Part shown: one piece after another, positions 1 through 64,000 of the stretch
Layout: every line of letters starts with the position of its first letter
Position numbering within the stretch: position 1 is the first letter of the stretch
DNA from: a bacterium
GTDB lineage: Bacteria; Armatimonadota; Zipacnadia; Zipacnadales; Zipacnadaceae
Assembly: GCA_030603495.1 (NCBI GenBank)
Contig: JAUVXR010000001.1
Location: 4,993 to 68,992 of the forward strand
Reading direction: 5' to 3'
Length of the DNA stretch: 64,000 bases
Position numbers and translations under genes: made by a program
The notes under the pieces: generated by a model
Told to the model about the DNA's origin: nothing
The model's database searches: none
The model's input: the letters and a program-made list of their open reading frames with translations, nothing else

Positions 1-233
1 TGCTCCTCGCTCTCCCCCAGGGCCTTCTGCGCTCGATCGCGCTCAATTAACGCTAAGCATATAATCAGGCCAAATATAAGCAGAAGACCTATCGCCAAGA
101 ATCCCAGGTAGAGCTGGTGGGGGGCCACGTCAAGAATCAACAACTCCCCAAACCGCCATTCGTTGAAACTGAAGTAGTGGCCAATTGCGTAAACCATCCC
201 GGCCAACAGCAGTGGAATAAGGGAAAAGCACAT
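1..233 (-). CDS. partial polytopic membrane protein; only the N-terminal 78 codons are in the window and the gene continues past the window start
   Basis: ATG at 233 (rc) is followed by 78 sense codons open to the window edge. The translation MCFSLIPLLLAGMVYAIGHYFSFNEWRFGELLILDVAPHQLYLGFLAIGLLLIFGLIICLALIERDRAQKALGESEE contains two hydrophobic helices. It lies 17 nt downstream of the stop of the 972-aa gene on the same strand. It is absent from the ORF track because no stop codon falls inside the window. Confidence 0.35.
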   Translation of the reverse strand, partial: MCFSLIPLLLAGMVYAIGHYFSFNEWRFGELLILDVAPHQLYLGFLAIGLLLIFGLIICLALIERDRAQKALGESEE

Positions 234-250
234 CGCTTTGTATTTAGTTT

Positions 251-3169
251 TCACAAGGTCACCTTCTGGCTATCCTGAATCATCCGGATACGTCTCAAAC
301 GGGGCAAGATCTTGATAGAAACCTCTTTGGCTTCTGCGGGCCTCAATTCCAAGTCTATCTCAGACTTTTCCAGATAATGGTAGGCAGGTAAGTTGTGGTC
401 ATATATCTTCAGACGCCACTCCCCAGGGCGCAAACTCTCAAAGAAGAATTCACCACTATAGTTTGTGATCGTGCGCAGGACCTCGTCACCATTAGCGAGC
501 TCGACAAGAATGTTTCCCAGACCCCAAGGTTCCCGCGAGTTCTGGCCACTTCCGGTACGGCCATTCCCATTCCCATTTCCGTTGCCACTGCCATTCGAGC
601 TTCGCGGGTCACCGACGACGTAGACAGCCTGGCCGTCATGCACTGTGTGCCCATTCCCGTTGCCATTGCCGTTCACGGGGAGTACCATTACTGTTCCTGA
701 GACGCGGGCAGCCTCAATGACGCTAATGTCAAGCTCTGTTATCTGGCCGCCTATTATTTCCACCAGAATTGGCAGTTTGTGCTCTGTGACCCGATTCAGA
801 CCGATAGACTTTCTGTCCACGTATACTGAGTAAGCCCCCGCGGTAAGGCAGGGGAAAACGAAATAGCCTTGGTCGTCGGTGACGGCTGTTGCGCCAGTGG
901 TGGTGAGGATTGCCCGCGCAATACCTGCACTGTCCGGCGCGTCGGCATCGAAAACTCTGCCTCGGATGACACCGACATTCTTCTTTTTTCTGACAGGTAG
1001 GCTCAGGGGGATGGGGATGGTATATGTGAATGCGTAGGTGGTGTCGTTGTTCCTGCTTAACTCATGCCTATAATGCCGGATCTGGAAATCCAAGCTGTGA
1101 CCGTTGCGCAGGGCATAACGGGTGCGGAAGCTAAACTGATCGGTTGCTGGTCGGTCACGGGCATCGAAGTTGTACTTCACATACCACAGACTCATCTCCA
1201 GATCGTCGCTTGGCTTCCACATTGTTGAAGCTCCCAGGTTATTGCTTCCACCCAGTAGCCGGCTTCCTCTGAGAGCATCATCTTTACCAAATCCTCCGTA
1301 AAGAGTGAGCAAGAAGTCCCGCGTCGGCCTATACGTGGTAAAGACATTGAAGTGGTCGACCCGTCCACTTCCACCGCCGATGAGGTCCCTTTGTTTACCC
1401 CCACGCGCCTCAACACGAAAACTAGACCTGCCCGTTGACCGTCCTACCGACAGCCGCAACGCGTCCTCTTCGTAGTCGTAGTCCGCGGGTGCCAGCCGGT
1501 CGCGACGGCGGAAATCGTCATAATCAAGCGAAAGATACCACTTAGACGGCAAGCTATACCTGAGGCTCAATTGCAACAGGTTTTCCTTGGGGGCCGTTGT
1601 CGCATCGCCCCGCAAGGCTAGATTCTTTTTCCAGCGGCTGTAAGATGCGCGGCCCTGGAGACGGCCTCCGAGCGGGAAGCTCACTGACCCCCTGGTATAA
1701 TCGGCATCGTGATAGTAGCCGTAGTAATCGGGCCCCGCGTGCGTTTTGCTGAAGGAGTAATAAGTCTTCCGCCCTGCCTGGCCGTTCAACCCGACGCGAT
1801 AGGCATCGTCACGCACGCCCCCGCTCCGATTGCTGTCGCTCCTGCCGTATTCCACCTCAAGTTTCATCTTATCAGAGGGTTGGAACTCGCCCTCCACACT
1901 CCACACGGAATCATGGACAGCAGGCGTGTCGCCGTACGAGTCGTACTCCTTCCGCAACAGATTGAATTTCGTCCTTAGCCTGTCGTTGATGCGGTGGCCG
2001 ACATAGGCGCCAAACTGTTTCCTGTCCGGCCGGCTCCAGCGGCTGCGGAGGTAGCATGTCCCCAACTTAACACTGTCGTCGGGAGGATGAAAACTGACTC
2101 CCAGCCCCCGACCGTAAGCAAAATAAGAAGTCAATCGGGAAAGCACAAAGCTCTGATCGCCCAGGCGCACGTCGTAGTCGGTAGTGGCATAATTCAGCCA
2201 GTATTCGTCCCGCTTTCCGAAAATGCCCTTGCCCTGAGTATCGAAGGGCCGCAAGAGAAACTTTATCGCCTTGGTTCCCTCTTCGTCCAAAGTCCCCGCG
2301 CCGCGCAGCTCGGCCTGAACCCCATGCGCACCGTCCCTTCCGTGCACATCAATAGTAAGCGTGGCTGGTAGCCGGTGGTACATATCCGGCTCCCTGGTTA
2401 CCGTGGGGATAATGTCAACGCTTACCGCAAGCGCTGCACTTGGCCGCCCGTCGGCCAGCTCCTGGGCCTCTGCCCTTATCCGTATCGTATGCTTGCGCAG
2501 CCGCTGCTCATTCGGATCCGTCTGGACAGTCACACTGACGACTTTGTTGGCGCCGGCGGCCAGGGTAGTCTCGGCAGGCTCTATGGTCGCCGGATAGTTC
2601 TCCCTGCTCGTGACTTCCAGTTTTACTTCAAGCGTGGCGTTGCCCTGGTTAATTACCCACAACTTAACCTGATACTCATCACCCGCAATTACAGTGTCAG
2701 GCTTGTGCGCGAGCAAGAGAGCCAATTCCCCCACCGGTAGCACCGCGATAGCTACTGTGTCGGCATCCTGGATCGCATAATCTCGTTGGCTGCGGACAGA
2801 ATAGGTGACATCATAGCGCTGTGCCAACGCGCTGATAGGGACCCTGAGAGCTACTATGCGGGTGGTGGCCTCGGAGGGGCGCAGCGTAAAGCTGCTGGTG
2901 GGGATAATGGACTGCCAATCCGGCGGGAGTTTCACAGCCTCGATGAATTCTTCCTCGCGGTCCGTCTCGTTGGTGACCAGGAAACTGAGGCTGACGATGT
3001 GGCCCGGGGCCATGTCCTGCAGGGAGGGCGACACGGCGCGCACTTCTATGCCATTGCCCTTGCCTTGCGCTAGGGCCGTCGCTGCGCAGAGCAGCAGAGC
3101 AAGAGCGACTAGCGCAACTTTATTCAATCTCCAGGTGATGCCATGTCCCAAAGACATATTCATCTCCAT
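251..3169 (-). CDS. large secreted beta-rich surface or outer-membrane-like protein with (GN)n linkers and two C-terminal carboxypeptidase-regulatory-like (transthyretin-fold) domains
   Basis: 972-aa ORF. The N-terminus has a signal peptide (KVALVALALLLCAATALAQG). The central roughly 600 aa are rich in Y/G/R/D/S in alternating patterns typical of beta-barrel or beta-sandwich proteins. Segments GRVFDADAPDSAGIARAILTTTGATAVTDDQGYFVFPCLTAGAYSVYV and GTVMVLPVNG...GEFFFESLRPGEWRLKIY resemble the CarbopepD_reg fold. GNGNGNG runs are encoded by hexanucleotide-like repeats near nt 540-700. Confidence 0.7.
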   Translation of the reverse strand: MEMNMSLGHGITWRLNKVALVALALLLCAATALAQGKGNGIEVRAVSPSLQDMAPGHIVSLSFLVTNETDREEEFIEAVKLPPDWQSIIPTSSFTLRPSEATTRIVALRVPISALAQRYDVTYSVRSQRDYAIQDADTVAIAVLPVGELALLLAHKPDTVIAGDEYQVKLWVINQGNATLEVKLEVTSRENYPATIEPAETTLAAGANKVVSVTVQTDPNEQRLRKHTIRIRAEAQELADGRPSAALAVSVDIIPTVTREPDMYHRLPATLTIDVHGRDGAHGVQAELRGAGTLDEEGTKAIKFLLRPFDTQGKGIFGKRDEYWLNYATTDYDVRLGDQSFVLSRLTSYFAYGRGLGVSFHPPDDSVKLGTCYLRSRWSRPDRKQFGAYVGHRINDRLRTKFNLLRKEYDSYGDTPAVHDSVWSVEGEFQPSDKMKLEVEYGRSDSNRSGGVRDDAYRVGLNGQAGRKTYYSFSKTHAGPDYYGYYHDADYTRGSVSFPLGGRLQGRASYSRWKKNLALRGDATTAPKENLLQLSLRYSLPSKWYLSLDYDDFRRRDRLAPADYDYEEDALRLSVGRSTGRSSFRVEARGGKQRDLIGGGSGRVDHFNVFTTYRPTRDFLLTLYGGFGKDDALRGSRLLGGSNNLGASTMWKPSDDLEMSLWYVKYNFDARDRPATDQFSFRTRYALRNGHSLDFQIRHYRHELSRNNDTTYAFTYTIPIPLSLPVRKKKNVGVIRGRVFDADAPDSAGIARAILTTTGATAVTDDQGYFVFPCLTAGAYSVYVDRKSIGLNRVTEHKLPILVEIIGGQITELDISVIEAARVSGTVMVLPVNGNGNGNGHTVHDGQAVYVVGDPRSSNGSGNGNGNGNGRTGSGQNSREPWGLGNILVELANGDEVLRTITNYSGEFFFESLRPGEWRLKIYDHNLPAYHYLEKSEIDLELRPAEAKEVSIKILPRLRRIRMIQDSQKVTL

Positions 3170-3947
3170 TGTCTGCTACGATGAGGGCCTTGTAGTTGCC
3201 GGCGGGCAGCAGAGACAAGTCTATCTTGCAGCGGGTGGAGCAGCCAGGGTAGATACGCCGCCGCTCTCCATCAAAACGCCCCAGGGTCATCCCTTGTTCG
3301 TCAAAAATCTCCGCCCACACCAACGGCCGCAGCCATTGCTCGCCGGTGTTTTCCATGTCTAGCTGCAAGACGCGCTTGCCGTCGTTGACAACGAGCTGTA
3401 TGTCGGCGAAATTCATGTCCGTCTCGCCCGCGTAGCCAGGGTTCGATGAGAAGATGTGCGTCACCATCTGAATTCCGTAGCGTATGACCGTGCGGATCCT
3501 GACTTTGATCTTGCCTTCTTCTTCGGGCGGTTCCAGACTCTCCTCGGTCAGCGGCTCAACCATGAGCATACTCCAGTATGTGCCAGCCAACTCCTGGTCC
3601 GCTGGAGACCGGAACGCGTAGTAGATAGAAGCTGTCCCCTTCGGGGGAACGATGAGCTGCCTCGGCGACAAATTGATCCACGACGCGTTAGAGCGCGCCA
3701 CACTACCGGGGTCGAGGTACATCTTTTTGCCTCCGGCATAAAACAGGCAGTCCTTCTGATAGCATCTGACGGTCTGGGGCTTCTCGGAGCGGTTACGGAG
3801 TAGAATTTGACCTTCGGCACTCTCGCCCGGCTGCAGGGTAGCCTCACGCGTCAAGGACCCGACGACAACAATACCCGCCGCTGAAGCCACACTTGCCGCT
3901 GTTATCAAGAGGCAAGAGTAAAGTGTTAACGTTCTGAGAGCTTTCAT
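3120..3947 (-). CDS. secreted protein of unknown function (275 aa); a periplasmic chaperone-like role is speculative
   Basis: N-terminal signal peptide MKALRTLTLYSCLLITAASVASAAG. Its stop overlaps the start of the 972-aa gene, and it sits in the same-strand operon of secreted proteins. No catalytic motif was recognised. Confidence 0.6.
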   Translation of the reverse strand: MKALRTLTLYSCLLITAASVASAAGIVVVGSLTREATLQPGESAEGQILLRNRSEKPQTVRCYQKDCLFYAGGKKMYLDPGSVARSNASWINLSPRQLIVPPKGTASIYYAFRSPADQELAGTYWSMLMVEPLTEESLEPPEEEGKIKVRIRTVIRYGIQMVTHIFSSNPGYAGETDMNFADIQLVVNDGKRVLQLDMENTGEQWLRPLVWAEIFDEQGMTLGRFDGERRRIYPGCSTRCKIDLSLLPAGNYKALIVADNGDEYVFGTWHHLEIE

Positions 3948-4435
3948 TCGATATCCACCACCGTGTAAATAATAGTAGTCGCATAATTGTCCGCGAACAT
4001 CTGCGCCGAAACCCCGCTCAACTTCTCTTGAATGTAAATGGTGGTTCTGTTGCCCGAACCGGAGAAGAACACCGTATCACTAGTGGTGACTTGTTGGTAA
4101 GTCGTCCCATCACTAATGGCTCCATCACCATTCCCGTCGTTTGTCCTCGCCACCCACAATACGAGGTCCTCATGCCATGTGGTGTCGCTTCTTTTCACAT
4201 CCACGCGCCAGTTATCATCGCTGCCGCTTGTGCCGGTGATGTCAATTACGACTTCGTCGGCGTCGCTTGTGTAGATGCTGTTCAGGTCACTTCCAGGCCC
4301 CGCCTCTAAATCGGCTTCGTCTACGGTCTCGGCCCAGGCCCCGGTCACCGTAATGTTTATGGCGCCTGCGGGCACACATGTCACCAAGGCAAACAGGGCA
4401 GCGAGCGCTATGCTTGGCCAAACTCCTCGTCTCAT
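3944..4435 (-). CDS. small secreted protein (163 aa), candidate surface or pilin-like subunit
   Basis: Signal peptide MRRGVWPSIALAALFALVTCVPAGA. The mature part is T/S/D/G-rich and beta-strand-like. A 4-nt start/stop overlap (3944-3947) with the downstream gene indicates translational coupling. Confidence 0.6.
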   Translation of the reverse strand: MRRGVWPSIALAALFALVTCVPAGAINITVTGAWAETVDEADLEAGPGSDLNSIYTSDADEVVIDITGTSGSDDNWRVDVKRSDTTWHEDLVLWVARTNDGNGDGAISDGTTYQQVTTSDTVFFSGSGNRTTIYIQEKLSGVSAQMFADNYATTIIYTVVDIE

Positions 4436-4527
4436 CTCATTGGGCCTCCCCTTTTGCTTGGGATAAGAGGTGGTAGGGTATCACAATCCTACCACCTCCC
4501 GTACTTCCTGATTCAGTTCCTACTACG

Positions 4528-5091
4528 CTACGCCGCGTCTGTGAGAGTTAGCGTCACCGTAGCATCTGTTGCCCCCTGCACCACCACATCTGCCAATGTA
4601 GTGATCGAAAGGGTCCAGGTCAGAGTGGCGCCGGGAGACCCCGAATGGCCCGACCCGATGCCGGTAATGATGGAATCCACGGAGCTTGCGGCGCTAGTCA
4701 AATCTATGCCGTCCGCTACGAGGTCACCATCGTCACCGCCGTGACTGGCTCCCAAAGCAGTTGCTTCGACGTTGAGCGTAAGGCCGGCAGGAATAGCATT
4801 CAGCAGTACTGACACATCTACGGACCGCGTCTCCGCAGCCCCCACCGTCGAGGTGTACTCGACACTGGTGGTCTCTGCCGCACTGACAACGGGACTGAGC
4901 CCAGAGCCTTCAGCAGGCGCACTAATGGTGAAGTCCGCAGTCCCCGTCGTGCCCACGTCAATTATCTCACTTATTGTTATGCCCACGAGCTGATCATCGG
5001 TATCCGGGGCCGCCATCGCGGCTGACCCCATCAGCGCCAGCAGGGCACCTACGAACAGAAACGTCATGGTCTTTTTCAGTGTCTTTTTCAT
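4528..5091 (-). CDS. small secreted protein (187 aa), candidate surface or pilin-like subunit
   Basis: Signal peptide MKKTLKKTMTFLFVGALLALMGSAAMA. The mature region is T/S/A/G/V-rich with no Cys, a beta-sandwich-like composition. An RBS (AGGAGA) lies 8 nt upstream of the ATG at 5091. It is the first gene of the operon downstream of the response regulator. Confidence 0.65.
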   Translation of the reverse strand: MKKTLKKTMTFLFVGALLALMGSAAMAAPDTDDQLVGITISEIIDVGTTGTADFTISAPAEGSGLSPVVSAAETTSVEYTSTVGAAETRSVDVSVLLNAIPAGLTLNVEATALGASHGGDDGDLVADGIDLTSAASSVDSIITGIGSGHSGSPGATLTWTLSITTLADVVVQGATDATVTLTLTDAA

Positions 5092-5111
5092 CTCTTGTAC
5101 TCTCCTTTGTG

Positions 5112-5135
5112 TTCGGGTATAATACCCGTTGGTGT
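5112..5135 (-). promoter_or_regulatory. candidate promoter/operator: perfect inverted repeat GGGTAT-A-ATACCC containing a TATAAT-like hexamer, about 25 nt upstream of the first secreted-protein gene
   Basis: Sequence cgggtataatacccg at 5117-5131 has 6-bp perfect arms with a 1-nt spacer. It lies in the 475-bp intergenic region between the LytTR regulator and the operon it may control. No -35 element was assigned. Confidence 0.25.
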
Positions 5136-5567
5136 TTGGAGCGTCCGCCGCGTCGCCTCAAGGCCACGCTATTGGCAGATCGACTCCTTCGCTACTCATC
5201 GCCGCGAGCTCTGTTAGCAGAGATGCTTTGCGGCGATGTACTTCTTGTGTCGGCCTCGGGAAGGCCTGAGCTCGACATTGTGCCCCGGGCCACCTCCTTT
5301 CAGAGCGTGTATTGTCAAGGTAGGGCCAAACAGCACCGCCTCTCGGTTCGTTGGACAGCACTATGACCCACGTGGGACCAAACCTATTACAACCCTGTAC
5401 TGTCACAATCGCTATCATACCCAAAAAACGTCGACAAATGGGGTGACTACCTCTCGGTGGTGTATTTCCTCTGCGAATGGTGTAAATCCACTTTCTAGGG
5501 GGGCTTGACGGGTGGAACAAGGGGGATTGTGGGCGGCTGAGTTAGTATCTACGCCCGTGCAGTATCC

Positions 5568-6419
5568 TCAAATGCCCAACAAGGTGAACAGCTGCTTCGC
5601 CCGGGAACGAGAGACGGTGAGGTCATTAAACATCATGCCGGCGCTGCCGTCCTTGAGGATAACGTCGTAGGAGCCGTCCCCTACGGGAATCAGATGCTCA
5701 ACATATTTGAGGTTGATAAGCACACCGCGGTTAATGCGCTTGAACCCCTGGGAAGTGAGACGCTGTTCAAGCCGCTTGATGGTGTAATAAGTTGGGAAGG
5801 CCTTTTCCGCCGTGTGCAGCACAGTCCGCCCGCCCTCTCGCGCGGCATAGATAATCAGGGAAGAGTCAATCAGCCGAACTGTGGCCTCCTCGTAGTCCTT
5901 AATGGGAAGCATGTACAAGGGTGCGGACGGCTGTAGTCCGACGAGTTGCGCGACCATTTCACGCAGCACCTCAAGTGCAGGCGCTTTCTCGTCTAGTGCC
6001 CGTTCGATGCGCTCGATAGTGGCCGCAATGCGGTCCTGTAGCACTTCGAGTTTGTCCGATTTGACCACATAATCAAGTGTGGCCAATTCGAACGCCTTTA
6101 CTGCGTATTCGTCGTGGGCCGTGACAAAGACAATCAGCGGTGGGTGGTCCAATGTAACTACAATCTCTGCGACCTCAATGCCACTTATGTCTGGCATCTG
6201 GACGTCGAGGAACAGTACGTCCGGTGTCGTTTTCTCCACTAGCTCCAAACAATCCGTGCCATTGAATGCTTGGCCGACCACTTCGACTTTGCCGGTGGCT
6301 TCTAGCAGATCCTTGATTATTGTGGCCCACATCGGCTGGTCATCTACAACTACCGCGCGTATCATATAGCCATCAACCCACAGCGCAGGGTAGTATCTGG
6401 GACAACTCCTGCAGAGCAT
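5568..6419 (-). CDS. two-component response regulator with REC domain and LytTR DNA-binding domain (LytR/AlgR/AgrA family)
   Basis: N-terminal receiver motifs are present (MIRAVVVDDQP..., LFLDVQMPDISG, VFVTAHDEYAVKAFE). The C-terminus has a LytTR-like region (RINRGVLINLKYVEHL). The true start is probably the internal Met at about 6365 (MIRAVVVDD), because the upstream 18 codons are Cys/Pro-rich and atypical. Confidence 0.85.
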   Translation of the reverse strand: MLCRSCPRYYPALWVDGYMIRAVVVDDQPMWATIIKDLLEATGKVEVVGQAFNGTDCLELVEKTTPDVLFLDVQMPDISGIEVAEIVVTLDHPPLIVFVTAHDEYAVKAFELATLDYVVKSDKLEVLQDRIAATIERIERALDEKAPALEVLREMVAQLVGLQPSAPLYMLPIKDYEEATVRLIDSSLIIYAAREGGRTVLHTAEKAFPTYYTIKRLEQRLTSQGFKRINRGVLINLKYVEHLIPVGDGSYDVILKDGSAGMMFNDLTVSRSRAKQLFTLLGI

Positions 6420-7096
6420 TGCGCTCTTGGGTAGGGCAGTTCATGTAGCAATGCGTCGAATATAGACAGGGCGCAGCTAGCGACAGTTCTCCGTGCAGGC
6501 TGCGCGATACTATCATCCTAACGGGGTATTTCATCCGACTTAGGAACAACCCACTGCACAGATAACTACCCCCGTCTGCTGGCGCCCGCCAAGTCTGTTT
6601 GCCGGAGATGTAAGTCATCAGCATTTGGGGGACCAATTAGGGGCTGCATTAAGGTACAGTTGGGGCGTTCCGGCTCGAGGGTTTGCATCCCTCTCCATGC
6701 ACCGGGCTCTCTGAGTTGTCCAGATCCAGGATGATACGCGATCTCCCGGTGTGCGCCATGGCCTGCGACATCCAGATGGCACTGAGCCGGGCCAACCCCG
6801 CCACATTCTCCCTCCGGGTCAGTATTCCGGTCTCAAATCGATTCAGGGTGTTGGTACTGGCTGCCGGCTTGCCGCTCGCCTCCGGGCCTACCACCGTACG
6901 CATTCACCGGATCTAGGGCCAAACGCTCCGCATCGTCGGTCTCCTCGTAGCCTGCCAGTCGGCTGTAGACTGCTTGCCGCAGCAACCCCACCTGATGGTG
7001 CTGCACATTGCGGCCGCGCCCGACTCGCTAAGCCCGCCACTGCACAACTGATGTCCAGTGGAGCCGCCATGTGCCGCTTTTGCCCTAACACTCAAC

Positions 7097-8251
7097 TTAT
7101 ATAGTCGTTTGAGATCGAATTTGGTTGGGTTCTTCTTCGGGGGATTTCTTGAGGTGAATGGCCGCGGCCTCGCCGGCTGGCTCCCCTTCGTTTTCGTTGC
7201 TGTAGGCGAGAAAGTCAGGCAAAGCCTCAGCCGCAGCCTGCTTGGTGGCTCCATCCGAGTGCAGGTAGCGTGAAGTCGTGCTCAGGTCAGCGTGGCCCAG
7301 CAGTTCCTGGACTGTTTTCACATCCACTGCCGAGTGGAGCAGCATTGTGGCGTAGGCGTGACGCAGACTATGGGCCGTGATGCCGGCTCGGTCAAGCCCG
7401 GCTCTCTTCACAATGCGCTTGAAGATTCGATAGAACGTCGAGTTGCCCATGCGCTTGGCGCACCTATTAGGGAAGAGAAGCTCTGAGGTTGACTCTCGCC
7501 CGGCCAGGTATTGCTTGAGTATTTGCCGGGTCTGTCCCGGCAGAGGAATTACCCGTTCCTTGCCGCCTTTGCCCATAATCCGAATGCGGCTCAAATCGGC
7601 TGTCAGGTCAGAGATGCGCAGATTCAGGAGCTCAGAGCGGCGCAAACCCGCAGTGAGCAGCAGCATGATTATCGTACGGTCGCGAATGTCGCCAGCAGCT
7701 TGGACCAACCGTCGGCCTTGCTCTGAGGTGGGGCCCTGGGGCAAACTGCGCGTCTGTTTGGGCTTCACCACACCCTCCACTGGGTTAGACTCCACCAGGC
7801 CGCTGCGCCTCAAGTAGCTAAAGAACGAGCTCGTAGCATTCAGTGCCCGCGTAATTGTGGCTGCTGATAGTCCACTCATCGAGACGGCAAAGGCCTGTAG
7901 CTCGCGGCTGCTAATCTGGCGAACGTCCGTTGTTAGGTTATGAGACACCAGGAAGTCGTGCAGCCGCCTCAGATCCCGGCCATAGGCTTGCAGGGTAAGC
8001 GGAGAAGCTTGGCGGTACTGCTCAAGATAGGTCAGAAAAGAATCCACCAAGTACTGGAAGTCGTAGATTCCCTGTTCGTTGTCAGCGACAACGGCCGCTC
8101 CCGGTTGGCAACCGAGGCCTATTGTCGTTGCCTCGTTTTGATGTTCAGGCACAATGCTTCTCACATGTCTATCCCTAACTGGTGTCCGGGGGACCGCCAG
8201 AACATGACGTCCGCCACCATCTATATGCGGTTGCCTACAGGCCAGACTCAT
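7097..8251 (-). CDS. tyrosine site-specific recombinase/integrase (phage integrase family)
   Basis: The C-terminal catalytic region has HSLRHAYATMLL ... LGHADLSTTSRYLH (R-H-R-Y residues). A SAM-like N-domain is present (FLTYLEQYRQASPLTLQAYGRDL). The ORF-track start is probably too far upstream, because the first roughly 50 codons are low-complexity and Arg/Pro-rich. Confidence 0.8.
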   Translation of the reverse strand: MSLACRQPHIDGGGRHVLAVPRTPVRDRHVRSIVPEHQNEATTIGLGCQPGAAVVADNEQGIYDFQYLVDSFLTYLEQYRQASPLTLQAYGRDLRRLHDFLVSHNLTTDVRQISSRELQAFAVSMSGLSAATITRALNATSSFFSYLRRSGLVESNPVEGVVKPKQTRSLPQGPTSEQGRRLVQAAGDIRDRTIIMLLLTAGLRRSELLNLRISDLTADLSRIRIMGKGGKERVIPLPGQTRQILKQYLAGRESTSELLFPNRCAKRMGNSTFYRIFKRIVKRAGLDRAGITAHSLRHAYATMLLHSAVDVKTVQELLGHADLSTTSRYLHSDGATKQAAAEALPDFLAYSNENEGEPAGEAAAIHLKKSPEEEPNQIRSQTTI

Positions 8252-8288
8252 TGTGCGGTTTCACTATCACCTTTGGTGTCTTGGGTAT

Positions 8289-16848: not shown

Positions 16849-17556
16849 ATGGTGCGGTTCGAATGTGATCTCGGTACGACCCTCGTGGTCTTTCTTGACG
16901 GATATTGCCAGGACGAACAGTTCTATCGTAGACTGCAGCTTCGCCCACTGCGAACAACCGAGTCAGGGCGCAGTCAGCTGGGGAAGGTGGCCACTCCACT
17001 CGTCACGAGGCGGATCTGGCAGGTCCTCCACACGCATGAGGCGCTCTCGGCAGAGAATCTCATCAGAATGTTCGCTGCCCTGGTCGAAGGGGCCCGCATC
17101 GCATACTGTCCCTACCAAGCCGCTGGGGCCGCTAAACGCGGCAGGCAAATGCCGGCTCAGGGACCATGCGCTTACGTGACCTTTGGCACAGGGCCTACTT
17201 ACAACTCGTTAACAAAGGGGTGGCGAAAGAGGCTATTCGAGGAGCAACTGCCGGTGGTCAGACGGGAGCACGCGAATGATCCTGAGGCGGACGGAGGCCG
17301 GTACGTTCAGAATCTTGTGATGGTACCCAAGATCGAGGAACTGTGCTGCGCTCAATACGACGAGTGTATGGCTAACTGGGAGGACATAACTCAATTCCGC
17401 AGCAAAGCGCATGACTCGTACACGCACTTGGACGGTCTTCTGGACGCCTGGAAATCGATTATTGAAGACCTAGTGCCGCTACACGAAGGCAACCCTCCGT
17501 ATGGCCGTTGGCTCAACCTGTGGAAGCGTCATTATCGGCCACGCGGTAGCGTATGA
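16849..17556 (+). CDS. hypothetical protein (235 aa)
   Basis: Only sizeable plus-strand ORF in this region. Its composition is protein-like and no motif was recognised. Its 3' end overlaps the 3' end of the converging TPR gene. Confidence 0.4.
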   Translation: MVRFECDLGTTLVVFLDGYCQDEQFYRRLQLRPLRTTESGRSQLGKVATPLVTRRIWQVLHTHEALSAENLIRMFAALVEGARIAYCPYQAAGAAKRGRQMPAQGPCAYVTFGTGPTYNSLTKGWRKRLFEEQLPVVRREHANDPEADGGRYVQNLVMVPKIEELCCAQYDECMANWEDITQFRSKAHDSYTHLDGLLDAWKSIIEDLVPLHEGNPPYGRWLNLWKRHYRPRGSV

Positions 17557-19333
17557 TGCAGAATTCTCGCTCACCACACCAACGGAAGTCTCCACTCTGG
17601 TCGAGATCTGGTATCAGCTGCTTTTCGTCCAAACCAGCATCTCGCAGAATCACCCTCAACCGACTTACGGTATGACGGATCTTGTCATCGAAGCCAACGT
17701 CAGCTTGGTACTCCTCGTCATAGACCTTATCGAACAGTGTCGCTTTCGCGATGGGCTTGCCTTTTGTCTTAACCAGGTGCTCCAAAGCTGCTAACGGCAG
17801 CGGTCGTCCCCGCAACTCGACGGGCTTGTTGTCCACACGATAGTCTTTCTCCGGTGCCACGTCTTTGATCCACACAAAGTAGTGTTCCGGCTTGTGATCG
17901 GTCAGAAAAGCTGTCAGCCCGTCTTCGGTCGCACTCTCTCGGGGACGGTCGTGGGTCTCAATGGTGTACTTCCGCGGCTTCTCGGGTTCTGAGACAACCT
18001 CGGCTCCTGGCGCTCGACGCTTCTTCTCGTCTGGAGGCAGTTTAGATTTCTCTGCCACCACTGCCGCCAGTTCCTCCAGAATCCTGAGCATCTCTCCATG
18101 AGCAGCCTCCGATACTTCCGTACCGGCATTCTGCCTCGCCAGTTCGTTTGCTTCCTCAGCCACTAGCAGCACGTCCTTGTCCCGTTCCGACAACTGGAGT
18201 GCCTTGGCCTTGCTCAAAAGGGCGCTTGCTGCCACAACCGAGTCTTCAGCCGCTTGGGCGGCGGCCAGTGCCTGCTCAGCTGTTGCCACTGCGTCTAGGT
18301 AGTGCTCCCGTTCAAATAGCGCATCGCAGATACTGAGGAGTGCGTTGGCTTCACCACGCTTGTAGTTGCCGGCTTGTGCTGTCTCCAGTGCCGCGCGGCC
18401 CGTTATTAGGGCCGCCTTGCCCCGACCCAGCATACGCAGAGCCCGGGACTTGCCGATAAGTATGACACTTCTGAGAACCTCGTCACCAGCAGCTTCCGCG
18501 GCTTGCAATGCCTGCTCAGCTGCTTCCAGTGCTCCGTGAAACAATTTTCGTATGCGCAGTGCTTGGGATTCGGCAAAAAGCGCCCAAGATTGACAATACT
18601 TGTCTTCCGTGGTTTTGTAGATCAACTGAGCATCCTTAGCTGATGTCAGGGCTCCATCATCGTCACCCATCACAACTAGCGCATAAGACTTCACAATGTG
18701 CGCAAAGCCTTGGGCTGGCTTATCTCCTGCAACCCGCCCGGCCTGTAATGCTTCCTCGGCCGCTTGCAAGGCTTCCTTGTGTCGATACAACATGCGCAGT
18801 GCGTCAGACTTGCTGGCGAGTGCTCTGACTTCGGCAAGCTTGTCTTCTGCAGTTCTGGCGGCTAGCACAGCATCTTCGGCCGCTGACAAAGCTGCAGCAT
18901 GATTTGGCAATCGGCGTCGAGCCTCCGAGCGTAGCCAACACGCCCACGAGGTGAGAACCATGTCACCGATGGCACGGGATTTCTCTTCCGCCGAACGGGC
19001 AAGCCTGATTACATCCTCCCATTCGTAGTTGGCCAAGAGAAATAGAGCCTCACTGAGAAGAGCCAGTGATGAGTTGGGGGCAGACTTCATGATCTCTTGA
19101 GCCTGAGCTTCGGCTTCGTCCCGCCTGCCTTGGTGCATTAGCAGTTCAATTCTACGCAGGAATTCGGCGTCCATTGATACCTCCTTCCCAAAGCGCCTGG
19201 ACATCGCTCTTACCCAAGGATCTTTCGCCTCGGAGGGCTGGTGGTCCTCCACTTGGCACGACGCAACTTCACACGGCTGGCCACGGTTGGCTCCCAGTCG
19301 GAGTGTGCCCAGTATCATAGAAGTTCCTTGCAT
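17513..19333 (-). CDS. helical-repeat (TPR-like) protein with C-terminal OmpR/PhoB-type winged-helix DNA-binding domain (trans_reg_C-like)
   Basis: The central roughly 350 aa are repetitive A/E/L-rich helical hairpins with recurring A-x-x-A-L-x-x-A-x-x-A-x-D motifs. The C-terminal segment YFVWIKD...VELRGRPLPLAALEHLV...TLFDKVYDEEYQADVGFDDKIRHTVSRLRVILRD matches the winged helix of OmpR-family or SARP regulators. The real start is probably the internal Met near 19170-19200. Confidence 0.6.
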   Translation of the reverse strand: MQGTSMILGTLRLGANRGQPCEVASCQVEDHQPSEAKDPWVRAMSRRFGKEVSMDAEFLRRIELLMHQGRRDEAEAQAQEIMKSAPNSSLALLSEALFLLANYEWEDVIRLARSAEEKSRAIGDMVLTSWACWLRSEARRRLPNHAAALSAAEDAVLAARTAEDKLAEVRALASKSDALRMLYRHKEALQAAEEALQAGRVAGDKPAQGFAHIVKSYALVVMGDDDGALTSAKDAQLIYKTTEDKYCQSWALFAESQALRIRKLFHGALEAAEQALQAAEAAGDEVLRSVILIGKSRALRMLGRGKAALITGRAALETAQAGNYKRGEANALLSICDALFEREHYLDAVATAEQALAAAQAAEDSVVAASALLSKAKALQLSERDKDVLLVAEEANELARQNAGTEVSEAAHGEMLRILEELAAVVAEKSKLPPDEKKRRAPGAEVVSEPEKPRKYTIETHDRPRESATEDGLTAFLTDHKPEHYFVWIKDVAPEKDYRVDNKPVELRGRPLPLAALEHLVKTKGKPIAKATLFDKVYDEEYQADVGFDDKIRHTVSRLRVILRDAGLDEKQLIPDLDQSGDFRWCGEREFCIIRYRVADNDASTG

Positions 19334-19391
19334 TTGGGACGGAACACTTACAGTACAACAATCTTAAACGGATGGTAAGTGTTAGCCCCAT

Positions 19392-20045
19392 ATGGGAGCA
19401 ACAACACGACACATCACCGCGAGAAGTACCTATACTGGTCCTACAAACGATAGGACGACAGCTGCAATTCTGACATTCGGCAAGCCCAAGCTGGCTTCGG
19501 AGATAGTATGTGACATTGCAGAGAGGCTGACACTTTCTGTGCCTCCCAAGCCAACTCCTATTCTCAAAGAGCTTGAGAAGCGAGAGATCACAAAGCGCCT
19601 TACACCCTCCCTTCCACGGGGTCGTCCGGGCACAGTCTATGGCCTGACTGCCAAGGGACGTGCGTTGCGTGCACATCTGTGCGAGGAACATGGGCTATCC
19701 AGTGTCTACCGCCAACTCATAATCAACTGGCACTGCTACGGCTGGGTGGCATGCGGGCGGCAGAAGAAAGCTATCATTTGCGCAATGAGTGACGAGGCAT
19801 TGACACCCAAGGAGATCCTGCAGGAGATCAAGAAGCGCTACCGGCCCAGGACGCAGGGAGCTGGCGCTGAGCCGATGGGGATAAGCAGGCAAAATCTCAA
19901 TGATATACTACAGAAAGCGATACAGAGAGAAATAGTGATCAGAGAAGAGGAACACAGAAAAAGAAGGAAGCGCAAGCCACTGGCGATGTACAGACTGAGC
20001 AAGACTGGACTGAAAATCAAGCAGCTGCTGACTAGCGCGGCTTAG
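19392..20045 (+). CDS. putative DNA-binding protein with two winged-helix-like repeats (217 aa)
   Basis: Two basic wing-like segments are present (RGRPGTVYGLTAKGRAL and RKPLAMYRLSKTGLKI). It converges on the integrase gene with a 14-nt 3' overlap. Function is inferred only from these patterns. Confidence 0.4.
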   Translation: MGATTRHITARSTYTGPTNDRTTAAILTFGKPKLASEIVCDIAERLTLSVPPKPTPILKELEKREITKRLTPSLPRGRPGTVYGLTAKGRALRAHLCEEHGLSSVYRQLIINWHCYGWVACGRQKKAIICAMSDEALTPKEILQEIKKRYRPRTQGAGAEPMGISRQNLNDILQKAIQREIVIREEEHRKRRKRKPLAMYRLSKTGLKIKQLLTSAA

Positions 20046-21327
20046 GCGCTCTTGCCTTGGGTAGTTCCGGCTGAACGATCCCTGCTTGTGCCAACTGAGA
20101 TCTTATCATCTTGGCAATGCGCTTGTTGCGGAATAGAAGATCCAGGATGGGATCGACTGCTTCCCGTTTCTTTAGTGTAGCCACGACCTTGTCCTGCTGT
20201 TCCTTGAGCAACGAAAGCGACTCCTGCAACTGCTGGTTGGCTTTCTTCAGCGCACCCATCTCATCACTCTTGACCAGTTCGGCCGTGCCTTCTTCACTTA
20301 TTCCTTCCCTGTCGATGTAACGCTGCGGCTGACTGCTGGCCATGCTCCAGCCATACCGATAGCAAAGCTGGTACTGGTTCAACTTGTGGCAGTAGTAGGT
20401 GGCTGAGCTGTGGCGTAAGATATGCGGCGTTACTTTCTTGTTCAGTACTTCTTTACCCAGCCTGCTAAGCAGCATGCGAAGGGCATTGTACGTCAAGGGA
20501 AACAACCTGGCCTCGGGGTTATTGCTTTCAGGATAAGCTTGCAGCCAGGCGTCCAGAGGCTCGGTGCACATCGCTAGACTGATAGTCCGGCCTTTGGTCT
20601 TGGAGTACTCCTTACGGATCCGCATCATGTAGTAGTCGTCTTTTCGGGTAAGGTCGCCGATCTTGATGCTGAGCAGTTCGGAAGCGCGGGCTCCGCTGTC
20701 GAAGAGCACCATAATCAGAGCCCGGTTTCTTACCGGGCAATGCGTTGCCAGCCGCTCGATCTCTTCTCTGGTCAGAGCGGGTATCTCTTTCATCTCGCTG
20801 AACGTGTCTATCCACTCGACCATTTCCGGATACCTGCGGTTATCACCGAGCAGCCACTTGTAGAATTTCTTAAGGGCCTTCTTGAAGTCCACTTTCGTCT
20901 CAGCCGCGAAGGGCTGGCCCCGCTTCGTCTGGTAGACATCCTTTTCCAGATTCCCTACTATCCTCTCGATGTCTGCCTGGTTAGCCTGGTCGAAGGCCTT
21001 GTCCAGCCACCCGGACAGCGTCTTGAGCACGGAGCTATACTTGAGTAGTCTGCTGGGCCCAATCTTCTTCTTAGCCCGGCCTTTGATGGTCTTGCCCAGT
21101 TCGCAGTCGGCCAGGAATTTGAGAATGAGCTGCTTGTTGCGGGCCAGGAGGCTGCGGTCGCTTCTTAGAGACTTGAGTTTCCTCTCGTAAGCTTCCCCCA
21201 ACCGATGGATGTCGATTGCCATGGAAAAGGCAGGCATCGCTACTATATAAACTTTTCCCTTCTTTAGCACAAAAAGTGGTAATGCCCCCAGCGAGAAGAC
21301 ATAGTTCTTGTTCGGTTTTGGGGGCAT
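20032..21327 (-). CDS. tyrosine site-specific recombinase/integrase (431 aa)
   Basis: The catalytic region has HILRHSSATYYC and downstream conserved Tyr. A SAM-like N-domain and typical integrase spacing are present. The N-terminal roughly 60 aa may be an extension. Confidence 0.75.
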   Translation of the reverse strand: MPPKPNKNYVFSLGALPLFVLKKGKVYIVAMPAFSMAIDIHRLGEAYERKLKSLRSDRSLLARNKQLILKFLADCELGKTIKGRAKKKIGPSRLLKYSSVLKTLSGWLDKAFDQANQADIERIVGNLEKDVYQTKRGQPFAAETKVDFKKALKKFYKWLLGDNRRYPEMVEWIDTFSEMKEIPALTREEIERLATHCPVRNRALIMVLFDSGARASELLSIKIGDLTRKDDYYMMRIRKEYSKTKGRTISLAMCTEPLDAWLQAYPESNNPEARLFPLTYNALRMLLSRLGKEVLNKKVTPHILRHSSATYYCHKLNQYQLCYRYGWSMASSQPQRYIDREGISEEGTAELVKSDEMGALKKANQQLQESLSLLKEQQDKVVATLKKREAVDPILDLLFRNKRIAKMIRSQLAQAGIVQPELPKARAPKPR

Positions 21328-22006
21328 TCGGGAGCTGGCGTCGCTTCATCGCTGATAAGCGGTATCATTTCCATTGGTGGGTGATCAATCCACCACTGAG
21401 CCAGCATGTCACTACAAAGCGGCCATCGGGACCAAAAAGACGGTATGTCGTAGTGGTGGCAGAAGCAGGAGGTAAGCGGCCTGGACTGGAGTCATCGGCG
21501 CGCAAGGTTTTCACGAACTTATTCACTGCCAGGGAAGCGTGCTCCACGGCTTCTTCATCATGATCGGCGAACACGGCGCCGTCAAAACGCATCACCTTCC
21601 GATCGAGCGCAATCCGTCCAATGATCTTGTATTTCATGAGTATAGAAAGAAACGCTAATATATAAAGCCTGCGGCTAGCGTCGTGTCGAGAGACCGCCGG
21701 CCTTCCTGCCGATGGAGACAACAGAACAAGTCGTGCTGGCAGCAGGAGAAGAAGGTTAGGCATCGCCAGTTGCACTGCGTGGTTCCTAGTGCTTGCTGCC
21801 CTGATCTTTGATTTTGGCCGCGGTGAGATACGATTCTAGGATCCGCAGCCACAGCGGCGGCTTCCCTTCGAGGTGGTCTGCGAGCTCGGAGGTGTCGGAG
21901 GCACGATCGCGTGGCTGTCGAGATGTTGACTCGGGCTCATCAGCTCCGCTAGGCGAGTAGGTTGACTGCGAATGCTTATCCTGGTACTTGTATGATTCTT
22001 CGTAGT

Positions 22007-22288
22007 TCATTTGTCGCTGCGATAGCCCTCGCTGGCGTCGTTGTTGGATCTGTCAGCACCGTATCTGCCGTGGTATCTATTGACACGAGCAGGTATGCCA
22101 TACTCAACGATATGGCTCAGCTTCATATCGATGTCTTTGATAATATCGGCGATTTGCAGAATCGCCTGCCTGCATTTTTGTTCGAGATCTGCCGCTGTCA
22201 TTTGACCGTATTCCCATTGCAGAGTGCCGACACATATATAGTTTGTACTGAATGGCAGTCTGGGGGCTGGGGCAGTAGGAGATACCAC
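22007..22288 (-). CDS. small hypothetical protein (93 aa) in a lower-GC pocket
   Basis: Protein-like composition (MTAADLEQKCRQAILQIADIIKDIDMKLSHIVEYGIPARV) in a locally AT-richer segment between the integrase and the vWA gene. No motif was recognised. Confidence 0.3.
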   Translation of the reverse strand: MVSPTAPAPRLPFSTNYICVGTLQWEYGQMTAADLEQKCRQAILQIADIIKDIDMKLSHIVEYGIPARVNRYHGRYGADRSNNDASEGYRSDK

Positions 22289-22324
22289 CGGGGGGAGATA
22301 CTGGGGAGGTGGTCGAGTGAGCGG

Positions 22325-23656
22325 TTAGCGTGACTGCCTGACGACCGCGGTGGCCTCGGCGATTTCGTCAAGGTCGGAGGTCGGCTCGCCGGAGCCGGAG
22401 GTGAAGTAGACGGCGAAGAGGCGCTTGCCGTTTTGGCGGATGCGCTGCTGGTTGGGGGAGCTCACACTGGAGTAGCCGTCGGTGAACACAACCCCGGCTT
22501 CGTAGTCCGAATCCAGCAGATGCTCGATGACTGCGTCGAAGCTGGTGGAATAGCCGGCATCGTAGCTACCCTCAGCAAACTGTTGAAGTGATATCTCCTT
22601 TACGCTGCCGGCAAAGGCGAAGGCCTGGGTGGGAAAGTGGTCCCTGAGCTCGTCGACCAGGAAGACCTCCAGCTCCTGAAACGGCTCCATGCTGGGTGAG
22701 GTATCCAGGTAGATAGCCAGCTTGGGGATGCTGTGAGAGGGCTGCTTGTTCCAGTACAGCGGGATAACTCCGCTTACGCCGCAGGCCATGTAGATAAGCC
22801 CCAACCGGCTCAGGTTATAGGGGTAGAGCTGCGGGCCGGAGCTGCCGTCGAGAGCGCGGATGATCTGCCCGGCGCCCTGCTCCAGCTGCTGGCGGACCGT
22901 AATCCGGCGCAGCAGGTCAGTTACCTGGGCGACATCACATACTTGCTTGCCCACCAGGATCGGGGAGAACAGCTCCGAGAGTTGCTGGCTGAAGCCGCCG
23001 CCGCGTGGCGCCTCTTCCATGAGTTTCTCGACAGTGCCTTTGGCTACTTCTTCAAGCTGGCCCCCTTGGCCGTTGCCAGTGCCTGCTCGCAGCACTATGT
23101 CACCGTCGCCGGTTCCCCAGAACGGCCAGACGATCAAGTCCACCGGCTCGGCGCAGAACAGCAGCTTGTAGTAGAGGGAAGTGGGCGAAGGGACCTCGTC
23201 TTCTTCCCATATCTGCTGCCAGAGGGTTCTGAGGTCGAGGTCGTCTATTTGGACGGGGCTGAGGTCGGGTCGGGCCAGCGCGACGATCCCGTCTGTGGTT
23301 TCCTGTGGATAGATCCGGCGGCACAGCGACTTCATCTCCTGTTCGTGGGCGAGGGCCAGCACCTTGTTGATCGCAATATCCAGCGCGATGTTGGCCAAAT
23401 CCTGGTCCTTGGCCCCGGCAATCTGCCGATAGCCGGCATAGTGGAGCATCTCGTGGGTCAAGATCAGCCGGATCTGCTCTACTTTGAATCTGAGCACCCG
23501 CGGGTTGACGAAGATGTAGTCCTGCTTGGTCCGGGTATCGTACCCCCAGCAGGCGATATTGGGCAGGTCACTTACCTGCACGAGGTGGGAAACCTCCAGC
23601 AGACTAATTCCCAACCCGGCGCAGGCCTGGGTTAGTTTGTGGTTGAGGCTTGTCAT
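22325..23656 (-). CDS. vWA-domain protein with N-terminal HExxH metallopeptidase-like domain (443 aa), the MoxR-partner vWA protein
   Basis: An HExxH motif is present in LILTHEMLHYAGY. The C-terminal vWA has the MIDAS motif IYLDTSPSM. Its start overlaps the stop of the upstream MoxR-type AAA+ gene by 4 nt (ATGA), the classic MoxR-vWA pairing. Confidence 0.75.
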   Translation of the reverse strand: MTSLNHKLTQACAGLGISLLEVSHLVQVSDLPNIACWGYDTRTKQDYIFVNPRVLRFKVEQIRLILTHEMLHYAGYRQIAGAKDQDLANIALDIAINKVLALAHEQEMKSLCRRIYPQETTDGIVALARPDLSPVQIDDLDLRTLWQQIWEEDEVPSPTSLYYKLLFCAEPVDLIVWPFWGTGDGDIVLRAGTGNGQGGQLEEVAKGTVEKLMEEAPRGGGFSQQLSELFSPILVGKQVCDVAQVTDLLRRITVRQQLEQGAGQIIRALDGSSGPQLYPYNLSRLGLIYMACGVSGVIPLYWNKQPSHSIPKLAIYLDTSPSMEPFQELEVFLVDELRDHFPTQAFAFAGSVKEISLQQFAEGSYDAGYSTSFDAVIEHLLDSDYEAGVVFTDGYSSVSSPNQQRIRQNGKRLFAVYFTSGSGEPTSDLDEIAEATAVVRQSR

Positions 23657-24996
23657 TGGAACTCTCCTTTCTCAATGAAGCTGATGACACGACTGTGATC
23701 CTCCGCCGCCTCGCTGAACAGGAATGCCAGTGTCTTTTGCGGCAGGGGGATGCTTTCTAGCAAAGCCAGGAAGCCTTTGACCTTGTCTTTCATCTCCACG
23801 TCCCTGCGGCTGTAGATGCAGCGGTCGGCGATCGTCGCCACGATGGCGGCCAGCCGGGCGATCAGGTAAAGTATGGTCTTACCCTCGGCCTGGCGCTGCT
23901 GCTCTTCGTGGCCTTCCATCGCCGCCAGCACTTGCCCCAACCGCCATACCTGGGGACTGTGCTCCGACAGCTGGCTTTGAAGCTTGGCCAGTAAGGTCTC
24001 CACTTCATCGTAGGGCAGCAGCTCGGCGATTTCCGCGGCCTTCTCTTCCAGGTAGGAAAGCAACTCCTCTGGCTCGCGCAGCTTGCCCAGCTCCAATCTT
24101 AACTTGTCCTCCGGCAACAGCGCCCCCAGCAGCAGCGGCTTGATATTCTCGTGGATCTGCAGCAGCAGCCCCGGCTCGATCTGCAGGGGGACGCTGAGGG
24201 TGTAGGTGAGGGCCATCTGGGCAGCTTTGTCTAAGTCACCGCCACCGCCGGCCCCCAGGGCCAGGATCTCTTCAGACAACTGCACCGCCTTGCGCGGGGA
24301 GACGTAGCAGTCGGTCTGCGAGAGCAGGATCTCCATGAAGTTGCCCACGTATTCAGCCACCGTCTCGACTACCTGGCTGGTAGCGAGCCTCTGGTGGTTG
24401 CTTCTGATCTCGTCCAGCCTCCGGCGGATGGCCTCGATGTCCGGCTCTGATTGACCGGCGGATAGGTTCATCCTGATTATGCGCTCGTAGACCTGCGCCG
24501 GCGTGCCCTGCTGCAGCTCGGGGACGGGCACCACCGCATAGAACCGATCCAGCAGCGCCTGGTCTAACTTGAAGGTGGAGGCGTAGCTCTCCGGGTTCAT
24601 GGTGGCGATGAAACACTCGTAGTGGAGCTCCTTGCCGAAGCAGGTCTTTTCTTCCAGAATCTCCAGCCACAGGTTTTGGTTCTCTTTGTTGGCCCGGGTC
24701 AGCTCGTCTACTACGATCACCCTGGCATCCCAGATGGTGCGGTCGTGGCGGGAAAACTCCAGCTTGCCCTGGGCCAGTTGTTCGGGGATGGGAATCCCGG
24801 CGATGGAGACCAGGTCATCCTTGGTGCAGTCGTAGAACCGGAAGCCGTCGCTGCCGTGGATGCGACTGAGCTGCTTGGCCACGGTGGTCTTGCACACGCC
24901 GTGCCGGCCCAGCAGTATGAACGGCTTGCGCAGAGCCACGTTAGCTAAGAACACCGGCTCGATACTATCCCAACCAGCTACAATCTCTTCTAACAT
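23653..24996 (-). CDS. MoxR-family AAA+ ATPase (447 aa)
   Basis: Walker A is LLGRHGVCKTT and Walker B is RVIVVDELTRANKENQNLWLEILEE, the characteristic MoxR/AAA_3-5 sensor arrangement. It is followed by a long helical C-terminal region and is operonic with the vWA gene. Confidence 0.8.
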   Translation of the reverse strand: MLEEIVAGWDSIEPVFLANVALRKPFILLGRHGVCKTTVAKQLSRIHGSDGFRFYDCTKDDLVSIAGIPIPEQLAQGKLEFSRHDRTIWDARVIVVDELTRANKENQNLWLEILEEKTCFGKELHYECFIATMNPESYASTFKLDQALLDRFYAVVPVPELQQGTPAQVYERIIRMNLSAGQSEPDIEAIRRRLDEIRSNHQRLATSQVVETVAEYVGNFMEILLSQTDCYVSPRKAVQLSEEILALGAGGGGDLDKAAQMALTYTLSVPLQIEPGLLLQIHENIKPLLLGALLPEDKLRLELGKLREPEELLSYLEEKAAEIAELLPYDEVETLLAKLQSQLSEHSPQVWRLGQVLAAMEGHEEQQRQAEGKTILYLIARLAAIVATIADRCIYSRRDVEMKDKVKGFLALLESIPLPQKTLAFLFSEAAEDHSRVISFIEKGEFQ

Positions 24997-25009
24997 TTTG
25001 AATCTCCTT

Positions 25010-26152
25010 TCAATGTAGTCTTACCAGGTCAAAAGATCTGGGCCCCGAGCTTATCTGCTGCCAGATTGCCAACAGCGCGTCGGTCGTTTGGCTCTCAGTG
25101 ACAGTGCAGATGAGGCAGTTGCCCAGGTACTCGATGCGCAGGTGCGCAGCTATCTTCTCGAACAGCTCCTGGTCGCAGGGTCGGCCCAGGTAGACGGGCT
25201 GATTGCCAAACCAGACCACCAACTTGCTGCCCAGGAGCTTCGTTACCAGCTGTAGGTCGCTTCTCTCGGCTAAGCCGGAGGCAAAGGTTTCGAACTTGCT
25301 GGCGCGGCGTCTACCGAAGTAGGCACTCAGCCACTCAATGTCGTTCTGGTAGCGGATGGGCTGGCGGCCCGGCACAAGCTCGGCTACACGCAGCGATTCG
25401 GAGTACGGATTCAGCTCGAAGGGCCCCGGCTCGTGCGCGCTCAGCTCTTCTATAGCCTGCCTTAGCTCTGTGTCACTGTCCGCCAGGTTGAGGAAGAGGT
25501 TCGAGCCATATCCTGTGGTGGTGTAGTCTGCCGGCTCAACCGTTCTGTCCTTGCCCAGGACCCAGAAGTGGTACTCCCCGCCGCCCGAAAGCGGCTGGTG
25601 GTAGAGCTGCGTGGTGGCGAAAGTGAGGTGGTACTCGCCACAGTCGGAGGCAAGCTGCTCCCTGCTCTTCAGGTATTCGGCCAGCTGCCCGGCAGCCGCC
25701 TCTACGATGTCCTGCTTGAAGACGACAAACAACAGATCGGGGTCGGCGGTAGCCTGGCTGAGCAGCTCGCGCTTGGTGGCCGTGCGCTTGACTTTGGTGG
25801 CCGAAGCTAGCTTGGCCAACAGCTCTTCGCGCCGGTAACGGCTGTTGAGCAGGGAGCCGACAGTGGAACGGCCGCCGGGCATCTTTGACAGCACGCGGCG
25901 GAACTCCGCTTCGGTGATCTCCTCGGCTGAGCTGTGCAGCAGTCGCGTCTGGGTCCGACAGTAACCGCCGTAGGTGTGCTTGCCCACGCTGGCCAGGAAG
26001 CGAATCACCTGGAGCAGGTCGGTGCAAGTGATCTGCTCTCTCAGTTCGTAGAGGTGGTCGCTGACTTGGGCTAGAGCCTTGATGTCTCGTACTAGCATGG
26101 TGCTTGCTCCTTTCGTGAAATGCGGAAAGCCCGCGCTGGTTGGTGACAGCAA
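25010..26152 (-). CDS. hypothetical protein (about 360-380 aa) between the HerA-like ATPase and the MoxR gene
   Basis: Long open frame with protein-like composition and no recognisable catalytic motif. The likely start is at the Met near 26098 (MLVRDIK). The alternative-frame ORF 25536-26225 is a GC artefact. Confidence 0.5.
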   Translation of the reverse strand: MLSPTSAGFPHFTKGASTMLVRDIKALAQVSDHLYELREQITCTDLLQVIRFLASVGKHTYGGYCRTQTRLLHSSAEEITEAEFRRVLSKMPGGRSTVGSLLNSRYRREELLAKLASATKVKRTATKRELLSQATADPDLLFVVFKQDIVEAAAGQLAEYLKSREQLASDCGEYHLTFATTQLYHQPLSGGGEYHFWVLGKDRTVEPADYTTTGYGSNLFLNLADSDTELRQAIEELSAHEPGPFELNPYSESLRVAELVPGRQPIRYQNDIEWLSAYFGRRRASKFETFASGLAERSDLQLVTKLLGSKLVVWFGNQPVYLGRPCDQELFEKIAAHLRIEYLGNCLICTVTESQTTDALLAIWQQISSGPRSFDLVRLH

Positions 26153-26290
26153 ACCAAATACGGGCCTCCGTCAGGCTGGGGTACGGCATGGTCATGGTGT
26201 CGTTGTCCGGCGGTTGCCGGATCATGCGCTCGAAGGCACGTTCGCTATAGGCATCACTCCTTTCTTGAAGTTTCTATCAACCAAACATAC

Positions 26291-26316
26291 AAAAAGACCA
26301 CGGAGAGTCCTCTCCT
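26291..26316 (-). terminator. weak candidate intrinsic terminator (short GC hairpin followed by a T-run on the minus strand)
   Basis: On the minus strand, a GGAGAG-GA-CTCTCC hairpin is followed by GTGGTCTTTTTGT. It lies about 240 nt downstream of the ATPase stop, in an AT-rich gap. The stem is only 5-6 bp, so support is weak. Confidence 0.2.
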
Positions 26317-26553
26317 TGGCCGAAACAGGCGAAATAGCCCCTTCCAGAAACAGCAGTTTCACACAGCAACAGCTAGCTCTTCACATTTTCACTTTATTGG
26401 TATACCTCTTTTGTTTTGCATCTGTATAGCGCAAACTCAGGCGCCAACAAGCTAATGGGCTGTGCCCATCTAATTATCTAAAATCAAATCAATATATGGT
26501 TGCTGGAGAAGAGGCTTTTGCCGTTTAAATAGTCTGTACCGAATGGGGCTGGA

Positions 26554-28593
26554 TTACTCGTCGGCCTTCGGAAAGCCCTGCTCGAGCTGTTGGGCAGCCA
26601 CTACCACGACTCTGTCGCTCTCAATGCCGCTCTGCTGTATCTTTGCCCTTATGTAGTCCAGGGCGCGGCGGTCGGTGGCGACGCAGACCACCACGTCAAA
26701 GCCCGCGCCCAGATCAGCTTCAATATTGCCCAAGACATCAGACTTGCCGGTCTCGATCTCAATTGCTATTCGCCGTTCGCCTTTGACTGCTGTAATGTCC
26801 GGCCTGCCGTTAATTGGTTTTTCAATCTCTACCTCATAGCCCTGCTTTCTATAGTGCCGGGCAATCCGCTTCTTCCAGTACCGGTGCACAATGCCGTTGC
26901 GATAGTCTGGTATCTGATGGCCCAAATCCTGCAGAACTTGCCTGCCGGCTTTCGTGACCTCAAATAGCACAATCCTTCCTGTGGCCGTGATGACATCTTG
27001 CGGTCGGATTAGTCCAGCCTCTATAAGAGCTTTTTGCACGATATTTCCCCGGCGCCGATTCATCTTGAGTCTTGAGTATCTATCTACCACTGTGCTTGAA
27101 GGATATCGCACTATATCAATCAGCAGTTGTGATTCGCCATAGGATATATTAGGTTTGCCCTCTATATGTTTGTCTGGCGGTGAAATCGGGGAGATCGGGC
27201 GGAGGGAGTGTTGAGCTGCCTGAAATCGCTTGAAATACCTCGCCATCCTCTGGCCTATCGCTTCGTCGCTGATGGCTCCTTTTTGCACCTCAAACTCCGG
27301 CATCCTGATCACAAACGGGCTGCGGATCCGGTCCTGCAGCCTGACTACTGCCTCCCCCAGCTGCAGCCGGCCAAAGCAGTCCTTTTGCTCGTCTTCCAGC
27401 AGCATGCAGTTGGCCATGACATTAGTGTCCTTTCTGTGCTTTAGGTTCATGCAGATGGTGCAGTAGGTGTTGCCCAGCGCGGGAAGTGATATCTGGCAGG
27501 GATGCTGGTCGAGCACCACCATGCTCTCGCCCAACTCCCGGATCTCCCGGAAGGTGATCTCCATAACCGTCTCGCCGCCGGTCAGCGACTGCTTCTCGCG
27601 GTTCAGGATGTGATGGGCCTCTTCAATAATGATCGCGTGTTTGAACTGCTCCCTTCCTCCCTGGGCCAGGCGATAGTGGTGTATCCACAGCACTAACGTC
27701 TCGATGAAGAATATCTTGTCGGATTGGGTCAGCGCATCCAGCTCAAAGACTACCTTCTTGCTCAGCAGCTCTTCCAGCCCCAGGTTCTGTCCGGCGTTCA
27801 CCAACCGACCCATTTCACCGAAGCACAGCGTCGCCACCGCTCGCAGCGTCGAGCTCAGCCAGTTAGACTCTCTACCCTTGGCCGGATAGTTCCTGACCCA
27901 CCGCAGCACGTCCAGCAAAGTGGGATACCTGCTCGCGCCCTCGTAGACTCCGAACTCGCGGTAACAAGTGTCAATGGCCTTCTGCAGCAGGTACATCACC
28001 CCCTCGCCCAAAAAATAGGCGTGGGCAATTACTTCGATTACCTTCTTCAGCCAGATCTTGGGGTCAGTGCCCGCCGGTGGTATGAGAGGATTGAAACGCA
28101 GCGGGGCGATATTCCGCCCCACCGTGAAAACCAGCATGTCTTCAAAGCCGGGTTTGCCCAGCAGATCGCGGTAGTTTCGCTTCCAGTCGAATACCACAAA
28201 AGGCTTGCCCTTGAAGGCCAGCTGCTGGGCCACCATAAAGCCCAGGTTAGTCTTGCCCGCCCCGGAACGACCAAATATGCCTACGTGCTGGATCCATTCG
28301 TCCTCGCGCAAGCCAAAGGGGTATAGAACTTCATCGAGGTACACGACCTCTCCCAGGTGATAGCTACCCTCGGCGCTCAACTCGTCCGGAGGGATGAGAA
28401 ATAGGGGTTCATCCTGCAGATTATCGGGGAAAGTCTGCGAGGCGAGGATTTCTAAGTATTCAGTGATCTGGGCTTTGCCTGGTTCGTCTTCCAGCGTATA
28501 GGTCAGCCAGATGTCATCAGCTTGGGCGCCCAGTATCGGGCGCAGTCTCCGGCACAGCTCCTTTATCCGCTCCCTCTTTCGCTCACCGATCAT
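26554..28593 (-). CDS. FtsK/HerA-superfamily P-loop ATPase (679 aa) with C-terminal winged-helix and restriction-endonuclease-like domain; paralog of 8289-10415
   Basis: Walker A is IFGRSGAGKTNLG and Walker B is IIIEEAHHIL. The C-terminus has a wHTH-like segment (LLIDIVRYPSSTVVDRYSRLKMNRRRGNIVQKALIEAGLIRP) and then DITAVKGERRIAIEIETGKSDVLGNIEADLGAGFDVVVCVATDRRALDYIRAKI. This aligns with EIALGTAEKPQFEVANIEADLGMGYDQVIVAAHAQKDLDRIKEAV of the 708-aa protein. Confidence 0.8.
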   Translation of the reverse strand: MIGERKRERIKELCRRLRPILGAQADDIWLTYTLEDEPGKAQITEYLEILASQTFPDNLQDEPLFLIPPDELSAEGSYHLGEVVYLDEVLYPFGLREDEWIQHVGIFGRSGAGKTNLGFMVAQQLAFKGKPFVVFDWKRNYRDLLGKPGFEDMLVFTVGRNIAPLRFNPLIPPAGTDPKIWLKKVIEVIAHAYFLGEGVMYLLQKAIDTCYREFGVYEGASRYPTLLDVLRWVRNYPAKGRESNWLSSTLRAVATLCFGEMGRLVNAGQNLGLEELLSKKVVFELDALTQSDKIFFIETLVLWIHHYRLAQGGREQFKHAIIIEEAHHILNREKQSLTGGETVMEITFREIRELGESMVVLDQHPCQISLPALGNTYCTICMNLKHRKDTNVMANCMLLEDEQKDCFGRLQLGEAVVRLQDRIRSPFVIRMPEFEVQKGAISDEAIGQRMARYFKRFQAAQHSLRPISPISPPDKHIEGKPNISYGESQLLIDIVRYPSSTVVDRYSRLKMNRRRGNIVQKALIEAGLIRPQDVITATGRIVLFEVTKAGRQVLQDLGHQIPDYRNGIVHRYWKKRIARHYRKQGYEVEIEKPINGRPDITAVKGERRIAIEIETGKSDVLGNIEADLGAGFDVVVCVATDRRALDYIRAKIQQSGIESDRVVVVAAQQLEQGFPKADE

Positions 28594-28629
28594 CTTGCCC
28601 CATTTGTGGATGGTACCGACAGGCTTCCC

Positions 28630-29208
28630 TCAGGCTGGTCCGGCATTTGCCCCAGCCTCCTGTCTTTCTTTCCGGTCGCCCCAGAACAGCTCCCGGCGCT
28701 GTACAGCTGCTTTGTGCTCTGATGCAACCTGCAACAGCTTCTGTTTCAACTCGGCGGTATCGCTCCAGCATCTTATCCGCTCCCGGCAGATCTGGTCCTC
28801 CAGAGCGGTTACGTTGCTTTGCAATCGCGTTATTCCCACGTCGTTAGCAGAGACCTGGTTGATCTGCAGGCAGTAGAGCTGGGCCTGGCACTGCTGCAGT
28901 CGCGAGCTCAATTCCGCGATGTTGCGCGCACTTAGTTGCTCACGCTGCTTGATCAGCGCCAACAGCTGCAGCAAGCTGGCTCGTTGATAGCGCAAATGGT
29001 TCTCAATAACCGCACCGGCGGGATCGTCGCGAGACAGCCTGTGGGCCAGAAACTCTGCCACCACCTTAGCCTCCTGGGGAACGACTGCTCCCGCTGCCTC
29101 CAGGCCGGTCCAGAGAAGCTGCTCGCTTTCAGGCTGGGCAGTTGCCGAGAGATAGCCGGGGCTAACCGGTTCCTTCAATATCGGAATATCATAACGTGTG
29201 TGTATCAT
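28630..29208 (-). CDS. hypothetical coiled-coil protein (192 aa) upstream of the HerA-like ATPase
   Basis: Q/L/R-rich heptad-like sequence (LLQLLALIKQREQLSARNIAELSSRLQQCQAQLYCLQ). It ends 37 nt before the ATPase start on the same strand. Confidence 0.45.
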   Translation of the reverse strand: MIHTRYDIPILKEPVSPGYLSATAQPESEQLLWTGLEAAGAVVPQEAKVVAEFLAHRLSRDDPAGAVIENHLRYQRASLLQLLALIKQREQLSARNIAELSSRLQQCQAQLYCLQINQVSANDVGITRLQSNVTALEDQICRERIRCWSDTAELKQKLLQVASEHKAAVQRRELFWGDRKERQEAGANAGPA

Positions 29209-29435
29209 TTTATCGTTCCGGGGAATGGTAATTCTCCGGTAGTAACGGCAGGCAAATCGGCCTTATAAAGCTTGTACCGAAGTGTGGCTGGGTCAGCGGG
29301 GAGGGTACCGAGTCTGAGTGATCGCAGTGCATGTGCCTGGACCTTTTTGATTCTGGTCGCGGTTCTGCACCGTTTTTTTGCTTCTGCTTCTGATTCTGCC
29401 GCTATTACCCCCTCTTCTTCCAATATCAAAAACAA
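29205..29435 (-). CDS. small basic hypothetical protein (76 aa), first gene of the operon
   Basis: Its stop overlaps the start of the 192-aa gene (ATGA at 29205-29208). It is basic and helix-rich (KKRCRTATRIKKVQAHALRSLRLG) and could be a small DNA-binding regulator. Weak support. Confidence 0.3.
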   Translation of the reverse strand: MFLILEEEGVIAAESEAEAKKRCRTATRIKKVQAHALRSLRLGTLPADPATLRYKLYKADLPAVTTGELPFPGTIK

Positions 29436-29529
29436 ATCACCCCTTACTTACTCTCCCTAACCACTCTTCGCCCTTGACCCCTCACCCTTAAACCAACAAC
29501 TTCTCTTCCCCCACTTCATCCCCCACAGT

Positions 29530-29676
29530 CCCTCTCTGGCACCGATCCTCCCTCTCGCACCGATCATCCCTCTCGCACCAATCTCCCCTCTCGCACCAAT
29601 CTCCCCTCTGCCACCAAACGCCCTCTGCCACCAAACGCCCTCTGGCACCGAACTCCGCTCCGCCACCGGCGTGTCC
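29530..29676. repeat. array of about 8 contiguous degenerate 17-21 bp direct repeats (consensus CCTCTSGCACCRAWCNYC), iteron-like
   Basis: The units read directly are: ccctctctggcaccgatcctc, cctctcgcaccgatcatc, cctctcgcaccaatctcc (x2), cctctgccaccaaacgc (x2), cctctggcaccgaactccg, ctccgccaccggcgtgtcc. The minus-strand ORF translating them (GARGEIGARG...) is an artefact of the repeat. Confidence 0.8.
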
Positions 29677-29733
29677 CTGACCCCCAGCACAAACAGTCCT
29701 TGCTACATCCGCCGCGTACGTCTCAAGATCCCC

Positions 29734-29791
29734 GCGCGGGCGCGCAGAGCGCCCGCGCCTCGCAGCCAGTTGCATCGTCGAAGACGATGCA
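29734..29791. repeat. two adjacent perfect inverted repeats (GC-rich hairpins)
   Basis: GCGCGGGCGC-gcaga-GCGCCCGCGC at 29734-29758 has 10-bp arms. TGCATCGTC-gaa-GACGATGCA at 29771-29791 has 9-bp arms. Both lie in the non-coding, low-complexity junction. Confidence 0.7.
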
Positions 29792-30264
29792 CAGCAGTTA
29801 CGCAGCCCCAAACCGCCTTCGCAGCCCTAATCCACTATTCAACACCTTTCTTCTCTATTAGCCCAGCTTCCACCACACACAATGCATCCCAACGCATCAC
29901 CACCCACCACCCACCGCACCCAGTTGCTGCAGAGCACCTCCAACAGCCCACCTCACTCAGACCAACTCAATTCGGCTCCAACCAGCAACCTGCTTCAGTC
30001 AGCCATCGCAACCGCCAAATGACACTTTCCTCAATACTCCACGCCAGGCAAACGCCTTTGCAACCCACACTTCTCTTGAATGTACAGAATCCCAAACCAC
30101 CATTTCTACCAGCTTACTCCTGCAATTTTCCGCCAAGCTAAGAACATTTTCCATTTCCACACTCGTCTTCATATTCCACCCCAATCTACCCTTTCAATTC
30201 CTCTAATACCCATGATCAATCCCCACAAACTCTGCCCTCGGCCAGGCTCTCTCACCCCGCCAAC

Positions 30265-30560
30265 CCAGCGCCACGTCGGGCAGCAGTTCGAAGAACTGCC
30301 GATGCCCCGATATGTCAGCCTGCAGCACTCATCGTCGCGCCCCGAAGGGCGTGCGCTGTCTCGTCACACCACCCAACCCAAGACACCCAAGCCATAAGAT
30401 GCAGGGCCACGACCATGGGCACGCTGACACCCCTCACCACAGCCTTGCCCTCCCAGCCCAGCCTCCACGTCGGGCAGCAGTTCGAAGAACTGCCGATGCC
30501 CCGAGCTTCCTATTCCTCTGACAGAATCATCGTCGCGCCCCGCTAGGGCGTGCGCCGTCT
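30265..30560. repeat. duplicated roughly 70-bp bipartite module (40-bp perfect core plus a roughly 30-bp second block) present twice, 194 bp apart
   Basis: The core ccacgtcgggcagcagttcgaagaactgccgatgccccga occurs at 30271-30310 and again at 30465-30504. Each core contains the hairpin GCAGTTC-gaa-GAACTGC. The second block atcgtcgcgccccg..gggcgtgcgc.gtct occurs at 30331-30360 and 30529-30560. Confidence 0.8.
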
Positions 30561-31353
30561 GCCGGCATAGCCCGTGCCCCACCTTAGGAGGACAAAGGCG
30601 AGCATGGGCGGGCGTCTCCCTGCACAGCAGCTTCTCCCTCTTGCACCCGCACTGCTGTCTCGTTCCTGCCTAGGTTCCCTTCCCATTTCCCAATCAGCCA
30701 CATCCCCCAGCCAAATCTCGCTCACTCACAATAACCAGACAACATGCCATCCTGCTAACCAGTGCGTCAAAAACTCAGATTCAGGCCAGCCATTCAGGCC
30801 AGCCATACCACAGATAGCCAATGAGCGTGGATGATGCCACGTTAGGCGCCCTGGATAGGGCCGCGCCGACGCATGGCTGAGATTCGATACGCAGCCCCAC
30901 GATGAAGTACGCAGTTTAAGATCTCCCGCCCAGCTCCGCCCGTAGCATCCTTCATGTCATATCCAAGATGTCTCAACCCCACCCCGCCTCGAGTGCCCTG
31001 TCTTGGGAGATGTCTCAAAGGTCTCTTCCTTGCAGCACAATCCTCAGCCCATGCTCGCCGCCATAACGCAGCCTGTCGCAGTGCGCTTTGGTATGCGCGA
31101 ATGAAGCATGTTTGGGAAGTTATTAGGGGAATCTCAGAACCTGTCCCTACACTTTCGTAAGTCACAAATACTGGATCGTGCCAGATAATCCATACCTCCA
31201 CCACATTCTGCTGCCCATGCTCATCCCAGCCAGCTCTCGCTACGAATCCGATCTTGCAGCACTCGAGTCCGGTAACACCTCTACCTTTCGGCCATCACTC
31301 GATCTATCAAAAGAAGAGAGCCCGCTCTCACAAGCAGGCTCTTCTCTGGCCAC

Positions 31354-31647
31354 CTATTTAGCCCTTGCATTTCTGGCTACAACTTGGTCGATCAGGTCAG
31401 ATGCTTCTGTCTTGGTCATGTCGTCGTCAGACTCAACTCCCAGTATTCTCAAATAGGCTATCTGCTTCTCGGTTGCTTGCCCCTCATCATTGCGTCTTTC
31501 TTTTGCTATCTGTTTCATGCGCCTATCCTTGGCCATCTCTTGCATTACGGCCACGGCGTAGTCCTCTGTTGGCACCCCATGATCAAGCAAGCACTGCCAA
31601 ATCTCCCTGAGCTGCTCGGCATAATCTTGCATTTCCATTTTAACCAC
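31354..31647 (-). CDS. small hypothetical protein (97 aa)
   Basis: Charged, helical sequence (EKQIAYLRILGV...MTKTEASDLIDQV). It is an isolated gene in a lower-GC segment flanking the repeat-rich junction. Confidence 0.4.
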   Translation of the reverse strand: MVKMEMQDYAEQLREIWQCLLDHGVPTEDYAVAVMQEMAKDRRMKQIAKERRNDEGQATEKQIAYLRILGVESDDDMTKTEASDLIDQVVARNARAK

Positions 31648-32666
31648 CTCCTTTTAATGATTCATGTTTGGAGTTGCCTCCATCAGGCATGTGAATGCCT
31701 ATGAATGATTACCAACAGCAGCAGTTACCCGAGTCTCGAAGAGACCGAAAAGCTTAAATGACCGCAGGCGAGCTTGCTGAGAGGGGCTTGGTTTGGGTGG
31801 GCAGTGAATCAGTAAGTGAGTCTGGAGGAAGTTGAGCGTGGGCGAAACTTCCCGGAAGATCTTTTATGCTTTTCGCCCCGCCAGGGGTCAGTGTCCTGGT
31901 TAACAGGTGTTTGGGCAGCGTTTAGTTAGATAGACAGGAGAGAAGGAATGGCCCGAGAAGAGGGAAAACTGGCGGACGGCCTCCGCCTACTAGAGCCCAG
32001 CAAATATGACCACAGTCTGGCTGCACCTGGGCTGGTGAAAGTCCACAAGAGCGCCTGCAGTATTAATATGTCTCTGGTGGACAGCGGAGAGGGTAGAATT
32101 GCCCGACAGCCAGGATCTGCCTGTCCTGACCATTTCCTTTGGCCTGCAGCCTCGGCCGACAGAGAAGGGCATGTTGATCATCCACTTGCACATGAAGGGC
32201 CAGGAGTTTGAGGATGAAAGCGAAGCACACGCCTTCTCGCAGCGATTTCTGGGCACGCCGCCACAACCACCAGGTGAGCTCTCGCCAGAAGAAGGAGCCC
32301 AACTCTTGTCCTACAATGTCTTTCAAGGCTGAAAACTGTGGTGGACGCCAGCAACTATGATTACCTACTGGATAGTGAGATGGCTCTCCACGCCAGCCTC
32401 GCTACGAGCTACCGCTCGGCTACGTATTGCCTTGACCCGTCTCTACCCGAGTCTACATCCAATCCCCAAGAAATACCAAATACAAGGCCGCGCAGACGAC
32501 TGTTGGGTTGTCGTATTGTGGGTGCCTGGCTACTTAGAGCAAGTTGTCCTGCGCCCTACCGGCCTATCAGTCATCTCTTTCTTGTGACCAGGCAGCAAAA
32601 AGTATTTAAGAGGCACCTGCCTGATTCCTTCGGGGTTATACCAAGGCATAGCTCCGATCTTGGAAA

Positions 32667-33782
32667 ATGAATACCGCGGACTTCCCTGTAGCCGAATTGC
32701 ACCAGGTGTTCAGTGAGACTAGGACGCTAGAGCAACTCGTGGACAGGCTTTCTCAGGTCTCCCAATATCTCCCACCCGAGAACAATATCGAAGAGCTTGT
32801 CCCTGGCATTCTCGGCCTGTGGAGACACCTAGTCGCTACGAGGACTGATCCACACTTTTCGGGGACCTCGGAAAGTGTACCAGCATCCTTAGATACCCCT
32901 GAGCAGGAAACTGCTGGGTTTTCCCTAACCCATCAAATGCAGCACTTTCGGACCTTGAGAAAACGTGCGCTTCGTGGGACAGAAAGGTCAGGCTCAACGA
33001 GCGTACCACCTGAATCTCTACCGGGCAATCGGGTGCAAGTGCGGGGGGCAACCTGTACTGTTCATGGAATTGTACACAACACGGGTCGGCGTGTGCTACT
33101 TGCGCCGGAATTAAAAAACTACATCAGCACCGCCATCAGATATAGCCACCAGCCTCGCAAAGGCGAAACGTACCTATGCGAGTCATCTTTTGCTGACCAA
33201 TTTCATCTGGATCCGCACCACGAAATGGCTGACTCGAGCAGGTGGAAAGACTATGCGGCCCTTGAACGTACCGATGCTTCGTACTCGCATTTCTTTCCGG
33301 AGTATGCACCTTTGGCTGGGGTTCTGGCGGAAGAACGTATCGCCGAGCGCTTACTCAGGAGGCTAGCTAGCGAGCACAAGCAACTATGGTCCCCTCTCAT
33401 TCATTGTCTCAACCAGCCTTTGGCCAGTGTGAGCGACCTGGAGAGAGTTAGAGATCTCTACGCCTATATCGAGCTTCCACAGCCCCTTCAGACGGATTAC
33501 CATAGATTTGTTATTCTGTGCTTGAAAGAGCTAGTATGCAAGCCTTCGTGGCGCCGGGAATATGTTCGCTGGTTGAGTTCTTTGTACCGAGCCAAACATA
33601 TGGCTAGCCACGTTACAGAGTATATCCAGGAACATAATCTGCGCAGACTTCACATCCTCGTGGGACTTGCTCATGAATCATACATTGTATCTTTTCTCAA
33701 TGACATGAACTCTTACGGGGCAGGCGCACATGGTTGCTCAGTCAGCGGAAGCACTCATCAATCTCGCTGGAGCTCCGAATAA
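32667..33782 (+). CDS. hypothetical protein (371 aa)
   Basis: The only long plus-strand ORF in the 31.7-33.8 kb region, with protein-like composition. It converges on the 571-aa minus-strand gene with a 41-nt 3' overlap. Confidence 0.45.
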   Translation: MNTADFPVAELHQVFSETRTLEQLVDRLSQVSQYLPPENNIEELVPGILGLWRHLVATRTDPHFSGTSESVPASLDTPEQETAGFSLTHQMQHFRTLRKRALRGTERSGSTSVPPESLPGNRVQVRGATCTVHGIVHNTGRRVLLAPELKNYISTAIRYSHQPRKGETYLCESSFADQFHLDPHHEMADSSRWKDYAALERTDASYSHFFPEYAPLAGVLAEERIAERLLRRLASEHKQLWSPLIHCLNQPLASVSDLERVRDLYAYIELPQPLQTDYHRFVILCLKELVCKPSWRREYVRWLSSLYRAKHMASHVTEYIQEHNLRRLHILVGLAHESYIVSFLNDMNSYGAGAHGCSVSGSTHQSRWSSE

Positions 33783-35457
33783 CCACATCCCAGCTAGCCT
33801 TCCAGGCCTCGCCTTCGCCTGGCAAGTCCACACCCTCTAATGCTCCCGCTATTTCTGGTTGCATCACCTTGTGGTCTGTGCTCGTGCTGTTCCCGAAGTC
33901 AGGGTGCCCGTCGAATACTTGGGCAAATGTCGTCCACCAGGCCCTGGTTGCTTTGTTAAGTTCCCGGAGCCAATCTCCAGGCTCTTTCTCACCGTTAGCT
34001 TGCTGGATACTCCATACGCTATTGCTTAGAGCTTTGGTGGTGACAGGATCTGTTACGGGTTGGCCCTCTGCTTCTAATGAACTCTTAACCTTATCACTTG
34101 CATGGGCGGCATTTACCTTTTGCAAAACCTGGTCGGTGGCTTCCTTGACTTGTTTGTAAGCCAGGCCTACACATTTGCGGATCATGTACGGCGCTTCCTC
34201 GGTTTGCCGTCCAGATTCCCTGGCTGTCTGCCACTGCCTGCGGAGCTCTTTTGGAGTAGGCTGATTTGATTTGCTTGCTTCCCTGCTTTCAACGTAGGGC
34301 AGATAACACGGAATCCCTACTTGGCTAAGGGGCTGCGTCCGCTCTATGAAACCATCTGCCGCTCCTACGAGGGTTGCTTCATCGTCTGTGTCCCACATGT
34401 TCAAAGCGTCAGACAATACTCCCAGCCACTCTATCCGACACTGATTCTCGAATTCGGCGCATTCCACCATAAACTCAAATGATCTATCAATCGCCAGATA
34501 GTTAAGGAATATTGCTGCACGGCGTTCTGTGAGCTCGATTTCTTCCGAACCAGTTCGTTGGCGCCAGAATCGTTCAGCGGCCTCCAGGTATGTGTCTACA
34601 AGGCGCTCTATCACGATACGGGGGCCCCACAGTTCTTGATCTGATGCAAACGCAGTCGTCACTGCGTCCTCGTCTTGGAATGCCGAGCGCATCCTGTTGC
34701 CATTTTGTGTCCAGCCACCAATTGGCGCCGCCGCCAGAATCGGTACTCTCCGCCTGATGGTCGAGCTCTGCGGTACAAACGGGATCGGGCCATAGCAGTA
34801 CGGCGAGACAGCAATGCTACTCTTATAGCTCATCGCGTAGCGCTCTAAGTCTTTAAACAGATTGGCAAGCGTCTTGTAAGCCAGCGAACGGGTGATTCCT
34901 TCTTGTAGGCAATTGAAGCGCATCTGTAGCAGTCTCAGTGTGTAGTTGATTAGGGCCAGGTCCCTAGCTACCTGAGCCGCTGCTAACGTGTCCACGACTT
35001 CGAATTCTACCGCACGATGGGCTTTGTCCTGGCCTTTGAACTTGAGTACCAACCTGGCTAGACCGGAAGATAAGCTCTCTTCAGCTATCTCCCCAGGAAG
35101 ATACAGACGGACGCGATACCTCTTTTTTGTGCTCTCATCATGAATAACGCCATTCTGTGGTGAAATCATGCCGTGATCAAGCAGTATGTCTAAGCAGCGA
35201 CTAATCCCATGTGCAGATACGGTGCCCGCCAGGACTTGCTGCAACTGAGTAAATGAAATACCTTTTCTCGAGTTTCTCTCATCAATGAACTGTCGGGCGG
35301 TTCTGATCTTGGAGAAACTTAGCTCTGACTCGTCATCCGGCCTTTTCTCACGCTGCCCAACATGTTCATAAATAGCACAGGCAACGAAAATCTCTTCAGA
35401 AAACATCTGTGTAGGCTTCACTTGCTCAAATACGAAATCGCCGACTGGTGTGTCCAC
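33742..35457 (-). CDS. hypothetical protein (571 aa) with an N-terminal winged-helix-like segment; last gene of the pyr/PRTase operon
   Basis: Its start overlaps the stop of the upstream PRTase gene by 1 nt (35457). The N-terminus has ISFTQLQQVLAGTVSAHGISRCLDILLDHGMI (wHTH-like). The remainder is unassigned. Confidence 0.55.
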   Translation of the reverse strand: MDTPVGDFVFEQVKPTQMFSEEIFVACAIYEHVGQREKRPDDESELSFSKIRTARQFIDERNSRKGISFTQLQQVLAGTVSAHGISRCLDILLDHGMISPQNGVIHDESTKKRYRVRLYLPGEIAEESLSSGLARLVLKFKGQDKAHRAVEFEVVDTLAAAQVARDLALINYTLRLLQMRFNCLQEGITRSLAYKTLANLFKDLERYAMSYKSSIAVSPYCYGPIPFVPQSSTIRRRVPILAAAPIGGWTQNGNRMRSAFQDEDAVTTAFASDQELWGPRIVIERLVDTYLEAAERFWRQRTGSEEIELTERRAAIFLNYLAIDRSFEFMVECAEFENQCRIEWLGVLSDALNMWDTDDEATLVGAADGFIERTQPLSQVGIPCYLPYVESREASKSNQPTPKELRRQWQTARESGRQTEEAPYMIRKCVGLAYKQVKEATDQVLQKVNAAHASDKVKSSLEAEGQPVTDPVTTKALSNSVWSIQQANGEKEPGDWLRELNKATRAWWTTFAQVFDGHPDFGNSTSTDHKVMQPEIAGALEGVDLPGEGEAWKASWDVVIRSSSEIDECFR

Positions 35458-36476
35458 TATGCCTCACCTACCAGTTCTATGGTTCTATCAACTACGCTGA
35501 CCACTTCGTCCTGTAACAGGAAGTAACAGCAGCGCACAATCCGTTCATTGAAGCCTTGAAGTGCGACATTCATCCCTTCTTGTCTCAGTTCTGGGAGTGC
35601 TCTTCTAAGAAAACGGACCCCAAGCTGCAGGGATAGGTTGAAGTTGGCGCAATCCTGGCACAGTTCTGCCGAAGTAATTCCCCTAAAACGGTCCATGAAA
35701 GCGCAGAATCTCACAGCAGGTGTTTCGCCAAAACACAGATTCGCTCGCGGCTCTTCTACCTCTTCCCGATAGAATGCCATCGGTACACAATGAATCTTCC
35801 CATCCCCCTCGACGTACAGACGGATCTTGACAACACCCTCTGGCACAAAATGGGACGGGGCCGCAATGCTCGCCGATATAGACTCGTTTGGAAACAGAGA
35901 TGTATGGAGGACCCCTTCGTGAACTTGCCTAGCGGCGTAGTGCTCCAGCGTCCCAAACTCTCTCAGAGCCTGCCAAAACCGCTCAACTTCCAAGTTATCG
36001 CAACCGAGTTGTAAAACGACATGATCGTAGTCCAGGGGAAGACATGTCTCGTGGAGCAGTTCATTGAGGTCCGCTATCAGCAGCTGATAATCTCGCCCCC
36101 GAGGAATCTTCCAATAGCTCTTAGCGTAGTGGTCTGGAAGCAAGTGCAGTGGGACGTCTTCCCGGACCGCCAGCACAGCGACTTCGACCTTGGCGCCAAC
36201 ATTCTCCAGGAATGCCTTGGCCAAAGCTATCTGTCTGCCTGTTGCTATGGCGTCGTCCAGCACGACTATTTTCTTTCCTGCAAGTCCCCACCATGGATAG
36301 TAAAGGATCTTGTCACACACAATAACCTTTTCAATGATTTGTGCCTCATCACCCACTGCGATGCGCAACAGTGCGAGGCCCTTCCGTCCCACAGCAAATA
36401 TGTGGTCAAAGTCCTTTCTCAGGACCAAATCAATGAACTGCTGTATTTCATGTTCGAGCTCGCCGAATGCCTTCAT
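35457..36476 (-). CDS. phosphoribosyltransferase (PRTase type I fold) domain protein with Cys-rich C-terminal domain (339 aa); paralog of the C-terminal half of 46734-48614
   Basis: The PRPP-binding loop is GKKIVVLDDAIATGRQIA (compare canonical VLLVDDVxTTGxT). The C-terminal domain carries C-x5-C ... C-x2-C. Aligned blocks with the 626-aa protein: FDHIFAVGRKGLALL~CDYVVAIARKGARLL, GKKIVVLDDAIATG~GKKVLLFDDTVSTG, VVKIRLYVEGDGKIHCVPMAFY~ACKIRVYVDVGGCLSIVPIIF. Its start overlaps the stop of the upstream CN-hydrolase-like gene (ATGA). Confidence 0.7.
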   Translation of the reverse strand: MKAFGELEHEIQQFIDLVLRKDFDHIFAVGRKGLALLRIAVGDEAQIIEKVIVCDKILYYPWWGLAGKKIVVLDDAIATGRQIALAKAFLENVGAKVEVAVLAVREDVPLHLLPDHYAKSYWKIPRGRDYQLLIADLNELLHETCLPLDYDHVVLQLGCDNLEVERFWQALREFGTLEHYAARQVHEGVLHTSLFPNESISASIAAPSHFVPEGVVKIRLYVEGDGKIHCVPMAFYREEVEEPRANLCFGETPAVRFCAFMDRFRGITSAELCQDCANFNLSLQLGVRFLRRALPELRQEGMNVALQGFNERIVRCCYFLLQDEVVSVVDRTIELVGEA

Positions 36477-38191
36477 TGTTTGCTCCTGATACCAACGGCC
36501 CGAACTCGCCCTATCTTGTCTGGAAACTCTTCTACAAAAACCTGCACTATTGCCTCTGTCTCCGTCAATCCAGCCTCTTTTTTCCTTGCTATCCGGGCGA
36601 TGACTTCTTCCTCAGAGCACTTCTGTAGCAATTCCCTTCGACATCGAGTCACCGACCAATCGTCTCTTTTACTCAAATCATGCTTGTCCACATACTGCCT
36701 TCGCACAGACGTGTGGTTGACTTCCCTCTGGCGTTCTTTACACCACCCTATTCTGTCTGCCAGGCTCCGGTAGTCCGCGTGTTCCGGGCCGATTTCATCC
36801 GCGATTAGTGTCAAATACTTACTGAATTCGGACAGTTTGACGTACTGAAGCTCTTCCAATGTCTCGCCTGTCAGCGTTATCGCCCATGTGCGCACAAACC
36901 TATCCCATGTCGATAGGTTCACATATTCCTCATTGGAGAATACAGAGCGCAGCCGGGACACCAGGACCTCGTTTCCAAGATATCGGGAAAAGAATGTATG
37001 AGCTTCTCGGCTGGCATACAACGCCATCCGTTCATCACTAAACCCGTGGGCCAACAGGTCGCCCAGCAAAGTCCGGTAAGTGATTTCCCTGCCGAACTTG
37101 TCCGGTATCGTCTCTGAGTCGTAGTGCACAGGAATGAGAGCCACGGGACTGGTGGGCACGGGCTTTGGGACAAGCCCAAGAGTCCGATCGAGGTTCTGTC
37201 GTTCTGGTCTCGGGTCAACGTCCACTACTAGCATACCCTCGAATCCTGGGTCGAGGGGCCCATACATAGTGCCCTGACATCTCTCGTCGGTCAGCTGCTT
37301 GGTGTCGTACCAGGCTATGAGTGTGCTGCATCCAAACTCTGCATTATTGGCGAAAACTACTGGCTTTTGCCATTTTTTGATGCTTATATCAAACATATCC
37401 CAGAATTCTTGTCCTGTCTTGACCCGCTCATCGCTGCTTGGCTTGGAGATTGGAGTTGAAGCAACCACCACGTGGAGTGGAAACTCCGGGCTCGAGTATT
37501 CGGCGCAGTCTGGCGGATGCTCATTGCACAGGAAGACAACTGTTTTGTACGCTCCTACCTGACATTTGAAGTGAAAGGGGCCCTTTCCTTTCTTCATGAC
37601 GCGGGTTTCATACTGACTAGCATCTCTCTTGCCTCTAATGGCAGTATCGCCATCTGGTAAGAAGACCGGGCATAGGTTCTGCCGACGGTACTCCTCTTCG
37701 TCAATGGCAATACCTGCCTTCTCATAAGCGCCGTTTCTGATATCCTTGGCTCTGACATAGTGGGATCCCGCTATAATAGTCATTGGAGCTGCACGTGCCT
37801 TGCTCGCCGTATCCTGAAGACATCGGGCAGGTACGGAGAGTTCTGGGAAAACTACGAGATCGCAGCGCAAAAGTTTGCTCAAATCCAACACTTCTTGTAC
37901 TCGTTCTGCAACCCAGTCTATGTGACTGTTCTCCACAACTTGTTGAGAGTCTGTCACCGCCTGTTCTACCTCTTCGTCCTGCAGGCCCCTGGCCCAGCAT
38001 GTAATCGAGGAAGTTGGGGCCTTCCGCAGATTTTCCCAGCTATCCACCTCGCGGAGGGGATCAATGTAGCTTCCGGGTTCCTCCTCCACAGGAATCCATG
38101 GGATTGACCTAAGCTGAGCAATCGCTACCCTGAGGTGGTTCTTTGATGGCTTTGCTAGTGGTTCCAAGCTTCCCGAATTCGCGTGCATCAT
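36473..38191 (-). CDS. carbon-nitrogen hydrolase (nitrilase-superfamily)-like N-terminal domain protein with large C-terminal extension (572 aa); tentative
   Basis: Begins HLRVAIAQL. A Glu motif is present in DLVVFPELSVP. A candidate Lys follows, with a candidate Cys in TVVFLCNEHPPD, in E-K-C order and spacing like nitrilase-fold enzymes. It is paralogous to 43975-45900 (VFPELSVPARC ~ ILPELAAPQEC). The C-terminal roughly 300 aa are unassigned. Confidence 0.45.
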   Translation of the reverse strand: MMHANSGSLEPLAKPSKNHLRVAIAQLRSIPWIPVEEEPGSYIDPLREVDSWENLRKAPTSSITCWARGLQDEEVEQAVTDSQQVVENSHIDWVAERVQEVLDLSKLLRCDLVVFPELSVPARCLQDTASKARAAPMTIIAGSHYVRAKDIRNGAYEKAGIAIDEEEYRRQNLCPVFLPDGDTAIRGKRDASQYETRVMKKGKGPFHFKCQVGAYKTVVFLCNEHPPDCAEYSSPEFPLHVVVASTPISKPSSDERVKTGQEFWDMFDISIKKWQKPVVFANNAEFGCSTLIAWYDTKQLTDERCQGTMYGPLDPGFEGMLVVDVDPRPERQNLDRTLGLVPKPVPTSPVALIPVHYDSETIPDKFGREITYRTLLGDLLAHGFSDERMALYASREAHTFFSRYLGNEVLVSRLRSVFSNEEYVNLSTWDRFVRTWAITLTGETLEELQYVKLSEFSKYLTLIADEIGPEHADYRSLADRIGWCKERQREVNHTSVRRQYVDKHDLSKRDDWSVTRCRRELLQKCSEEEVIARIARKKEAGLTETEAIVQVFVEEFPDKIGRVRAVGIRSKQ

Positions 38192-38265
38192 AGATGCACC
38201 CCCATATTATGGCACTGATGATTCAATCTTGGACTTTGGGAACTCCGCGTGTGAAAGTGGCTCAG

Positions 38266-38931
38266 TTATGGGTGAAAGCTGTAACCCCCGTCTTTGTGCC
38301 AGGTCTCAGGGTCCGCAAGGTAGGCCCTGATCGATTTGTGCTCCTCTTGTGTCAAGTACCCGCCACTCATGCCGAGAGTCAGGCACGTCTCCAAGTCTGA
38401 TAGTCCGTGGAGTTGCACCCCAGCCTGCTGCAAGCGTCCAAGTCCGCCCTGCTGTCTATCGAATATGACGAGGCAGTCCGTCACTGAGCACTCGGCACCC
38501 CGAATTCCTTCGATAAAGGTGATTTTGCTCCCCCCATCAGTAATCAAGTCCTCACACAGTAGAACCGTTTTCCCTGATGGCAAGTGACCCTCTATTTGCG
38601 CCCCGACTCCGTGGCCTTTGGGCTCCTTTCGGACGTACACCATAGGCTTCCCAAGCCGGTCAGCTAGCCATGCAGCATATGGGATACCGGCAGTCTCTCC
38701 CCCTGCTATGTAGTCTGCCTCGATTCCAACGTCTTCGTAGAGCCAGTGAGAACATCCAGTCACGATGCCGCGTGCCCACGGGTACGAAATCAGAACTCGG
38801 CAGTCTACATAAATTGGGCTCAGGTTGCCAGAGACAAGCCTGAAAGGCTCCTCGACTGAGACCTTGACTGCGGAAGTCTCCCACAGAAGACTTGAAATGG
38901 TGTCTCTAACCTGCTCTCTCACCGCTGTCAC
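38266..38931 (-). CDS. pyrE: orotate phosphoribosyltransferase-like (PyrE family)
   Basis: FRLVSGNLSPIYVDCRVL matches the OPRTase N-terminal hood. The PRPP loop is GKTVLLCEDLITDGGSKI followed by IFDRQQGG, closely matching E. coli PyrE (GKRVMLVDDVITAGTAI ... LDRQERG). It overlaps the upstream pyrF-like gene by 26 nt. Confidence 0.7.
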   Translation of the reverse strand: MTAVREQVRDTISSLLWETSAVKVSVEEPFRLVSGNLSPIYVDCRVLISYPWARGIVTGCSHWLYEDVGIEADYIAGGETAGIPYAAWLADRLGKPMVYVRKEPKGHGVGAQIEGHLPSGKTVLLCEDLITDGGSKITFIEGIRGAECSVTDCLVIFDRQQGGLGRLQQAGVQLHGLSDLETCLTLGMSGGYLTQEEHKSIRAYLADPETWHKDGGYSFHP

Positions 38932-39673
38932 CTTCCGTTTCGAAATGCAATGCTATTTGGCAGAATGCTCCCGCGGCTTGGGTAACGTCGGCTGCCTTGT
39001 AGATACCGGAGCCGATTATGGCATACGCGGGGTGTCCCAATGTTGCGGCAAACGCCGTCTCGATATCGCCGCCCTGTCTTCCTATTCCCGGCAACAAGAA
39101 GCGAGGTGTTTGTATGGCCCCGCCAATCAACTTGGCATATTTCTCTACTGCACCAGGCCGGTTGCCAGGGACAACGAAATGAGTGACTCCTATATCAGCC
39201 GCAACTTTATACATTCGGGCAGGGGCATCATCACTGAGGTACCCGCCGTCCTTCGACAAGTACCGAGGATGAGTCATCTCTCCGCCTACGATAGCTATCA
39301 TGCCCTGTCCGATAATAGCGCGAAGCAGCGCCTCTTCTGTTTCTGGTCCTGCCTGAGGAAATACGATCGCGGCTGCGACTCCTGCCTCCTGCCAAACGCG
39401 CGTGAACTCTTCCGCAAGTTGAGGTATATCCGTGCCGGCCTTTTGATGATCATAGAGAATTGGCAGATTGGACTGCTCCTTTATTGCTCCAACAACATTG
39501 GCAAGTCCATATGTTAGACCCAGAATAGCACCTACCTTGTACCCTACTATCCCATTGACGGTGCTTGTAGCTCCCACGAGCTTCGCGAGTTCGTCTAGGG
39601 TCTCCACGTCGCAAGCAGGAATGATTCCGTAGTCTCTCTCAAAGAGCCTTTCTTCGTTGTGTATTGCCTTCAT
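38906..39673 (-). CDS. pyrF: orotidine-5'-phosphate decarboxylase family protein (divergent PyrF-like)
   Basis: ILYDHQKAGTDIP aligns to the D-x-K-x-x-D-I-P catalytic loop but with one extra residue in each spacer. LLPGIGRQGGD matches the PGIGAQGG phosphate-binding loop. The 255-aa length is typical. Divergence from the canonical motif is noted. Confidence 0.55.
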   Translation of the reverse strand: MKAIHNEERLFERDYGIIPACDVETLDELAKLVGATSTVNGIVGYKVGAILGLTYGLANVVGAIKEQSNLPILYDHQKAGTDIPQLAEEFTRVWQEAGVAAAIVFPQAGPETEEALLRAIIGQGMIAIVGGEMTHPRYLSKDGGYLSDDAPARMYKVAADIGVTHFVVPGNRPGAVEKYAKLIGGAIQTPRFLLPGIGRQGGDIETAFAATLGHPAYAIIGSGIYKAADVTQAAGAFCQIALHFETEGDSGERAG

Positions 39674-40209
39674 TGTTTTCCTCCGCTAGACGTTTCGGGC
39701 GCCAGTGGTGTGTTTCATAATCCACTGGACGCCAAGTCCACTACATGGACCGGACGGTCGAGTCACCCCAACACGCTTGGTGCCTTTTCCCCATCCTATT
39801 CTCCGTGGCCTCCGGTGTCAATATCTCTGCTGCCGGTACAGTTCGCCGTTGCACCTCCTTTCTCCTGCTGAGAACTTGCTGCCCTCGGCCCTAGCAGACA
39901 TCCACCGGCCGCAGCTTGCCAGCGCTTCGTGATAGTGCTGGGGGTTGCACCTGTTATAGAAGCAGGCTACCACTCGTTCGAGTTTTGCGGGTGAAGTATA
40001 GATCACCAGCCCCAACTTGGCTCTAGCAGTGTGGTTAAGCTGCTCGAACCTGACTATGGAGTTGCGTCGAGAACCACCAAATACTAACATGTGACCTGGA
40101 CTCGGTTTCGCACGCAAGGTGATATGAAGGGCCCGATTTCACAAGTATTCCGCTATGCTGGTCCCTGGCTTAATCTTCACATACACCCTGTTGCCTGACA
40201 CAGCACAAC

Positions 40210-43200
40210 TCACCGCACCTCTTCCACCTGCGTGCCGCGGTCGCTGCCACCCCATGTCAATCGGTACGCTCGAAACCGTACGACGTCATCCCGGTTCAGA
40301 CACGAGAACTTGGCTCGTGCCAGATGGAACAGCTCACTCCGGCCCGTGGTCACAATTATCTGCATGCGTTCAGCAAGGACTCTCAACAAGTCCAGCAGTC
40401 CGTAAATATTGAGTTCGTCCATCGCCTGCACAGGGTCGTCCAGTATGGCGAGTCTTAGTTGTCCTTCACGAGAAAGCGCCCCCGCCAAGAATGCTGAAAG
40501 TGCGATCAGATTCTGCTGCGCCTCGTTCATATAGGCCTGCACCAGCTTGCGATCGCTAACCGACTGGGATGTGGCTCCTCGCCTGGACAAAGCCCAGAAC
40601 CGGAGGCCGCTCTCATCGACAGTCCAGCTTATGTCGTCAAATACGGGATGGCGTGCGAGTCTTCGATGAATGGTTCTCATTAGATCTCTCAGCGGCTCGA
40701 GTCCCTCTCGAACCAGCCGAGCTTGCTCGCGCTCCACAAGGCGACCGCATTCTTTACCGGCATGTTCCCACCGCTTGTTCTCGGATATCTTCGCATCTGT
40801 CTCCTCTATTCTACGCTCGAGGTTGGCCATTTGTCCGTTAAGCTCTGCAAGCTGTCGCCGTGCCGATCTGACCTCGATAAACGCCAGAGCGGCACGACCC
40901 TCACGAATCAGATCTTCAATATGAGTAAGTTCTCGGCGAAGATCGTCTACTGAGCCGGCCTCTTCCTTGTCGGCTTGGGCGGCCGTTCCTTGTAGCACTC
41001 GCAGGTCGCTTTCGATTATTGTCGCGAAGTCACGCGTTTGCTGAAGTGCAGCACGGGCCGAACTTGCGGCCTCCCGAGCTGGTGCCAGGGCCGCTAATTC
41101 GTGTTCCAGCTGCTCAACCATCTTTGCCTTCTTCTTCTCCACTTCAACGGCACGATCAGCATGAGCTTGTTCCTCAGTCTGTATCTGCTCTACTTGCTGG
41201 CCCAATTCAGCCTCATCGGCTGATGGGTGCCACGCGGCGGCCTCGAGCCGCTCTCGCGCCTGCTCCATGTCTTCCGCCAGCGGTACCCGCTGGGCCCGCA
41301 ACTCACGGAGCTCACTTTGTATGGCTTCGCGATGCTCGGTCGCTCTATGAAGGCCTTCCCCCAACTCGAATGTCTGCGCTTGGAGCCGCTGCTCCTCTAT
41401 GTGTACCAGTTCAAGGGCCTTTAGCCATTCCTTCTGCTCGCGTGCGACATCCGCCGCCGTCGTATCAGGCGGGAGATCACAACCGGCCAGGGCTTTCACC
41501 CGCTCATCCTTACGCCGAGTTAGTCTCTCGAGTTGAGACTCGAGCTCCCTCTTCCTAGTCTCGGCTACGCGTAGGGCTGCCTCGGACTTCTCAAGACGCT
41601 GTCCCGCTTCGGCAAGATTTTCCCGCGCCTCGTCCCGACGCTGAGCCAAATCGCTCTCTTCTCTCGTAGGGGCGCCAATCTGCCGGTCTATCGCTGCCAA
41701 CAGGCCCTCTCGGCTAGGCCATTTGTGCGAACACAGTGGGCACTCGTTGCTGTCAGCGCCCTCCTGAAGCTCCCGCAGAATCTGAGCCCGGCGCTCCCGA
41801 CCGGACCGTACTTCAGCAAGCGCACGCTCAAGATTCTCAAGACGTATGGCCTGGCAGTCTCTTTCTTGCCTGTTTGCCAACACTTCTTCTGTGGCTGCAT
41901 AGACAGCGTGCTCTGCACGATCGTCCTCGGTAACTGCGCCCGCGTAACGCTCTTCCCTCTGGCCGTCAGCCTCCATTAGGCTGCGAAGCTTCGACAGCTT
42001 CTCAACCCGCGAGCTTGCTTCTTCGTGACGACGCTTCGCCTCTTCGACCACCGGCCGCAATGAGAATAGGCCCTCATTTGCTTCCCCTATATTGGCGCTT
42101 AGTTCCGCGCTTCGCCCCTCAAACACACCAATCTGGTCCGACATCTCGGCAAGACGCTTGCCACGTCGCGCCACCAACGGTCTTTCCCGAAGCCACCATT
42201 CGATCGCTTCCCGCCGCTGCGTACATTGCGCGCTTCTCTCTGCAATGCTCTTCAGAGAGTTCTCCAGTACGACGAGCGCTTCACGTAGTTCGCTTTCCCT
42301 TTCCGCCGCGTTCTTGCTCCGGCACTCAGCCGCTGATAGCTTCTCGGTCTCTTTATCGATCTCAGAGCGTACTGATTCAAGCTGTTGGCGAAGTTCCTCC
42401 AAATGAATCGTTCGGTTTATGGTCTCCTGCACGCTTCGACGCTGCATGTCTAGGTGCTCGGTCACCTGCTCAACAACCGCTGCAAGAGACTGATCGTCAG
42501 TAGGCCTCTCGTCGAGAATGCCATGAATACCCGCTGGCCTATGATATTCGGTGGTGCCTCGCAAAAACTCCTCCGGTTCACCTACAGCGTCAACACCCGC
42601 GCCAGCTTTCTCTACCAACACCGCCTCCGAACGTTGTTGGTCTCTCAGGCCGGCCATCTGCTGGTCGAGCGACTCTTTTTCCTTCTGCAGGCCTGCCTCC
42701 GTCTTGGAGAGTTCCTGTACGATGGATTCCAACTTCCTTGTTGTCCGTGCCAGCCCGCGGTCCCCCAGCAGACTCGCGAAGTGAGCCAAACGCGCCTTCG
42801 GGTCCTTCGTCGAGAGCAGTTGTTTCATCTGGCCCTGTCCCAGAAACAACCGCGCGCTGCATCGCGCGCGCAGTTCAGCTTCTCGTTCGTACGTTTCAGG
42901 GGCCACACCGAGCCACTGCCGCCAAAGTGCGCGTTCATCGAGCGGCGCCTCTTCGTCGAACTGCCGGCGCCCCGCCTCTTCCTCGACACAGTGAAACATC
43001 TGGCCAGCGGCAGCACGGAGCGTAACGTCAGCCGCTTGATCCTGCATGAACAGATTCCGTAGTGGTGAGTCGGTTGTCTCCGGCATCGCCTCGGTCGCCA
43101 CCTGATCCGCGAGCTCGACCACGGCCCCGCAGATCGCCCACTCCAAGGCTTGAACGAAGCTAGTCTTTCCTGTGGCATTCTCACCGTATAGCAGTGTAAT

Positions 43201-43974
43201 GTCCGAGGACAAGTCCACCCGGACCGGACTTGCTCCATCACCTACACGGAACGACCGGAAATTGTGCAATGTGAGATCCTGCAATCGAACCCCGGACCCC
43301 GAGCGTCGGGACAGCTTCTGCCTCCGCGCATCGCCTTCACCCCCTACCAGCTCCTGGTCAAGGTCCACAGTAGACTGGATCGTCGGAGCCCTTCCGTACG
43401 CACCTCGCATAATCTCCTGTGCAATCTGGTGCACGCCAGGCCGTGTACCTGCCAAACCGTCGGCCAGCTCGGCAGGTACTCCAGCCTCGCGCAGGAGCCT
43501 CGCCACTGCTGTCTTGCTAGACTCGGCAATAGGGGCCGACTGCGCAAGGGGCACAAAGGTAAGGTCCCCGAGTTGATCTGGCCACTCGGCACCATCATAA
43601 CTCACAACCTCCTTCATGCACTCGCTTCGAGAAGTCCTGATTCTGTGAAGGAGCGCTTCGCGCATGTCCAACGGCACACTGTCGAGCGATCTGACATCGA
43701 CCAGAAAGAGTAGGTAGGCGTCTGGCCCGATACCCCCGCGCAAATGCCATTGACGCACGATCGATCCTAGCTCATGCTGCGCCTCTTGCCATCTCTTGCT
43801 CAAGCGGTCCCACGTCTCGCAACATTGGATCCCGAGCACGCCGCAAGGGAAGCTGTACACTGCCTCTAATTCGTCCGTCTCCACCGTTGACTCCCTATGC
43901 AGTTTCAGATCAAGACCGCTCAAGCGTCGCTCGACTTGCGCAAGCAAATCATCGCGATGCAACCGTACTGTCAT
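40210..43974 (-). CDS. SMC/SbcC/RecF-like ABC ATPase with long coiled coils and a roughly 230-aa N-terminal extension (1254 aa)
   Basis: Walker A is ITLLYGENATGKTSFVQALEWAICG, at about residue 250. About 800 aa of E/R/L/A/Q-rich coiled coil follow. The C-terminal D-loop/Walker B is LAILDDPVQAMDELN. Its start codon is adjacent to the stop of the upstream 641-aa gene (43974/43975). Confidence 0.75.
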   Translation of the reverse strand: MTVRLHRDDLLAQVERRLSGLDLKLHRESTVETDELEAVYSFPCGVLGIQCCETWDRLSKRWQEAQHELGSIVRQWHLRGGIGPDAYLLFLVDVRSLDSVPLDMREALLHRIRTSRSECMKEVVSYDGAEWPDQLGDLTFVPLAQSAPIAESSKTAVARLLREAGVPAELADGLAGTRPGVHQIAQEIMRGAYGRAPTIQSTVDLDQELVGGEGDARRQKLSRRSGSGVRLQDLTLHNFRSFRVGDGASPVRVDLSSDITLLYGENATGKTSFVQALEWAICGAVVELADQVATEAMPETTDSPLRNLFMQDQAADVTLRAAAGQMFHCVEEEAGRRQFDEEAPLDERALWRQWLGVAPETYEREAELRARCSARLFLGQGQMKQLLSTKDPKARLAHFASLLGDRGLARTTRKLESIVQELSKTEAGLQKEKESLDQQMAGLRDQQRSEAVLVEKAGAGVDAVGEPEEFLRGTTEYHRPAGIHGILDERPTDDQSLAAVVEQVTEHLDMQRRSVQETINRTIHLEELRQQLESVRSEIDKETEKLSAAECRSKNAAERESELREALVVLENSLKSIAERSAQCTQRREAIEWWLRERPLVARRGKRLAEMSDQIGVFEGRSAELSANIGEANEGLFSLRPVVEEAKRRHEEASSRVEKLSKLRSLMEADGQREERYAGAVTEDDRAEHAVYAATEEVLANRQERDCQAIRLENLERALAEVRSGRERRAQILRELQEGADSNECPLCSHKWPSREGLLAAIDRQIGAPTREESDLAQRRDEARENLAEAGQRLEKSEAALRVAETRKRELESQLERLTRRKDERVKALAGCDLPPDTTAADVAREQKEWLKALELVHIEEQRLQAQTFELGEGLHRATEHREAIQSELRELRAQRVPLAEDMEQARERLEAAAWHPSADEAELGQQVEQIQTEEQAHADRAVEVEKKKAKMVEQLEHELAALAPAREAASSARAALQQTRDFATIIESDLRVLQGTAAQADKEEAGSVDDLRRELTHIEDLIREGRAALAFIEVRSARRQLAELNGQMANLERRIEETDAKISENKRWEHAGKECGRLVEREQARLVREGLEPLRDLMRTIHRRLARHPVFDDISWTVDESGLRFWALSRRGATSQSVSDRKLVQAYMNEAQQNLIALSAFLAGALSREGQLRLAILDDPVQAMDELNIYGLLDLLRVLAERMQIIVTTGRSELFHLARAKFSCLNRDDVVRFRAYRLTWGGSDRGTQVEEVR

Positions 43975-45900
43975 TTACTCGTCACCTCCCCGCGCCAGGC
44001 CCGGCACCTGTGCCAGGACGTGCCGCAGGCCCTCTCCTATAGCGCAAAGATCGTCTGCTCCATCCTCAAGCACGCAGTCCTCGATCGCCTGGATCGGTAT
44101 AAGCAGCAACGTAGCACGAGTTATATCTAGGTCATCCAAATCCTCACTGATAGGATAGGTCGATGCGCTCGGTCCTGTCAACCCTCCTAACGGTATGGCC
44201 TGGACCTCTAACTGTCCCCTCACACCGCATATGAGGTATATGTCCCCATCCTTCGCGTCCGAGCTAGCGTCCTCCACAACCCGTGCAGGAATATCGGACG
44301 ATAGCAAGTCACACCCATCGCGAGAATGTATCGACGGCCCGTTCTTTTCAAGCCGAACCGCCGCCCGTCTCCCCGTCGTACCTGAAATAGAAGCGGCTTG
44401 AAGGGGGAACCATGCATGTACCATTGTAAGTCCTGCAACAAGATGGCGAAGCCGATCTACATGGGTTGAATCCCAGGTGTCGGGTTGGGGCTTCAGATCA
44501 TCCGGCCAAAAAACGAAGGCTTCCTGCCCCAACATCTGCAGGCACTCGCCATTGATCCCCCAGCAGACTCGTCTCAGTTCTTCGTAGCTATTTCTCAGAC
44601 GCTGATAGAGCTGCTCCTGCACGGGACTCTGTTGAGACGGCTCCAGAAGATCCGTTCCGGTACTCGACCGCAGTTCGCATGGAAAGCCTCGCCAAGCCGC
44701 AAAGCGATATGCTTCGGGCACTGCCGCAGCGTCGCTAGTAAAGTCAACTCGGCCGTCAGACGGACGGATGCCTAGCCAAAGCCCCCCGGTAACAGGCTGA
44801 ATTCCGGCCGCGCCAAAGGGCCCCGGCGTCCGTGAGGGGAGCCGCGCTTTGACTAAGAATGCTGATGCCCGGCGAGGTCTGAAGTCATAGCGAACGATGC
44901 TCTCACCGCGTCTACAACAACACTCAGGCGGGTCCTTCGCGTATCTACGATGCCCGCCAACCAATATGCCGGTGCAACCGTACTCGTCACGTTCCTCGCA
45001 AATTGCTGCGGCGTTGACCCTCACGACACTTGCACCCGAAACGGCCGCGCCCACCGCTTGTGGCGAATCCACAAGTAGCCGATAGAAGCCTGCCGCCATG
45101 AGTTCATGGTCAGGCTTTTGGTTATGCTGAATGTGGATGATCGCATCAAGCGTCCTGGGTGGCTCATCCCCCTGGAAATGCTCCACGATGCCCTGCGCCA
45201 CTGAGCACCCGCCGTCAGCCCCAGGTGCGTCCACGTTGAGCATGTCCGAGCAGATGGTGAAAGCGAAGGACGCCTGGTCAATCACCAGAATGTGGACGGT
45301 TTCGCCAGCACAGAGCGATTCCCGTTCTTGAGCACTCGGGCTGATCTTTCTCTGGAAGACTACGCCTGGTTCGCCATGCCGATCCCGCCAAGCGATCAGC
45401 ATTGCGTTGACCCAGCTAGCGCTCGGGGATGCACGTGCCGCCATACGCCTGAGCTCTTCGTTCTGCCATTCTTGATCCGTCGCATAATCTTGCACAAATT
45501 GCTCATATTCTTCCCGGCTCAGGCGCTCGATACCTGATACGACAAGCATGCCCGGATCCGTCTGCGCCTCCGCGACTGCCTCCAACAGCCCTCTCACGCA
45601 TTCCTGCGGAGCCGCTAATTCGGGCAGGATTGCGGCATGAAGAGGCTGGAAATTCGCCGACACGCGTTCCTCCGGGTTAAGGACCAACTCGATGACTGAG
45701 TCGACGACTTGCTTCTGGTTGTCTCTCGAGTCACCCTCGATACGGCCCACTTCATCGCCGCTCTGAACAACAGCATAAAGAGGCTGTACAAGCAGGAAGT
45801 TAAGGTCTCCAGCAGGATTCCAGCCCAGATCTACTGTGTTAGTCCTCGGTTCCATGTCAAACCTCGCCCTGCGGACACGCGCGGTATGTCGCCTTGCCAC
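43975..45900 (-). CDS. CN-hydrolase (nitrilase-superfamily)-like protein, paralog of 36473-38191 (641 aa); tentative
   Basis: Shares HAAILPELAAPQECVRG with VFPELSVPARCLQD and TVHILVIDQASFAFTICSDML with TVVFLCNEHPPD of the 572-aa protein. It is co-oriented and contiguous with the SMC-like gene. Confidence 0.4.
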   Translation of the reverse strand: MARRHTARVRRARFDMEPRTNTVDLGWNPAGDLNFLLVQPLYAVVQSGDEVGRIEGDSRDNQKQVVDSVIELVLNPEERVSANFQPLHAAILPELAAPQECVRGLLEAVAEAQTDPGMLVVSGIERLSREEYEQFVQDYATDQEWQNEELRRMAARASPSASWVNAMLIAWRDRHGEPGVVFQRKISPSAQERESLCAGETVHILVIDQASFAFTICSDMLNVDAPGADGGCSVAQGIVEHFQGDEPPRTLDAIIHIQHNQKPDHELMAAGFYRLLVDSPQAVGAAVSGASVVRVNAAAICEERDEYGCTGILVGGHRRYAKDPPECCCRRGESIVRYDFRPRRASAFLVKARLPSRTPGPFGAAGIQPVTGGLWLGIRPSDGRVDFTSDAAAVPEAYRFAAWRGFPCELRSSTGTDLLEPSQQSPVQEQLYQRLRNSYEELRRVCWGINGECLQMLGQEAFVFWPDDLKPQPDTWDSTHVDRLRHLVAGLTMVHAWFPLQAASISGTTGRRAAVRLEKNGPSIHSRDGCDLLSSDIPARVVEDASSDAKDGDIYLICGVRGQLEVQAIPLGGLTGPSASTYPISEDLDDLDITRATLLLIPIQAIEDCVLEDGADDLCAIGEGLRHVLAQVPGLARGGDE

Positions 45901-46733
45901 CTTACCTGGCAGGCCCAGTCCAGAGCGCCTCCTCCGCCCCTGCCATACCGTCCATAGTCAGCCGTCGATCCGCCCTGCGTTCTCTTCTCCTCCTCTGTAC
46001 GCCCTTCTCATAACCCCCGTCGGTGACATCCACGTCCTGACACGCGCCGGTATTGCGTCCGTTAGCTCGCATACGTTCCTTGGAGTCTTCTCTCAGCCAC
46101 AACTTGGCCCTATTTCTCCTCTCTGTCAACCTTCGCGCCCGACTGCTGCAAAGCTTCCTTCACCTTCATCTTCAGCGTCTAGTTGCCAATATTGTTTTCC
46201 TCGACGCTTACACCAGCGCAGTCTCGGCCCCTCGCACCACAAAGACACACCTCTCGATGGACCTCTCACTCGGCACGCTGAACAGTCTGGAGACAGTATC
46301 GCGCACGGTGCCTTCTTTAGGTCGCTGAGTTGATATTGAGAATACCACGGATGGCGAACTTTGACAAGAATACGCGATTCTGCACACAGCAGGCCTTAGT
46401 ATGCGATGCGGAGACCCTAGCCCAAAACCAATCCCAGGGGCAGCGTCAGTATTTACAGTTCGCGGCCCAAAAAGCATGGTAAGGTAATCACCAGAAAGAA
46501 CTCAGGCAGGAAGGCGTAGCCAAGCAGCAGGAGACGCAGGTATTATCGTAGCAACGGCGAAAAGAAGACCGTGTATCGACACAGCGCACTTGACTATCGA
46601 CCACCAGCAGCAGTGGTGGCCTGGCCATGGCTGCAGGACCCCCGGCCCTCGTAGACGTCTACGGGACACAGCTCGCCCAGTGACAGCTAACTGAGGGGAT
46701 CCAACTACCATTGCTCCACGACCCTGCAGTTCT

Positions 46734-48614
46734 TCATTCGTCGCAGCATTCTGTCCCCTGGCTCAATATGCTCAGGACATACTGCAGGGCAAAAGGCGTC
46801 CGGTCCCTGAAATAGATAGCGAGTTGATCTTCATCCACTAGCCAAGACCCTATACTCATGCCCCACTTGGTGATAGTCTCGTTGGCGAAGGCAACGAAGG
46901 CAGCCCCAAGTCGAACAGATCCATGAAAATCCGAGCATTCGAGACACTGCTCTGGCTGATTACCTCCATACCAGCTCGAGGGTAATCTCTCACAGAATGG
47001 CATCCCCCATTCTCTCCGTCCCTTGCAGCTGGCGACTTGTTCAGGGGTTGGGTGTGTAATCTCTGGAAAGATAATAGGTACAATGGATAAGCAACCGCCC
47101 ACGTCTACGTATACCCTTATCTTACAAGCAGCCGACTCAGACACAAAGGAAGGCACCAAGACGTTCTTCGAAGAGAAGAACGTCGGGTTACTGACGGTCA
47201 ACAGCCGCCTGCCGAAGACTCTGGCTGTCGATGGTAACGCGAACAAGATGCCAGCAGATTGCAGCCACCCATAGCAAGCGTGAAGATCGAAGTTCTCGGT
47301 GTCCATTTGTATGACGGTTCTTCCAGGCTCAAACGGTGGGCACAGCGCAGCTAGGCTTAGCGCGATAGCCGCCTCTTCCTCTGCGTACTCATCTCTATGT
47401 AGTATTTTCCAGAAGACCCCCTGTCTAGCGTCAAGCAGTGTGGGCTCGTCTGCAGACAGCAAGAGGGCGCAGGGTGTAACCCGTGCACCTAGCTCTTGCA
47501 GGCGGCGTGCTGTCTCCACTATCCTGGTCCCGGTGCTCACTGTGTCATCAAAAAGCAACACTTTCTTCCCTTGGAACTCAGTGCCAGGTACGTGACCCAG
47601 CACGGGGAGTGGGATCAGAGCAGTTGCGGGCATGTCGTTCTGCTTCAGGACTTGGTGAAGTAGACGAGCGCCCTTCCTCGCAATAGCGACGACATAATCG
47701 CAGTTGTCCTTGACCGCCGCCTTGAGAAACTCGCCTACGCCTTCGAAGTACTGTTCGATATGAGCAGCAGTAAATGCCCCCGCTGGATCAAGGGCAATGT
47801 TGACCCCTTTCCTCAGTATCTCACCGGGTCGATATCTCCTCGTGTATGTCTGCTTGGTCACCCCTTCGCAGGCCTCAGTTGGTTTCGCGACCCCAACCGG
47901 AACGAGAAGCCCCGTTTCTAGCAGCGTGTCCAGAGCCTCACTGATCTGCTCGGGGGTGAGCCAACCCAGCCCTTCCTTTAATTCAGAGACAGAAAGCCCC
48001 GGCTTCTCGGTCGAGGTGACTGCACCAGTCAGATATCCCAGAATCGCCTGACAGTTGCCGAGATCAGGTTCCGAGAGGTGCACGTCGGATGGCGGGAGGA
48101 GCTTCTTATGGAATCCGGCCTCTACCATAAGAGAGACGATGCGATCCAAGTCTACGACTTCCACAGGAACCGGGTTCCTGGAGTTGTAGTCATGCACGCT
48201 CCGCTGCGCTTCGGCCGTCAGCTTCCCGTTGAAGACGAGTATGTACCTCTTAGGCCACTTCTCATCTACTTCGTGATGATGAACGAAGTGATCCATTGCG
48301 TCACTGAATTGGGGCTTAGCTTCGGTTCTCCATCGTGCTTCGGAAATGTCGCCCGTCTTGATTTGAACCAGCAGAACCTGAGTTGTGCCGAGCACATCAA
48401 GAGCTCCAGGCACTATGGCCACGATGTCCTTGCCGTGTTCCGACGAGCCGTGAATGATATCGCTGCGCAGCCGCTGGGCCTGAAGGAACCGGTTAACGAC
48501 GTCGCGCAGCTCCTCCTCACGCAGGGAGCGCAACAGGGCACCTAGCTCCTCAGCCCACCGAAAGTCGCTCTGCTCTGTCATCGGAATCCTCCTCCCGGAA
48601 CACCTCACGGGCAT
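46734..48614 (-). CDS. fusion protein: N-terminal restriction-endonuclease-like (Mrr/PD-(D/E)xK-like) domain, central region, C-terminal PRTase domain with Cys-rich tail (626 aa)
   Basis: The N-terminus has HGSSEHGKDIVAIVP ... VLLVQIKTGDI, a D ... Q-x-K arrangement like Mrr-type nucleases. The PRTase loop is GKKVLLFDDTVSTGTRI. The tail has CLECSDFHG and other Cys. The C-terminal half is paralogous to 35457-36476. Confidence 0.6.
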   Translation of the reverse strand: MPVRCSGRRIPMTEQSDFRWAEELGALLRSLREEELRDVVNRFLQAQRLRSDIIHGSSEHGKDIVAIVPGALDVLGTTQVLLVQIKTGDISEARWRTEAKPQFSDAMDHFVHHHEVDEKWPKRYILVFNGKLTAEAQRSVHDYNSRNPVPVEVVDLDRIVSLMVEAGFHKKLLPPSDVHLSEPDLGNCQAILGYLTGAVTSTEKPGLSVSELKEGLGWLTPEQISEALDTLLETGLLVPVGVAKPTEACEGVTKQTYTRRYRPGEILRKGVNIALDPAGAFTAAHIEQYFEGVGEFLKAAVKDNCDYVVAIARKGARLLHQVLKQNDMPATALIPLPVLGHVPGTEFQGKKVLLFDDTVSTGTRIVETARRLQELGARVTPCALLLSADEPTLLDARQGVFWKILHRDEYAEEEAAIALSLAALCPPFEPGRTVIQMDTENFDLHACYGWLQSAGILFALPSTARVFGRRLLTVSNPTFFSSKNVLVPSFVSESAACKIRVYVDVGGCLSIVPIIFPEITHPTPEQVASCKGRREWGMPFCERLPSSWYGGNQPEQCLECSDFHGSVRLGAAFVAFANETITKWGMSIGSWLVDEDQLAIYFRDRTPFALQYVLSILSQGTECCDE

Positions 48615-48928
48615 CTGCGCTCCGAGTATGCCATCGCTGCGCTATGAATGTCAAGATCAAGACCCGGACCCAGATACGTCCTTAACCCGCTGAAACGGCC
48701 TTCTGGCGCCATGGGCGGCCACTTCCGTTCGCGGCGCGCCGGGTGCATCCGCCTGTCGTGCAGTTGAGGAACCCTCTTCAGAACGCGTGAAGCTGCCAAC
48801 ACATGCGCACACTTTGCACAAACCTCGCAAATATTATCGCCACAACTCACTGCGTATCGGACGGGATCATGAGCCGCTCTCGTTGTCGATGCAAGCATTC
48901 TCACCGAGGCCCTTGTGGCGCCGGACAT
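48605..48928 (-). CDS. small Cys-rich hypothetical protein (107 aa)
   Basis: Has a CGDNICEVCAKCAH cluster. It overlaps the start of the 626-aa gene by 10 nt on the same strand. Weak support. Confidence 0.25.
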   Translation of the reverse strand: MSGATRASVRMLASTTRAAHDPVRYAVSCGDNICEVCAKCAHVLAASRVLKRVPQLHDRRMHPARRERKWPPMAPEGRFSGLRTYLGPGLDLDIHSAAMAYSERRCP

Positions 48929-49165
48929 TCCGGAGAGGGAACCCCAAAATCGACACTGTAACTATACCCCTGTAAATCTCCGTCGAAGGGAGGGCGTTTC
49001 CGAAGAACCGCCTACCTGCGGGGGCAGACAGCAGACACAATCCCACCCGGGCACACGCAAGACTACCCATCCCAAGCCGATGAAGGTCATAGTCACCCGG
49101 CGCCGGGTGCTAGGGTGCAGATCCGCTACGGAATCTGAGCTACCAGTTGTCTTGGGAGGGCTACT

Positions 49166-49750
49166 TCAGCCACTTGGAAGGTGATCCGCAGCGAGGTGCA
49201 TCACTTCGCCCTCTCCGGTACCGTGCAGCCCTGTTAGCCCTGTTGGCAGCTGACTATCGTGCGCTGTTCTCCGAAGCTCGTCAAGCGCAGCGAGCTGAGC
49301 CGCCTCGTTTGCGAGACCGACGATCTCTCCCAGCCGCCGCCCAGAGTAGAGCTGTTGCTCCCCAGGGGGAAGGGATATAACGTACTGCCGGATCTCCTCG
49401 GGTAGACGGAGCAGACTCATAACCTGCGTAACCCTGGCTCTGCTCAACTTGTACCTTCGCGCAATCGCCGCTCGATTGTTAACCACTTCGGCCTCCAAGA
49501 GTTCCTGAAACTCATAGGCAAGTAGCAGAGGATGCCTGTAAGCACTGCCTTGAGATTCCTCAATGTCGGGTTTTGCCCGTCGTTTCAGGCTTTCTGGGCA
49601 AAATGTAAACCGCTCGAAAAAGTTCCTGCAGTTGTCCGCCCCGGGGAGCCAAGAGAGGACAACAGGGGGGACTGTAGCCGCCTGTTCAGCGGTGTCCCCT
49701 TTGTTTTCCGATGGCCCAAGCTTACTCGCCGGCTGCCAACACAGGATCAA
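49166..49750 (-). CDS. putative DNA-binding protein with ParB/KorB-like helix-turn-helix
   Basis: The segment RAAIARRYKLSRARVTQVMSLLRLPEEIRQYV resembles the ParB/Spo0J HTH. Its start overlaps the integrase stop (ATGA at 49747-49750). The true start may be internal or a non-ATG codon. Confidence 0.45.
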   Translation of the reverse strand: MILCWQPASKLGPSENKGDTAEQAATVPPVVLSWLPGADNCRNFFERFTFCPESLKRRAKPDIEESQGSAYRHPLLLAYEFQELLEAEVVNNRAAIARRYKLSRARVTQVMSLLRLPEEIRQYVISLPPGEQQLYSGRRLGEIVGLANEAAQLAALDELRRTAHDSQLPTGLTGLHGTGEGEVMHLAADHLPSG

Positions 49751-50673
49751 ACTGCTCTTGAAGCTGCGCTCTCGGCAGATAGCGGATGCGCCGTGATTGC
49801 CTCACGCAGTTGCTGTGCGCCCACATGCAAGTAGATGGCCGTCGTATCCAGCCGGCTGTGGCCCAGCAGATGCTGGATGGAGACCAGATCAGCGTTACCA
49901 GTCTGCAGCAGAAGCGTCGCGAAAGAATGCCTCAACGTATGCATGCTCACGCCGGACCGGTTGATGCCACTCCGGTTGAGGGTGTTCTTCCAGATGATTT
50001 GCAGGCGGGTTGGGTAGATGCGGTTGCCGCGGTTCGTGGTAAACAGGTAATCATGTCTCTTCGTGCGGCGATACTCTAGCCAATCAGCAATCGCCTGGCT
50101 CAGCTCCTCGACCAGCGGAATGATGCGCGTCTTGTTCCCCTTCCCGCGCACAACACGCAGTGTCCGAGCGCTTAGATCAGCATCGCCCGTTTTCAAGCTG
50201 AGCAACTCGCCTCGCCGTAAGCCGGCGTAGATGAACGTGGCCAATATCGCATGGTCACGAAACGCGCAGTACTCAGTGCGCTGCTGCAGAGCCGCATCCA
50301 GTAGTTTCTGCAGGGATTCCTTGCTGAGATAGACGGGGAGGGTCTTCTCACGGCGCGGCATACTAATCTTTGCCATGACCCCTGGCGAGGCCAAGTCCCT
50401 CTCACACAGATACTTCCAGAAGCTCTTCAGCGAACAGACCCGGCGAGCTACACTGTTGCTGCACAGCCCGCGCTCGTACATCGCCACGATCCACGAGCGG
50501 ACCATTTCCACGGTGATCTCCGCAGGCTTATCTACCGCGTAGTTTTCTTGCAAATGTGTGAAGAATTGTGTCAGATCGGAGCGATAAGACGTGGCGGTAA
50601 GGCGGCTGCAGCCCCTCTCGGCCTGCAGGTAGAGCAGGAATTCCTGAGCGAGTGTGTCTATAATGCTTTGCAC
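49747..50673 (-). CDS. tyrosine recombinase (XerC/XerD-like integrase, 308 aa)
   Basis: SAM-like N-domain (LQAERGCSRLTATSYRSDLTQF). Catalytic region HTLRHSFATLLL ... LLGHSRLDTTAIYLHV. It ends about 170 nt from the 3' end of rnpB. Confidence 0.85.
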   Translation of the reverse strand: MQSIIDTLAQEFLLYLQAERGCSRLTATSYRSDLTQFFTHLQENYAVDKPAEITVEMVRSWIVAMYERGLCSNSVARRVCSLKSFWKYLCERDLASPGVMAKISMPRREKTLPVYLSKESLQKLLDAALQQRTEYCAFRDHAILATFIYAGLRRGELLSLKTGDADLSARTLRVVRGKGNKTRIIPLVEELSQAIADWLEYRRTKRHDYLFTTNRGNRIYPTRLQIIWKNTLNRSGINRSGVSMHTLRHSFATLLLQTGNADLVSIQHLLGHSRLDTTAIYLHVGAQQLREAITAHPLSAESAASRAV

Positions 50674-50839
50674 TTATGTGCACATCCTTTCTGTGCACCA
50701 GAAGCGCGAAGCCAACTAATCTGCGCTCAGGAGTTGCATTTTCCTGCCGGAATTCACTGCTTTGCCACAAGTGAGTACCATAAGAATGGTTATGTGCCGC
50801 TTTTCGCGCTCACTTGTGAACCTCCGGCCCCAATTTGTC

Positions 50840-51360
50840 CACAGAGAGTGAGTCTATAAGCCGAGTTCTGTGCCTGCCCCCGCTGGGGCAGGTGACGATC
50901 ATTTATCTGGGAGGGCTGTTGCCAGCCCCCTCTAGCGGCCTACCCGAGAGCTAAAAGCGGGCTACTTCTTCTCCAGACCCGGCCACCCCATCGGTCCTGG
51001 GGTCCAACAACGCACTTGGCATTGTTCGGCCCATAGTCATCCGGTGCCGTAGCACCTGGCCAACCTGGACCCAGCCCCAACCAATGAAGTGATAGGGTCT
51101 GGAGGCGCTCTCCTATTGGGCCTTGCTCCGGGCGGGGTTTGGCCAGCCGCCGGGTCACCCCGACGCTGGTGAGCTCTTACCTCACCATTTCACCCTTGCC
51201 TGTGCCCCCAAGGGGGCCATCGGCGGTGTAGTTTCTGTGCCACTTTCCGCGGGTCACCCCGCCTGGCCTTTCGCCAGCGCCCTGCCCTGTGGAGCTCGGA
51301 CTTTCCTCACCGGCTACAAGAGCCGGCGCGACCGCCCGACCCACTCTCCAATTATATTAT
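50840..51360 (-). ncRNA. rnpB: RNase P RNA, bacterial type A (rnpB)
   Basis: The reverse complement carries the universal blocks: GAGGAAAGUCCGAGCUCCACAGGGCAGGG, ACCGCCGAUGGCC, GGUAAGGGUGAAAUGGUGAGGUAAGAGCUCACC, CCGGAGCAAGGCCCAAUAGGAG, GGGUAGGCCGCUAGAG and the 3' ACAGAACUCGGCUUAUAGACUCACUCUC. The 3' end pairs with the 5' GGAGAGUGGGUC (P1). It is about 520 nt, with a roughly 150-nt expansion relative to E. coli M1 RNA. Ends are approximate to within 10 nt. Confidence 0.85.
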
Positions 51361-51513
51361 ACCCGATCCTCGTGCAGGGGTAAATATACTCCAGACGAAA
51401 ATACAAACCGACGCATTCACTCCCACCTACTGGCGAGTGCAAAAGAAGGAGGCGGCCATTGGAGGAATATCCACAAGTACTATCGAACTAACAAGCAATC
51501 TGCATTTTGACAC

Positions 51514-53190
51514 TTGGCTGAGGTGAGAGAAATGTCTGAGACGTACATACCTGAAGTTGACATGGTATCGTTGTATTTGGAAATCGCCAGAAACCTAGTC
51601 GAGCCGCTCGAAATAATCAGGGAGGCTATTAGCAACTCGCACGACGCTACGGCTGCCGAAATCTCAATTATAGTGGACCCGGACACAAACGGCGCTCACA
51701 CGATTGAGATTGTCGACGACGGAGAAGGAATGGATGAAGATGGGATTAAGCGCTTCTTCGATCTCGGCCGCTCTGAGAAGCTTCCTGACCGCATCGGAGA
51801 AAAGGGCCTCGGCACCAAGACCTACTTCCGAAGCCAGCGCATCGAGGTAGAGACTCAGCGTAATGATCAATCATCGAAGATGATATCCGCCCGCATGGAA
51901 GACCCTTGGCAAAAGCTCCAGAACGACGAAATGCCAACTGTTGACATTGATTTCCGTAACAGAGAGCCAGGCAAAGATGGCACCACAGTGCGCATCATTG
52001 GTTATTGTATCGACCAGCCTGAGCGCTTTTTCAACTTTAAAATTCTCGAGGACTACATCCGCTGGTTTACGGCTGCTGGAAGCTTCAAGACCAAGTTCGC
52101 AGATTATCCGTACCTGCACAAGCAAGTGAAAAACCTTGGTGTTGCACCAAGACTGTTTCTCACTGCCCCGACTAGAAATGGCAACAAAGAGGACCACGAG
52201 ATCCCTGGCACCCATTGGTTCGCGCCCCCCAATGAGACACCCAAAGTGCCCCAAGGAGATACTGATTTGACCCCGTCGGACTTGTATTGCAGACACTTCG
52301 GCCCCTTCGAAAAGAGTACGACCACCCAACGCAAACAAGTTTCTGTACAAGTCTACGGAACCGTCTCGGGGGAGCACTCTCGCCGCACGGCATCCCATCT
52401 CCGTCAAGGCCACACATTGAAGTCTCGGTTTGGGTGCTATCTATGCAAGGACTTCATTCCATTCACGAGGCGAAATCAGTTAGTGGCGTCGGATGAAGCC
52501 TACTTACACTTCCACATATTGGTGAACTCACAAGCATTCTCAATGACGAGTGACCGCAATAGTCTGGCGAACGAAGACGATGCCGCAGTTCAGTGGGCAC
52601 TGGAGGCAGCTAAGGAGATCATAGATGGCAATATCAAGCCCATTGCAGAGCGGACCTACTTTGCCATGCGGAAGCAAGAAGAAGAGGAGGAGAAGCTCCA
52701 AAGGCAACGGGACAAGCTGGCTGCACGTAGAGGCGAGTTTAGTGGATTACCTAATCTGCGACAACCCAGCGACCAATGGCCCGTTCTCAAGCGCCCAACT
52801 TGCGAAGCACAGGTCGCAGTACTTTTCGCGGCAGTGCTGGGAAACCAGGAGACCCGCGAACTCCTCCCCTGCAAGCTGAAGATAGGGACATACTCGCAGG
52901 ACTCCCCCACGGATATGATTTGCGTCGACGACAATGGTAAGCCGGTACTTGTGGAGTTGGAATACAAATTGAGCAATCTTTTCCAGCATGGCCATGCTCT
53001 TGACACGTTTGATTATGTTGTGTGTTGGGATCGGGACATCGAGGTGGGCGAGAGCCGCCCCGTCGCCGGCAAGAACCTTACCTTGGCCGAGAAGGACAAT
53101 CAATGGTTTCTGACATGGGGGGCGAAGATCCGTGTTCCAGTGATCGCTCTGCAGGAGATACTAGCACGCTACGCAGCTGAAGCCACGTAG
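51514..53190 (+). CDS. GHKL-superfamily ATPase (histidine-kinase/MutL/MORC-like ATP-binding domain) protein (558 aa)
   Basis: Bergerat-fold motifs are present: N-box EAISNSHDA, then IVDDGEGMDEDGIKRFFDLGRSEK (D-x-G-x-G), then GEKGLGTK (G-x-x-G-x-G). The C-terminal roughly 300 aa are unassigned. It is the first plus-strand gene right of rnpB. Confidence 0.65.
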   Translation: MAEVREMSETYIPEVDMVSLYLEIARNLVEPLEIIREAISNSHDATAAEISIIVDPDTNGAHTIEIVDDGEGMDEDGIKRFFDLGRSEKLPDRIGEKGLGTKTYFRSQRIEVETQRNDQSSKMISARMEDPWQKLQNDEMPTVDIDFRNREPGKDGTTVRIIGYCIDQPERFFNFKILEDYIRWFTAAGSFKTKFADYPYLHKQVKNLGVAPRLFLTAPTRNGNKEDHEIPGTHWFAPPNETPKVPQGDTDLTPSDLYCRHFGPFEKSTTTQRKQVSVQVYGTVSGEHSRRTASHLRQGHTLKSRFGCYLCKDFIPFTRRNQLVASDEAYLHFHILVNSQAFSMTSDRNSLANEDDAAVQWALEAAKEIIDGNIKPIAERTYFAMRKQEEEEEKLQRQRDKLAARRGEFSGLPNLRQPSDQWPVLKRPTCEAQVAVLFAAVLGNQETRELLPCKLKIGTYSQDSPTDMICVDDNGKPVLVELEYKLSNLFQHGHALDTFDYVVCWDRDIEVGESRPVAGKNLTLAEKDNQWFLTWGAKIRVPVIALQEILARYAAEAT

Positions 53191-53631
53191 CATACGGGCG
53201 ATACAAAAGGAGGGACCAGCCCGCTGCGGCGTACTAAAGCTTGTCGATTCCTGCGGGGCCGGTCACCGGGATGCCCGCCAGCGGCCGTAGCACTGCCGTT
53301 ACGTCCCAGGCCCAGGGCCAACTCCTGGCGAACCATTGATCCAGGCGACTGGCCAAAGCGCGTATTCTGCCTGTCATTTTGCGCTTCCTCCTACAATGGA
53401 GTTCCACGCCTTACATTCCTTCTCCTGCACACTTGGGCAAGTCGCATCGGCTCTTGGATAAGCCTCGGGTTACATTTTCGTTAACTCAACAGATTCCCCA
53501 AGATTCTTTGCCGCCGCTGGTGGGCTCTCAGGAGCCGCTGTAGCGATTTGGTCTGAATCTGCACTCATTTGCGCTCGTGTAAAGCCCAAAAAGCCCACTT
53601 GTAATTATGGAAGCGGGAAAACGCAGACGCG

Positions 53632-54234
53632 GTGATCACGATGAATCAGACGGATGGCAATGGACGGTTTAATCTGCCGGAGACGGCACAGATATACGCG
53701 ACCCTAGCGGTGTGCGAGGATACCGAGGAGGCCAGCGAGGTGCTGCAGGCCCAGGGCCTGGAGGTATCACCGCGGCGGCTGGGCTACTATCAGCGGCACG
53801 GCGCGCACCGGATCAAGCAGATGCGCGAGTCGGGGTTGGCGAATCAGTTGGTGGGCCAACAGGCCCGGCATATGAGCCGCATCAAGCGTATGGATCAGTT
53901 TAGCGAGTGGATTGAGCAGCAGATGATGCGCCCAGAAGGGCCCAGTGAACTGCTCGACCGCGAGCGGGCCGCCATAATTCACCGCTATCGGGAGATGATG
54001 GAGACACTTATTCAGTCGGATAGTCCGGAGGGAGCTACAGACCAAGACGAAGAGGTCGAACCACAGTACCAGCAACGGGTCCAGAGGGGCTTGAGCCTGT
54101 TGGAGCTTATCAGTGATGGACAAGAGCCAGACGAGATGTTTGAGCAGCTTATACTCGACGCCACCCGGCGCGTGGCAGCCGCATCTGGCGCAACTTTCCC
54201 ACCATCTGGGGCAGATAAGTCCCCACTGGAATGA
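53632..54234 (+). CDS. putative terminase small subunit (200 aa)
   Basis: Acidic, helix-rich protein immediately upstream of, and overlapping, the large terminase gene. Assignment is by position and composition only. Confidence 0.4.
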   Translation: MITMNQTDGNGRFNLPETAQIYATLAVCEDTEEASEVLQAQGLEVSPRRLGYYQRHGAHRIKQMRESGLANQLVGQQARHMSRIKRMDQFSEWIEQQMMRPEGPSELLDRERAAIIHRYREMMETLIQSDSPEGATDQDEEVEPQYQQRVQRGLSLLELISDGQEPDEMFEQLILDATRRVAAASGATFPPSGADKSPLE

Positions 54235-55717
54235 ACAACTCCAACAATACGAGCAGCCACCCGCGCCTATAGAAGAGTTCATCATCAGTCCGCTTTACCT
54301 GGGCCTGAAAGGTAAGATCTATCCCGGGGTCCTGGAGAGCGTCCAGGCGATCTTTGAAGGCGACTACAACGAGGCGGTGCTGTGCTGGGGCATCGGCGCA
54401 GGCAAATCGTTTCTCTCGTCGCTGTCCATCGCCTATATGCTGCATCGCACGCTGTGCCTGCGCGATCCGCAAGAGCACTTCGGACTGGCGCCGGGAAGTA
54501 CCATCGCCTTCCTCAACATGGCGCCCAGTGCCCAGCAGGCGAGACGCGTAGTCTTCACTGAGATTCGTAACCGGATCGCCAACTCACCGTGGTTTCACAG
54601 TGGCTTTGCCCAGGGCGAAGCCCTGAAGACCGAGCTGCGTTTCCCCAAGAATATCGTGGTGGTGCCGGGCTGCTCGGCAGAGACTTTTCCGCTGGGCTAC
54701 AACGTCCTGGGGGCGGTGGTAGACGAGGCCGCCTGGTTCATCGAGACCGAGGAGGGGAAAGACTACGCCGAAGAGATCTACAACGCCCTGCAGCGGCGTA
54801 TTCGCAGCCGCTTTCTCGATGGCGGGCTGGTTATTCTGATCTCGTCGCCCCGCCACACCGAAGACTTCATCGAAAAGAAGCTGCGCGAGGCCGAAACCAA
54901 TCCCAAGATCTACGCTTCGCGGCAGCCGGTCTGGCAAGTTAAGCCCAAGAGTATATACTGCGGGAAGACCTTTGATTTCCAGGGTATGGAGGTGCCGGTC
55001 GAGTATCAGGCGGATTTTCAGCGCAATCCCCAGCGCGCGCTGCGTGATATCGCCGCCCGGCCCACCGACGCGCTGGAGGCCTTCTTCACCGATCCGCAGG
55101 CCACTGAAGCGGCGTGCGATGCGACGTTGCCACCTGCGCTCGACGAGATGGGCCGCTGGCGGGCGGACTTCCAGGCTCCCGACAAGCTGCCCCGGCACGT
55201 CCACATTGATCTGGGAATCAGTCGGGACGCATGTGGGATCGCCGCCGCTTATTGTCGCTCAGCGCTGGACAATCCTGATGAGCCAGAGGTAGTGGTCGAA
55301 CTGGCCTGGCAGCTGAAGGCACCCGAGGGCGGCGAGGTGGATCTGAGCCGCGTGCGCCAGCTCGTCGTGGACCTGCGCCGCCGGGGCTTCAATATCGCCC
55401 AGGTCAGCTACGACGGCTTCCAGTCGGTTGACTCGCGACAGATCCTGCAGCGCCAGGGCTTCCAGACAAAGCTCGTATCCGTGGACCGCGACCTGGCTGC
55501 CTACGAGACGCTCAAGGAGCTGATCAATACCGGTCGCCTGCGTATGCCGCTGTACGAGCCGCTGCTGCGCGAGCTGCGCAGTCTGGAGCTGGTGCGCGGG
55601 CGGAAGGTGGACCACCCGCCCAGAGGCTCAAAAGACTGTAGCGACGCGGTCGCCGGGGCCGTCAGCGAAGCGGTCCGCGCCTGGGGCGGCGGCGAGATAA
55701 CAGGGCATGTGGTGTGA
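54113..55717 (+). CDS. phage terminase large subunit
   Basis: Walker A is LCWGIGAGKSF and Walker B is AVVDEAAWF. A C-terminal nuclease-like half has acidic residues. The ORF-track start overlaps the upstream gene by 120 nt, so the true start is likely further downstream. Confidence 0.8.
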   Translation: MMDKSQTRCLSSLYSTPPGAWQPHLAQLSHHLGQISPHWNEQLQQYEQPPAPIEEFIISPLYLGLKGKIYPGVLESVQAIFEGDYNEAVLCWGIGAGKSFLSSLSIAYMLHRTLCLRDPQEHFGLAPGSTIAFLNMAPSAQQARRVVFTEIRNRIANSPWFHSGFAQGEALKTELRFPKNIVVVPGCSAETFPLGYNVLGAVVDEAAWFIETEEGKDYAEEIYNALQRRIRSRFLDGGLVILISSPRHTEDFIEKKLREAETNPKIYASRQPVWQVKPKSIYCGKTFDFQGMEVPVEYQADFQRNPQRALRDIAARPTDALEAFFTDPQATEAACDATLPPALDEMGRWRADFQAPDKLPRHVHIDLGISRDACGIAAAYCRSALDNPDEPEVVVELAWQLKAPEGGEVDLSRVRQLVVDLRRRGFNIAQVSYDGFQSVDSRQILQRQGFQTKLVSVDRDLAAYETLKELINTGRLRMPLYEPLLRELRSLELVRGRKVDHPPRGSKDCSDAVAGAVSEAVRAWGGGEITGHVV

Positions 55718-55870
55718 GCGGAGCAGCCAGGACTCAGAACACAGGAGTCGGAATACGCAACACACGGCGATGGTAGTTAGGTCCAGAACAGCCGTGGCCT
55801 GGACTGATGAGAACGGGGTGGGCGGCTACAAAGCCGGCGATCACGGCTTTCACAAAGGAGAACTTCAAGC

Positions 55871-57112
55871 ATGTCAGAGGCGTTGATTAAGGCTTATGTG
55901 GTCGGGAATGAGGCGCGGCCTGGGGAGAGTAAGCAGCTCCCGCAGTCACCGTGGCACGAGGACTACGTCAACGGGCAGGCCGTCGAGCCGCCGTACGATC
56001 TGGACGCGCTGGCCGAGCTCTATGAGACCAATGCCGCGCACAAGGCCTGCGTGGACGCCAAGGTGGTCAACTGCGTGGGACTGGGCCACCGGTTCGTACC
56101 TACCACCAGCCAGCCAGACCAGGTCTCCCCGGCTAACCTGGCGCTGCTCGAGCACCTGTTTGCCAACTGCAATCTGCAGATGACCTTCACCGAGGTGATG
56201 CGGGCAGTCTGGACCGACGTGGAGTGCCTGGGGAACGGCTACGTGGAAGTGACGCGCAATAGCCTGGGCAGCATTGACGGCTTCTACCACGTGCTGGCCA
56301 CCACGATGCGGATCAAGCCCAACGGGGAGGGCTTCGTGCAGCTCCGGGGCACCCAGAAGTGCCACTTCCAGCCCCTGGGCACCGACGCGAGCGAAGACCC
56401 CCTCACCGGCGAGACCCAGAACGAGATCATCCATTTCAAAAAATATACCCCGCAGTCGGGCCTATACGGTATCCCCGACATCGTTGCCGCCCTGGCGGCG
56501 GCGGCCGGTGACAAGGCCGCGCGTGAATACAACATTGACTTCTTCGAGCACAATGCCGTCCCGCGCATGGCGATAGTCGTCGAGGGCGGACAGCTTTCCA
56601 AAGAACTGCTCTGGCAGATCCAGAACTACATGGAGACCGAGATCAAGGGGCATGGCCACAAGACGCTGGTTCTGGACGTGCCGGGCAACGATGTGAAGGT
56701 GCGCATCGAGCCGCTGACGGTGGGGCGGCAGGACGAGGCCTCGTTCCTGGACTACCGCAAGGCCAACCGCGACGAGATCCTGATGGTCCACCGCGTCCCG
56801 CCAAGCAAGATCACCATCGTCGAGAATGCCAACCTGGCCAACTCCCGGGACCAGGATAAGACCTTCCGCGAGCAGGTCATCCGCCCCGAGCAGCGTCGGA
56901 TTGAGTACCAGATCAACCGGATGATCCGCGAGCAGATGGGCATCGGCGACTGGGAGTTCACCTTCCGCGAGGCCGACCTGGGCGAGGAGCGCGAGCACGC
57001 GGAGATTGCCCGCATCTACGCCGATTTGGGCGCCTGGACAGTGGACGAAATCCGCCAGCGCCAAGGCCTCTCGCCGTTAGTAGAAGCTGGCCACGAGGTC
57101 GAGGCTGAGTAG
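55871..57112 (+). CDS. phage portal protein (HK97-family-like)
   Basis: 413 aa, directly after the large terminase. Composition and length fit HK97-type portals. The order terminase-portal-protease-capsid is canonical. Confidence 0.6.
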   Translation: MSEALIKAYVVGNEARPGESKQLPQSPWHEDYVNGQAVEPPYDLDALAELYETNAAHKACVDAKVVNCVGLGHRFVPTTSQPDQVSPANLALLEHLFANCNLQMTFTEVMRAVWTDVECLGNGYVEVTRNSLGSIDGFYHVLATTMRIKPNGEGFVQLRGTQKCHFQPLGTDASEDPLTGETQNEIIHFKKYTPQSGLYGIPDIVAALAAAAGDKAAREYNIDFFEHNAVPRMAIVVEGGQLSKELLWQIQNYMETEIKGHGHKTLVLDVPGNDVKVRIEPLTVGRQDEASFLDYRKANRDEILMVHRVPPSKITIVENANLANSRDQDKTFREQVIRPEQRRIEYQINRMIREQMGIGDWEFTFREADLGEEREHAEIARIYADLGAWTVDEIRQRQGLSPLVEAGHEVEAE

Positions 57113-58176
57113 TGAAGGCACTGCTCGTCGGCCAACTTGGCCTGGGTGGTGCAGAGACACAGATCGAAGCGACGGCAAGACAATTAAGACAGCTTGGCCT
57201 GAGGATTGATGTCACGGCTGAAGACCGGCCAGACTGTCAGGGCTATGACGTGCTGCATGTCTTCAATGCGCCGGATCCGAGGCTGACGCTACGACGGATC
57301 GAGGCAGGCAAACGCCGAGGCGTGCCGGTTGCGCTCTCGACGATCTACTGGAGCGGGTACGAGCTGTATATGCAGTGGGCGAAACGCGGCTGGCGCACTG
57401 CCGAAGAGCAGGCGTTTCACTGGAACGAGCGCAAGCAGCGGCTCAGGCCCGTATTCGCCGATGCGGATATGTGGCTGCCGAATTCGCACGCCGAATACGG
57501 AATGCTGGTCGCCGACTTCGGCGTCAGCCGGCTGTACCGGGCGGTGCCCAATGCGGTAGATGCTGGCTTTGCACAGCTTGCTGAGCCGGTAGGACAGGCG
57601 TCTCGCCTGTCCATCTGCCCGACAGGCGGGACGCCTGTCGTACCGAAACTCAACCCTCCCGAATCCGACGTCCTGATGGTCGGGCGCTGGGAACTGCGCA
57701 AGAATCAGTTGGGGCTGCTGGAGGCGCTGGCGGATACTGATTACCAAATCCTAATAATCGGTGGCGAGAACAGCCACGACCGCGAGCACAATCAGGCGGC
57801 GCACAGCCTGGCCCAGCAGCGTGGCAATGTGCAGATACTGCCGGCGACGACGGACCGCGTCTTCCTGGCCAACTTGATGAGGAATACCAAGGTGCTGGCC
57901 CAGCCTAGCTTCTACGAGACGCCCGGGCTGGCGGCACTGGAGGCCGCAGCATGCGGCGCAGCAGTCGTAGTATCTGAGCGAGGCTGCACGCGGGAGTACT
58001 TCGGCGACGAGGCGTATTACTGCGATCCAATAGATGCTGACAGCATTCGTCGAGCCGTTGAGGCAGCCTTGACCAGCCGCCCATCCGCAGCGCTCAAAGA
58101 GCGCATCAGGCGAGAGTTTACCTGGCGGCGAGCCGCAGAAGAGACAAGACTAGCCTACGAACGACTGCTGGCATGA
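57112..58176 (+). CDS. glycosyltransferase, GT-B fold (GT4-like)
   Basis: The C-terminal motif is FYETPGLAALEAAACGAAVVVSERG (E-x7-E-like donor-binding signature of GT4). Its start is coupled to the portal stop (ATGA... at 57112). Confidence 0.7.
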   Translation: MKALLVGQLGLGGAETQIEATARQLRQLGLRIDVTAEDRPDCQGYDVLHVFNAPDPRLTLRRIEAGKRRGVPVALSTIYWSGYELYMQWAKRGWRTAEEQAFHWNERKQRLRPVFADADMWLPNSHAEYGMLVADFGVSRLYRAVPNAVDAGFAQLAEPVGQASRLSICPTGGTPVVPKLNPPESDVLMVGRWELRKNQLGLLEALADTDYQILIIGGENSHDREHNQAAHSLAQQRGNVQILPATTDRVFLANLMRNTKVLAQPSFYETPGLAALEAAACGAAVVVSERGCTREYFGDEAYYCDPIDADSIRRAVEAALTSRPSAALKERIRREFTWRRAAEETRLAYERLLA

Positions 58177-58392
58177 GTATCGCTACATCTCGGAGGTCGG
58201 CCAGGGCGCAGACGATTTCCTCGGCCACGCACCCGAATACCTCGGCGGCGAGGCGGATGTGTGGTGGGCGATTAGATAGACCACGGACAATCAAAGGGGC
58301 ACAGGCTGGAAGCCTGTGCCACCGGTAAGGCATTCCCATTCCGAGGCCGCAGATCATTCTGCGGCCTCTTTGTTTGCCAAGGAGGTGAGCAG

Positions 58393-59265
58393 GTGAGTGA
58401 GGTGAGTCAGGAGAGTAAGTTCGCGGTGACGCTGCCGCTGGTTAAGGCCTGGCAGGACGAGCAGGGGCAGATGTGGGTCGAAGGGGTGGCCTCCTCGACC
58501 AGCCTGGACCGCCAGCGCGAGCGCATGACCAGAAAGGCCATCGCCAAGATGCAGCAGTACCAGGGCATTGATCTCTTGCCCAGCCATCAGGCCGGGCCCC
58601 TGGAGGAGTTAGGGACGGTCGAGCAGTGCTGGGCGGATAACGACAGCTTCCGGCTGAAGGCGCGATTGGATGAGAGCAGCCCGCAGGCTATGCGGCTGTT
58701 CAAGCGCCTGGCCGAGGGCCGCCAGTACAGCCTGAGCGTGGGCGGGCGTGTGACGGGGGCGTACTGGGACTTTGACCCGGAGGCCGGCGCGCGCATCCGG
58801 CATATTGACGACGTCACGCTGGATCACGTGGCGGTATGCCGGCCGCAGCAGGCAGCCAATCCCGATACCTACCTGGCGGCGCTGGCCAAGGCAGCCGAGC
58901 TGGTCACAGAAGATAGCCCGCCGCAAGCTGCCGACGACAACGAGGACCTCATCCGCCGACTGGGGCAGACGGCGCTGGAGGCCTGCCGACGGCTGTGGCC
59001 CTTCGGCAAGAGCACGACGGAAGCCGAGGTCAGGGCCGAACCGCAGGAGCCCGGAGAGCTGGAGACCCTGCGCGCGGAAGTGACCATGCTGCGCAAACAG
59101 CGAGCGGAAATGACTGTCAAGACGGCGCCCGCCGCCCCACAGCCAGACAGTGGATCGGCGGACCGAGACGTAACCGAACCGGAACCGGGCCGGCGGCAAT
59201 CGCTGGTTGCCGAGCAGCGCCCGGGGACAGATAAGCAACGCAACTTCTGGAAAGGAGTGCTTTAG
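58393..59265 (+). CDS. HK97-family prohead protease with C-terminal scaffold-like charged/coiled region
   Basis: The N-terminal KFAVTLPLVKAWQDEQGQMWVEGVASSTSLDRQRERMTRKAI resembles the conserved block of Peptidase_S78/U35 prohead proteases. The C-terminal half is E/R/A-rich. It sits immediately upstream of the capsid gene. Confidence 0.6.
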   Translation: MSEVSQESKFAVTLPLVKAWQDEQGQMWVEGVASSTSLDRQRERMTRKAIAKMQQYQGIDLLPSHQAGPLEELGTVEQCWADNDSFRLKARLDESSPQAMRLFKRLAEGRQYSLSVGGRVTGAYWDFDPEAGARIRHIDDVTLDHVAVCRPQQAANPDTYLAALAKAAELVTEDSPPQAADDNEDLIRRLGQTALEACRRLWPFGKSTTEAEVRAEPQEPGELETLRAEVTMLRKQRAEMTVKTAPAAPQPDSGSADRDVTEPEPGRRQSLVAEQRPGTDKQRNFWKGVL

Positions 59266-60210
59266 ATGGGAAACGACGAGATGCTGGAAAAGGCAATTGA
59301 CACCTCCGACATCGCCGACGGCGGCTTGCTGAATACCCAGCAGGCAAACAAGTACATCGAGATGACGGTAGACAACTCCGTCATGCTCAAAGAGGCGCGC
59401 GTGGTGCGGATGCGCGGGCCGGCGCAGGAACTGGACAAGATCGCCACGACCGGGCGCGTCAGCCAGCTCAAGACCGAGGGCGTAGCCCCCGAGACGCTGG
59501 CCGAGCCGGCCTTCGATAAGGTGAACCTCAGCTCCGTGGAGATCATCACCCCCTTTGAGATCACCTTCGAGGCGCTGGAAGACACCATCGAGCGGGGTAA
59601 CTTCGAGGATACGGTAATCTCGGTAATGGCCAAGCAGACCGCTACCGACCTCGAGGAGCTCGCGGCGCTGGGCGATGATGAGTCGGGCGATACCTATCTC
59701 GCCGGTCTAGACGGCTGGCGCGTGCTGGCCGATGACGGCCACATCGTGGACTTCGAGGGCGCGACGCTTGATCGCGCCGGCCTGTCGGCGATGTACCGGG
59801 CCCTGCCAGATGCGTACAAGCGCAATCACAGCGATCTGCGCTACTACTTCGCGCCCGCCGCAGTCCAGGACTGGAACGACACCTTCGCCGACCGGCCCAC
59901 CGCCGCCGGCGATGTCGCCCTCACGGGCGGCGTGGCGCCTCCGTATATGGGCGTGCCGCTGGTGTCGGTGCCGGTAATCCCGACCAACCTGGAAGGGATC
60001 TCGGGCTACGCGAGCGGCCCGAAGCTCAGCTTCGGTCTGCTCACACTGCGCGATAACCTGATCTTCGGCATCCAGCGCCAGGTCAGGATTGACCGCGACA
60101 AGGACATCCTGCGCGGAGTGAATATCTACGTCATCTCCACGCGGATCGCTGTAGCCTATGAAGAGAGCGACGCCGTGGTAGTCGGCATCAATCTGGGTCT
60201 GACTGCTTAA
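59266..60210 (+). CDS. major capsid protein (HK97-fold-like)
   Basis: 314 aa, directly after the protease/scaffold gene. Length and composition fit HK97-like MCPs. The call rests mainly on gene order. Confidence 0.55.
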   Translation: MGNDEMLEKAIDTSDIADGGLLNTQQANKYIEMTVDNSVMLKEARVVRMRGPAQELDKIATTGRVSQLKTEGVAPETLAEPAFDKVNLSSVEIITPFEITFEALEDTIERGNFEDTVISVMAKQTATDLEELAALGDDESGDTYLAGLDGWRVLADDGHIVDFEGATLDRAGLSAMYRALPDAYKRNHSDLRYYFAPAAVQDWNDTFADRPTAAGDVALTGGVAPPYMGVPLVSVPVIPTNLEGISGYASGPKLSFGLLTLRDNLIFGIQRQVRIDRDKDILRGVNIYVISTRIAVAYEESDAVVVGINLGLTA

Positions 60211-60225
60211 GCGAACGGCTGACGG

Positions 60226-61485
60226 ATGTTACGGGGAACCCCTCTTTTCCAAAAGAGCGGTTCCCCGCACCCCTTCCGCAGAAAATTCTGCCAGCAAACA
60301 GCAGGCGGATGTTGGTACCGCAACATTCGTCCCTACGGACGGCCACAGGACAGTTTCAGGATGATAGCAACCTTGCGACGGGGGCGCAGCCTGCGCCTGC
60401 ACCGAGCCGGGGTGACATTGCACCGCGATGAGCCTCAACAGTTGACTCGAGTTACGGACTATGTCTACGCCGCAGCAGCGCACAAACAGCGCCTGGAACT
60501 GGAACCGACGCCGGTTATGATGGCAATGCAGCGTGAAGGCCAGCACCGGCGCGTAGCCCCATGGCAAGTCGGAGATATGAAGCGAAGCGGCTGGAAGATA
60601 CAGCCGCTGGAAAAGGCGTTGCGTCCGGGCGCACAGGTTCTGGTGATTCGCAATATGGGCCTGGGCGACGTGCTGATGCTCACTCCCGCGTTACGTGCGC
60701 TGCACGAGCAGCGGCGCGTGCGGGTGCAGCTAGCGACCTACGCCTGTTACCTGCCACTGCTGTGGGGGCTGGACTGGATTGAAGCGACCTACGCGCTGGG
60801 CACCGACTACCACGTTGAGCGGTTTGACGCGGTAGTAGACCTGAACTGGGCGGTGGAAAGCGGCAAGCAGGTCGAACAGCGCCCTCGCCAGGATATCTTC
60901 GCCGAACGACTAGGGGTAAGCCTGCGCCAGCGGTGCCCTTTCTATCAAGTAGCCAGAAGCGAACGGCAGTGGGCGCAGCGACAGCTCGTGCCGTGGCGCC
61001 GCCCTATAGTGGGCATACAGCTCCACGCAAGCTGCGCGCAACGGTCCTACCCGGCTAGGCATATCTTACGTCTGACCGAACTGCTCCAGGCCAAGGGCTG
61101 CACCGTGGCCTTCTACGGCGAGCGATGGAGTGAGAAACTGCCCAGCGGGGTGATTGATCTGATCGGCGCTGCTAGCCTGCGCCAAGCCGCCGCGCTGATC
61201 GAACAGATGGCGGCGATGGTCTGCCCGGACAGCGGCCTGCTGCACTTGGCCGTGGCGGTAGGGACGCCCACGGTAGGCCTATTCGGTCCGATTCCGCCGG
61301 AGTTACGCACCGTCGGCTACCCGCAGTGCACAACCGTCAGCGTACCCGGCGCATGTCCGGACCAGCCGTGTTTCGACGCCGGGGCCAGCAGCTGCCGGCG
61401 CTGCCGGTGCATGGGAGCCATTAAGCCCGAGGCAGTAGTAGCGGCGGCCCAGATGCTGGTAGCGGAGCGGGCACAGCGGCCTTGA
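60226..61485 (+). CDS. glycosyltransferase family 9 (ADP-heptose:LPS heptosyltransferase-like)
   Basis: VLVIRNMGLGDVLMLTPALRALHE matches the N-terminal signature of GT9 heptosyltransferases (ilvir..alGDvll.tPal..Lk). The C-terminus has GLLHLAVAVGTPTVGLFGP (sshLAaAlg.P.v.lfG). Confidence 0.7.
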   Translation: MLRGTPLFQKSGSPHPFRRKFCQQTAGGCWYRNIRPYGRPQDSFRMIATLRRGRSLRLHRAGVTLHRDEPQQLTRVTDYVYAAAAHKQRLELEPTPVMMAMQREGQHRRVAPWQVGDMKRSGWKIQPLEKALRPGAQVLVIRNMGLGDVLMLTPALRALHEQRRVRVQLATYACYLPLLWGLDWIEATYALGTDYHVERFDAVVDLNWAVESGKQVEQRPRQDIFAERLGVSLRQRCPFYQVARSERQWAQRQLVPWRRPIVGIQLHASCAQRSYPARHILRLTELLQAKGCTVAFYGERWSEKLPSGVIDLIGAASLRQAAALIEQMAAMVCPDSGLLHLAVAVGTPTVGLFGPIPPELRTVGYPQCTTVSVPGACPDQPCFDAGASSCRRCRCMGAIKPEAVVAAAQMLVAERAQRP

Positions 61486-61600
61486 ACTGCTGTGGGAGGG
61501 CCACCCGTGGCGCGACCACACTTGCGGCAGTTATGCCCGGCAGGGGACCAGATATCGTTGCTACGGTACGGCACAGCATACAATAGGAGTGTTGAACACT

Positions 61601-64000
61601 ATGCACAAGCGGCATTTGTGGATAGACGTACGGGGAGCCAGTCTGTACTGGCCGGCTGCCGGCAACGTGGACGTATCGGCCACGGGAAAGGGCACGATAG
61701 CCTACTGGGCTAAAGCACCCACCCATTTCCAGTACCGCCGCGAGCAGTACTTCTGGCGCGCCTGGGTGAACGACAACAACTACGTGGGCAACCGTGGCCG
61801 GGGTATCCAAGTTGTCAGCGATGGCACCCCCTATTACTCCGGCACGATCAGTGACAATATTGCCGAGGAGGACCGCGGTCAACCCGAGTTCCACGTGTTC
61901 ACTTGGGATTTCGAGGCAGGGGTCATAAAGGCCTACTACAACGACGCCGTTGCGGCACACGACCCGGTCACCGGCGTACCCGCACCGTACGGCAGCCCCG
62001 TGGGCATCTATCTGGGGGCCGATTACGCTGCGGACTGGGCCAGCGTGCCCGTCTGGACCCAGTCCGCCCGCGATCAGTTGTTCTACGTGCTGGGCATCTG
62101 GGACGAGGTGATGTCGGAGACGCAGATTTCGGCGCTCTACCAGAAGGGCCACCGCACTTACATCTGCCAGCCCGCCGATGGCCCTGGCAATCTCACCTTC
62201 CGGCTGAAGTTCGATAACGGTCTAGCGGCGGACATCGCTGAAGGCGAGGGCGACTGGGCGCAGGACGAGGGCACGAGCACGGACCGGTTTTGCCTGATCG
62301 AAGACGGTATCCGGACATTGGGTACGGCGATATATCCGATAGGAATACCCCGCCACGATGCCAGCGATGACGACCGTAAGCCGCTGCACGCGATCTGTCC
62401 GGTCTTCTACGACACTAGCAGCAGGCGAGCCCACACCACTGATACCAACGAAACCAACTATGCCCGGCTGGTGCTGGACGGATTGGACCAGAAAAAGGGC
62501 GGCGCGGGGTACAAGCCCGTGCCCAACCCGGGGACCTATCGGCAATTAATCCACGTTCCCGACAACGGGGTAACCCCTGCGGGCTACGAGATGGGGATCG
62601 GCCCTATCGCCTATATCCACCATCCGTTCGCCGGCTCCGGGGTCTTCGACTGGGGGAGTGGTCGCAGTTTCGAGGTGGTTAGTGACGGCGCCAACTCTCC
62701 CAGCAGCTTCAAGACCAACCTGGGCGACTTCGCCGATGACTACTGGAACGGTGCGGTACTGACCTTCCTGAGCGGGAACTGCACTGGCCGACGGCTCTTC
62801 GTGACCGATTGGGACAACACCACCAAGTTCATAACAGTTGAAAGCGCTCTTCCCGCGACGCCTGATGCCGATAGCATTGCGGTAGTCAACCCCTACTCGC
62901 GGATATGCGGCCAGAACGACGATCAGACGTTCCCCCAGTATTGTATCGAGGCCAGTCTCTGGGCGCGCCACGACAGCGCGCGGCATTTCGTGCTGCTCGA
63001 ATGGCAAGTGGCGCCGCTGACCACGCCAACTCTCCGCTACGAAAAGGGGCGAACGGTCACAGTGCCCGGATGTCCTCAGGCGCAAGCGGGCCGCGGCTCC
63101 AACTACGGGACGTGGTACTGGGACGACGGCTACTACGATCAGCCGGGGGGCACTAACCTGGAGATCTGGCTGGAGAAGGTGGAGATCGGTGGCCCCCAGA
63201 CTTACCAGATATTGCGGCGCGATGCCCGCAAGCACGGCCCGGCCTTGGCCGACAACTTTATGCTAATGACCCGCGACAGCGACGGTAACCCCGGAGAGTC
63301 GGTGAAGGTCTGGCACCAGCAGAAGATGGCCTGGCACAAGCAACGGCCAACCAAGATCACCGACTACCAGACCGTCACCGCCGATCTCCAGGCACCAGGG
63401 ACGTGGCGGCATACCACGGGCGCACCTATACCGATTGACTACGACGAAGAAAACGAGGTGGTTACCGCCGCCCTCTCGGGCGTGGACTCTGGCGGCGTCA
63501 CGCGCCTGGGCTACATCCAGGGCCATTGGGATGAACAGAGTGGGCGGATTGCCTGGGCAGATGAGACACCGCCGCCGGGCAAGTCCAACCCGGTGCTGGA
63601 GACCTCGACCCTGCGCTTCGAACGGGAGTCGGACTCACCTGAGTCTGGCGTGTGGGTTGGCGGCGTCATCGAGGCGATTGACGGCACCTGGTCGTTGATC
63701 TACGGGGGCGGGACCGATGCTGCTGACGAGACCGGGATGTATGTGCTCCACGGCGCGCCGGACCGCTGGTCCTTTGATCACGCCAGCCAGTTCGCTGGCG
63801 AGATCGTTACCAAGGGTGGCAAGGGCACCGATCTGCTCATGCCGTGGGGTAGCGGCATCCAGCCGTGGGGCAACGCCCACATCTACGGACCAGTGCTGAA
63901 CAACCCCTATGCCCAGGCCACCGATCGGCAATACCTGGCATTCATGAGTGCCAAGACCATCTGCCACAACGGCACGGTCTGGAACGACACCCTGCGGCCA
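61601..64000 (+). CDS. large structural-type protein, 5' partial within the window (at least 800 codons, runs off the end); possibly tail-fibre or lectin-like
   Basis: ATG at 61601 is preceded by AGGAG 10 nt upstream. The frame was read codon-by-codon to position 64000 with no stop. The protein is W/Y/G/D/T-rich and beta-like (YWAKAPTHFQYRREQYFWRAWVNDNNYVGNRGRGIQVVSDGTPYYSGTISDN). It is missing from the ORF track because it has no in-window stop. Minus-strand ORFs 61421-62152, 62546-63235 and 63635-63967 are antisense artefacts. Confidence 0.6.
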   Translation, partial: MHKRHLWIDVRGASLYWPAAGNVDVSATGKGTIAYWAKAPTHFQYRREQYFWRAWVNDNNYVGNRGRGIQVVSDGTPYYSGTISDNIAEEDRGQPEFHVFTWDFEAGVIKAYYNDAVAAHDPVTGVPAPYGSPVGIYLGADYAADWASVPVWTQSARDQLFYVLGIWDEVMSETQISALYQKGHRTYICQPADGPGNLTFRLKFDNGLAADIAEGEGDWAQDEGTSTDRFCLIEDGIRTLGTAIYPIGIPRHDASDDDRKPLHAICPVFYDTSSRRAHTTDTNETNYARLVLDGLDQKKGGAGYKPVPNPGTYRQLIHVPDNGVTPAGYEMGIGPIAYIHHPFAGSGVFDWGSGRSFEVVSDGANSPSSFKTNLGDFADDYWNGAVLTFLSGNCTGRRLFVTDWDNTTKFITVESALPATPDADSIAVVNPYSRICGQNDDQTFPQYCIEASLWARHDSARHFVLLEWQVAPLTTPTLRYEKGRTVTVPGCPQAQAGRGSNYGTWYWDDGYYDQPGGTNLEIWLEKVEIGGPQTYQILRRDARKHGPALADNFMLMTRDSDGNPGESVKVWHQQKMAWHKQRPTKITDYQTVTADLQAPGTWRHTTGAPIPIDYDEENEVVTAALSGVDSGGVTRLGYIQGHWDEQSGRIAWADETPPPGKSNPVLETSTLRFERESDSPESGVWVGGVIEAIDGTWSLIYGGGTDAADETGMYVLHGAPDRWSFDHASQFAGEIVTKGGKGTDLLMPWGSGIQPWGNAHIYGPVLNNPYAQATDRQYLAFMSAKTICHNGTVWNDTLRP

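What the first reader, a model, noticed from the sequence alone, without database searches (positions are those of the whole stretch)
40210..45900. Two-gene module: CN-hydrolase-like protein translationally coupled to a 1254-aa SMC/SbcC-like ATPase with a novel N-terminal domain
The start and stop codons are adjacent at 43974/43975. The upstream 641-aa protein is a paralog of the nitrilase-like protein in the pyr operon. The downstream protein has SbcC/RecF-type Walker A (GENATGKTSF) and D-loop (LDDPVQAMDE) separated by about 800 aa of coiled coil, plus an unassigned roughly 230-aa N-terminal domain. SMC-like ATPases partnered with a variable effector are the logic of Lamassu/DdmABC and related defence systems. 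A nitrilase-superfamily partner is not among the described effector types.
Basis: partly seen in the sequence, partly recalled or inferred. Interest (0 to 1): 0.7.

Follow-up and report, generated by a model that had tools for sequence, protein, structure and literature searches.

The report
Lamassu defence pair with nitrilase-type effector
These two overlapping genes are a rare, divergent copy of an already catalogued but untested kind of Lamassu anti-phage system: a DNA-sensing SMC-like ATPase, with its usual small partner protein apparently fused to its front end, is paired with a nitrilase-type (C-N hydrolase) killing enzyme whose target is unknown.

Summary

Two novelty claims fail. "C-N hydrolase" is already listed among LmuA effector domains in a 2023 review. 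The PADLOC LmuB model (1213 positions) already spans the N-terminal domain. That domain looks like a fused, divergent LmuC (Pfam MComp1, sub-threshold in 4 of 8 relatives) with a restriction-endonuclease-like fold and a conserved D...CxK motif.

LmuB has SbcC-length coiled coils, a CPLC zinc hook and an hhhhDD Walker B. No SbcD gene lies nearby. The pair sits in a defence island beside an integrase and rnpB.

Likely mechanism (inferred): DNA-end sensing releases LmuA, which oligomerises into an active amidase and aborts infection.

Verdict: a new member of a known, uncharacterised kind.

The parts
43975..45855 (-). lmuA: 626-aa effector protein. The longest ORF extends to a GTG at 45900 (641 aa). 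The likely start is the ATG at 45855.
   Evidence: ORF. The database copy P0001 is 626 aa and all homologues start here. GAGG lies 6 nt upstream. PADLOC LmuA PDLC03850 E 1.8e-14.
44761..45855 (-). Nitrilase-superfamily (C-N hydrolase) effector domain of LmuA, about aa 1-365 in 626-aa numbering. Candidate catalytic residues and their codons: E79 (45619-45621), K170 (45346-45348), E177 (45325-45327), C202 (45250-45252).
43978..44760 (-). LmuA C-terminal domain, about aa 366-626. It is a helical bundle plus a beta-sheet, with a low-confidence acidic loop (SEDLDDLD, 44125-44148). It is the presumed docking domain for LmuB.
   Evidence: AF2 secondary structure and pLDDT. No Pfam or PADLOC hit for this part. 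The layout agrees with the published description of long-Lamassu LmuA CTDs (PMC12663957). The docking role is inferred.
40210..43974 (-). lmuB: 1254-aa SMC/Rad50/SbcC-like ATPase with a fused N-terminal domain.
   Evidence: PADLOC LmuB PDLC03861 E 9.8e-62 and PDLC03865 E 1.9e-48. Pfam SMC_N and AAA_23. Homologues of 1239-1254 aa follow lmuA in relatives.
43375..43974 (-). LmuB N-terminal domain, aa 1-200. It is proposed to be a fused, divergent LmuC / ABC-3C middle component 1 with a restriction-endonuclease-like fold. Conserved residues: Q66, E68, D85 (GPDAYLLFL), C119 and K121 (SECMK).
42775..43290 (-). LmuB ATPase head, N-lobe (aa 229-400), with Walker A GENATGKT (43162-43185) and Q-loop LGQGQ (42829-42843).
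40705..42774 (-). LmuB coiled-coil arms (aa about 401-744 and 749-1090) around the CPLC zinc hook (41731-41742).
   Evidence: CPLC is invariant in alignments A3 and A7. NCBIfam and PADLOC SMC/Rad50 coiled-coil matches cover aa 500-1070. Arm boundaries are approximate.
40213..40704 (-). LmuB ATPase head, C-lobe (aa about 1091-1254), with a degenerate signature motif NEAQQN (40510-40527) and Walker B/D-loop LAILDDPVQAMDE (40414-40452).
   Evidence: The hhhhDD Walker B matches the long-Lamassu consensus reported in PMC12663957.
43972..43993 (-). Translational-coupling junction: a GGAGGTG ribosome-binding site inside the end of lmuA, then the TAA stop (43975-43977) abutting the lmuB ATG (43972-43974).
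   Evidence: Equivalent overlaps or 1-13 nt gaps occur in L001, L003, L004, L006, L009 and L011.
46339..46367 (-). Possible promoter of the lmuAB operon (TTGTCA, 17 nt spacer, TATTCT, with an extended -10 TG). It lies in the 880-nt non-coding gap upstream of lmuA. A terminator-like hairpin for the preceding gene is at 46568-46585.
   Evidence: Consensus scan only. This is weak evidence.

Best explanation
This is a two-gene Lamassu (ABC-3C) defence system of the C-N hydrolase ("amidase"/nitrilase) effector type.

**Components.**
- LmuA (626 aa) carries an N-terminal nitrilase-superfamily domain with an intact Glu-Lys-Glu-Cys catalytic tetrad, and a C-terminal docking domain.
- LmuB (1254 aa) is an SbcC-like ATPase with full-length coiled coils, a CPLC zinc hook and an hhhhDD Walker B.
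- The small middle component LmuC appears to have been fused to the front of LmuB as a restriction-endonuclease-fold domain (aa 1-200).

**Proposed mechanism (inferred by analogy with solved Cap4-type Lamassu complexes).**
1. A zinc-hook LmuB dimer holds one LmuA as an inactive monomer through its C-terminal domain.
2. The LmuB head, together with the fused LmuC-like domain, recognises DNA ends or replication intermediates of an invading phage or plasmid.
3. ATP hydrolysis releases LmuA.
4. Free LmuA self-associates. Nitrilase-superfamily enzymes generally need oligomerisation to be active, so this step switches on C-N bond hydrolysis of an essential cellular amide or amine compound, or of a protein.
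5. The infected cell stops growing or dies (abortive infection).

**Shown here:** gene pair, family membership, folds, catalytic and ATPase motifs, conserved synteny, island context.

**Inferred:** complex stoichiometry, trigger, release and oligomerisation, substrate, phenotype.
For: **Family calls.**
- LmuB PDLC03861 scores 9.8e-62 and LmuA PDLC03850 scores 1.8e-14.
- All 40 diverse LmuA relatives hit PDLC03850 (best 1.4e-175).
- Distant relatives hit both models strongly: L009 LmuB 1.5e-99, L012 LmuA 1.3e-51.

**Nitrilase fold and active site.**
- The AF2 model has pLDDT 88.9.
- E79, K170 and C202 are invariant. E177 is at least 90% conserved.

**Literature.**
- C-N hydrolase is a listed LmuA effector type (PMC10586767).
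- Long-type LmuB has a hhhhDD Walker B and a single CxxC hook (PMC12663957). Both are present here.
- Solved Lamassu complexes show LmuA sequestered as a monomer, DNA-end sensing, and release to an active oligomer.
- Nitrilases require homo-oligomeric assembly, and a nitrilase domain is the abortive-infection effector of DRT1 (PMC13275509).

**Synteny.** An lmuA of about 610 aa is followed by an overlapping lmuB of about 1250 aa, with no separate lmuC, in L001, L002, L004, L006, L009, L010, L011 and L012.

**N-domain as fused LmuC.** MComp1 hits occur in 4 of 8 relatives in one register.

**Context.** The pair lies next to an integrase at 49747-50673 and to defence-like neighbours: an OloB-like/PRTase fusion, a nitrilase-like/PRTase operon, and HerA-like and HATPase_c_3 proteins.
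Against: - No experiment exists for this subtype in anything I could read.
- The window's LmuA matches the catalogued LmuA model only over its effector domain and only at 1.8e-14. Its C-terminal domain matches no known CTD family.
- The LmuC assignment of the N-domain rests on sub-threshold Pfam hits in relatives. The best is 25.5 bits against a gathering score of 27.3. The window copy itself gives no hit.
- The N-domain model is of low confidence overall (pLDDT 54, built from 3 sequences).
- LmuB is much longer than either published Lamassu class (about 600 and about 800 aa). Mechanisms solved for short systems may not transfer.
- The substrate is unknown.
- No relatives were found in the phage, plasmid or IMG/VR collections.
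Confidence: 0.78

Rival explanations
1. It is a Lamassu system, but the killing activity is a nuclease in the N-terminal restriction-endonuclease-fold domain of LmuB. The nitrilase-like LmuA would then be a regulator, sensor or second effector rather than the sole effector.
For: - D85 and C119 are invariant, and K121 and E68 are in 7 of 8 sequences down to 18% identity. This forms an E...D...CxK pattern.
- From memory, this pattern resembles the E/D/SxK site of the EC869 CdiA-CT DNase.
Against: - The canonical second acidic residue is replaced by Cys.
- K121 is Asn in L004/L005, and E118 is not conserved in distant relatives.
- The structure model is low-confidence.
- The same region hits the non-enzymatic middle-component family MComp1.
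- The LmuA catalytic tetrad is strictly conserved, which argues for an active LmuA.
Confidence: 0.1
2. The module mainly restricts plasmids or competing mobile elements on behalf of the island that carries it, as DdmABC does in Vibrio cholerae. It would not act mainly as an anti-phage abortive-infection system.
For: - The pair lies in an integrase-bounded island next to rnpB and prophage genes.
- The Lamassu system DdmABC eliminates plasmids as well as phages.
Against: The sequence does not discriminate between the two roles. Tested Lamassu systems protect against phages.
Confidence: 0.08
3. It is a housekeeping SbcC-like DNA-repair ATPase that happens to lie beside a metabolic amidase or nitrilase.
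For: - LmuB has SbcC-like length once the N-domain is subtracted, a zinc hook and standard Walker motifs.
- One homologue is named "exonuclease SbcC" by JGI.
Against: - No SbcD/Metallophos gene was found among the ORFs scanned between 33.7 and 53.2 kb.
- No SbcC equivalog model hits at E<=1, whereas LmuB models reach 1e-62.
- Translational coupling to LmuA is conserved across distant taxa.
- The family is extremely sparse: 8 clusters at E<=1e-30 among 1.84 billion representatives. That is unlike a housekeeping gene.
- The LmuA domain gives no hit to any Pfam family, metabolic CN_hydrolase included.
Confidence: 0.03

Closest known systems
Lamassu / ABC-3C systems with a C-N hydrolase LmuA (PADLOC LmuA model PDLC03850 plus LmuB model PDLC03861). 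From memory, unverified here, this is the subtype called 'Lamassu-Amidase' in DefenseFinder and PADLOC.
   Same: - Same two-gene layout: an LmuA of about 600 aa with an N-terminal nitrilase-fold domain, then an overlapping LmuB of about 1250 aa whose first 200 aa form the extra domain.
- Same catalytic residues and the same zinc hook.
   Different: - The window's pair belongs to a small divergent clade. Only 8 cluster representatives score E<=1e-30, and identity to the bulk of the family is about 20%.
- The LmuA C-terminal domain is not matched by the catalogued model.
Long Lamassu (PMC12663957)
   Same: - hhhhDD Walker B, a single CxxC hook and SbcC-like ancestry.
- An LmuA C-terminal domain made of helices plus a beta-sheet.
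   Different: - LmuB is 1254 aa (about 1025 aa without the N-domain) against about 800 aa.
- There is no separate SbcD-CTD-like lmuC gene. A restriction-endonuclease-fold MC1-like domain is fused to LmuB instead.
- The nitrilase effector is not among those the paper names for long systems.
DdmABC / Lamassu Vc-Cap4 and type I BcLmuAB (solved structures)
   Same: The overall logic is shared: an SMC-like sensor dimer, an effector held by its C-terminal domain, DNA-end sensing, and effector activation by release and oligomerisation. This is assumed here, not shown.
   Different: - Those systems have short LmuB (about 600 aa), a deviant Walker B and a Cap4 nuclease effector.
- LmuC is a separate MC3 protein in DdmABC and is absent in type I.
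DRT1 (UG5 reverse transcriptase-nitrilase)
   Same: - A nitrilase-superfamily domain serves as the abortive-infection effector, is activated through oligomeric state, and has an unknown substrate.
- 10 of 40 LmuA relatives cross-hit the RT_UG5-nitrilase model.
   Different: - There is no reverse transcriptase and no DNA adduct.
- The sensor is an SMC-like ATPase encoded by a second gene.
SbcCD / Mre11-Rad50
   Same: ATPase head, long antiparallel coiled coil and a CxxC zinc hook. The published model derives Lamassu from SbcCD.
   Different: - No SbcD nuclease is present, and SbcC models give no hit.
- The partner is a C-N hydrolase.

Membership tests
Lamassu / ABC-3C defence systems | LmuB: SMC/Rad50-like ABC ATPase with Walker A and Walker B separated by a coiled coil | tested here: met
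   PADLOC LmuB 9.8e-62. Pfam SMC_N and AAA_23. Motifs at aa 264-271 and 1175-1187, and a CPLC hook at 745-748.
Lamassu / ABC-3C defence systems | LmuA encoded next to LmuB, with an N-terminal effector domain and a C-terminal docking domain | tested here: met
   PADLOC LmuA PDLC03850 1.8e-14 over aa 30-324. The model shows two domains. Adjacency is conserved in eight or more contigs. The docking function itself was not tested.
Lamassu / ABC-3C defence systems | LmuC / middle component (absent in some systems) | tested here: inconclusive
   There is no separate gene. The N-terminal 200 aa of LmuB is a candidate fused MC1. Pfam MComp1 is hit by 4 of 8 relatives (1.2e-5 to 0.3), all below the gathering score, and the window copy gives no hit.
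Lamassu / ABC-3C defence systems | Protection against phage or plasmid that depends on the ATPase and effector active sites | not testable with these tools
   This needs cloning and challenge assays. No published test of a C-N hydrolase Lamassu was found.
Long Lamassu (PMC12663957) | Walker B hhhhDD and a single CxxC zinc hook | tested here: met
   LAILDD at aa 1175-1180 and a single CPLC at 745-748. Criteria taken.
Long Lamassu (PMC12663957) | LmuB of about 800 aa with a separate long LmuC resembling the SbcD C-terminal domain | tested here: not met
Type I Lamassu (LmuA-Cap4 + LmuB) | Cap4 (DUF4297) nuclease effector and a short LmuB | tested here: not met
   LmuA has a nitrilase fold and no Cap4 or DUF4297 hit. 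LmuB is 1254 aa.
Nitrilase (C-N hydrolase) superfamily | Alpha-beta-beta-alpha sandwich fold | tested here: met
Nitrilase (C-N hydrolase) superfamily | Catalytic Glu-Lys-Cys triad, plus a second Glu | tested here: met
   E79, K170 and C202 are invariant and E177 is at least 90% conserved in 40 sequences at 14-40% identity. The motifs LPE, QRKIxPS and ICSD fit the family pattern. Spatial clustering in the model was not checked, because no coordinates were available.
Nitrilase (C-N hydrolase) superfamily | Match to Pfam CN_hydrolase at the gathering score | tested here: not met
   No Pfam hit at E<=1 for the window protein, and none at E<=0.01 for any of 40 relatives. A sequence-only PDB search gives only E 1.5-2 hits to Nta1, carbamoylase and formamidase. 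Membership rests on fold and motifs.
SbcCD DNA-repair nuclease | Adjacent SbcD (Mre11-type metallophosphatase) and an SbcC equivalog match | tested here: not met
   No Metallophos domain in any ORF scanned between 33.7 and 53.2 kb. NCBIfam gives no SbcC model at E<=1.
DRT1 / UG5 RT-nitrilase | Reverse-transcriptase domain fused to the nitrilase domain | tested here: not met
   No RT domain in either protein. Only domain-level cross-hits occur, in 10 of 40 relatives.

The most novel reading that the evidence does not exclude
The domain fused to the front of LmuB is not just a passive LmuC. It would be a restriction-endonuclease-fold module whose conserved E/D...D...CxK constellation binds metal and cuts or grips DNA ends.

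On this reading, the clade is a Lamassu whose sensor carries its own nuclease or DNA-end reader. The released nitrilase-type LmuA would hydrolyse a so-far unidentified essential amide after oligomerising. Candidates are NAD+ or another nucleotide cofactor, or Gln/Asn side chains or N-termini of proteins.

That would give a second, genetically simpler system in which to find the substrate of defence nitrilases. The 2026 DRT1 study leaves that question open.
Probability: 0.2. Interest if true: 0.7.

Novelty: new member of a known kind. Interest (0 to 1): 0.4.

Why it matters
Nitrilase-superfamily effectors are rare in anti-phage defence. Their substrate is unknown even for the structurally solved DRT1. 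A Lamassu with such an effector offers an independent two-gene system for asking what these enzymes destroy. It could also show whether Lamassu's activation by release and oligomerisation applies to an enzyme class that needs oligomers to work.

This clade also keeps SbcC-length coiled coils and a zinc hook, and seems to have LmuC fused onto LmuB. It may therefore document an intermediate, or an alternative route, in the proposed evolution of Lamassu from SbcCD.

The system type itself is already catalogued, however. The finding adds a divergent member and some anatomical detail rather than a new principle.

Tried and rejected
- **Word-indexed search, first 235 aa of LmuB.** It found nothing, not even the protein itself. 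This was a limit of the index and does not show absence: the full-length query then found 3 relatives.
- **Genome scan with the LmuB alignment.** It fell back on the Walker A pattern. It returned mostly unrelated ABC ATPases and one true relative, L012. The source organism of the window was therefore not identified.
- **Structure prediction with locus-derived N-domain sequences.** The N-domain model had to be built from 3 sequences and is weak.
- **Sequence-only searches of PDB.** Profiles of LmuA and of the N-domain gave nothing significant.
- **afdb50 fold library.** Unavailable.
- **Relatives in mobile-element collections.** None in plasmids, phages or IMG/VR.
- **The subtype name "Lamassu-Amidase".** I searched for it in papers and in the supplements of Millman 2022 and did not find it in the held text. 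The name is given from memory only. The equivalent statement, "C-N hydrolase" as an LmuA effector, was found in PMC10586767.
- **Krishnan et al. 2020 (ABC-3C).** Not held.
- **Attachment-site repeat of the rnpB end.** None of 13 nt or more was found elsewhere in the window.
- **Small ORFs upstream of lmuA in L003, L004 and L006.** I considered whether they could be a separate lmuC. They are C-terminal fragments of a type III methyltransferase and are absent from the window.
- **SbcCD reading.** Considered and rejected.

Full report
**1. Observation**

The minus strand carries ORF 40210..43974 (1254 aa, ATG) and ORF 43975..45900 (641 aa from a GTG). The upstream TAA (43977-43975) abuts the downstream ATG (43974), and GGAGGTG lies just before it.

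The 1254-aa protein has these motifs:
- Walker A GENATGKT at aa 264-271.
- Q-loop LGQGQ at aa 378-382.
- CPLC zinc hook at aa 745-748.
- Walker B/D-loop LAILDDPVQAMDE at aa 1175-1187.

The upstream protein most likely starts at M16 (ATG 45855, with GAGG 6 nt before it). The database copy is 626 aa and every homologue aligns from there. The sequence-level observation is confirmed.

**2. What the two proteins are**

Family searches:
- Pfam finds SMC_N and AAA_23 in the long protein and nothing in the other.
- PADLOC's defence-protein models call the long protein LmuB (PDLC03861 E 9.8e-62, PDLC03865 E 1.9e-48). They call the other protein LmuA (PDLC03850 E 1.8e-14, aa 30-324 against profile positions 18-311 of 604).
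- NCBIfam gives only weak Rad50/SMC coiled-coil matches and no SbcC equivalog.

An HMM search with five close LmuA homologues covered 1.84 billion cluster representatives. It found 8 hits at E<=1e-30 and 201 at E<=1e-3. Most are 550-650 aa and match only the first ~300 residues.

In an alignment of 40 of these (14-40% identity to the window protein), E79, K170 and C202 are invariant, in 626-aa numbering. N150, Q168, D204 and N245 are also invariant. E177 is present in at least 90%.

All 40 hit PADLOC LmuA PDLC03850 (best 1.4e-175). Ten also hit the RT_UG5-nitrilase model of DRT systems. None hits Pfam CN_hydrolase.

**3. Fold of LmuA**

- Formamidase, nitrilases, the glutaminase domains of NAD synthetase, and Lnt.

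The next fold scores 7.8.

The motifs LPE, QRKIxPS...E and ICSD, and the K-to-E (7 residues) and K-to-C (32 residues) spacings, fit the Glu-Lys-Glu-Cys tetrad of this superfamily. That comparison rests on my own knowledge of the family.

The C-terminal ~260 aa form a confident helical bundle plus beta-sheet, with a disordered acidic loop. This agrees with the published description of long-Lamassu LmuA C-terminal domains. It matches no family model.

The claimed paralogy to the 572-aa nitrilase-like ORF at 36473..38191 is only remote homology:
- BLASTP gives E 1.5.
- Profile-to-sequence hhalign gives 95.4% probability, E 1.9e-8, 16% identity, with the three catalytic motifs aligned.

**4. Conserved architecture**

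In every relative with enough flanking DNA, lmuA is followed immediately by a long SMC-like gene, with no small gene between:

| Locus | LmuA (aa) | LmuB (aa) | Note |
|---|---|---|---|
| L001 | 627 | 1252 | 4-nt overlap |
| L002 | 627 | 1249 | |
| L004 | 635 | >474 | LmuB cut by contig end |
| L006 | 617 | >1198 | LmuB cut by contig end |
| L009, L010 | 610 | 1254 | 20-nt overlap |
| L011 | 615 | >1117 | LmuB cut by contig end |
| L012 | ≤658 (longest ORF) | 1247 | Acidobacteriaceae MAG |

L009 to L012 belong to the distant part of the family (about 20% identity). The two-gene layout is therefore a property of the whole family.

L009's LmuB aligns to PADLOC LmuB PDLC03861 in one stretch, residues 8-1207 against profile positions 10-1192 of 1213, E 1.5e-99. 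The catalogued LmuB model thus already includes the N-terminal domain and the long coiled coil.

**5. The N-terminal domain of LmuB**

Residues 1-200 are better conserved than the coiled coil among close relatives. Across eight sequences down to 18% identity:
- Q66, D85 (in xDxxLxLL) and C119 are invariant.
- K121 is present in 7 of 8 sequences and is Asn in L004.
- E68 is present in 7 of 8 sequences.

The window's first 230 aa hit PDLC03861 positions 96-194 (E 2.4e-5).

Pfam MComp1 (PF20289, "ABC-3C system Middle Component 1") is hit by 4 of the 8 N-domains over the same core. The scores are L012 1.2e-5, L011 1.3e-4, L009 0.034 and L003 0.3. All are below the gathering score, and the window copy gives no hit.

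My reading is that the middle component (LmuC) has been fused to the N-terminus of LmuB in this family, and that it has a restriction-endonuclease-like fold. Whether it is catalytic is open. The canonical (D/E)xK is CxK here, and the Lys is lost in one lineage.

**6. Comparison with the literature**

The 2023 review of SMC-based immunity lists "C-N hydrolase" among the N-terminal effector domains of LmuA, citing Millman 2022 and Krishnan 2020. It also notes that LmuC is lacking in some systems (PMC10586767).

The 2025 PNAS study divides Lamassu into two classes:
- Short: LmuB of about 600 aa with a deviant Walker B.
- Long: LmuB of about 800 aa with an hhhhDD Walker B and a single CxxC.

It derives both from SbcCD, with long LmuC resembling the SbcD C-terminal domain.

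The present LmuB shares the long-type motifs. It differs in three ways:
- It is 1254 aa, or about 1025 aa without the N-domain, which is SbcC-sized.
- It has no separate LmuC.
- Its effector is not named among the long-type effectors there.

Cryo-EM work on Cap4-type systems shows one LmuA held as an inactive monomer on an LmuB dimer. It also shows DNA-end recognition by an LmuB head together with LmuC (or with the LmuA N-terminal domain in type I), and release of LmuA to form an active tetramer.

The 2026 DRT1 study reports four relevant points:
- A nitrilase domain can be an abortive-infection effector.
- Nitrilases need homo-oligomeric assembly for activity.
- Such domains are uncommon in defence.
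- The substrate is unknown.

**7. Mechanism proposed**

1. An LmuB dimer, joined at the zinc hook, sequesters monomeric and therefore inactive LmuA through its C-terminal domain.
2. The head, together with the fused LmuC-like domain, senses DNA ends or replication intermediates.
3. ATP hydrolysis frees LmuA. The Walker B here is the standard DD type, so turnover is plausible.
4. LmuA oligomerises into an active C-N hydrolase that destroys an essential amide-bearing molecule or deamidates proteins, aborting the infection.

Steps 1 to 4 are inferences by analogy. What is shown here is the gene pair, the folds, the motifs, family membership and conserved synteny.

**8. Context**

The pair sits in what looks like a defence island:
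- An integrase at 49747..50673 lies directly downstream of RNase P RNA at 50841..51347.
- A 626-aa protein combines an OloB-like part with a PRTase part.
- A five-gene operon at 33742..39673 holds an OMP-decarboxylase-like gene, PRTase genes and a nitrilase-like gene.
- A HerA-like ATPase, an HATPase_c_3 protein and prophage structural genes lie beyond these.
- No SbcD-like gene was found among the ORFs scanned between 33.7 and 53.2 kb.

The source organism could not be identified with the available scans.

**9. Verdict**

The system is a divergent member of an already catalogued, though apparently untested, Lamassu subtype.

What this analysis adds is:
- Firm fold evidence for the effector.
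- The likely LmuC-LmuB fusion with a restriction-endonuclease-like fold and a conserved D...CxK motif.
- The SbcC-length, zinc-hooked LmuB.

Interest is moderate (0.4). Novelty: a new member of a known kind.

Noticed in passing
window 33742-39673 (-): Five overlapping genes form an apparent operon:
- OMP-decarboxylase-like, 255 aa.
- PRTase, 221 aa.
- Nitrilase-like, 572 aa (PADLOC RT_UG5-nitrilase 1.3e-8; remote homologue of LmuA by hhalign).
- PRTase-like, 339 aa.
- A 571-aa protein with no family hit.

It looks like a nucleotide-centred candidate defence system rather than a housekeeping pyr operon.
   Followed up: partly
window 46734-48614 (-): This 626-aa protein has an N-terminus that hits PADLOC OloB (1.8e-8). 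Its middle resembles the 571-aa ORF (E 4e-4). Its C-terminal half resembles the 339-aa PRTase-like ORF (E 3e-21). It is in effect a fused version of the last two genes of the neighbouring operon.
   Followed up: partly
window 49747-51347 (-): Bacterial RNase P RNA class A lies at 50841-51347 (278 bits; 507 nt for a 367-position model). A tyrosine integrase at 49747-50673 follows directly downstream. This suggests that the defence island is integrated beside rnpB. No tRNA is present in the window, and no attachment repeat of 13 nt or more was found.
   Followed up: partly
window 55871-61485 (+): Phage portal and major-capsid genes are interleaved with glycosyltransferase genes, including a match to 'GT4-conflict' (PF20706) and a family-9 heptosyltransferase.
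   Followed up: no
window 51514-53190 (+) and 26554-28593 (-): A 558-aa HATPase_c_3 protein gives weak TmtA and type II REase hits. A 679-aa HerA/DUF87-type ATPase is also present. Both are further possible defence genes in the same region.
   Followed up: no
window 45856-46733: An unusually long (about 880 nt) non-coding gap lies upstream of lmuA. It has a terminator-like hairpin at 46568-46585 and a promoter-like site at 46339-46367. No Rfam family matches it.
   Followed up: partly
L003 11548-15282: In this relative the lmuB reading frame is broken. Residues 13-776 and 1005-1253 of the window LmuB align to two stretches in the same frame, separated by about 660 nt with no detectable similarity. 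It may be a disrupted copy or an assembly error.
   Followed up: partly
L003 9280-9618, L004 7561-7992, L006 6680-7069: In three related loci, a small ORF just upstream of lmuA matches the last ~160 positions of PADLOC's type III methyltransferase model (E down to 2e-49). This looks like a remnant or a detached C-terminal domain. It is absent from the window.
   Followed up: partly
relatives P0021, P0023, P0027 and others in alignment A2: The same nitrilase-like effector domain also occurs fused to other defence scaffolds: TPR/Avs1b-like, trypsin-like protease and HamA-like. It therefore appears to be a shuffled effector module and is not restricted to Lamassu.
   Followed up: no

What the first reader, a model, noticed from the sequence alone, without database searches (positions are those of the whole stretch)
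49166..51360. RNase P RNA gene flanked at its 3' end by an integrase: probable rnpB-targeting genomic island; rnpB itself is unusually long
A clear type-A RNase P RNA lies on the minus strand, with all universal sequence blocks present and P1 pairing intact. A XerC/D-like tyrosine recombinase plus an overlapping HTH gene lie immediately beyond its 3' end. This is the arrangement seen when islands integrate into the 3' end of a stable-RNA gene, so the accessory region to the left, starting with the PRTase, SMC and pyr clusters, is probably one or more islands. Integration at rnpB is far less common than at tRNA or tmRNA. The RNA is about 520 nt, with a roughly 150-nt insertion between the CCGGAGCAAGGCC-AAUAGG block and the GGGUAGGC block. 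This is large for a bacterial RNase P RNA.
Basis: partly seen in the sequence, partly recalled or inferred. Interest (0 to 1): 0.6.

Follow-up and report, generated by a model that had tools for sequence, protein, structure and literature searches.

The report
Defence island integrated into RNase P RNA gene
A mobile DNA island carrying an anti-phage system has inserted into the tail end of the essential RNase P RNA gene, using its own Xer-like recombinase and supplying a replacement gene end; this is a rare target for an otherwise ordinary kind of element.

Summary
A class-A RNase P RNA lies at 50841-51347 (-) (Rfam 278 bits, full model). It is 507 nt, not about 520. The extra length is a 134-nt hairpin between P16 and P17, a P16.1-type expansion. 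Close relatives have 0, about 30 or about 52 nt at that site.

A Xer-like tyrosine integrase (49747-50673, -) starts 167 nt past the RNA's 3' end. Comparative data support rnpB targeting:
- Thirteen integrase homologues (48-92% identity), retrieved by protein alone, all have either rnpB (4) or only its last 20-30 nt (9) just upstream.
- Related genomes share the 5' flank of rnpB but diverge from a point inside its 3' end.
- The junction is a dif-like site, CA(T/G)AA|CTCGGC|TTATAGACNCAC, in the conserved CR-V block.
- Cargo is anti-phage here (Lamassu) and in relatives (CBASS, NACHT, restriction-modification).

No distal copy of the rnpB end exists in the window. A conserved island-end motif at 40062-40120 suggests an island of about 11 kb whose far site was lost.

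Integration into RNase P RNA has a catalogued precedent (a TIGER island in Mycobacterium avium 104). This is therefore a new member of a known kind, of moderate interest.

The parts
51356..51384 (-). rnpB promoter-like site, TTTACC-17 nt-TATAAT. The -10 hexamer ends 8 nt upstream of the mature 5' end.
   Evidence: 10 of 12 matches; sequence read
50841..51347 (-). RNase P RNA gene (rnpB), bacterial class A, 507 nt
   Evidence: RF00010, 278 bits, E = 9.9e-90, model 1-367; P1 pairing
50971..51104 (-). 134-nt expansion hairpin (P16.1-type) between the P16 5' strand and P17. It is closed by a 10-bp stem, CUCCAGACCC/GGGUCUGGAG, and has a branched tip.
   Evidence: MFE about -80 kcal/mol, z = -5.4 against shuffles; relatives have 0, about 30 and about 52 nt at this site. 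Coordinates.
50848..50874 (-). Attachment core (attL) inside rnpB CR-V. Left (bacterial) arm GGCACAGAA is 50866-50874. Central region CTCGGC is 50860-50865. Right arm TTATAGACTCAC is 50848-50859. From the central region to the RNA 3' end (50841) the sequence is inferred to be supplied by the island.
   Evidence: fragment-only junctions share ..CATAA|CTCGGC|TTATAGAC(A/T/C)CAC, with palindromic arms. for coordinates.
50765..50820 (-). Conserved spacer element. It holds a second dif-like site, GGCACATAA-CCATTC-TTATGGTACTCAC (50771-50798), flanked by a 10-bp inverted repeat, CACAAGTGAG/CTCACTTGTG.
   Evidence: the pattern occurs only here, at one palindromic locus matched on both strands; 0.07 expected. 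ATAA-N6-TTA(T/C) is at +73 to +75 in 12 loci; 1.45 per kb near cores against 0.009 per kb elsewhere. for the inverted repeat.
50648..50665 (-). Right-arm-like half-site, CATTATAGACACACTCGC, lying over the integrase start codon region
   Evidence: second-best nhmmer hit of the att profile in the window, E = 0.013. Conserved in L001 and L002.
49747..50673 (-). Xer-like tyrosine integrase, 308 aa, GTG start. Catalytic residues R153, K181, H245, R248, H272 and Y281 are present.
49166..49750 (-). ORF with a weak ParB-type HTH. The conserved part runs from about residue 88 (from about 49166 to 49490). It is probably a small HTH regulator or directionality factor, and the 5' extension that overlaps the integrase is doubtful.
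   Evidence: HTH_ParB E = 0.001, below threshold; homologues next to att cores in L035, L106 and L107, on the other side of the core.
48605..48928 (-). 107-aa ORF with no confident family match
46734..48614 (-). 626-aa protein with a phosphoribosyltransferase domain and an OloB-like N-terminus (cargo)
43975..45900 (-). LmuA-like protein (Lamassu effector candidate), 641 aa
   Evidence: PADLOC LmuA, 1.8e-14
40210..43974 (-). LmuB, the SMC-type ATPase of Lamassu, 1254 aa
   Evidence: PADLOC LmuB, 9.8e-62. SMC_N, AAA_23.
40062..40120 (-). 'Seg A', a conserved 55-59-nt motif that marks the distal end of related islands
   Evidence: It is unique in the window. In L001, L024, L034, L057 and L082 it lies 236-617 nt upstream of an rnpB fragment on the same strand.
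39899..39947 (-). Short piece read here as a decayed transposase C-terminus (..YHEALASCGR..; reading from my own knowledge, no family hit). It occupies the place where the distal att core would be expected.
   Evidence: 91% identical over 47 nt to L001 14567-14613

Best explanation
The segment is the left junction (attL) of an integrative genomic island that targets the RNase P RNA gene.

The island's own Xer-like tyrosine recombinase recognises a dif-like core. The element form is GTGxGxxCATAA|CTCGGC|TTATAGACxCAC. Its counterpart in the chromosome, GGCACAGAA|CTCGGC|TTATAGACTCAC, is the conserved CR-V block (the 3' strand of P4) plus the 3' strand of P1 of rnpB. Strand exchange in or next to CTCGGC replaces the last 20-25 nt of the RNA gene with a copy carried by the island. 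RNase P RNA therefore stays intact, here with one G.U pair in P1.

The island then reads, on the minus strand: spacer with further integrase-site-like motifs, integrase, small HTH protein, a 107-aa ORF, PRTase-domain protein, LmuA and LmuB (a Lamassu anti-phage system). It ends at a conserved end motif (seg A, 40062-40120). That is about 11 kb. The distal att copy has been lost, probably through insertion and decay of an insertion sequence, so this copy is probably fixed in place.

Shown: the RNA gene, the integrase and its catalytic residues, the association of this integrase clade with the rnpB 3' end, the break in synteny inside rnpB, and the defence cargo. Inferred: the exact crossover position, the role of the extra sites, the 11-kb extent, and the loss of attR.

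Separately, the RNA's extra length is a P16.1-type expansion helix that varies in length within this lineage.
For: - rnpB: 278 bits over the full model.
- Integrase domains and catalytic residues. It scores below the XerC and XerD equivalog cut-offs, 246 against 335 and 233 against 330 bits.
- Two copies at 90-92% identity occur in one MAG, each preceded by 31 nt of the rnpB 3' end and by no rnpB body.
- A sample retrieved by protein only: 10 of 10 homologues at 48-86% identity have rnpB (L110, L112, L114, L115) or only the fragment (L106/L107, L108/L109, L111, L113, L116, L117) upstream of the integrase.
- A pattern-based metagenome scan gave four loci with rnpB plus integrase. It also gave about a dozen with fragment plus integrase, five of them with enough upstream sequence to exclude an rnpB body (L041, L092, L093, L099, L100).
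- The junction is sharp at CA(T)|AACTCGG, and the arms are palindromic.
- Synteny: the rnpB 5' flank is conserved in L064 and L071, and the 3' side differs from the core onward.
- P1 shows foreign 3' strands. The window has G.U, L064 has a G-A mismatch, and L110 and the L106 fragment have the perfectly complementary GACCCAC.
- Cargo next to these integrases is consistently defence: Lamassu here; CBASS, NACHT, CHAT, and MmeI-type methylase with SNF2 and PLD helicases elsewhere.
- Seg A marks island ends.
- Precedent: the TIGER island Mav1.21.RNaseP_RNA, with a tyrosine integrase gene (Y-Int.8) beginning 37 bp inside the island's left end and a 42-bp identity block covering the same 3'-end region.
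Against: - No second copy of the rnpB 3' end exists anywhere in the 64-kb window. The searches required at least 21 of 31 matches, and a profile search was also run.
- No locus with both ends of one island was recovered.
- No empty site was found in a close relative. Every close relative of this rnpB also has an integrase module, or a spacer typical of one (L071, L028), downstream.
- Excision and integration were not observed.
- The crossover position is inferred from sequence junctions only.
- The 11-kb extent rests on one 55-59-nt motif.
Confidence: 0.8

Rival explanations
1. The recombinase is the housekeeping XerC or XerD of the chromosome. It simply happens to lie next to rnpB in this lineage, and there is no island.
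For: The best family hits are XerC and XerD. The nearest solved structures are XerA, XerD and a XerC-like protein. The adjacent site is dif-like. Several relatives also have rnpB followed by this gene.
Against: - Scores are well below both equivalog cut-offs.
- Two copies at 90-92% identity occur in one MAG.
- Most homologues lie beside a 20-30-nt rnpB fragment with no rnpB.
- The DNA beyond the recombinase is different in every genome and consists of defence genes.
- P1 mismatches show that the 3' ends were exchanged.
Confidence: 0.03
2. Only the small module (rnpB fragment, spacer, integrase) is the mobile unit. The variable genes beside it accumulated independently at a defence-island hot spot. 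On this reading the Lamassu genes are not cargo of this integrase.
For: DNA homology between the window and L001, L002 and L106 stops at the integrase stop codon. No distal att site was found. The window holds two more integrases (7097-8251, 20032-21327) and many defence-like genes further left.
Against: - A tyrosine recombinase needs two sites, and fragment-only junctions show element-type left arms joined to the core, so something ends there.
- Seg A recurs 236-617 nt upstream of such junctions and occurs once in the window, directly after LmuB.
- Integrase-proximal conserved modules followed by variable cargo are the norm for islands at tRNA genes (established knowledge; Islander paper, PMC4383910).
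Confidence: 0.12
3. The 134-nt insert in rnpB is a mobile insertion (a miniature inverted-repeat element or an intron-like sequence), not a structural expansion of the ribozyme.
For: It is bounded by a perfect 10-bp inverted repeat and is absent from the closest relative, L064.
Against: - There is no other copy in the window or in any of the first 105 fetched loci, the set searched.
- Relatives have shorter, unrelated hairpins at exactly the same point: 0, about 30 and about 52 nt.
- No Rfam intron family matches the window.
- P16.1 expansions at this position are known in class-A RNAs (PMC9945441).
- A sister lineage has a 336-nt expansion of P12 instead. Helix growth therefore seems to be a habit of these RNAs.
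Confidence: 0.05

Closest known systems
Genomic islands integrated into the 3' ends of tRNA and tmRNA genes by tyrosine integrases (Islander/TIGER class; PMC4383910, PMC7192596)
   Same: - The integrase gene lies next to the 3' end of a stable-RNA gene.
- The element carries a copy of the target's 3' end, so the gene is regenerated.
- A conserved integrase-proximal module is followed by variable accessory cargo.
- Some fetched junctions suggest tandem accumulation at one site.
   Different: - The target is rnpB rather than a tRNA or tmRNA gene.
- The integrase is Xer-like, with a SAM-like core-binding domain and no arm-binding domain detected.
- The core is a dif-like palindrome.
- The displaced fragment at the far end is missing here.
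TIGER island Mav1.21.RNaseP_RNA in Mycobacterium avium 104 (NC_008595.1:2220283-2241568; supplementary file 6 of PMC7192596)
   Same: The target is the RNase P RNA gene. The identity block (..gaacagaatccggcttacaggcc..) covers the same CR-V and P1 3'-terminal region. A tyrosine integrase gene (Y-Int.8) begins 37 bp inside the island's left end, and the island is 21 kb.
   Different: That island has both ends and an empty reference site. Ours has neither in hand. The paper's main text does not discuss it.
XerC/XerD-dif chromosome dimer resolution, and mobile elements that exploit Xer (IMEX)
   Same: The recombinase fold and catalytic residues match. The core site has the ATAA-N6-TTAT centre typical of dif (my own knowledge of the E. 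coli dif sequence).
   Different: - The element encodes its own recombinase, whereas IMEX use the host's.
- The scores fall below the XerC and XerD equivalog cut-offs.
- The gene is multi-copy.
- The site lies inside an RNA gene, not at the replication terminus.
P16.1 and other expansion helices of class-A RNase P RNA (PVC superphylum; PMC9945441)
   Same: An extra helix is inserted in the P15-P16-P17 region of an otherwise canonical class-A RNA.
   Different: The lineage is different (near Armatimonadota or Chloroflexota, judging by the integrase relatives). The length is 134 nt with a branched tip, and it varies from 0 to 134 nt among RNAs whose cores are nearly identical.

Membership tests
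Bacterial RNase P RNA class A (Rfam RF00010) | Covariance-model score at or above the gathering threshold, over the full model | tested here: met
   278 bits against 100, model 1-367 of 367, not truncated
Bacterial RNase P RNA class A (Rfam RF00010) | Conserved P4 strands (GAGGAAAGUCC ... ACAGAAxxCGGCUUA) and closure of P1 | tested here: met
   alignment; 10 P1 pairs, one of them G.U
Bacterial RNase P RNA class A (Rfam RF00010) | Catalytic activity in pre-tRNA 5' processing | not testable with these tools
   needs a biochemical assay
Integrative island at the 3' end of a stable-RNA gene (Islander-type definition) | Tyrosine integrase gene adjacent to the target gene's 3' end | tested here: met
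   integrase starts 167 nt downstream on the same strand, with its catalytic residues intact
Integrative island at the 3' end of a stable-RNA gene (Islander-type definition) | The element carries a copy of the target's 3' end that regenerates the gene | tested here: met
   integrase modules with a 20-31-nt rnpB 3' fragment in non-rnpB contexts; mismatched P1 3' strands.
Integrative island at the 3' end of a stable-RNA gene (Islander-type definition) | Displaced target fragment (a direct repeat) at the distal island end | tested here: not met
   no second copy in the 64-kb window. Only an end-marker motif is present.
Integrative island at the 3' end of a stable-RNA gene (Islander-type definition) | Related genomes with an unoccupied site | tested here: inconclusive
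   close relatives carry different integrase modules at the same point. Only distant taxa show rnpB followed by a terminator.
Housekeeping XerC / XerD | Score at or above the NCBIfam equivalog cut-off | tested here: not met
   XerC 246.4 against 335.15 bits; XerD 233 against 329.6 bits
Housekeeping XerC / XerD | One conserved chromosomal copy with stable neighbours | tested here: not met
   two copies at 90-92% identity in one MAG; neighbours differ in every locus.
Lamassu anti-phage system (cargo) | LmuB SMC-type ATPase with an adjacent LmuA effector | tested here: met
   LmuB 9.8e-62, LmuA 1.8e-14, adjacent and co-oriented. The LmuA match is weak. Anti-phage activity is not testable here.
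P16.1-type expansion of RNase P RNA | An extra helix between P16 and P17 that folds independently | tested here: met
   position; MFE -80 kcal/mol, z = -5.4; hairpins of variable length at the same site in relatives. Covariation could not be tested because no homologous copy exists.

The most novel reading that the evidence does not exclude
A previously undescribed clade of Xer-like integrases, widespread in metagenomic bacteria near Armatimonadota and Chloroflexota, uses a dif-like site embedded in the universally conserved CR-V/P4 strand of RNase P RNA as its chromosomal target. The site is nearly invariant across bacteria. The elements can therefore move between lineages, leaving mismatched P1 helices behind. 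They may stack in tandem, which would make rnpB a dedicated landing pad where anti-phage systems accumulate.
Probability: 0.45. Interest if true: 0.55.

Novelty: new member of a known kind. Interest (0 to 1): 0.42.

Why it matters
The finding extends the list of stable-RNA genes used as integration targets beyond tRNA and tmRNA. It adds a whole integrase clade, not a single case. It also gives a concrete and testable site: a 30-bp dif-like palindrome centred on CTCGGC in CR-V.

Automated island finders that look only at tRNA and tmRNA genes would miss these elements and the defence systems they carry. The site is conserved in most bacteria, so the integrase could be of practical interest for targeted insertion.

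For RNase P research, the lineage offers natural variants for testing how much peripheral growth the ribozyme tolerates. These are P16.1 helices of 0-134 nt and a 336-nt P12 expansion giving a 706-nt RNA, plus chimaeric P1 helices created by integration.

None of this overturns current understanding. It is an unusual target for a familiar mechanism.

Tried and rejected
- **Distal att repeat.** BLAST-short of 50650-51450 against the window, whole-window direct repeats, a 28-mer with 3 mismatches, Hamming scans at 21 of 31 matches or better and an nhmmer profile of 27 att sites all found only the rnpB copy.
- **A 13-nt direct match.** It lies between 50792-50804 and 7069-7081, just beyond the third integrase. 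I examined it as a possible island boundary and rejected it, because there is no flanking similarity and E = 0.63.
- **Exact-sequence look-ups of the window's integrase.** With a V or an M start, both found nothing, so the source contig is not on record.
- **Viral contigs.** No match to the att pattern and no integrase relative.
- **Plasmids.** Only generic Xer proteins at 36% identity or less. The element is not a known phage or plasmid.
- **Extending the window/L001 similarity beyond seg A.** A local alignment showed that the similarity stops after 55-59 nt. The ORFs lying over seg A are not homologous as proteins.
- **Second shared piece.** The 47-nt piece at 39901-39947 looks to me like a decayed transposase C-terminus, not an att site.
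- **Literature.** Searches for rnpB as an integration site found no paper that discusses it. Only a supplementary table entry turned up.
- **A fuzzy-regex scan** timed out and was replaced by the Hamming scans.
Full report
**1. The observation**

An Rfam scan of the whole window gives a single hit: bacterial RNase P class A (RF00010) at 50841-51347 on the minus strand. It scores 278 bits against a gathering score of 100, with E = 9.9e-90, and covers model positions 1-367.

- No tRNA or tmRNA gene is present in the window.
- A promoter-like site, TTTACC-17-TATAAT, lies at 51384..51356 on the minus strand. Its -10 hexamer ends 8 nt before the mature 5' end. No terminator-like site lies on that strand between the RNA and the next gene.
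- P1 closes with nine Watson-Crick pairs and one G.U pair.
- The RNA is 507 nt, not about 520.

Downstream on the same strand, after a 167-nt spacer, lies a 308-aa tyrosine recombinase (49747-50673).

- It matches Phage_integrase at 5.9e-36 and also the SAM-like N-terminal domain.
- Its best family matches are XerC (246 bits) and XerD (233 bits). Both are far below the equivalog cut-offs of 335 and 330 bits.
- The nearest solved structures are XerA, XerD and a XerC-like protein. The catalytic residues R153, K181, H245, R248, H272 and Y281 are all present.

The next ORF (49166-49750) has only a sub-threshold ParB-type HTH match.

**2. The extra length of the RNA**

The insertion is 134 nt (50971-51104). 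It lies after the 5' strand of P16 and before P17.

- It is closed by a perfect 10-bp stem. It folds into a long hairpin with a branched tip at about -80 kcal/mol, z = -5.4 against shuffled sequences.
- No other copy exists in the window or in the first 105 fetched loci, the set searched.
- Three metagenomic RNase P RNAs have almost the same core as the window's RNA (by eye, few differences in alignment A3). At exactly this point they have 0 nt (L064), about 30 nt (L071) and about 52 nt (L037). The latter two appear able to form hairpins, judged by eye and not folded.

It is therefore an expansion helix of variable length, not a mobile insert. P16.1 elements at this position are known in class-A RNAs of the PVC group (PMC9945441). 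A neighbouring lineage that carries the same kind of island has grown P12 instead, by about 336 nt. That gives RNAs of 706 and 703 nt (L047 and L061).

**3. Is the integrase an rnpB-targeting element?**

No second copy of the rnpB 3' end exists anywhere in the window. Comparison with other genomes nevertheless gives a clear answer.

*(a) The closest integrase relatives.* A protein-based scan of genome contigs found three close relatives. Two are contigs of one MAG (92% and 90% identity). The third is a Candidatus Zipacnadia (Armatimonadota) MAG (84%).
- None has rnpB nearby.
- Their DNA homology with the window starts at the integrase stop, runs through the spacer and ends at window 50871. That point is 31 nt inside rnpB.
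- Each module therefore carries its own copy of ACA(G/T)AACTCGGCTTATAGACTCAC...

*(b) A sample retrieved by protein alone.* I took ten further homologues (48-86% identity) from a protein search and fetched their contigs.
- Four have a class-A RNase P RNA directly upstream: L110, L112, L114 and L115.
- Six have only the 20-30-nt fragment: L106/L107, L108/L109, L111, L113, L116 and L117.
- The fragment lies about 170-210 nt before the integrase start, or about 480 nt in L112.
- With the three in (a), that makes thirteen of thirteen.

*(c) A pattern-based scan.* A metagenome scan for the 20-nt core returned three groups:
- many ordinary rnpB genes of unrelated taxa, followed by terminators;
- four loci with rnpB plus integrase (L037, L047, L050, L064);
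- about two dozen junctions where unrelated DNA is joined sharply to the core. About a dozen of these have an integrase homologue next to the core. Several others run into spacer sequences of the same types at a contig end.

*(d) Synteny.* The genes on the 5' side of rnpB are conserved at 63-86% amino-acid identity in L071 and L064. These genes are a GHKL-type ATPase, a 200-aa protein, a large-terminase-like protein and a portal. The sequence 3' of the core differs in each genome. The window, L064 and L071 therefore diverge at a point inside the RNA gene.

*(e) Traces of exchange in P1.* RNAs with the 5' strand AGAGUGGGUC have different 3' strands:
- GACCCACUCU, a perfect match, in L110 (the same GACCCAC occurs in the L106 fragment);
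- GACUCACUCU, giving one G.U pair, in the window;
- GACACACUCU, giving a G-A mismatch, in L064.

This is expected if the 3' strand is brought in by elements that evolved in other hosts.

**4. Anatomy of the site**

I aligned 27 fragment-only junctions and 8 junctions linked to rnpB.
- The element form is ..TG.G.(a)(c)ATAA | CTCGGC | TTATAGAC(A/T/C)CAC CTCTCC.
- The rnpB form is (G)CACA(G/A)AA | CTCGGC | TTATAGAC...
- In the element form the two 12-nt arms are inverted repeats of each other. An example is GTGTGTCCATAA / TTATAGACACAC, which produces self-hits on both strands.

This is the layout of a Xer-type core: two arms around a 6-bp centre, with the ATAA-N6-TTAT signature of dif (the dif comparison is from my own knowledge). 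It matches the Xer-like nature of the enzyme. In the window the centre is 50860-50865, the bacterial arm is 50866-50874 and the right arm is 50848-50859.

I infer that strand exchange occurs in or beside CTCGGC, and that everything from there to the 3' end of the RNA comes from the element.

There are further site-like motifs in the spacer.
- A second ATAA-N6-TTA(T/C) motif sits at +73 to +75 from the core in 12 loci. These span several otherwise dissimilar spacer types. The density is 1.45 per kb near cores against 0.009 per kb elsewhere in the same loci.
- In the window the pattern occurs only at that locus (50779-50794), which is palindromic and so matches on both strands. The expectation is 0.07. 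The site is embraced by a 10-bp inverted repeat.
- A right-arm-like half-site lies over the integrase start (50648-50665).

Their role is not tested. Accessory binding and autoregulation are possibilities.

**5. Extent and cargo**

Beyond the integrase, the minus strand carries:
- the HTH ORF;
- a 107-aa ORF;
- a 626-aa PRTase-domain protein with an OloB-like N-terminus;
- LmuA (1.8e-14) and LmuB (9.8e-62), which together form a Lamassu system.

A 55-59-nt motif, seg A (40062-40120), begins 90 nt after the LmuB stop codon at 40210. It is unique in the window. It recurs in L001, L024, L034, L057 and L082, always 236-617 nt upstream of an rnpB fragment on the same strand. I read it as a marker of the distal end of these islands.

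In the window no core follows seg A. Instead there is a 47-nt piece (39901-39947) that I read as a decayed transposase C-terminus. It is 91% identical to a piece near the end of the L001 cargo. The likely picture is an island of about 11 kb (50865 to about 40060) whose attR was destroyed. This is inference, and I give it roughly even odds.

Cargo beside homologous integrases elsewhere is also defence-related:
- CBASS components (SMODS, SAVED, E1/E2/JAB);
- NACHT and CHAT proteins;
- MmeI-type methylases with SNF2 and PLD helicases;
- AAA_15/21 ATPases.

Some fragment-only junctions have defence or other mobile genes upstream (L111, L117, L002). Some have two cores in a row (L057, L108). Both patterns fit tandem accumulation at rnpB.

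**6. The HTH gene**

Only residues from about 88 to 165 of the 194-aa ORF are conserved. They match an 84-aa ORF in L106/L107 that starts MVNNRAEIARRYGLSRARVTQ. They also match a segment in L035. In those loci the gene lies on the other side of the att core and is divergent from the integrase. It is probably a small regulator or directionality factor. The 4-nt overlap with the integrase is most likely an artefact of ORF extension.

**7. Comparison with what is known**

Mechanistically this is the familiar kind of island that integrates into tRNA and tmRNA genes (PMC4383910). The target is unusual. Full-text searches found no paper that discusses rnpB as an integration site.

The supplementary data of Mageeney et al. 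2020 (PMC7192596) do list one case: the TIGER-mapped island Mav1.21.RNaseP_RNA in Mycobacterium avium 104.
- It is 21,286 bp.
- It has a tyrosine integrase gene beginning 37 bp inside its left end.
- Its 42-bp identity block..gaacagaatccggcttacaggcc.., covers the same part of the gene.

The target is therefore rare but catalogued. What is new here is an integrase clade (180 database proteins at E <= 1e-40) tied to this target, together with its dif-like core and its defence cargo.

**8. Verdict**

- Novelty: a new member of a known kind.
- Interest: moderate.

Noticed in passing
window 53632-61485 (+): A phage head-morphogenesis module lies on the 5' side of rnpB: large-terminase-like protein (54113-55717), portal (55871-57112), head-maturation-protease-like protein (58393-59265) and major capsid (59266-60210). 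Two glycosyltransferases are interleaved (GT4 at 57112-58176, GT9 at 60226-61485). GC3 is about 0.8 against about 0.6 elsewhere. The terminase and portal are 84-86% identical in L064 and L071. The module is therefore a conserved feature of this clade (prophage remnant or GTA-like?), not part of the rnpB island.
   Followed up: partly
window 33742-39673 (-): A cluster of an OMP-decarboxylase-like protein (38906-39673), a PyrE-like PRTase (38266-38931), a 572-aa protein with a weak match to the nitrilase part of DRT systems, a ShosT-like PRTase (35457-36476) and a 571-aa protein of unknown family. It lies just beyond the presumed island end. It looks like a nucleotide-metabolism-based defence candidate rather than housekeeping pyr genes.
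   Followed up: partly
window 7097-8251 (-) and 20032-21327 (-): Two further tyrosine integrases lie on the same strand. The first (384 aa) is 31-43% identical to integrases of the rnpB-associated loci. No rnpB fragment is found near either. Between them lie HerA-like ATPases (8289-10415, 26554-28593), a ThiF/E1-like protein (11508-13172) and a MoxR AAA protein with a metallopeptidase-like partner (22325-24996). The whole left 50 kb looks like stacked mobile and defence DNA.
   Followed up: partly
window 29500-31300: A stretch of about 2 kb with no convincing ORF and a strong C-over-G skew (GC skew -0.33). It has an 18-nt tandem repeat at 29534-29668 and a perfect 40-nt direct repeat at 30271-30310 and 30465-30504. 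Its nature is unknown, and no Rfam family matches it.
   Followed up: no
L047 225-930 and L061 537-1239: Class-A RNase P RNAs of 706 and 703 nt, with a GC-rich insertion of about 336 nt at the tip of P12. Both are from a lineage that carries this kind of island: L047 has the integrase downstream, and L061 ends in the same spacer at its contig end. These are much longer than the window's RNA.
   Followed up: partly
window 51514-53190 (+): A GHKL/HATPase_c_3 protein (558 aa, with weak MutL-like, BbrUII-like and MzaB-like N-terminal matches) lies divergent from rnpB. It is present in the window and in L071 (86% identity) but absent from L064. It is a small presence/absence difference on the otherwise conserved flank.
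   Followed up: partly
L113 4518-6233: A group II intron (Rfam D1-D4 matches, plus an RT/maturase ORF) lies about 400 nt upstream of the rnpB fragment of an integrase module.
   Followed up: no
window 40062-40120 (-); L001 4095-4149; L034; L057; L082; L024: Seg A is conserved across islands with unrelated cargo. By eye it contains a short imperfect inverted repeat (GTCCAGG...TCTGGAC). Its function is unknown; it could be an arm site, a promoter or a small RNA.
   Followed up: partly

Follow-up and report, generated by a model that had tools for sequence, protein, structure and literature searches.

What kind of element places phage-like head genes, with two glycosyltransferase (GT) genes embedded among them, beside the RNase P RNA gene of an Armatimonadota chromosome? 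The window analysed here (the whole 64,000-nucleotide stretch of DNA) ends within these genes, for which the initial annotation had left four options, namely a prophage, a satellite, an element resembling a gene transfer agent (GTA), or a huge phage. The explanation favoured here, at a probability of about 0.5, is a vertically inherited, domesticated and self-insufficient siphovirus-like phage derivative, GTA- or PBSX-like, in which the GTs are old cargo at operon junctions. The criteria for a GTA were taken from PMC11841831; calling the cluster GTA-like is an argument from gene architecture.

The left edge of the cluster is framed by the following features:

50841-51347, minus strand: rnpB, the bacterial RNase P RNA, class A (Rfam RF00010, 278 bits, full-length match)
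51514-53190, plus strand: GHKL ATPase gene (PF13589, 2e-14)
53271-53631, plus strand: conserved non-coding leader, the left edge of the conserved cluster (blastn homology with the related locus L002 from 53271)
53599-53613, plus strand: promoter-like motif TTGTAATTATGGAAG (extended -10-like TGTAATTAT), 19 nt upstream of the start codon of the candidate small terminase gene (TerS)

The initial annotation was right to place the module beside rnpB, the 5' end of which faces it; rnpB is a host landmark to the left of the cluster and outside it, and the L002 locus also begins inside rnpB, in the same orientation and with 93% identity. The claim that the module begins with the GHKL ATPase failed: this gene lies outside the module because it has no counterpart in any fetched related locus, its GC content is lower (GC 0.52 and GC3 0.61, against 0.59-0.66 and 0.69-0.86 in the module), and homology with L002 starts only at ~53271. 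The slot between rnpB and TerS holds a DUF2254 or 464-aa gene in L002 and a STAND-TPR NTPase in L003. The GHKL ATPase, of which the N-terminal domain alone resembles the BbrUII/HgiDII restriction enzyme, MutL and MzaB, is an orphan, variable neighbouring cargo unrelated to the conserved cluster. The leader has no Rfam match and its small ORFs are not conserved as protein. Motif TTGTAATTATGGAAG, found once in the window against 0.08 matches expected by chance, is invariant and in the same position in L002, L003 and L020, though the surrounding sequence diverges, and may function as a promoter.

The structural genes and the hairpins between them are:

53632-54234, plus strand: candidate small terminase subunit (TerS), 200 aa (position, size, conservation in relatives)
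54113-55717, plus strand: large terminase subunit, TerL (phrog_2, 2e-20)
55871-57112, plus strand: portal protein (PF04860, 7e-41; phrog_12, 1e-66; NCBIfam portal_PBSX, 3e-45)
58343-58378, plus strand: intrinsic-terminator-like hairpin, 11-bp stem and T-run, directly before the protease Shine-Dalgarno sequence (terminator scan)
58393-59265, plus strand: prohead protease with a C-terminal scaffold-like tail (phrog_80, 9e-6, weak)
59266-60210, plus strand: major capsid protein, HK97 fold (PF05065, 3e-9; phrog_1623, 4e-80; TIGR01554)
60233-60266, plus strand: perfect-stem hairpin GGGGAACC...GGTTCCCC 3' of the capsid gene (read from the sequence)

The gene order first proposed was recovered in full (TerS candidate, TerL, portal, GT4, protease/scaffold, HK97-type capsid, GT9, and a protein of ~1,150 aa that runs past the window end), and profile searches support the structural assignments of this head module, the small terminase excepted. 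That candidate has no match in Pfam, PHROGs, NCBIfam or PDB, and its designation rests on position, size and conservation in relatives (30-58% in L002, L003, L020 and L010; dN/dS 0.32-0.38). TerL, whose ORF overlaps the last part of the TerS candidate and whose start codon is for that reason uncertain, is ~31-33% identical to TerL of Vibrio, Gordonia and Rhodococcus siphophages (dN/dS ~0.10). The protease was not matched in Pfam, NCBIfam or PDB; its His65 and Ser115, which we take to correspond to the catalytic pair of HK97 gp4, are invariant in eight relatives, and its C-terminal 120 aa are scaffold-like. The capsid protein (dN/dS 0.05-0.07) is at most 36% identical to that of any cultured phage, and the nearest of these phages have genomes of 50-110 kb and, unlike the cluster, lack a large gene after the capsid gene. 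Its lineage is that of large-genome phages, which says nothing about a reduced head. The hairpin at 58343-58378 is kept with compensatory stem changes in L002, L003, L020 and L037; in L019, which lacks GT4, the corresponding intergenic region also has a hairpin with a T-run, at a greater distance upstream of the protease start. The hairpin after the capsid gene, with an equivalent in L008, probably acts as an mRNA-stability or attenuation element.

Comparison with relatives indicates that positions 53271-64000 are the left ~10.7 kb, or roughly a third, of a chromosomal cluster that totals ~22-31 kb, is predicted to encode a siphovirus-like particle (head, tail and lysis) and is conserved across Armatimonadota. 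After the head genes, with cargo slots following the portal gene and the hairpin behind the capsid gene, come the ~1,150-aa lectin/propeller protein, a head-tail adaptor, two proteins of ~180-230 aa, the tail tube and two small ORFs; the right end consists of a tape measure (~940-1,050 aa), a 100-aa protein, a ~765-aa tail protein, a 234-aa protein, often a second GT9, small ORFs, a holin and an amidase. The tail and lysis content is known from relatives, in which the search for such genes proposed by the initial annotation found a complete tail and lysis module; the right part in the source genome lies beyond the window. That genome itself carries the tail gene, since P0087, identical to the GT9 protein of the window, and the tail protein P0023 are each listed with an NCBI contig 275,943 nt long. 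Among species-representative genomes, 15 cluster loci were found, all in Armatimonadota and with capsids 58-98% identical. The ~765-aa tail protein falls into 68 distinct clusters at 43-98% identity, nearly all of 755-781 aa, and every named one is from Armatimonadota. A set of ~20 genes is kept in dozens of divergent genomes, with gene order and protein lengths unusually constant over this range.

On the favoured reading, induction would start rightward transcription from the conserved promoter-like site before TerS. HK97-type heads would assemble on the portal with the protease/scaffold, TerS and TerL would fill them with DNA, and long non-contractile tails would be joined to them. Particles would carry the large lectin/propeller protein, binding or cleaving glycans, and would be set free when holin and amidase lyse the producer cell. 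GT4, GT9 and the second GT9 would be expressed with the late genes and place sugars onto particle proteins.

The two GT genes in the window are:

57112-58176, plus strand: GT4 glycosyltransferase, GT-B, retaining type (PF00534, 5e-21; PF20706, GT4-conflict, 6e-11)
60361-61485, plus strand: GT9 glycosyltransferase, heptosyltransferase family (PF01075, 3e-23)

Both family assignments hold, and the catalytic motifs of both are intact (the EX7E motif ETPGLAALE in GT4; invariant GLGD and PD(S/T)GLLHLA in GT9). The start of GT9 at 60226 in the ORF list is probably wrong, as the relatives and the identical database protein P0087 (374 aa) begin at 60361. At its N-terminus GT9 has an additional conserved domain of ~90 aa, at its C-terminus a cluster of cysteines, and its AF2 model (pLDDT 93.5) is predicted to resemble GT9 3tov, WaaF 1psw and TibC 4rap most among PDB folds, each at a TM score of ~0.6. 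The translational coupling noted for one GT is real, the portal stop and GT4 start overlapping by 1 nt (TAGTG). GT4, which closes the first transcription unit as cargo, occurs in L002, L003, L020/L021/L015 and L037 and is missing from L006, L009, L010, L013 and L019; close relatives have a second GT9 in the tail region, coupled to the 234-aa gene. It had been foreseen that the GTs might prove to be recent morons of different GC within a complete ordinary prophage. What was found is a GC3 of 0.70 and 0.73, slightly below 0.78-0.86, purifying selection (dN/dS 0.05-0.10 for GT4, 0.14-0.22 for GT9), and divergence in step with the neighbouring structural genes, the large gene among them, to near-saturated dS. 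The three GTs would be old clade-specific cargo at transcription-unit junctions, co-expressed with late genes.

Glycosylation of particle proteins is plausibly the most likely role of the GTs and is the least secure step of the scheme. There is a precedent in mycobacteriophages, which encode GTs that add sugars to capsid and tail-tube proteins (Freeman et al. 2023, cited by PMC11600133 and PMC11256854). No glycosylation-prone S/T tail was seen on the capsid protein of the window, and the position of the GTs among structural genes is weaker evidence for virion glycosylation because other relatives fill the same slots with unrelated, defence-like cargo (an NYN nuclease, a Panacea-domain protein, an SDH-type protease, a phosphodiesterase, a pilin-like gene). 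A tentative alternative therefore accepts the architecture above and makes the GTs moron-type cargo that acts on the cell envelope (LPS core or exopolysaccharide, with receptor masking or exclusion), on an invader molecule as a conflict-system effector, or on DNA by sugar hypermodification. Against it, the GTs lie among late structural genes and are coupled to them, whereas GTs of lysogenic conversion are typically placed and expressed separately, and three of them have long been retained at three structural junctions. For the envelope speaks the GT9 profile, far nearer to LPS-type heptosyltransferases (3tov, 1e-35; WaaF, 2e-30) than to the protein heptosyltransferase TibC (1e-4), together with the LPS synthesis encoded by these bacteria (PMC10290634). 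For a conflict system, GT4 passes the threshold of PF20706 (the role of such domains is discussed in PMC8195603), but it has no PADLOC match. LPS-enzyme-related phage GTs are able to attach hexose or heptose to 5hmC DNA, and their clusters can adjoin structural genes (bioRxiv 10.1101/2023.12.21.572611); however, the methyltransferase and 5mC dioxygenase, both needed, were not found in the module or its relatives.

The large gene bears on what the particle does:

61601-64000, plus strand: core protein of ~1,150 aa, its N-terminal 800 aa in the window (frame open to the window end)

The W/Y-rich giant protein initially described is indeed there (W+Y 8.5%). In every related locus extending past the capsid, such a gene (1,125-1,191 aa) lies between capsid and adaptor. 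Its domains are a LamG/pentraxin-like lectin and a glycosidase-like beta-propeller, joined beyond the window by an Ig-like Rha78A_N domain; among relatives PF25788 occurs at the C-terminus, and P0018 has PF13385. The AF2 model of P0001 (pLDDT 73) is predicted by Foldseek to resemble GH43, GH32 and sialidase propellers and pentraxins, and a match of this type also links the protein to ConA-like lectin proteins of uncultured phages. It would most likely be a particle-borne glycan-binding or glycan-cleaving appendage. A protein of this kind recalls matrix-degrading accessories such as TspA of RcGTA, which degrades biofilm (bioRxiv 10.64898/2026.07.19.739414), and lends something to an unlikely variant in which the domesticated cluster makes a killing particle (a PBSX-like phage-tail or phage-like bacteriocin) or a matrix-degrading or delivery device instead of a GTA. 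The best NCBIfam model of the portal is of the PBSX type, the capsid relatives include xkd-like Bacillus phages, and, as in PBSX, the cluster includes the lysis genes. Strong conservation of terminase, portal and capsid (dN/dS 0.05-0.13) argues instead that DNA packaging matters, and the tail is of the tube type, with no sheath gene seen. No feature of the cluster tells killing and transfer apart.

Self-insufficiency is argued from the boundaries. In six loci TerS has host or host-like genes as direct neighbours: rnpB with one or two variable genes (the window and L002), ilvD-ilvB (L019), addA (L020), or TPR, pilin-like, FHA, NYN and STAND genes (L009, L010, L003). In five loci such genes follow the lysis genes directly: the amidase is followed by Usp at once in L041, by GyrI-like, Usp and PknB in L024, by three small genes (one with a Fic domain) and Usp in L039, and by three unannotated ORFs and a small aconitase-family (leuD-like) gene in L036, and in L034 small ORFs precede jag-yidC-rnpA-rpmH. 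Both flanks were seen on one contig for a single copy, L019/L036. Neither inside the cluster nor at any boundary examined did an integrase, repressor or replication gene turn up. Of the four initial options, the GTA-like or defective resident element is favoured, the relatives showing a complete tail and lysis module, nothing else, and host genes at both ends; the huge phage and the satellite are not supported.

Close relatives keep one site, with rnpB on the left and Usp on the right. The window and L002 share rnpB at a module-gene dS of 0.7-1.8, and L041, L039 and L024 share Usp, which is 43-60% identical where the tail protein is 73-85%, in the same ranking, so the cluster appears to diverge in step with its flanks. 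Related temperate phages reusing one attachment site could mimic such synteny, and it is rather improbable that the element is an ordinary self-sufficient temperate siphophage that integrates repeatedly at the same sites, with its lysogeny and replication genes outside the stretches examined. The head, tail and lysis set is intact in most copies, IMG/VR classes cluster fragments as viral, and the site differs among more distant relatives (rnpB, ilvB, addA), which fits old rearrangement but also mobility. Many small ORFs are unannotated, one of which could be a regulator, and an unrecognised recombinase could be present. However, the abutting host genes leave no room for an early region; of the tyrosine recombinases elsewhere in the window the nearest (49747-50673) is XerC/XerD-like and lies beyond rnpB and the unrelated GHKL gene; and no rnpB-derived repeat was found in the window. 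The constant gene order and protein lengths and the co-diverging Usp gene also speak against it, and no complete phage genome with the module was found, IMG/VR holding short fragments only.

It is very improbable, finally, that the cluster is a cryptic prophage in decay that no longer has a function and persists in many genomes by chance. In favour of this are the lack of integration and replication genes, the split large gene of L013 and the disrupted capsid genes of L008 and L019, which mean that some copies are decaying. Against it, ~20 genes are retained across dozens of divergent genomes, independent decay is not expected to yield the same architecture, the regulatory hairpins are conserved with compensatory changes, and every gene, both GTs included, has a dN/dS of 0.05-0.38 against four relatives at near-saturated dS.

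The most informative result is that the window holds one copy (its left part, 53271-64000) of a phylum-wide, phage-like gene cluster that lacks genes of its own for integration or replication and carries co-evolving glycosyltransferase (GT) cargo. From 51.5 kb through the window end, nine consecutive open reading frames (ORFs) are encoded on the plus strand, next to rnpB on the minus strand:

50841-51347, minus strand: rnpB
51514-53190, plus strand: GHKL ATPase (PF13589)
53632-54234, plus strand: candidate small terminase (TerS), by position only
54113-55717, plus strand: large terminase (TerL; phrog_2, 2e-20)
55871-57112, plus strand: portal (PF04860, 7e-41; best NCBIfam model portal_PBSX)
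57112-58176, plus strand: GT4 glycosyltransferase (PF00534; the threshold of PF20706 is also passed)
58393-59265, plus strand: prohead protease, weak match (phrog_80, 9e-6)
59266-60210, plus strand: HK97-type capsid (PF05065, 3e-9; phrog_1623, 4e-80)
60361-61485, plus strand: GT9 glycosyltransferase (PF01075)
61601 to beyond the window end, plus strand: large protein of ~1,150 aa

Pfam and PHROGs profile searches show that TerL, portal and an HK97-fold capsid are encoded together, as in an HK97-type head module. The initial annotation was largely right in what it observed here and partly right in how this was interpreted. Profile matches bear out most of its head labels (TerL, portal, capsid) and, together with the gene order, both GT labels and the interleaving of the GT genes with structural genes. 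The translational coupling proposed for one GT gene corresponds to a one-base overlap of the GT4 start with the portal stop, and the last, W/Y-rich ORF described as giant has a W+Y content of 8.5% and a frame that runs off the window. Two labels stand in part: the protease has phrog_80 as its sole match, with none in Pfam, NCBIfam or PDB profile searches, but the label is strengthened by the invariance of His65 and Ser115 across relatives; the small terminase fits by position, but had no match in Pfam, PHROGs, NCBIfam or PDB profile searches. The GC content is ~0.52-0.58 to the left of 53 kb and rises to 0.61-0.65 within the module.

Relatives of the cluster were searched for with back-translated capsid patterns in species-representative genomes. 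This yielded 15 loci, all from Armatimonadota MAGs (Ca. Zipacnadia and Armatimonadia), with capsid identities of 58-98%. According to tblastn and ORF clustering they share a single gene order, namely, TerS, TerL, portal, [GT4], protease, capsid, [GT9], a protein of 1,125-1,191 aa and further shared families. GT4 occurs only in the closer relatives and GT9 in a wider clade; no locus that reaches past the capsid gene lacks the large protein. The GHKL ATPase, which had been considered part of the module, has no tblastn match in any related locus, and in L002 and L003, two closely related loci, its slot holds other genes. The gene content right of the window (position >64000) was read from the relatives, in which the large protein is followed by a head-tail adaptor (phrog_442), two proteins of ~180-230 aa, a tail tube protein (PF18906), two small ORFs, a protein of 940-1,050 aa whose size and position lead us to regard it as the tape measure, a 100-aa protein, a ~765-aa tail protein and a 234-aa protein, to whose gene a second, paralogous GT9 gene is coupled in the closer clade. 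Small ORFs, a holin (phrog_6918) and an Amidase_2 endolysin form the right end. The genome of the window very probably contains this right part as well, since for each of two database proteins, P0087 (identical to the window GT9) and P0023 (a 764-aa tail protein), the record names an NCBI contig of 275,943 nt. The cluster measures ~22 kb in the L019/L036 copy and ~31 kb in the cargo-rich L037/L039 copy, and it is almost certainly a phage-derived head-tail-lysis cluster. IMG/VR scans for a complete viral genome with the module returned short fragments and one unrelated phage, Stenotrophomonas DLP5, and no description of the cluster was found in the literature.

The ~765-aa tail protein falls into 68 distinct 90% clusters with identities of 43-98%; nearly all members are 755-781 aa long, every named cluster is from Armatimonadota, and no family or structure match was obtained. 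In an alignment (A3) of the L024 protein (9965-12310) with 67 homologue clusters, the length is unusually constant and Cys573, Cys576, His588 and Cys596 are invariant, which suggests a putative metal site.

Genes of the host chromosome or cargo flank the cluster in the relatives. Left-boundary genes sit immediately before TerS or TerL and right-boundary genes after the amidase or the last small ORFs:

Left, L019: ilvD-ilvB
Left, L020: addA
Left, L009: zinc-ribbon, TPR and pilin-like genes
Left, L010: NYN and FHA genes
Left, L003: STAND-TPR NTPase
Left, L002: DUF2254 gene
Right, L041: Usp, directly
Right, L024: GyrI-like, Usp and PknB
Right, L039: three small genes (one Fic-domain), then Usp
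Right, L034: small ORFs, then jag-yidC-rnpA-rpmH
Right, L036: three unannotated ORFs, then a small aconitase-family (leuD-like) gene

No integrase or recombinase was found between the host flanks in L019/L036, L020, L002, L009, L010, L003, L024, L034, L039 or L041, and no cluster ORF of the relatives matched a repressor or replication (early) gene in Pfam or PHROGs, several small ORFs being unannotated. Judged from the relatives, the cluster has the architecture of phage-like structural genes without replication and integration genes by which gene transfer agents (GTAs) are recognized (PMC11841831). In the window, the nearest recombinase is XerC/D-like and lies beyond rnpB. As a candidate attachment site, rnpB was rejected: blast of the rnpB region against the whole window gave chance matches of 12-13 nt only, and no direct repeat (att) of it was found inside the window, the right end of this copy lying beyond it.

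Synteny and selection both point to long residence. The L002 contig starts inside an rnpB gene (Rfam-confirmed) that is 93% identical to that of the window and has the same orientation, and the cluster is therefore on the 5' side of rnpB in both genomes; despite this common site, dS between the cluster genes of the two is 0.7-1.8. Usp, a host gene, is the right neighbor in L041, L039 and L024, and its identity (43-60%) ranks the three genomes as the tail protein does (73-85%). Compared with four relatives, every module gene has a dN/dS of 0.05-0.38 (GT4, 0.05-0.10; GT9, 0.14-0.22). Vertical inheritance, host co-divergence and purifying selection, as expected for GTAs, are indicated by a few loci. 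Against a resident element speak the broken capsid gene in L008 and L019 and the differing chromosomal sites among distant relatives. The pattern as a whole fits a vertically inherited, selected, self-insufficient element, which is the architecture used to recognize GTAs (PMC11841831), and we assign a probability of roughly two in three to the cluster being self-insufficient and vertically inherited. The disruption of the capsid gene consists of a deletion plus a frameshift (L008, 1515-2338; L019, 8723-9579), and reflects either real decay of these copies or an assembly error.

The alternative of an ordinary prophage that acquired its GT genes as recent morons is not supported. The divergence of the GT genes is in step with that of the neighboring large gene, which marks them as old residents rather than recent morons; their dN/dS is low, and their GC3 (0.70 and 0.73) is only slightly lower than that of the structural genes (0.78-0.86). 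If the cluster were merely a defective prophage family with cargo genes, it would be ordinary.

The internal organization of the cluster indicates where cargo is accommodated. Homology between the window and L002 begins at 53271. The motif TTGTAATTATRGAAG (53599-53613) is invariant in the window, L002, L003 and L020, 19 nt before the TerS start, and may be a promoter of the extended -10-like kind; its conservation is limited to this closer subclade, and it was not found in L006, L009, L010, L013 or L019. The conserved leader had no structured-RNA match in Rfam at E<=1, and a small divergent ORF upstream of TerS was rejected as a regulator, since window and L002 do not share it as a conserved protein. 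The protease Shine-Dalgarno sequence is directly preceded by a terminator-like hairpin with a T-run (58343-58378), which the closer relatives retain with compensatory changes in its stem; L019, which is without GT4, has a similar hairpin further upstream in the same gap. A perfect hairpin (60233-60266) lies 3' of the capsid gene. Cargo genes are located exactly at these junctions, namely, I) after TerL, an NYN nuclease in L020; II) after the portal, GT4; III) after the capsid hairpin, GT9, a slot that in L010 also contains a pilin-like gene; and IV) after the 234-aa tail gene, the second GT9.

Several of these slots, and one beside the cluster, hold further genes. In L037 (3212-6400), GT4 in the portal/protease slot is followed by a type-I phosphodiesterase (PF01663), a SocA/Panacea-domain protein and an SDH-type serine protease, a set that could be a composite conflict or modification cassette. 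One family of prepilin-type genes (N_methyl plus DUF1559) occurs within the cluster between capsid and GT9 in L010 (11410-12102, minus strand) and just left of the cluster in L009 (4149-5057, plus strand). The slot between rnpB and TerS (window 51348-53270; L002 215-3950; L003 1-3200) contains a different gene in each close relative, i.e., the GHKL ATPase in the window, a DUF2254 gene or a 464-aa ORF in L002, and a STAND-TPR NTPase in L003, which is very closely related to L002. The slot resembles a hot spot, next to the cluster, of variable and defence-like cargo.

The large protein has 18 homologue clusters, most with a C-terminal PF25788 (Ig_Rha78A_N) domain and one with a LamG domain. The PDB structures that its AF2 model (pLDDT 73) resembles are beta-propellers of the GH43, GH32 and sialidase types and lectins of the pentraxin/LamG type, and ConA-like lectin proteins of uncultured phages match as well; TM-scores are low because of the many domains, and this evidence applies at the domain level only. 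We read the protein as a probable particle-borne glycan-binding or glycan-cleaving appendage, with a functional parallel in the matrix-degrading TspA of RcGTA, the GTA of Rhodobacter capsulatus.

Both GTs agree with their CAZy families: GT4 scores 75.6 bits against PF00534 (cutoff 26.4) and contains the EX7E motif 'ETPGLAALE', and GT9 scores 82.7 bits against PF01075 (cutoff 22) with invariant GLGD and PD(S/T)GLLHLA motifs. GT9 shares the GT-B fold, the GLGD catalytic motif and the nucleotide-sugar motif with the LPS-core enzymes WaaC/WaaF and with TibC, but differs from them in a conserved N-terminal extension of ~90 aa and in being encoded inside a phage-like cluster. TibC/AAH (BAHT) enzymes are characterized by an iron-finger cysteine site and dodecameric assembly; the window GT9 has a C-terminal cysteine cluster, which bears a loose resemblance to the iron finger of TibC. 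The GT9 model (pLDDT 93.5) superposes equally on Veillonella GT9 (3tov), WaaF (1psw) and TibC (4rap), with a TM of ~0.6, and its sequence profile gives 1e-35 and 2e-30 for LPS-type enzymes versus 1e-4 for TibC. A TibC-type protein heptosyltransferase is thus unsupported: by fold GT9 is no closer to TibC than to WaaF, and its profile match to TibC is far weaker.

It is possible, with the odds somewhat against it, that the GTs would glycosylate particle proteins. To our knowledge, virion glycosylation in mycobacteriophages is the sole established bacterial-virus precedent for this idea. There, as in Che8 and Corndog, the element's own GT genes are thought to modify capsid and tail proteins, and the glycans were demonstrated by mass spectrometry (Freeman et al. 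2023, as cited in PMC11600133 and PMC11256854). The mycobacteriophage GT genes stand in tandem elsewhere in the genome, near the 3' end (cluster F1) or downstream of a methyltransferase (cluster O) (PMC11256854, PMC11600133), whereas GT4 and GT9 here are dispersed singly between structural genes. Modification of the cell envelope is an alternative role. Another is that of a conflict-system effector for GT4 (PMC8195603): the enzyme passes the threshold of PF20706 ('GT4 in conflict systems'), but as a known defence gene it was rejected, having no PADLOC match. A third, DNA sugar modification as in phages (bioRxiv 10.1101/2023.12.21.572611), is disfavored, since the methyltransferase and dioxygenase partners that such hypermodification requires are absent from the cluster. 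In the capsids of clusters with GT9, a loop at residues ~255-262 of the window protein (about 60028-60051) shows an additional residue and the motif SGPK/AGPE, and clusters without GT9 have VG(T/S)N there, a contrast that is confounded by phylogeny; the SGPK/AGPE loop could mark an acceptor loop.

Among named systems, RcGTA resembles the cluster in being likewise a chromosomal head-tail cluster (TerS, TerL, portal, protease, HK97-fold capsid, adaptor, tube and tape measure) without integrase or replication genes, with a long-term single site, host co-divergence and purifying selection, and with accessory carbohydrate-active particle proteins. RcGTA occurs in R. capsulatus and other Alphaproteobacteria and measures ~15 kb; the cluster here is in a different phylum, measures 22-31 kb, includes its lysis genes, adds the 1,150-aa lectin/propeller gene after the capsid and the embedded GT4/GT9, and has a PBSX-type portal and a phrog_1623 capsid. 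In a comparison at the level of models, window proteins matched no GTA-named Pfam or NCBIfam model of a known lineage (RcGTA, BaGTA, VSH-1, Dd1 or VTA), and their closest named models are the PBSX-type portal and the HK97-type capsid. PBSX of Bacillus is also a self-insufficient resident particle cluster with terminase, portal, protease/scaffold, capsid, tail and lysis genes, and its portal model is nearest to the portal here (155 bits, below the cutoff of 166); PBSX, however, has a contractile sheathed tail and an xre-type repressor, whereas only a tube-type tail (PF18906) and no repressor were recognized here, and sequence identity is low. The nearest cultured phages, siphophages of the same capsid and terminase lineage (Agrobacterium JP1, Bacillus vB_BtS_B83, Rhizobium L338C and the Vibrio SIO-2 group), have the same head gene order, with capsids 33-36% and TerL 31-33% identical to those of the window, but are autonomous, 50-110 kb in size, and encode replication functions, some of them also recombinases; the B83 and JP1 genomes, which were inspected, have no large gene following the capsid and a head module free of GTs.

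As a functional class, GTAs fill their particles with essentially random pieces of host DNA, each too short to encode the cluster itself. That the cluster here acts in this way is less likely than not, albeit compatible with its gene content. Still less probable is the composite reading, i.e., an independently domesticated, undescribed Armatimonadota GTA, in which an ancient siphovirus-like cluster, passed on vertically, would combine lysis genes of its own with a large appendage that binds or cleaves glycans and, in one clade, with up to three dedicated GTs that would coat the particle with sugar; if true, this element would be the first of GTA type, beyond the few lineages known, to have glycosylation enzymes of its own. 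So far, only a handful of lineages are known to have GTAs or other domesticated phage particles, and how widespread these really are is an open question (PMC11841831). A conserved, self-insufficient head-tail-lysis cluster in a poorly studied and mostly uncultured phylum would add an independent case, and the embedded GT4/GT9 with the giant lectin/propeller protein are a candidate for phage-like particle glycosylation outside Actinobacteria.

On the 3' side of rnpB, the left 50 kb look like a series of stacked islands of integrative or defence type:

7097-8251, minus strand: tyrosine recombinase
11508-13172: ThiF-like gene
20032-21327, minus strand: tyrosine recombinase
23653-24996: MoxR-like gene
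26554-28593: HerA-like ATPase
40210-45900, minus strand: Lamassu pair, LmuB-like SMC ATPase (1,254 aa; PADLOC 1e-61) and LmuA-like protein (641 aa; 2e-14)
49747-50673, minus strand: tyrosine recombinase nearest rnpB, XerC/XerD-like (246 bits, below the NCBIfam cutoff)

The Lamassu pair, the recombinases and the HerA-like ATPase are not linked to the cluster in any of the relatives. A C-rich stretch of ~1.8 kb (29200-31000) with a GC skew of about -0.33 and no convincing ORF contains ~7 copies of an 18-nt tandem repeat, TCCCCTCTCGCACCAATC (29529-29660); one possibility is that this stretch encodes a non-coding RNA of a neighboring defence system.
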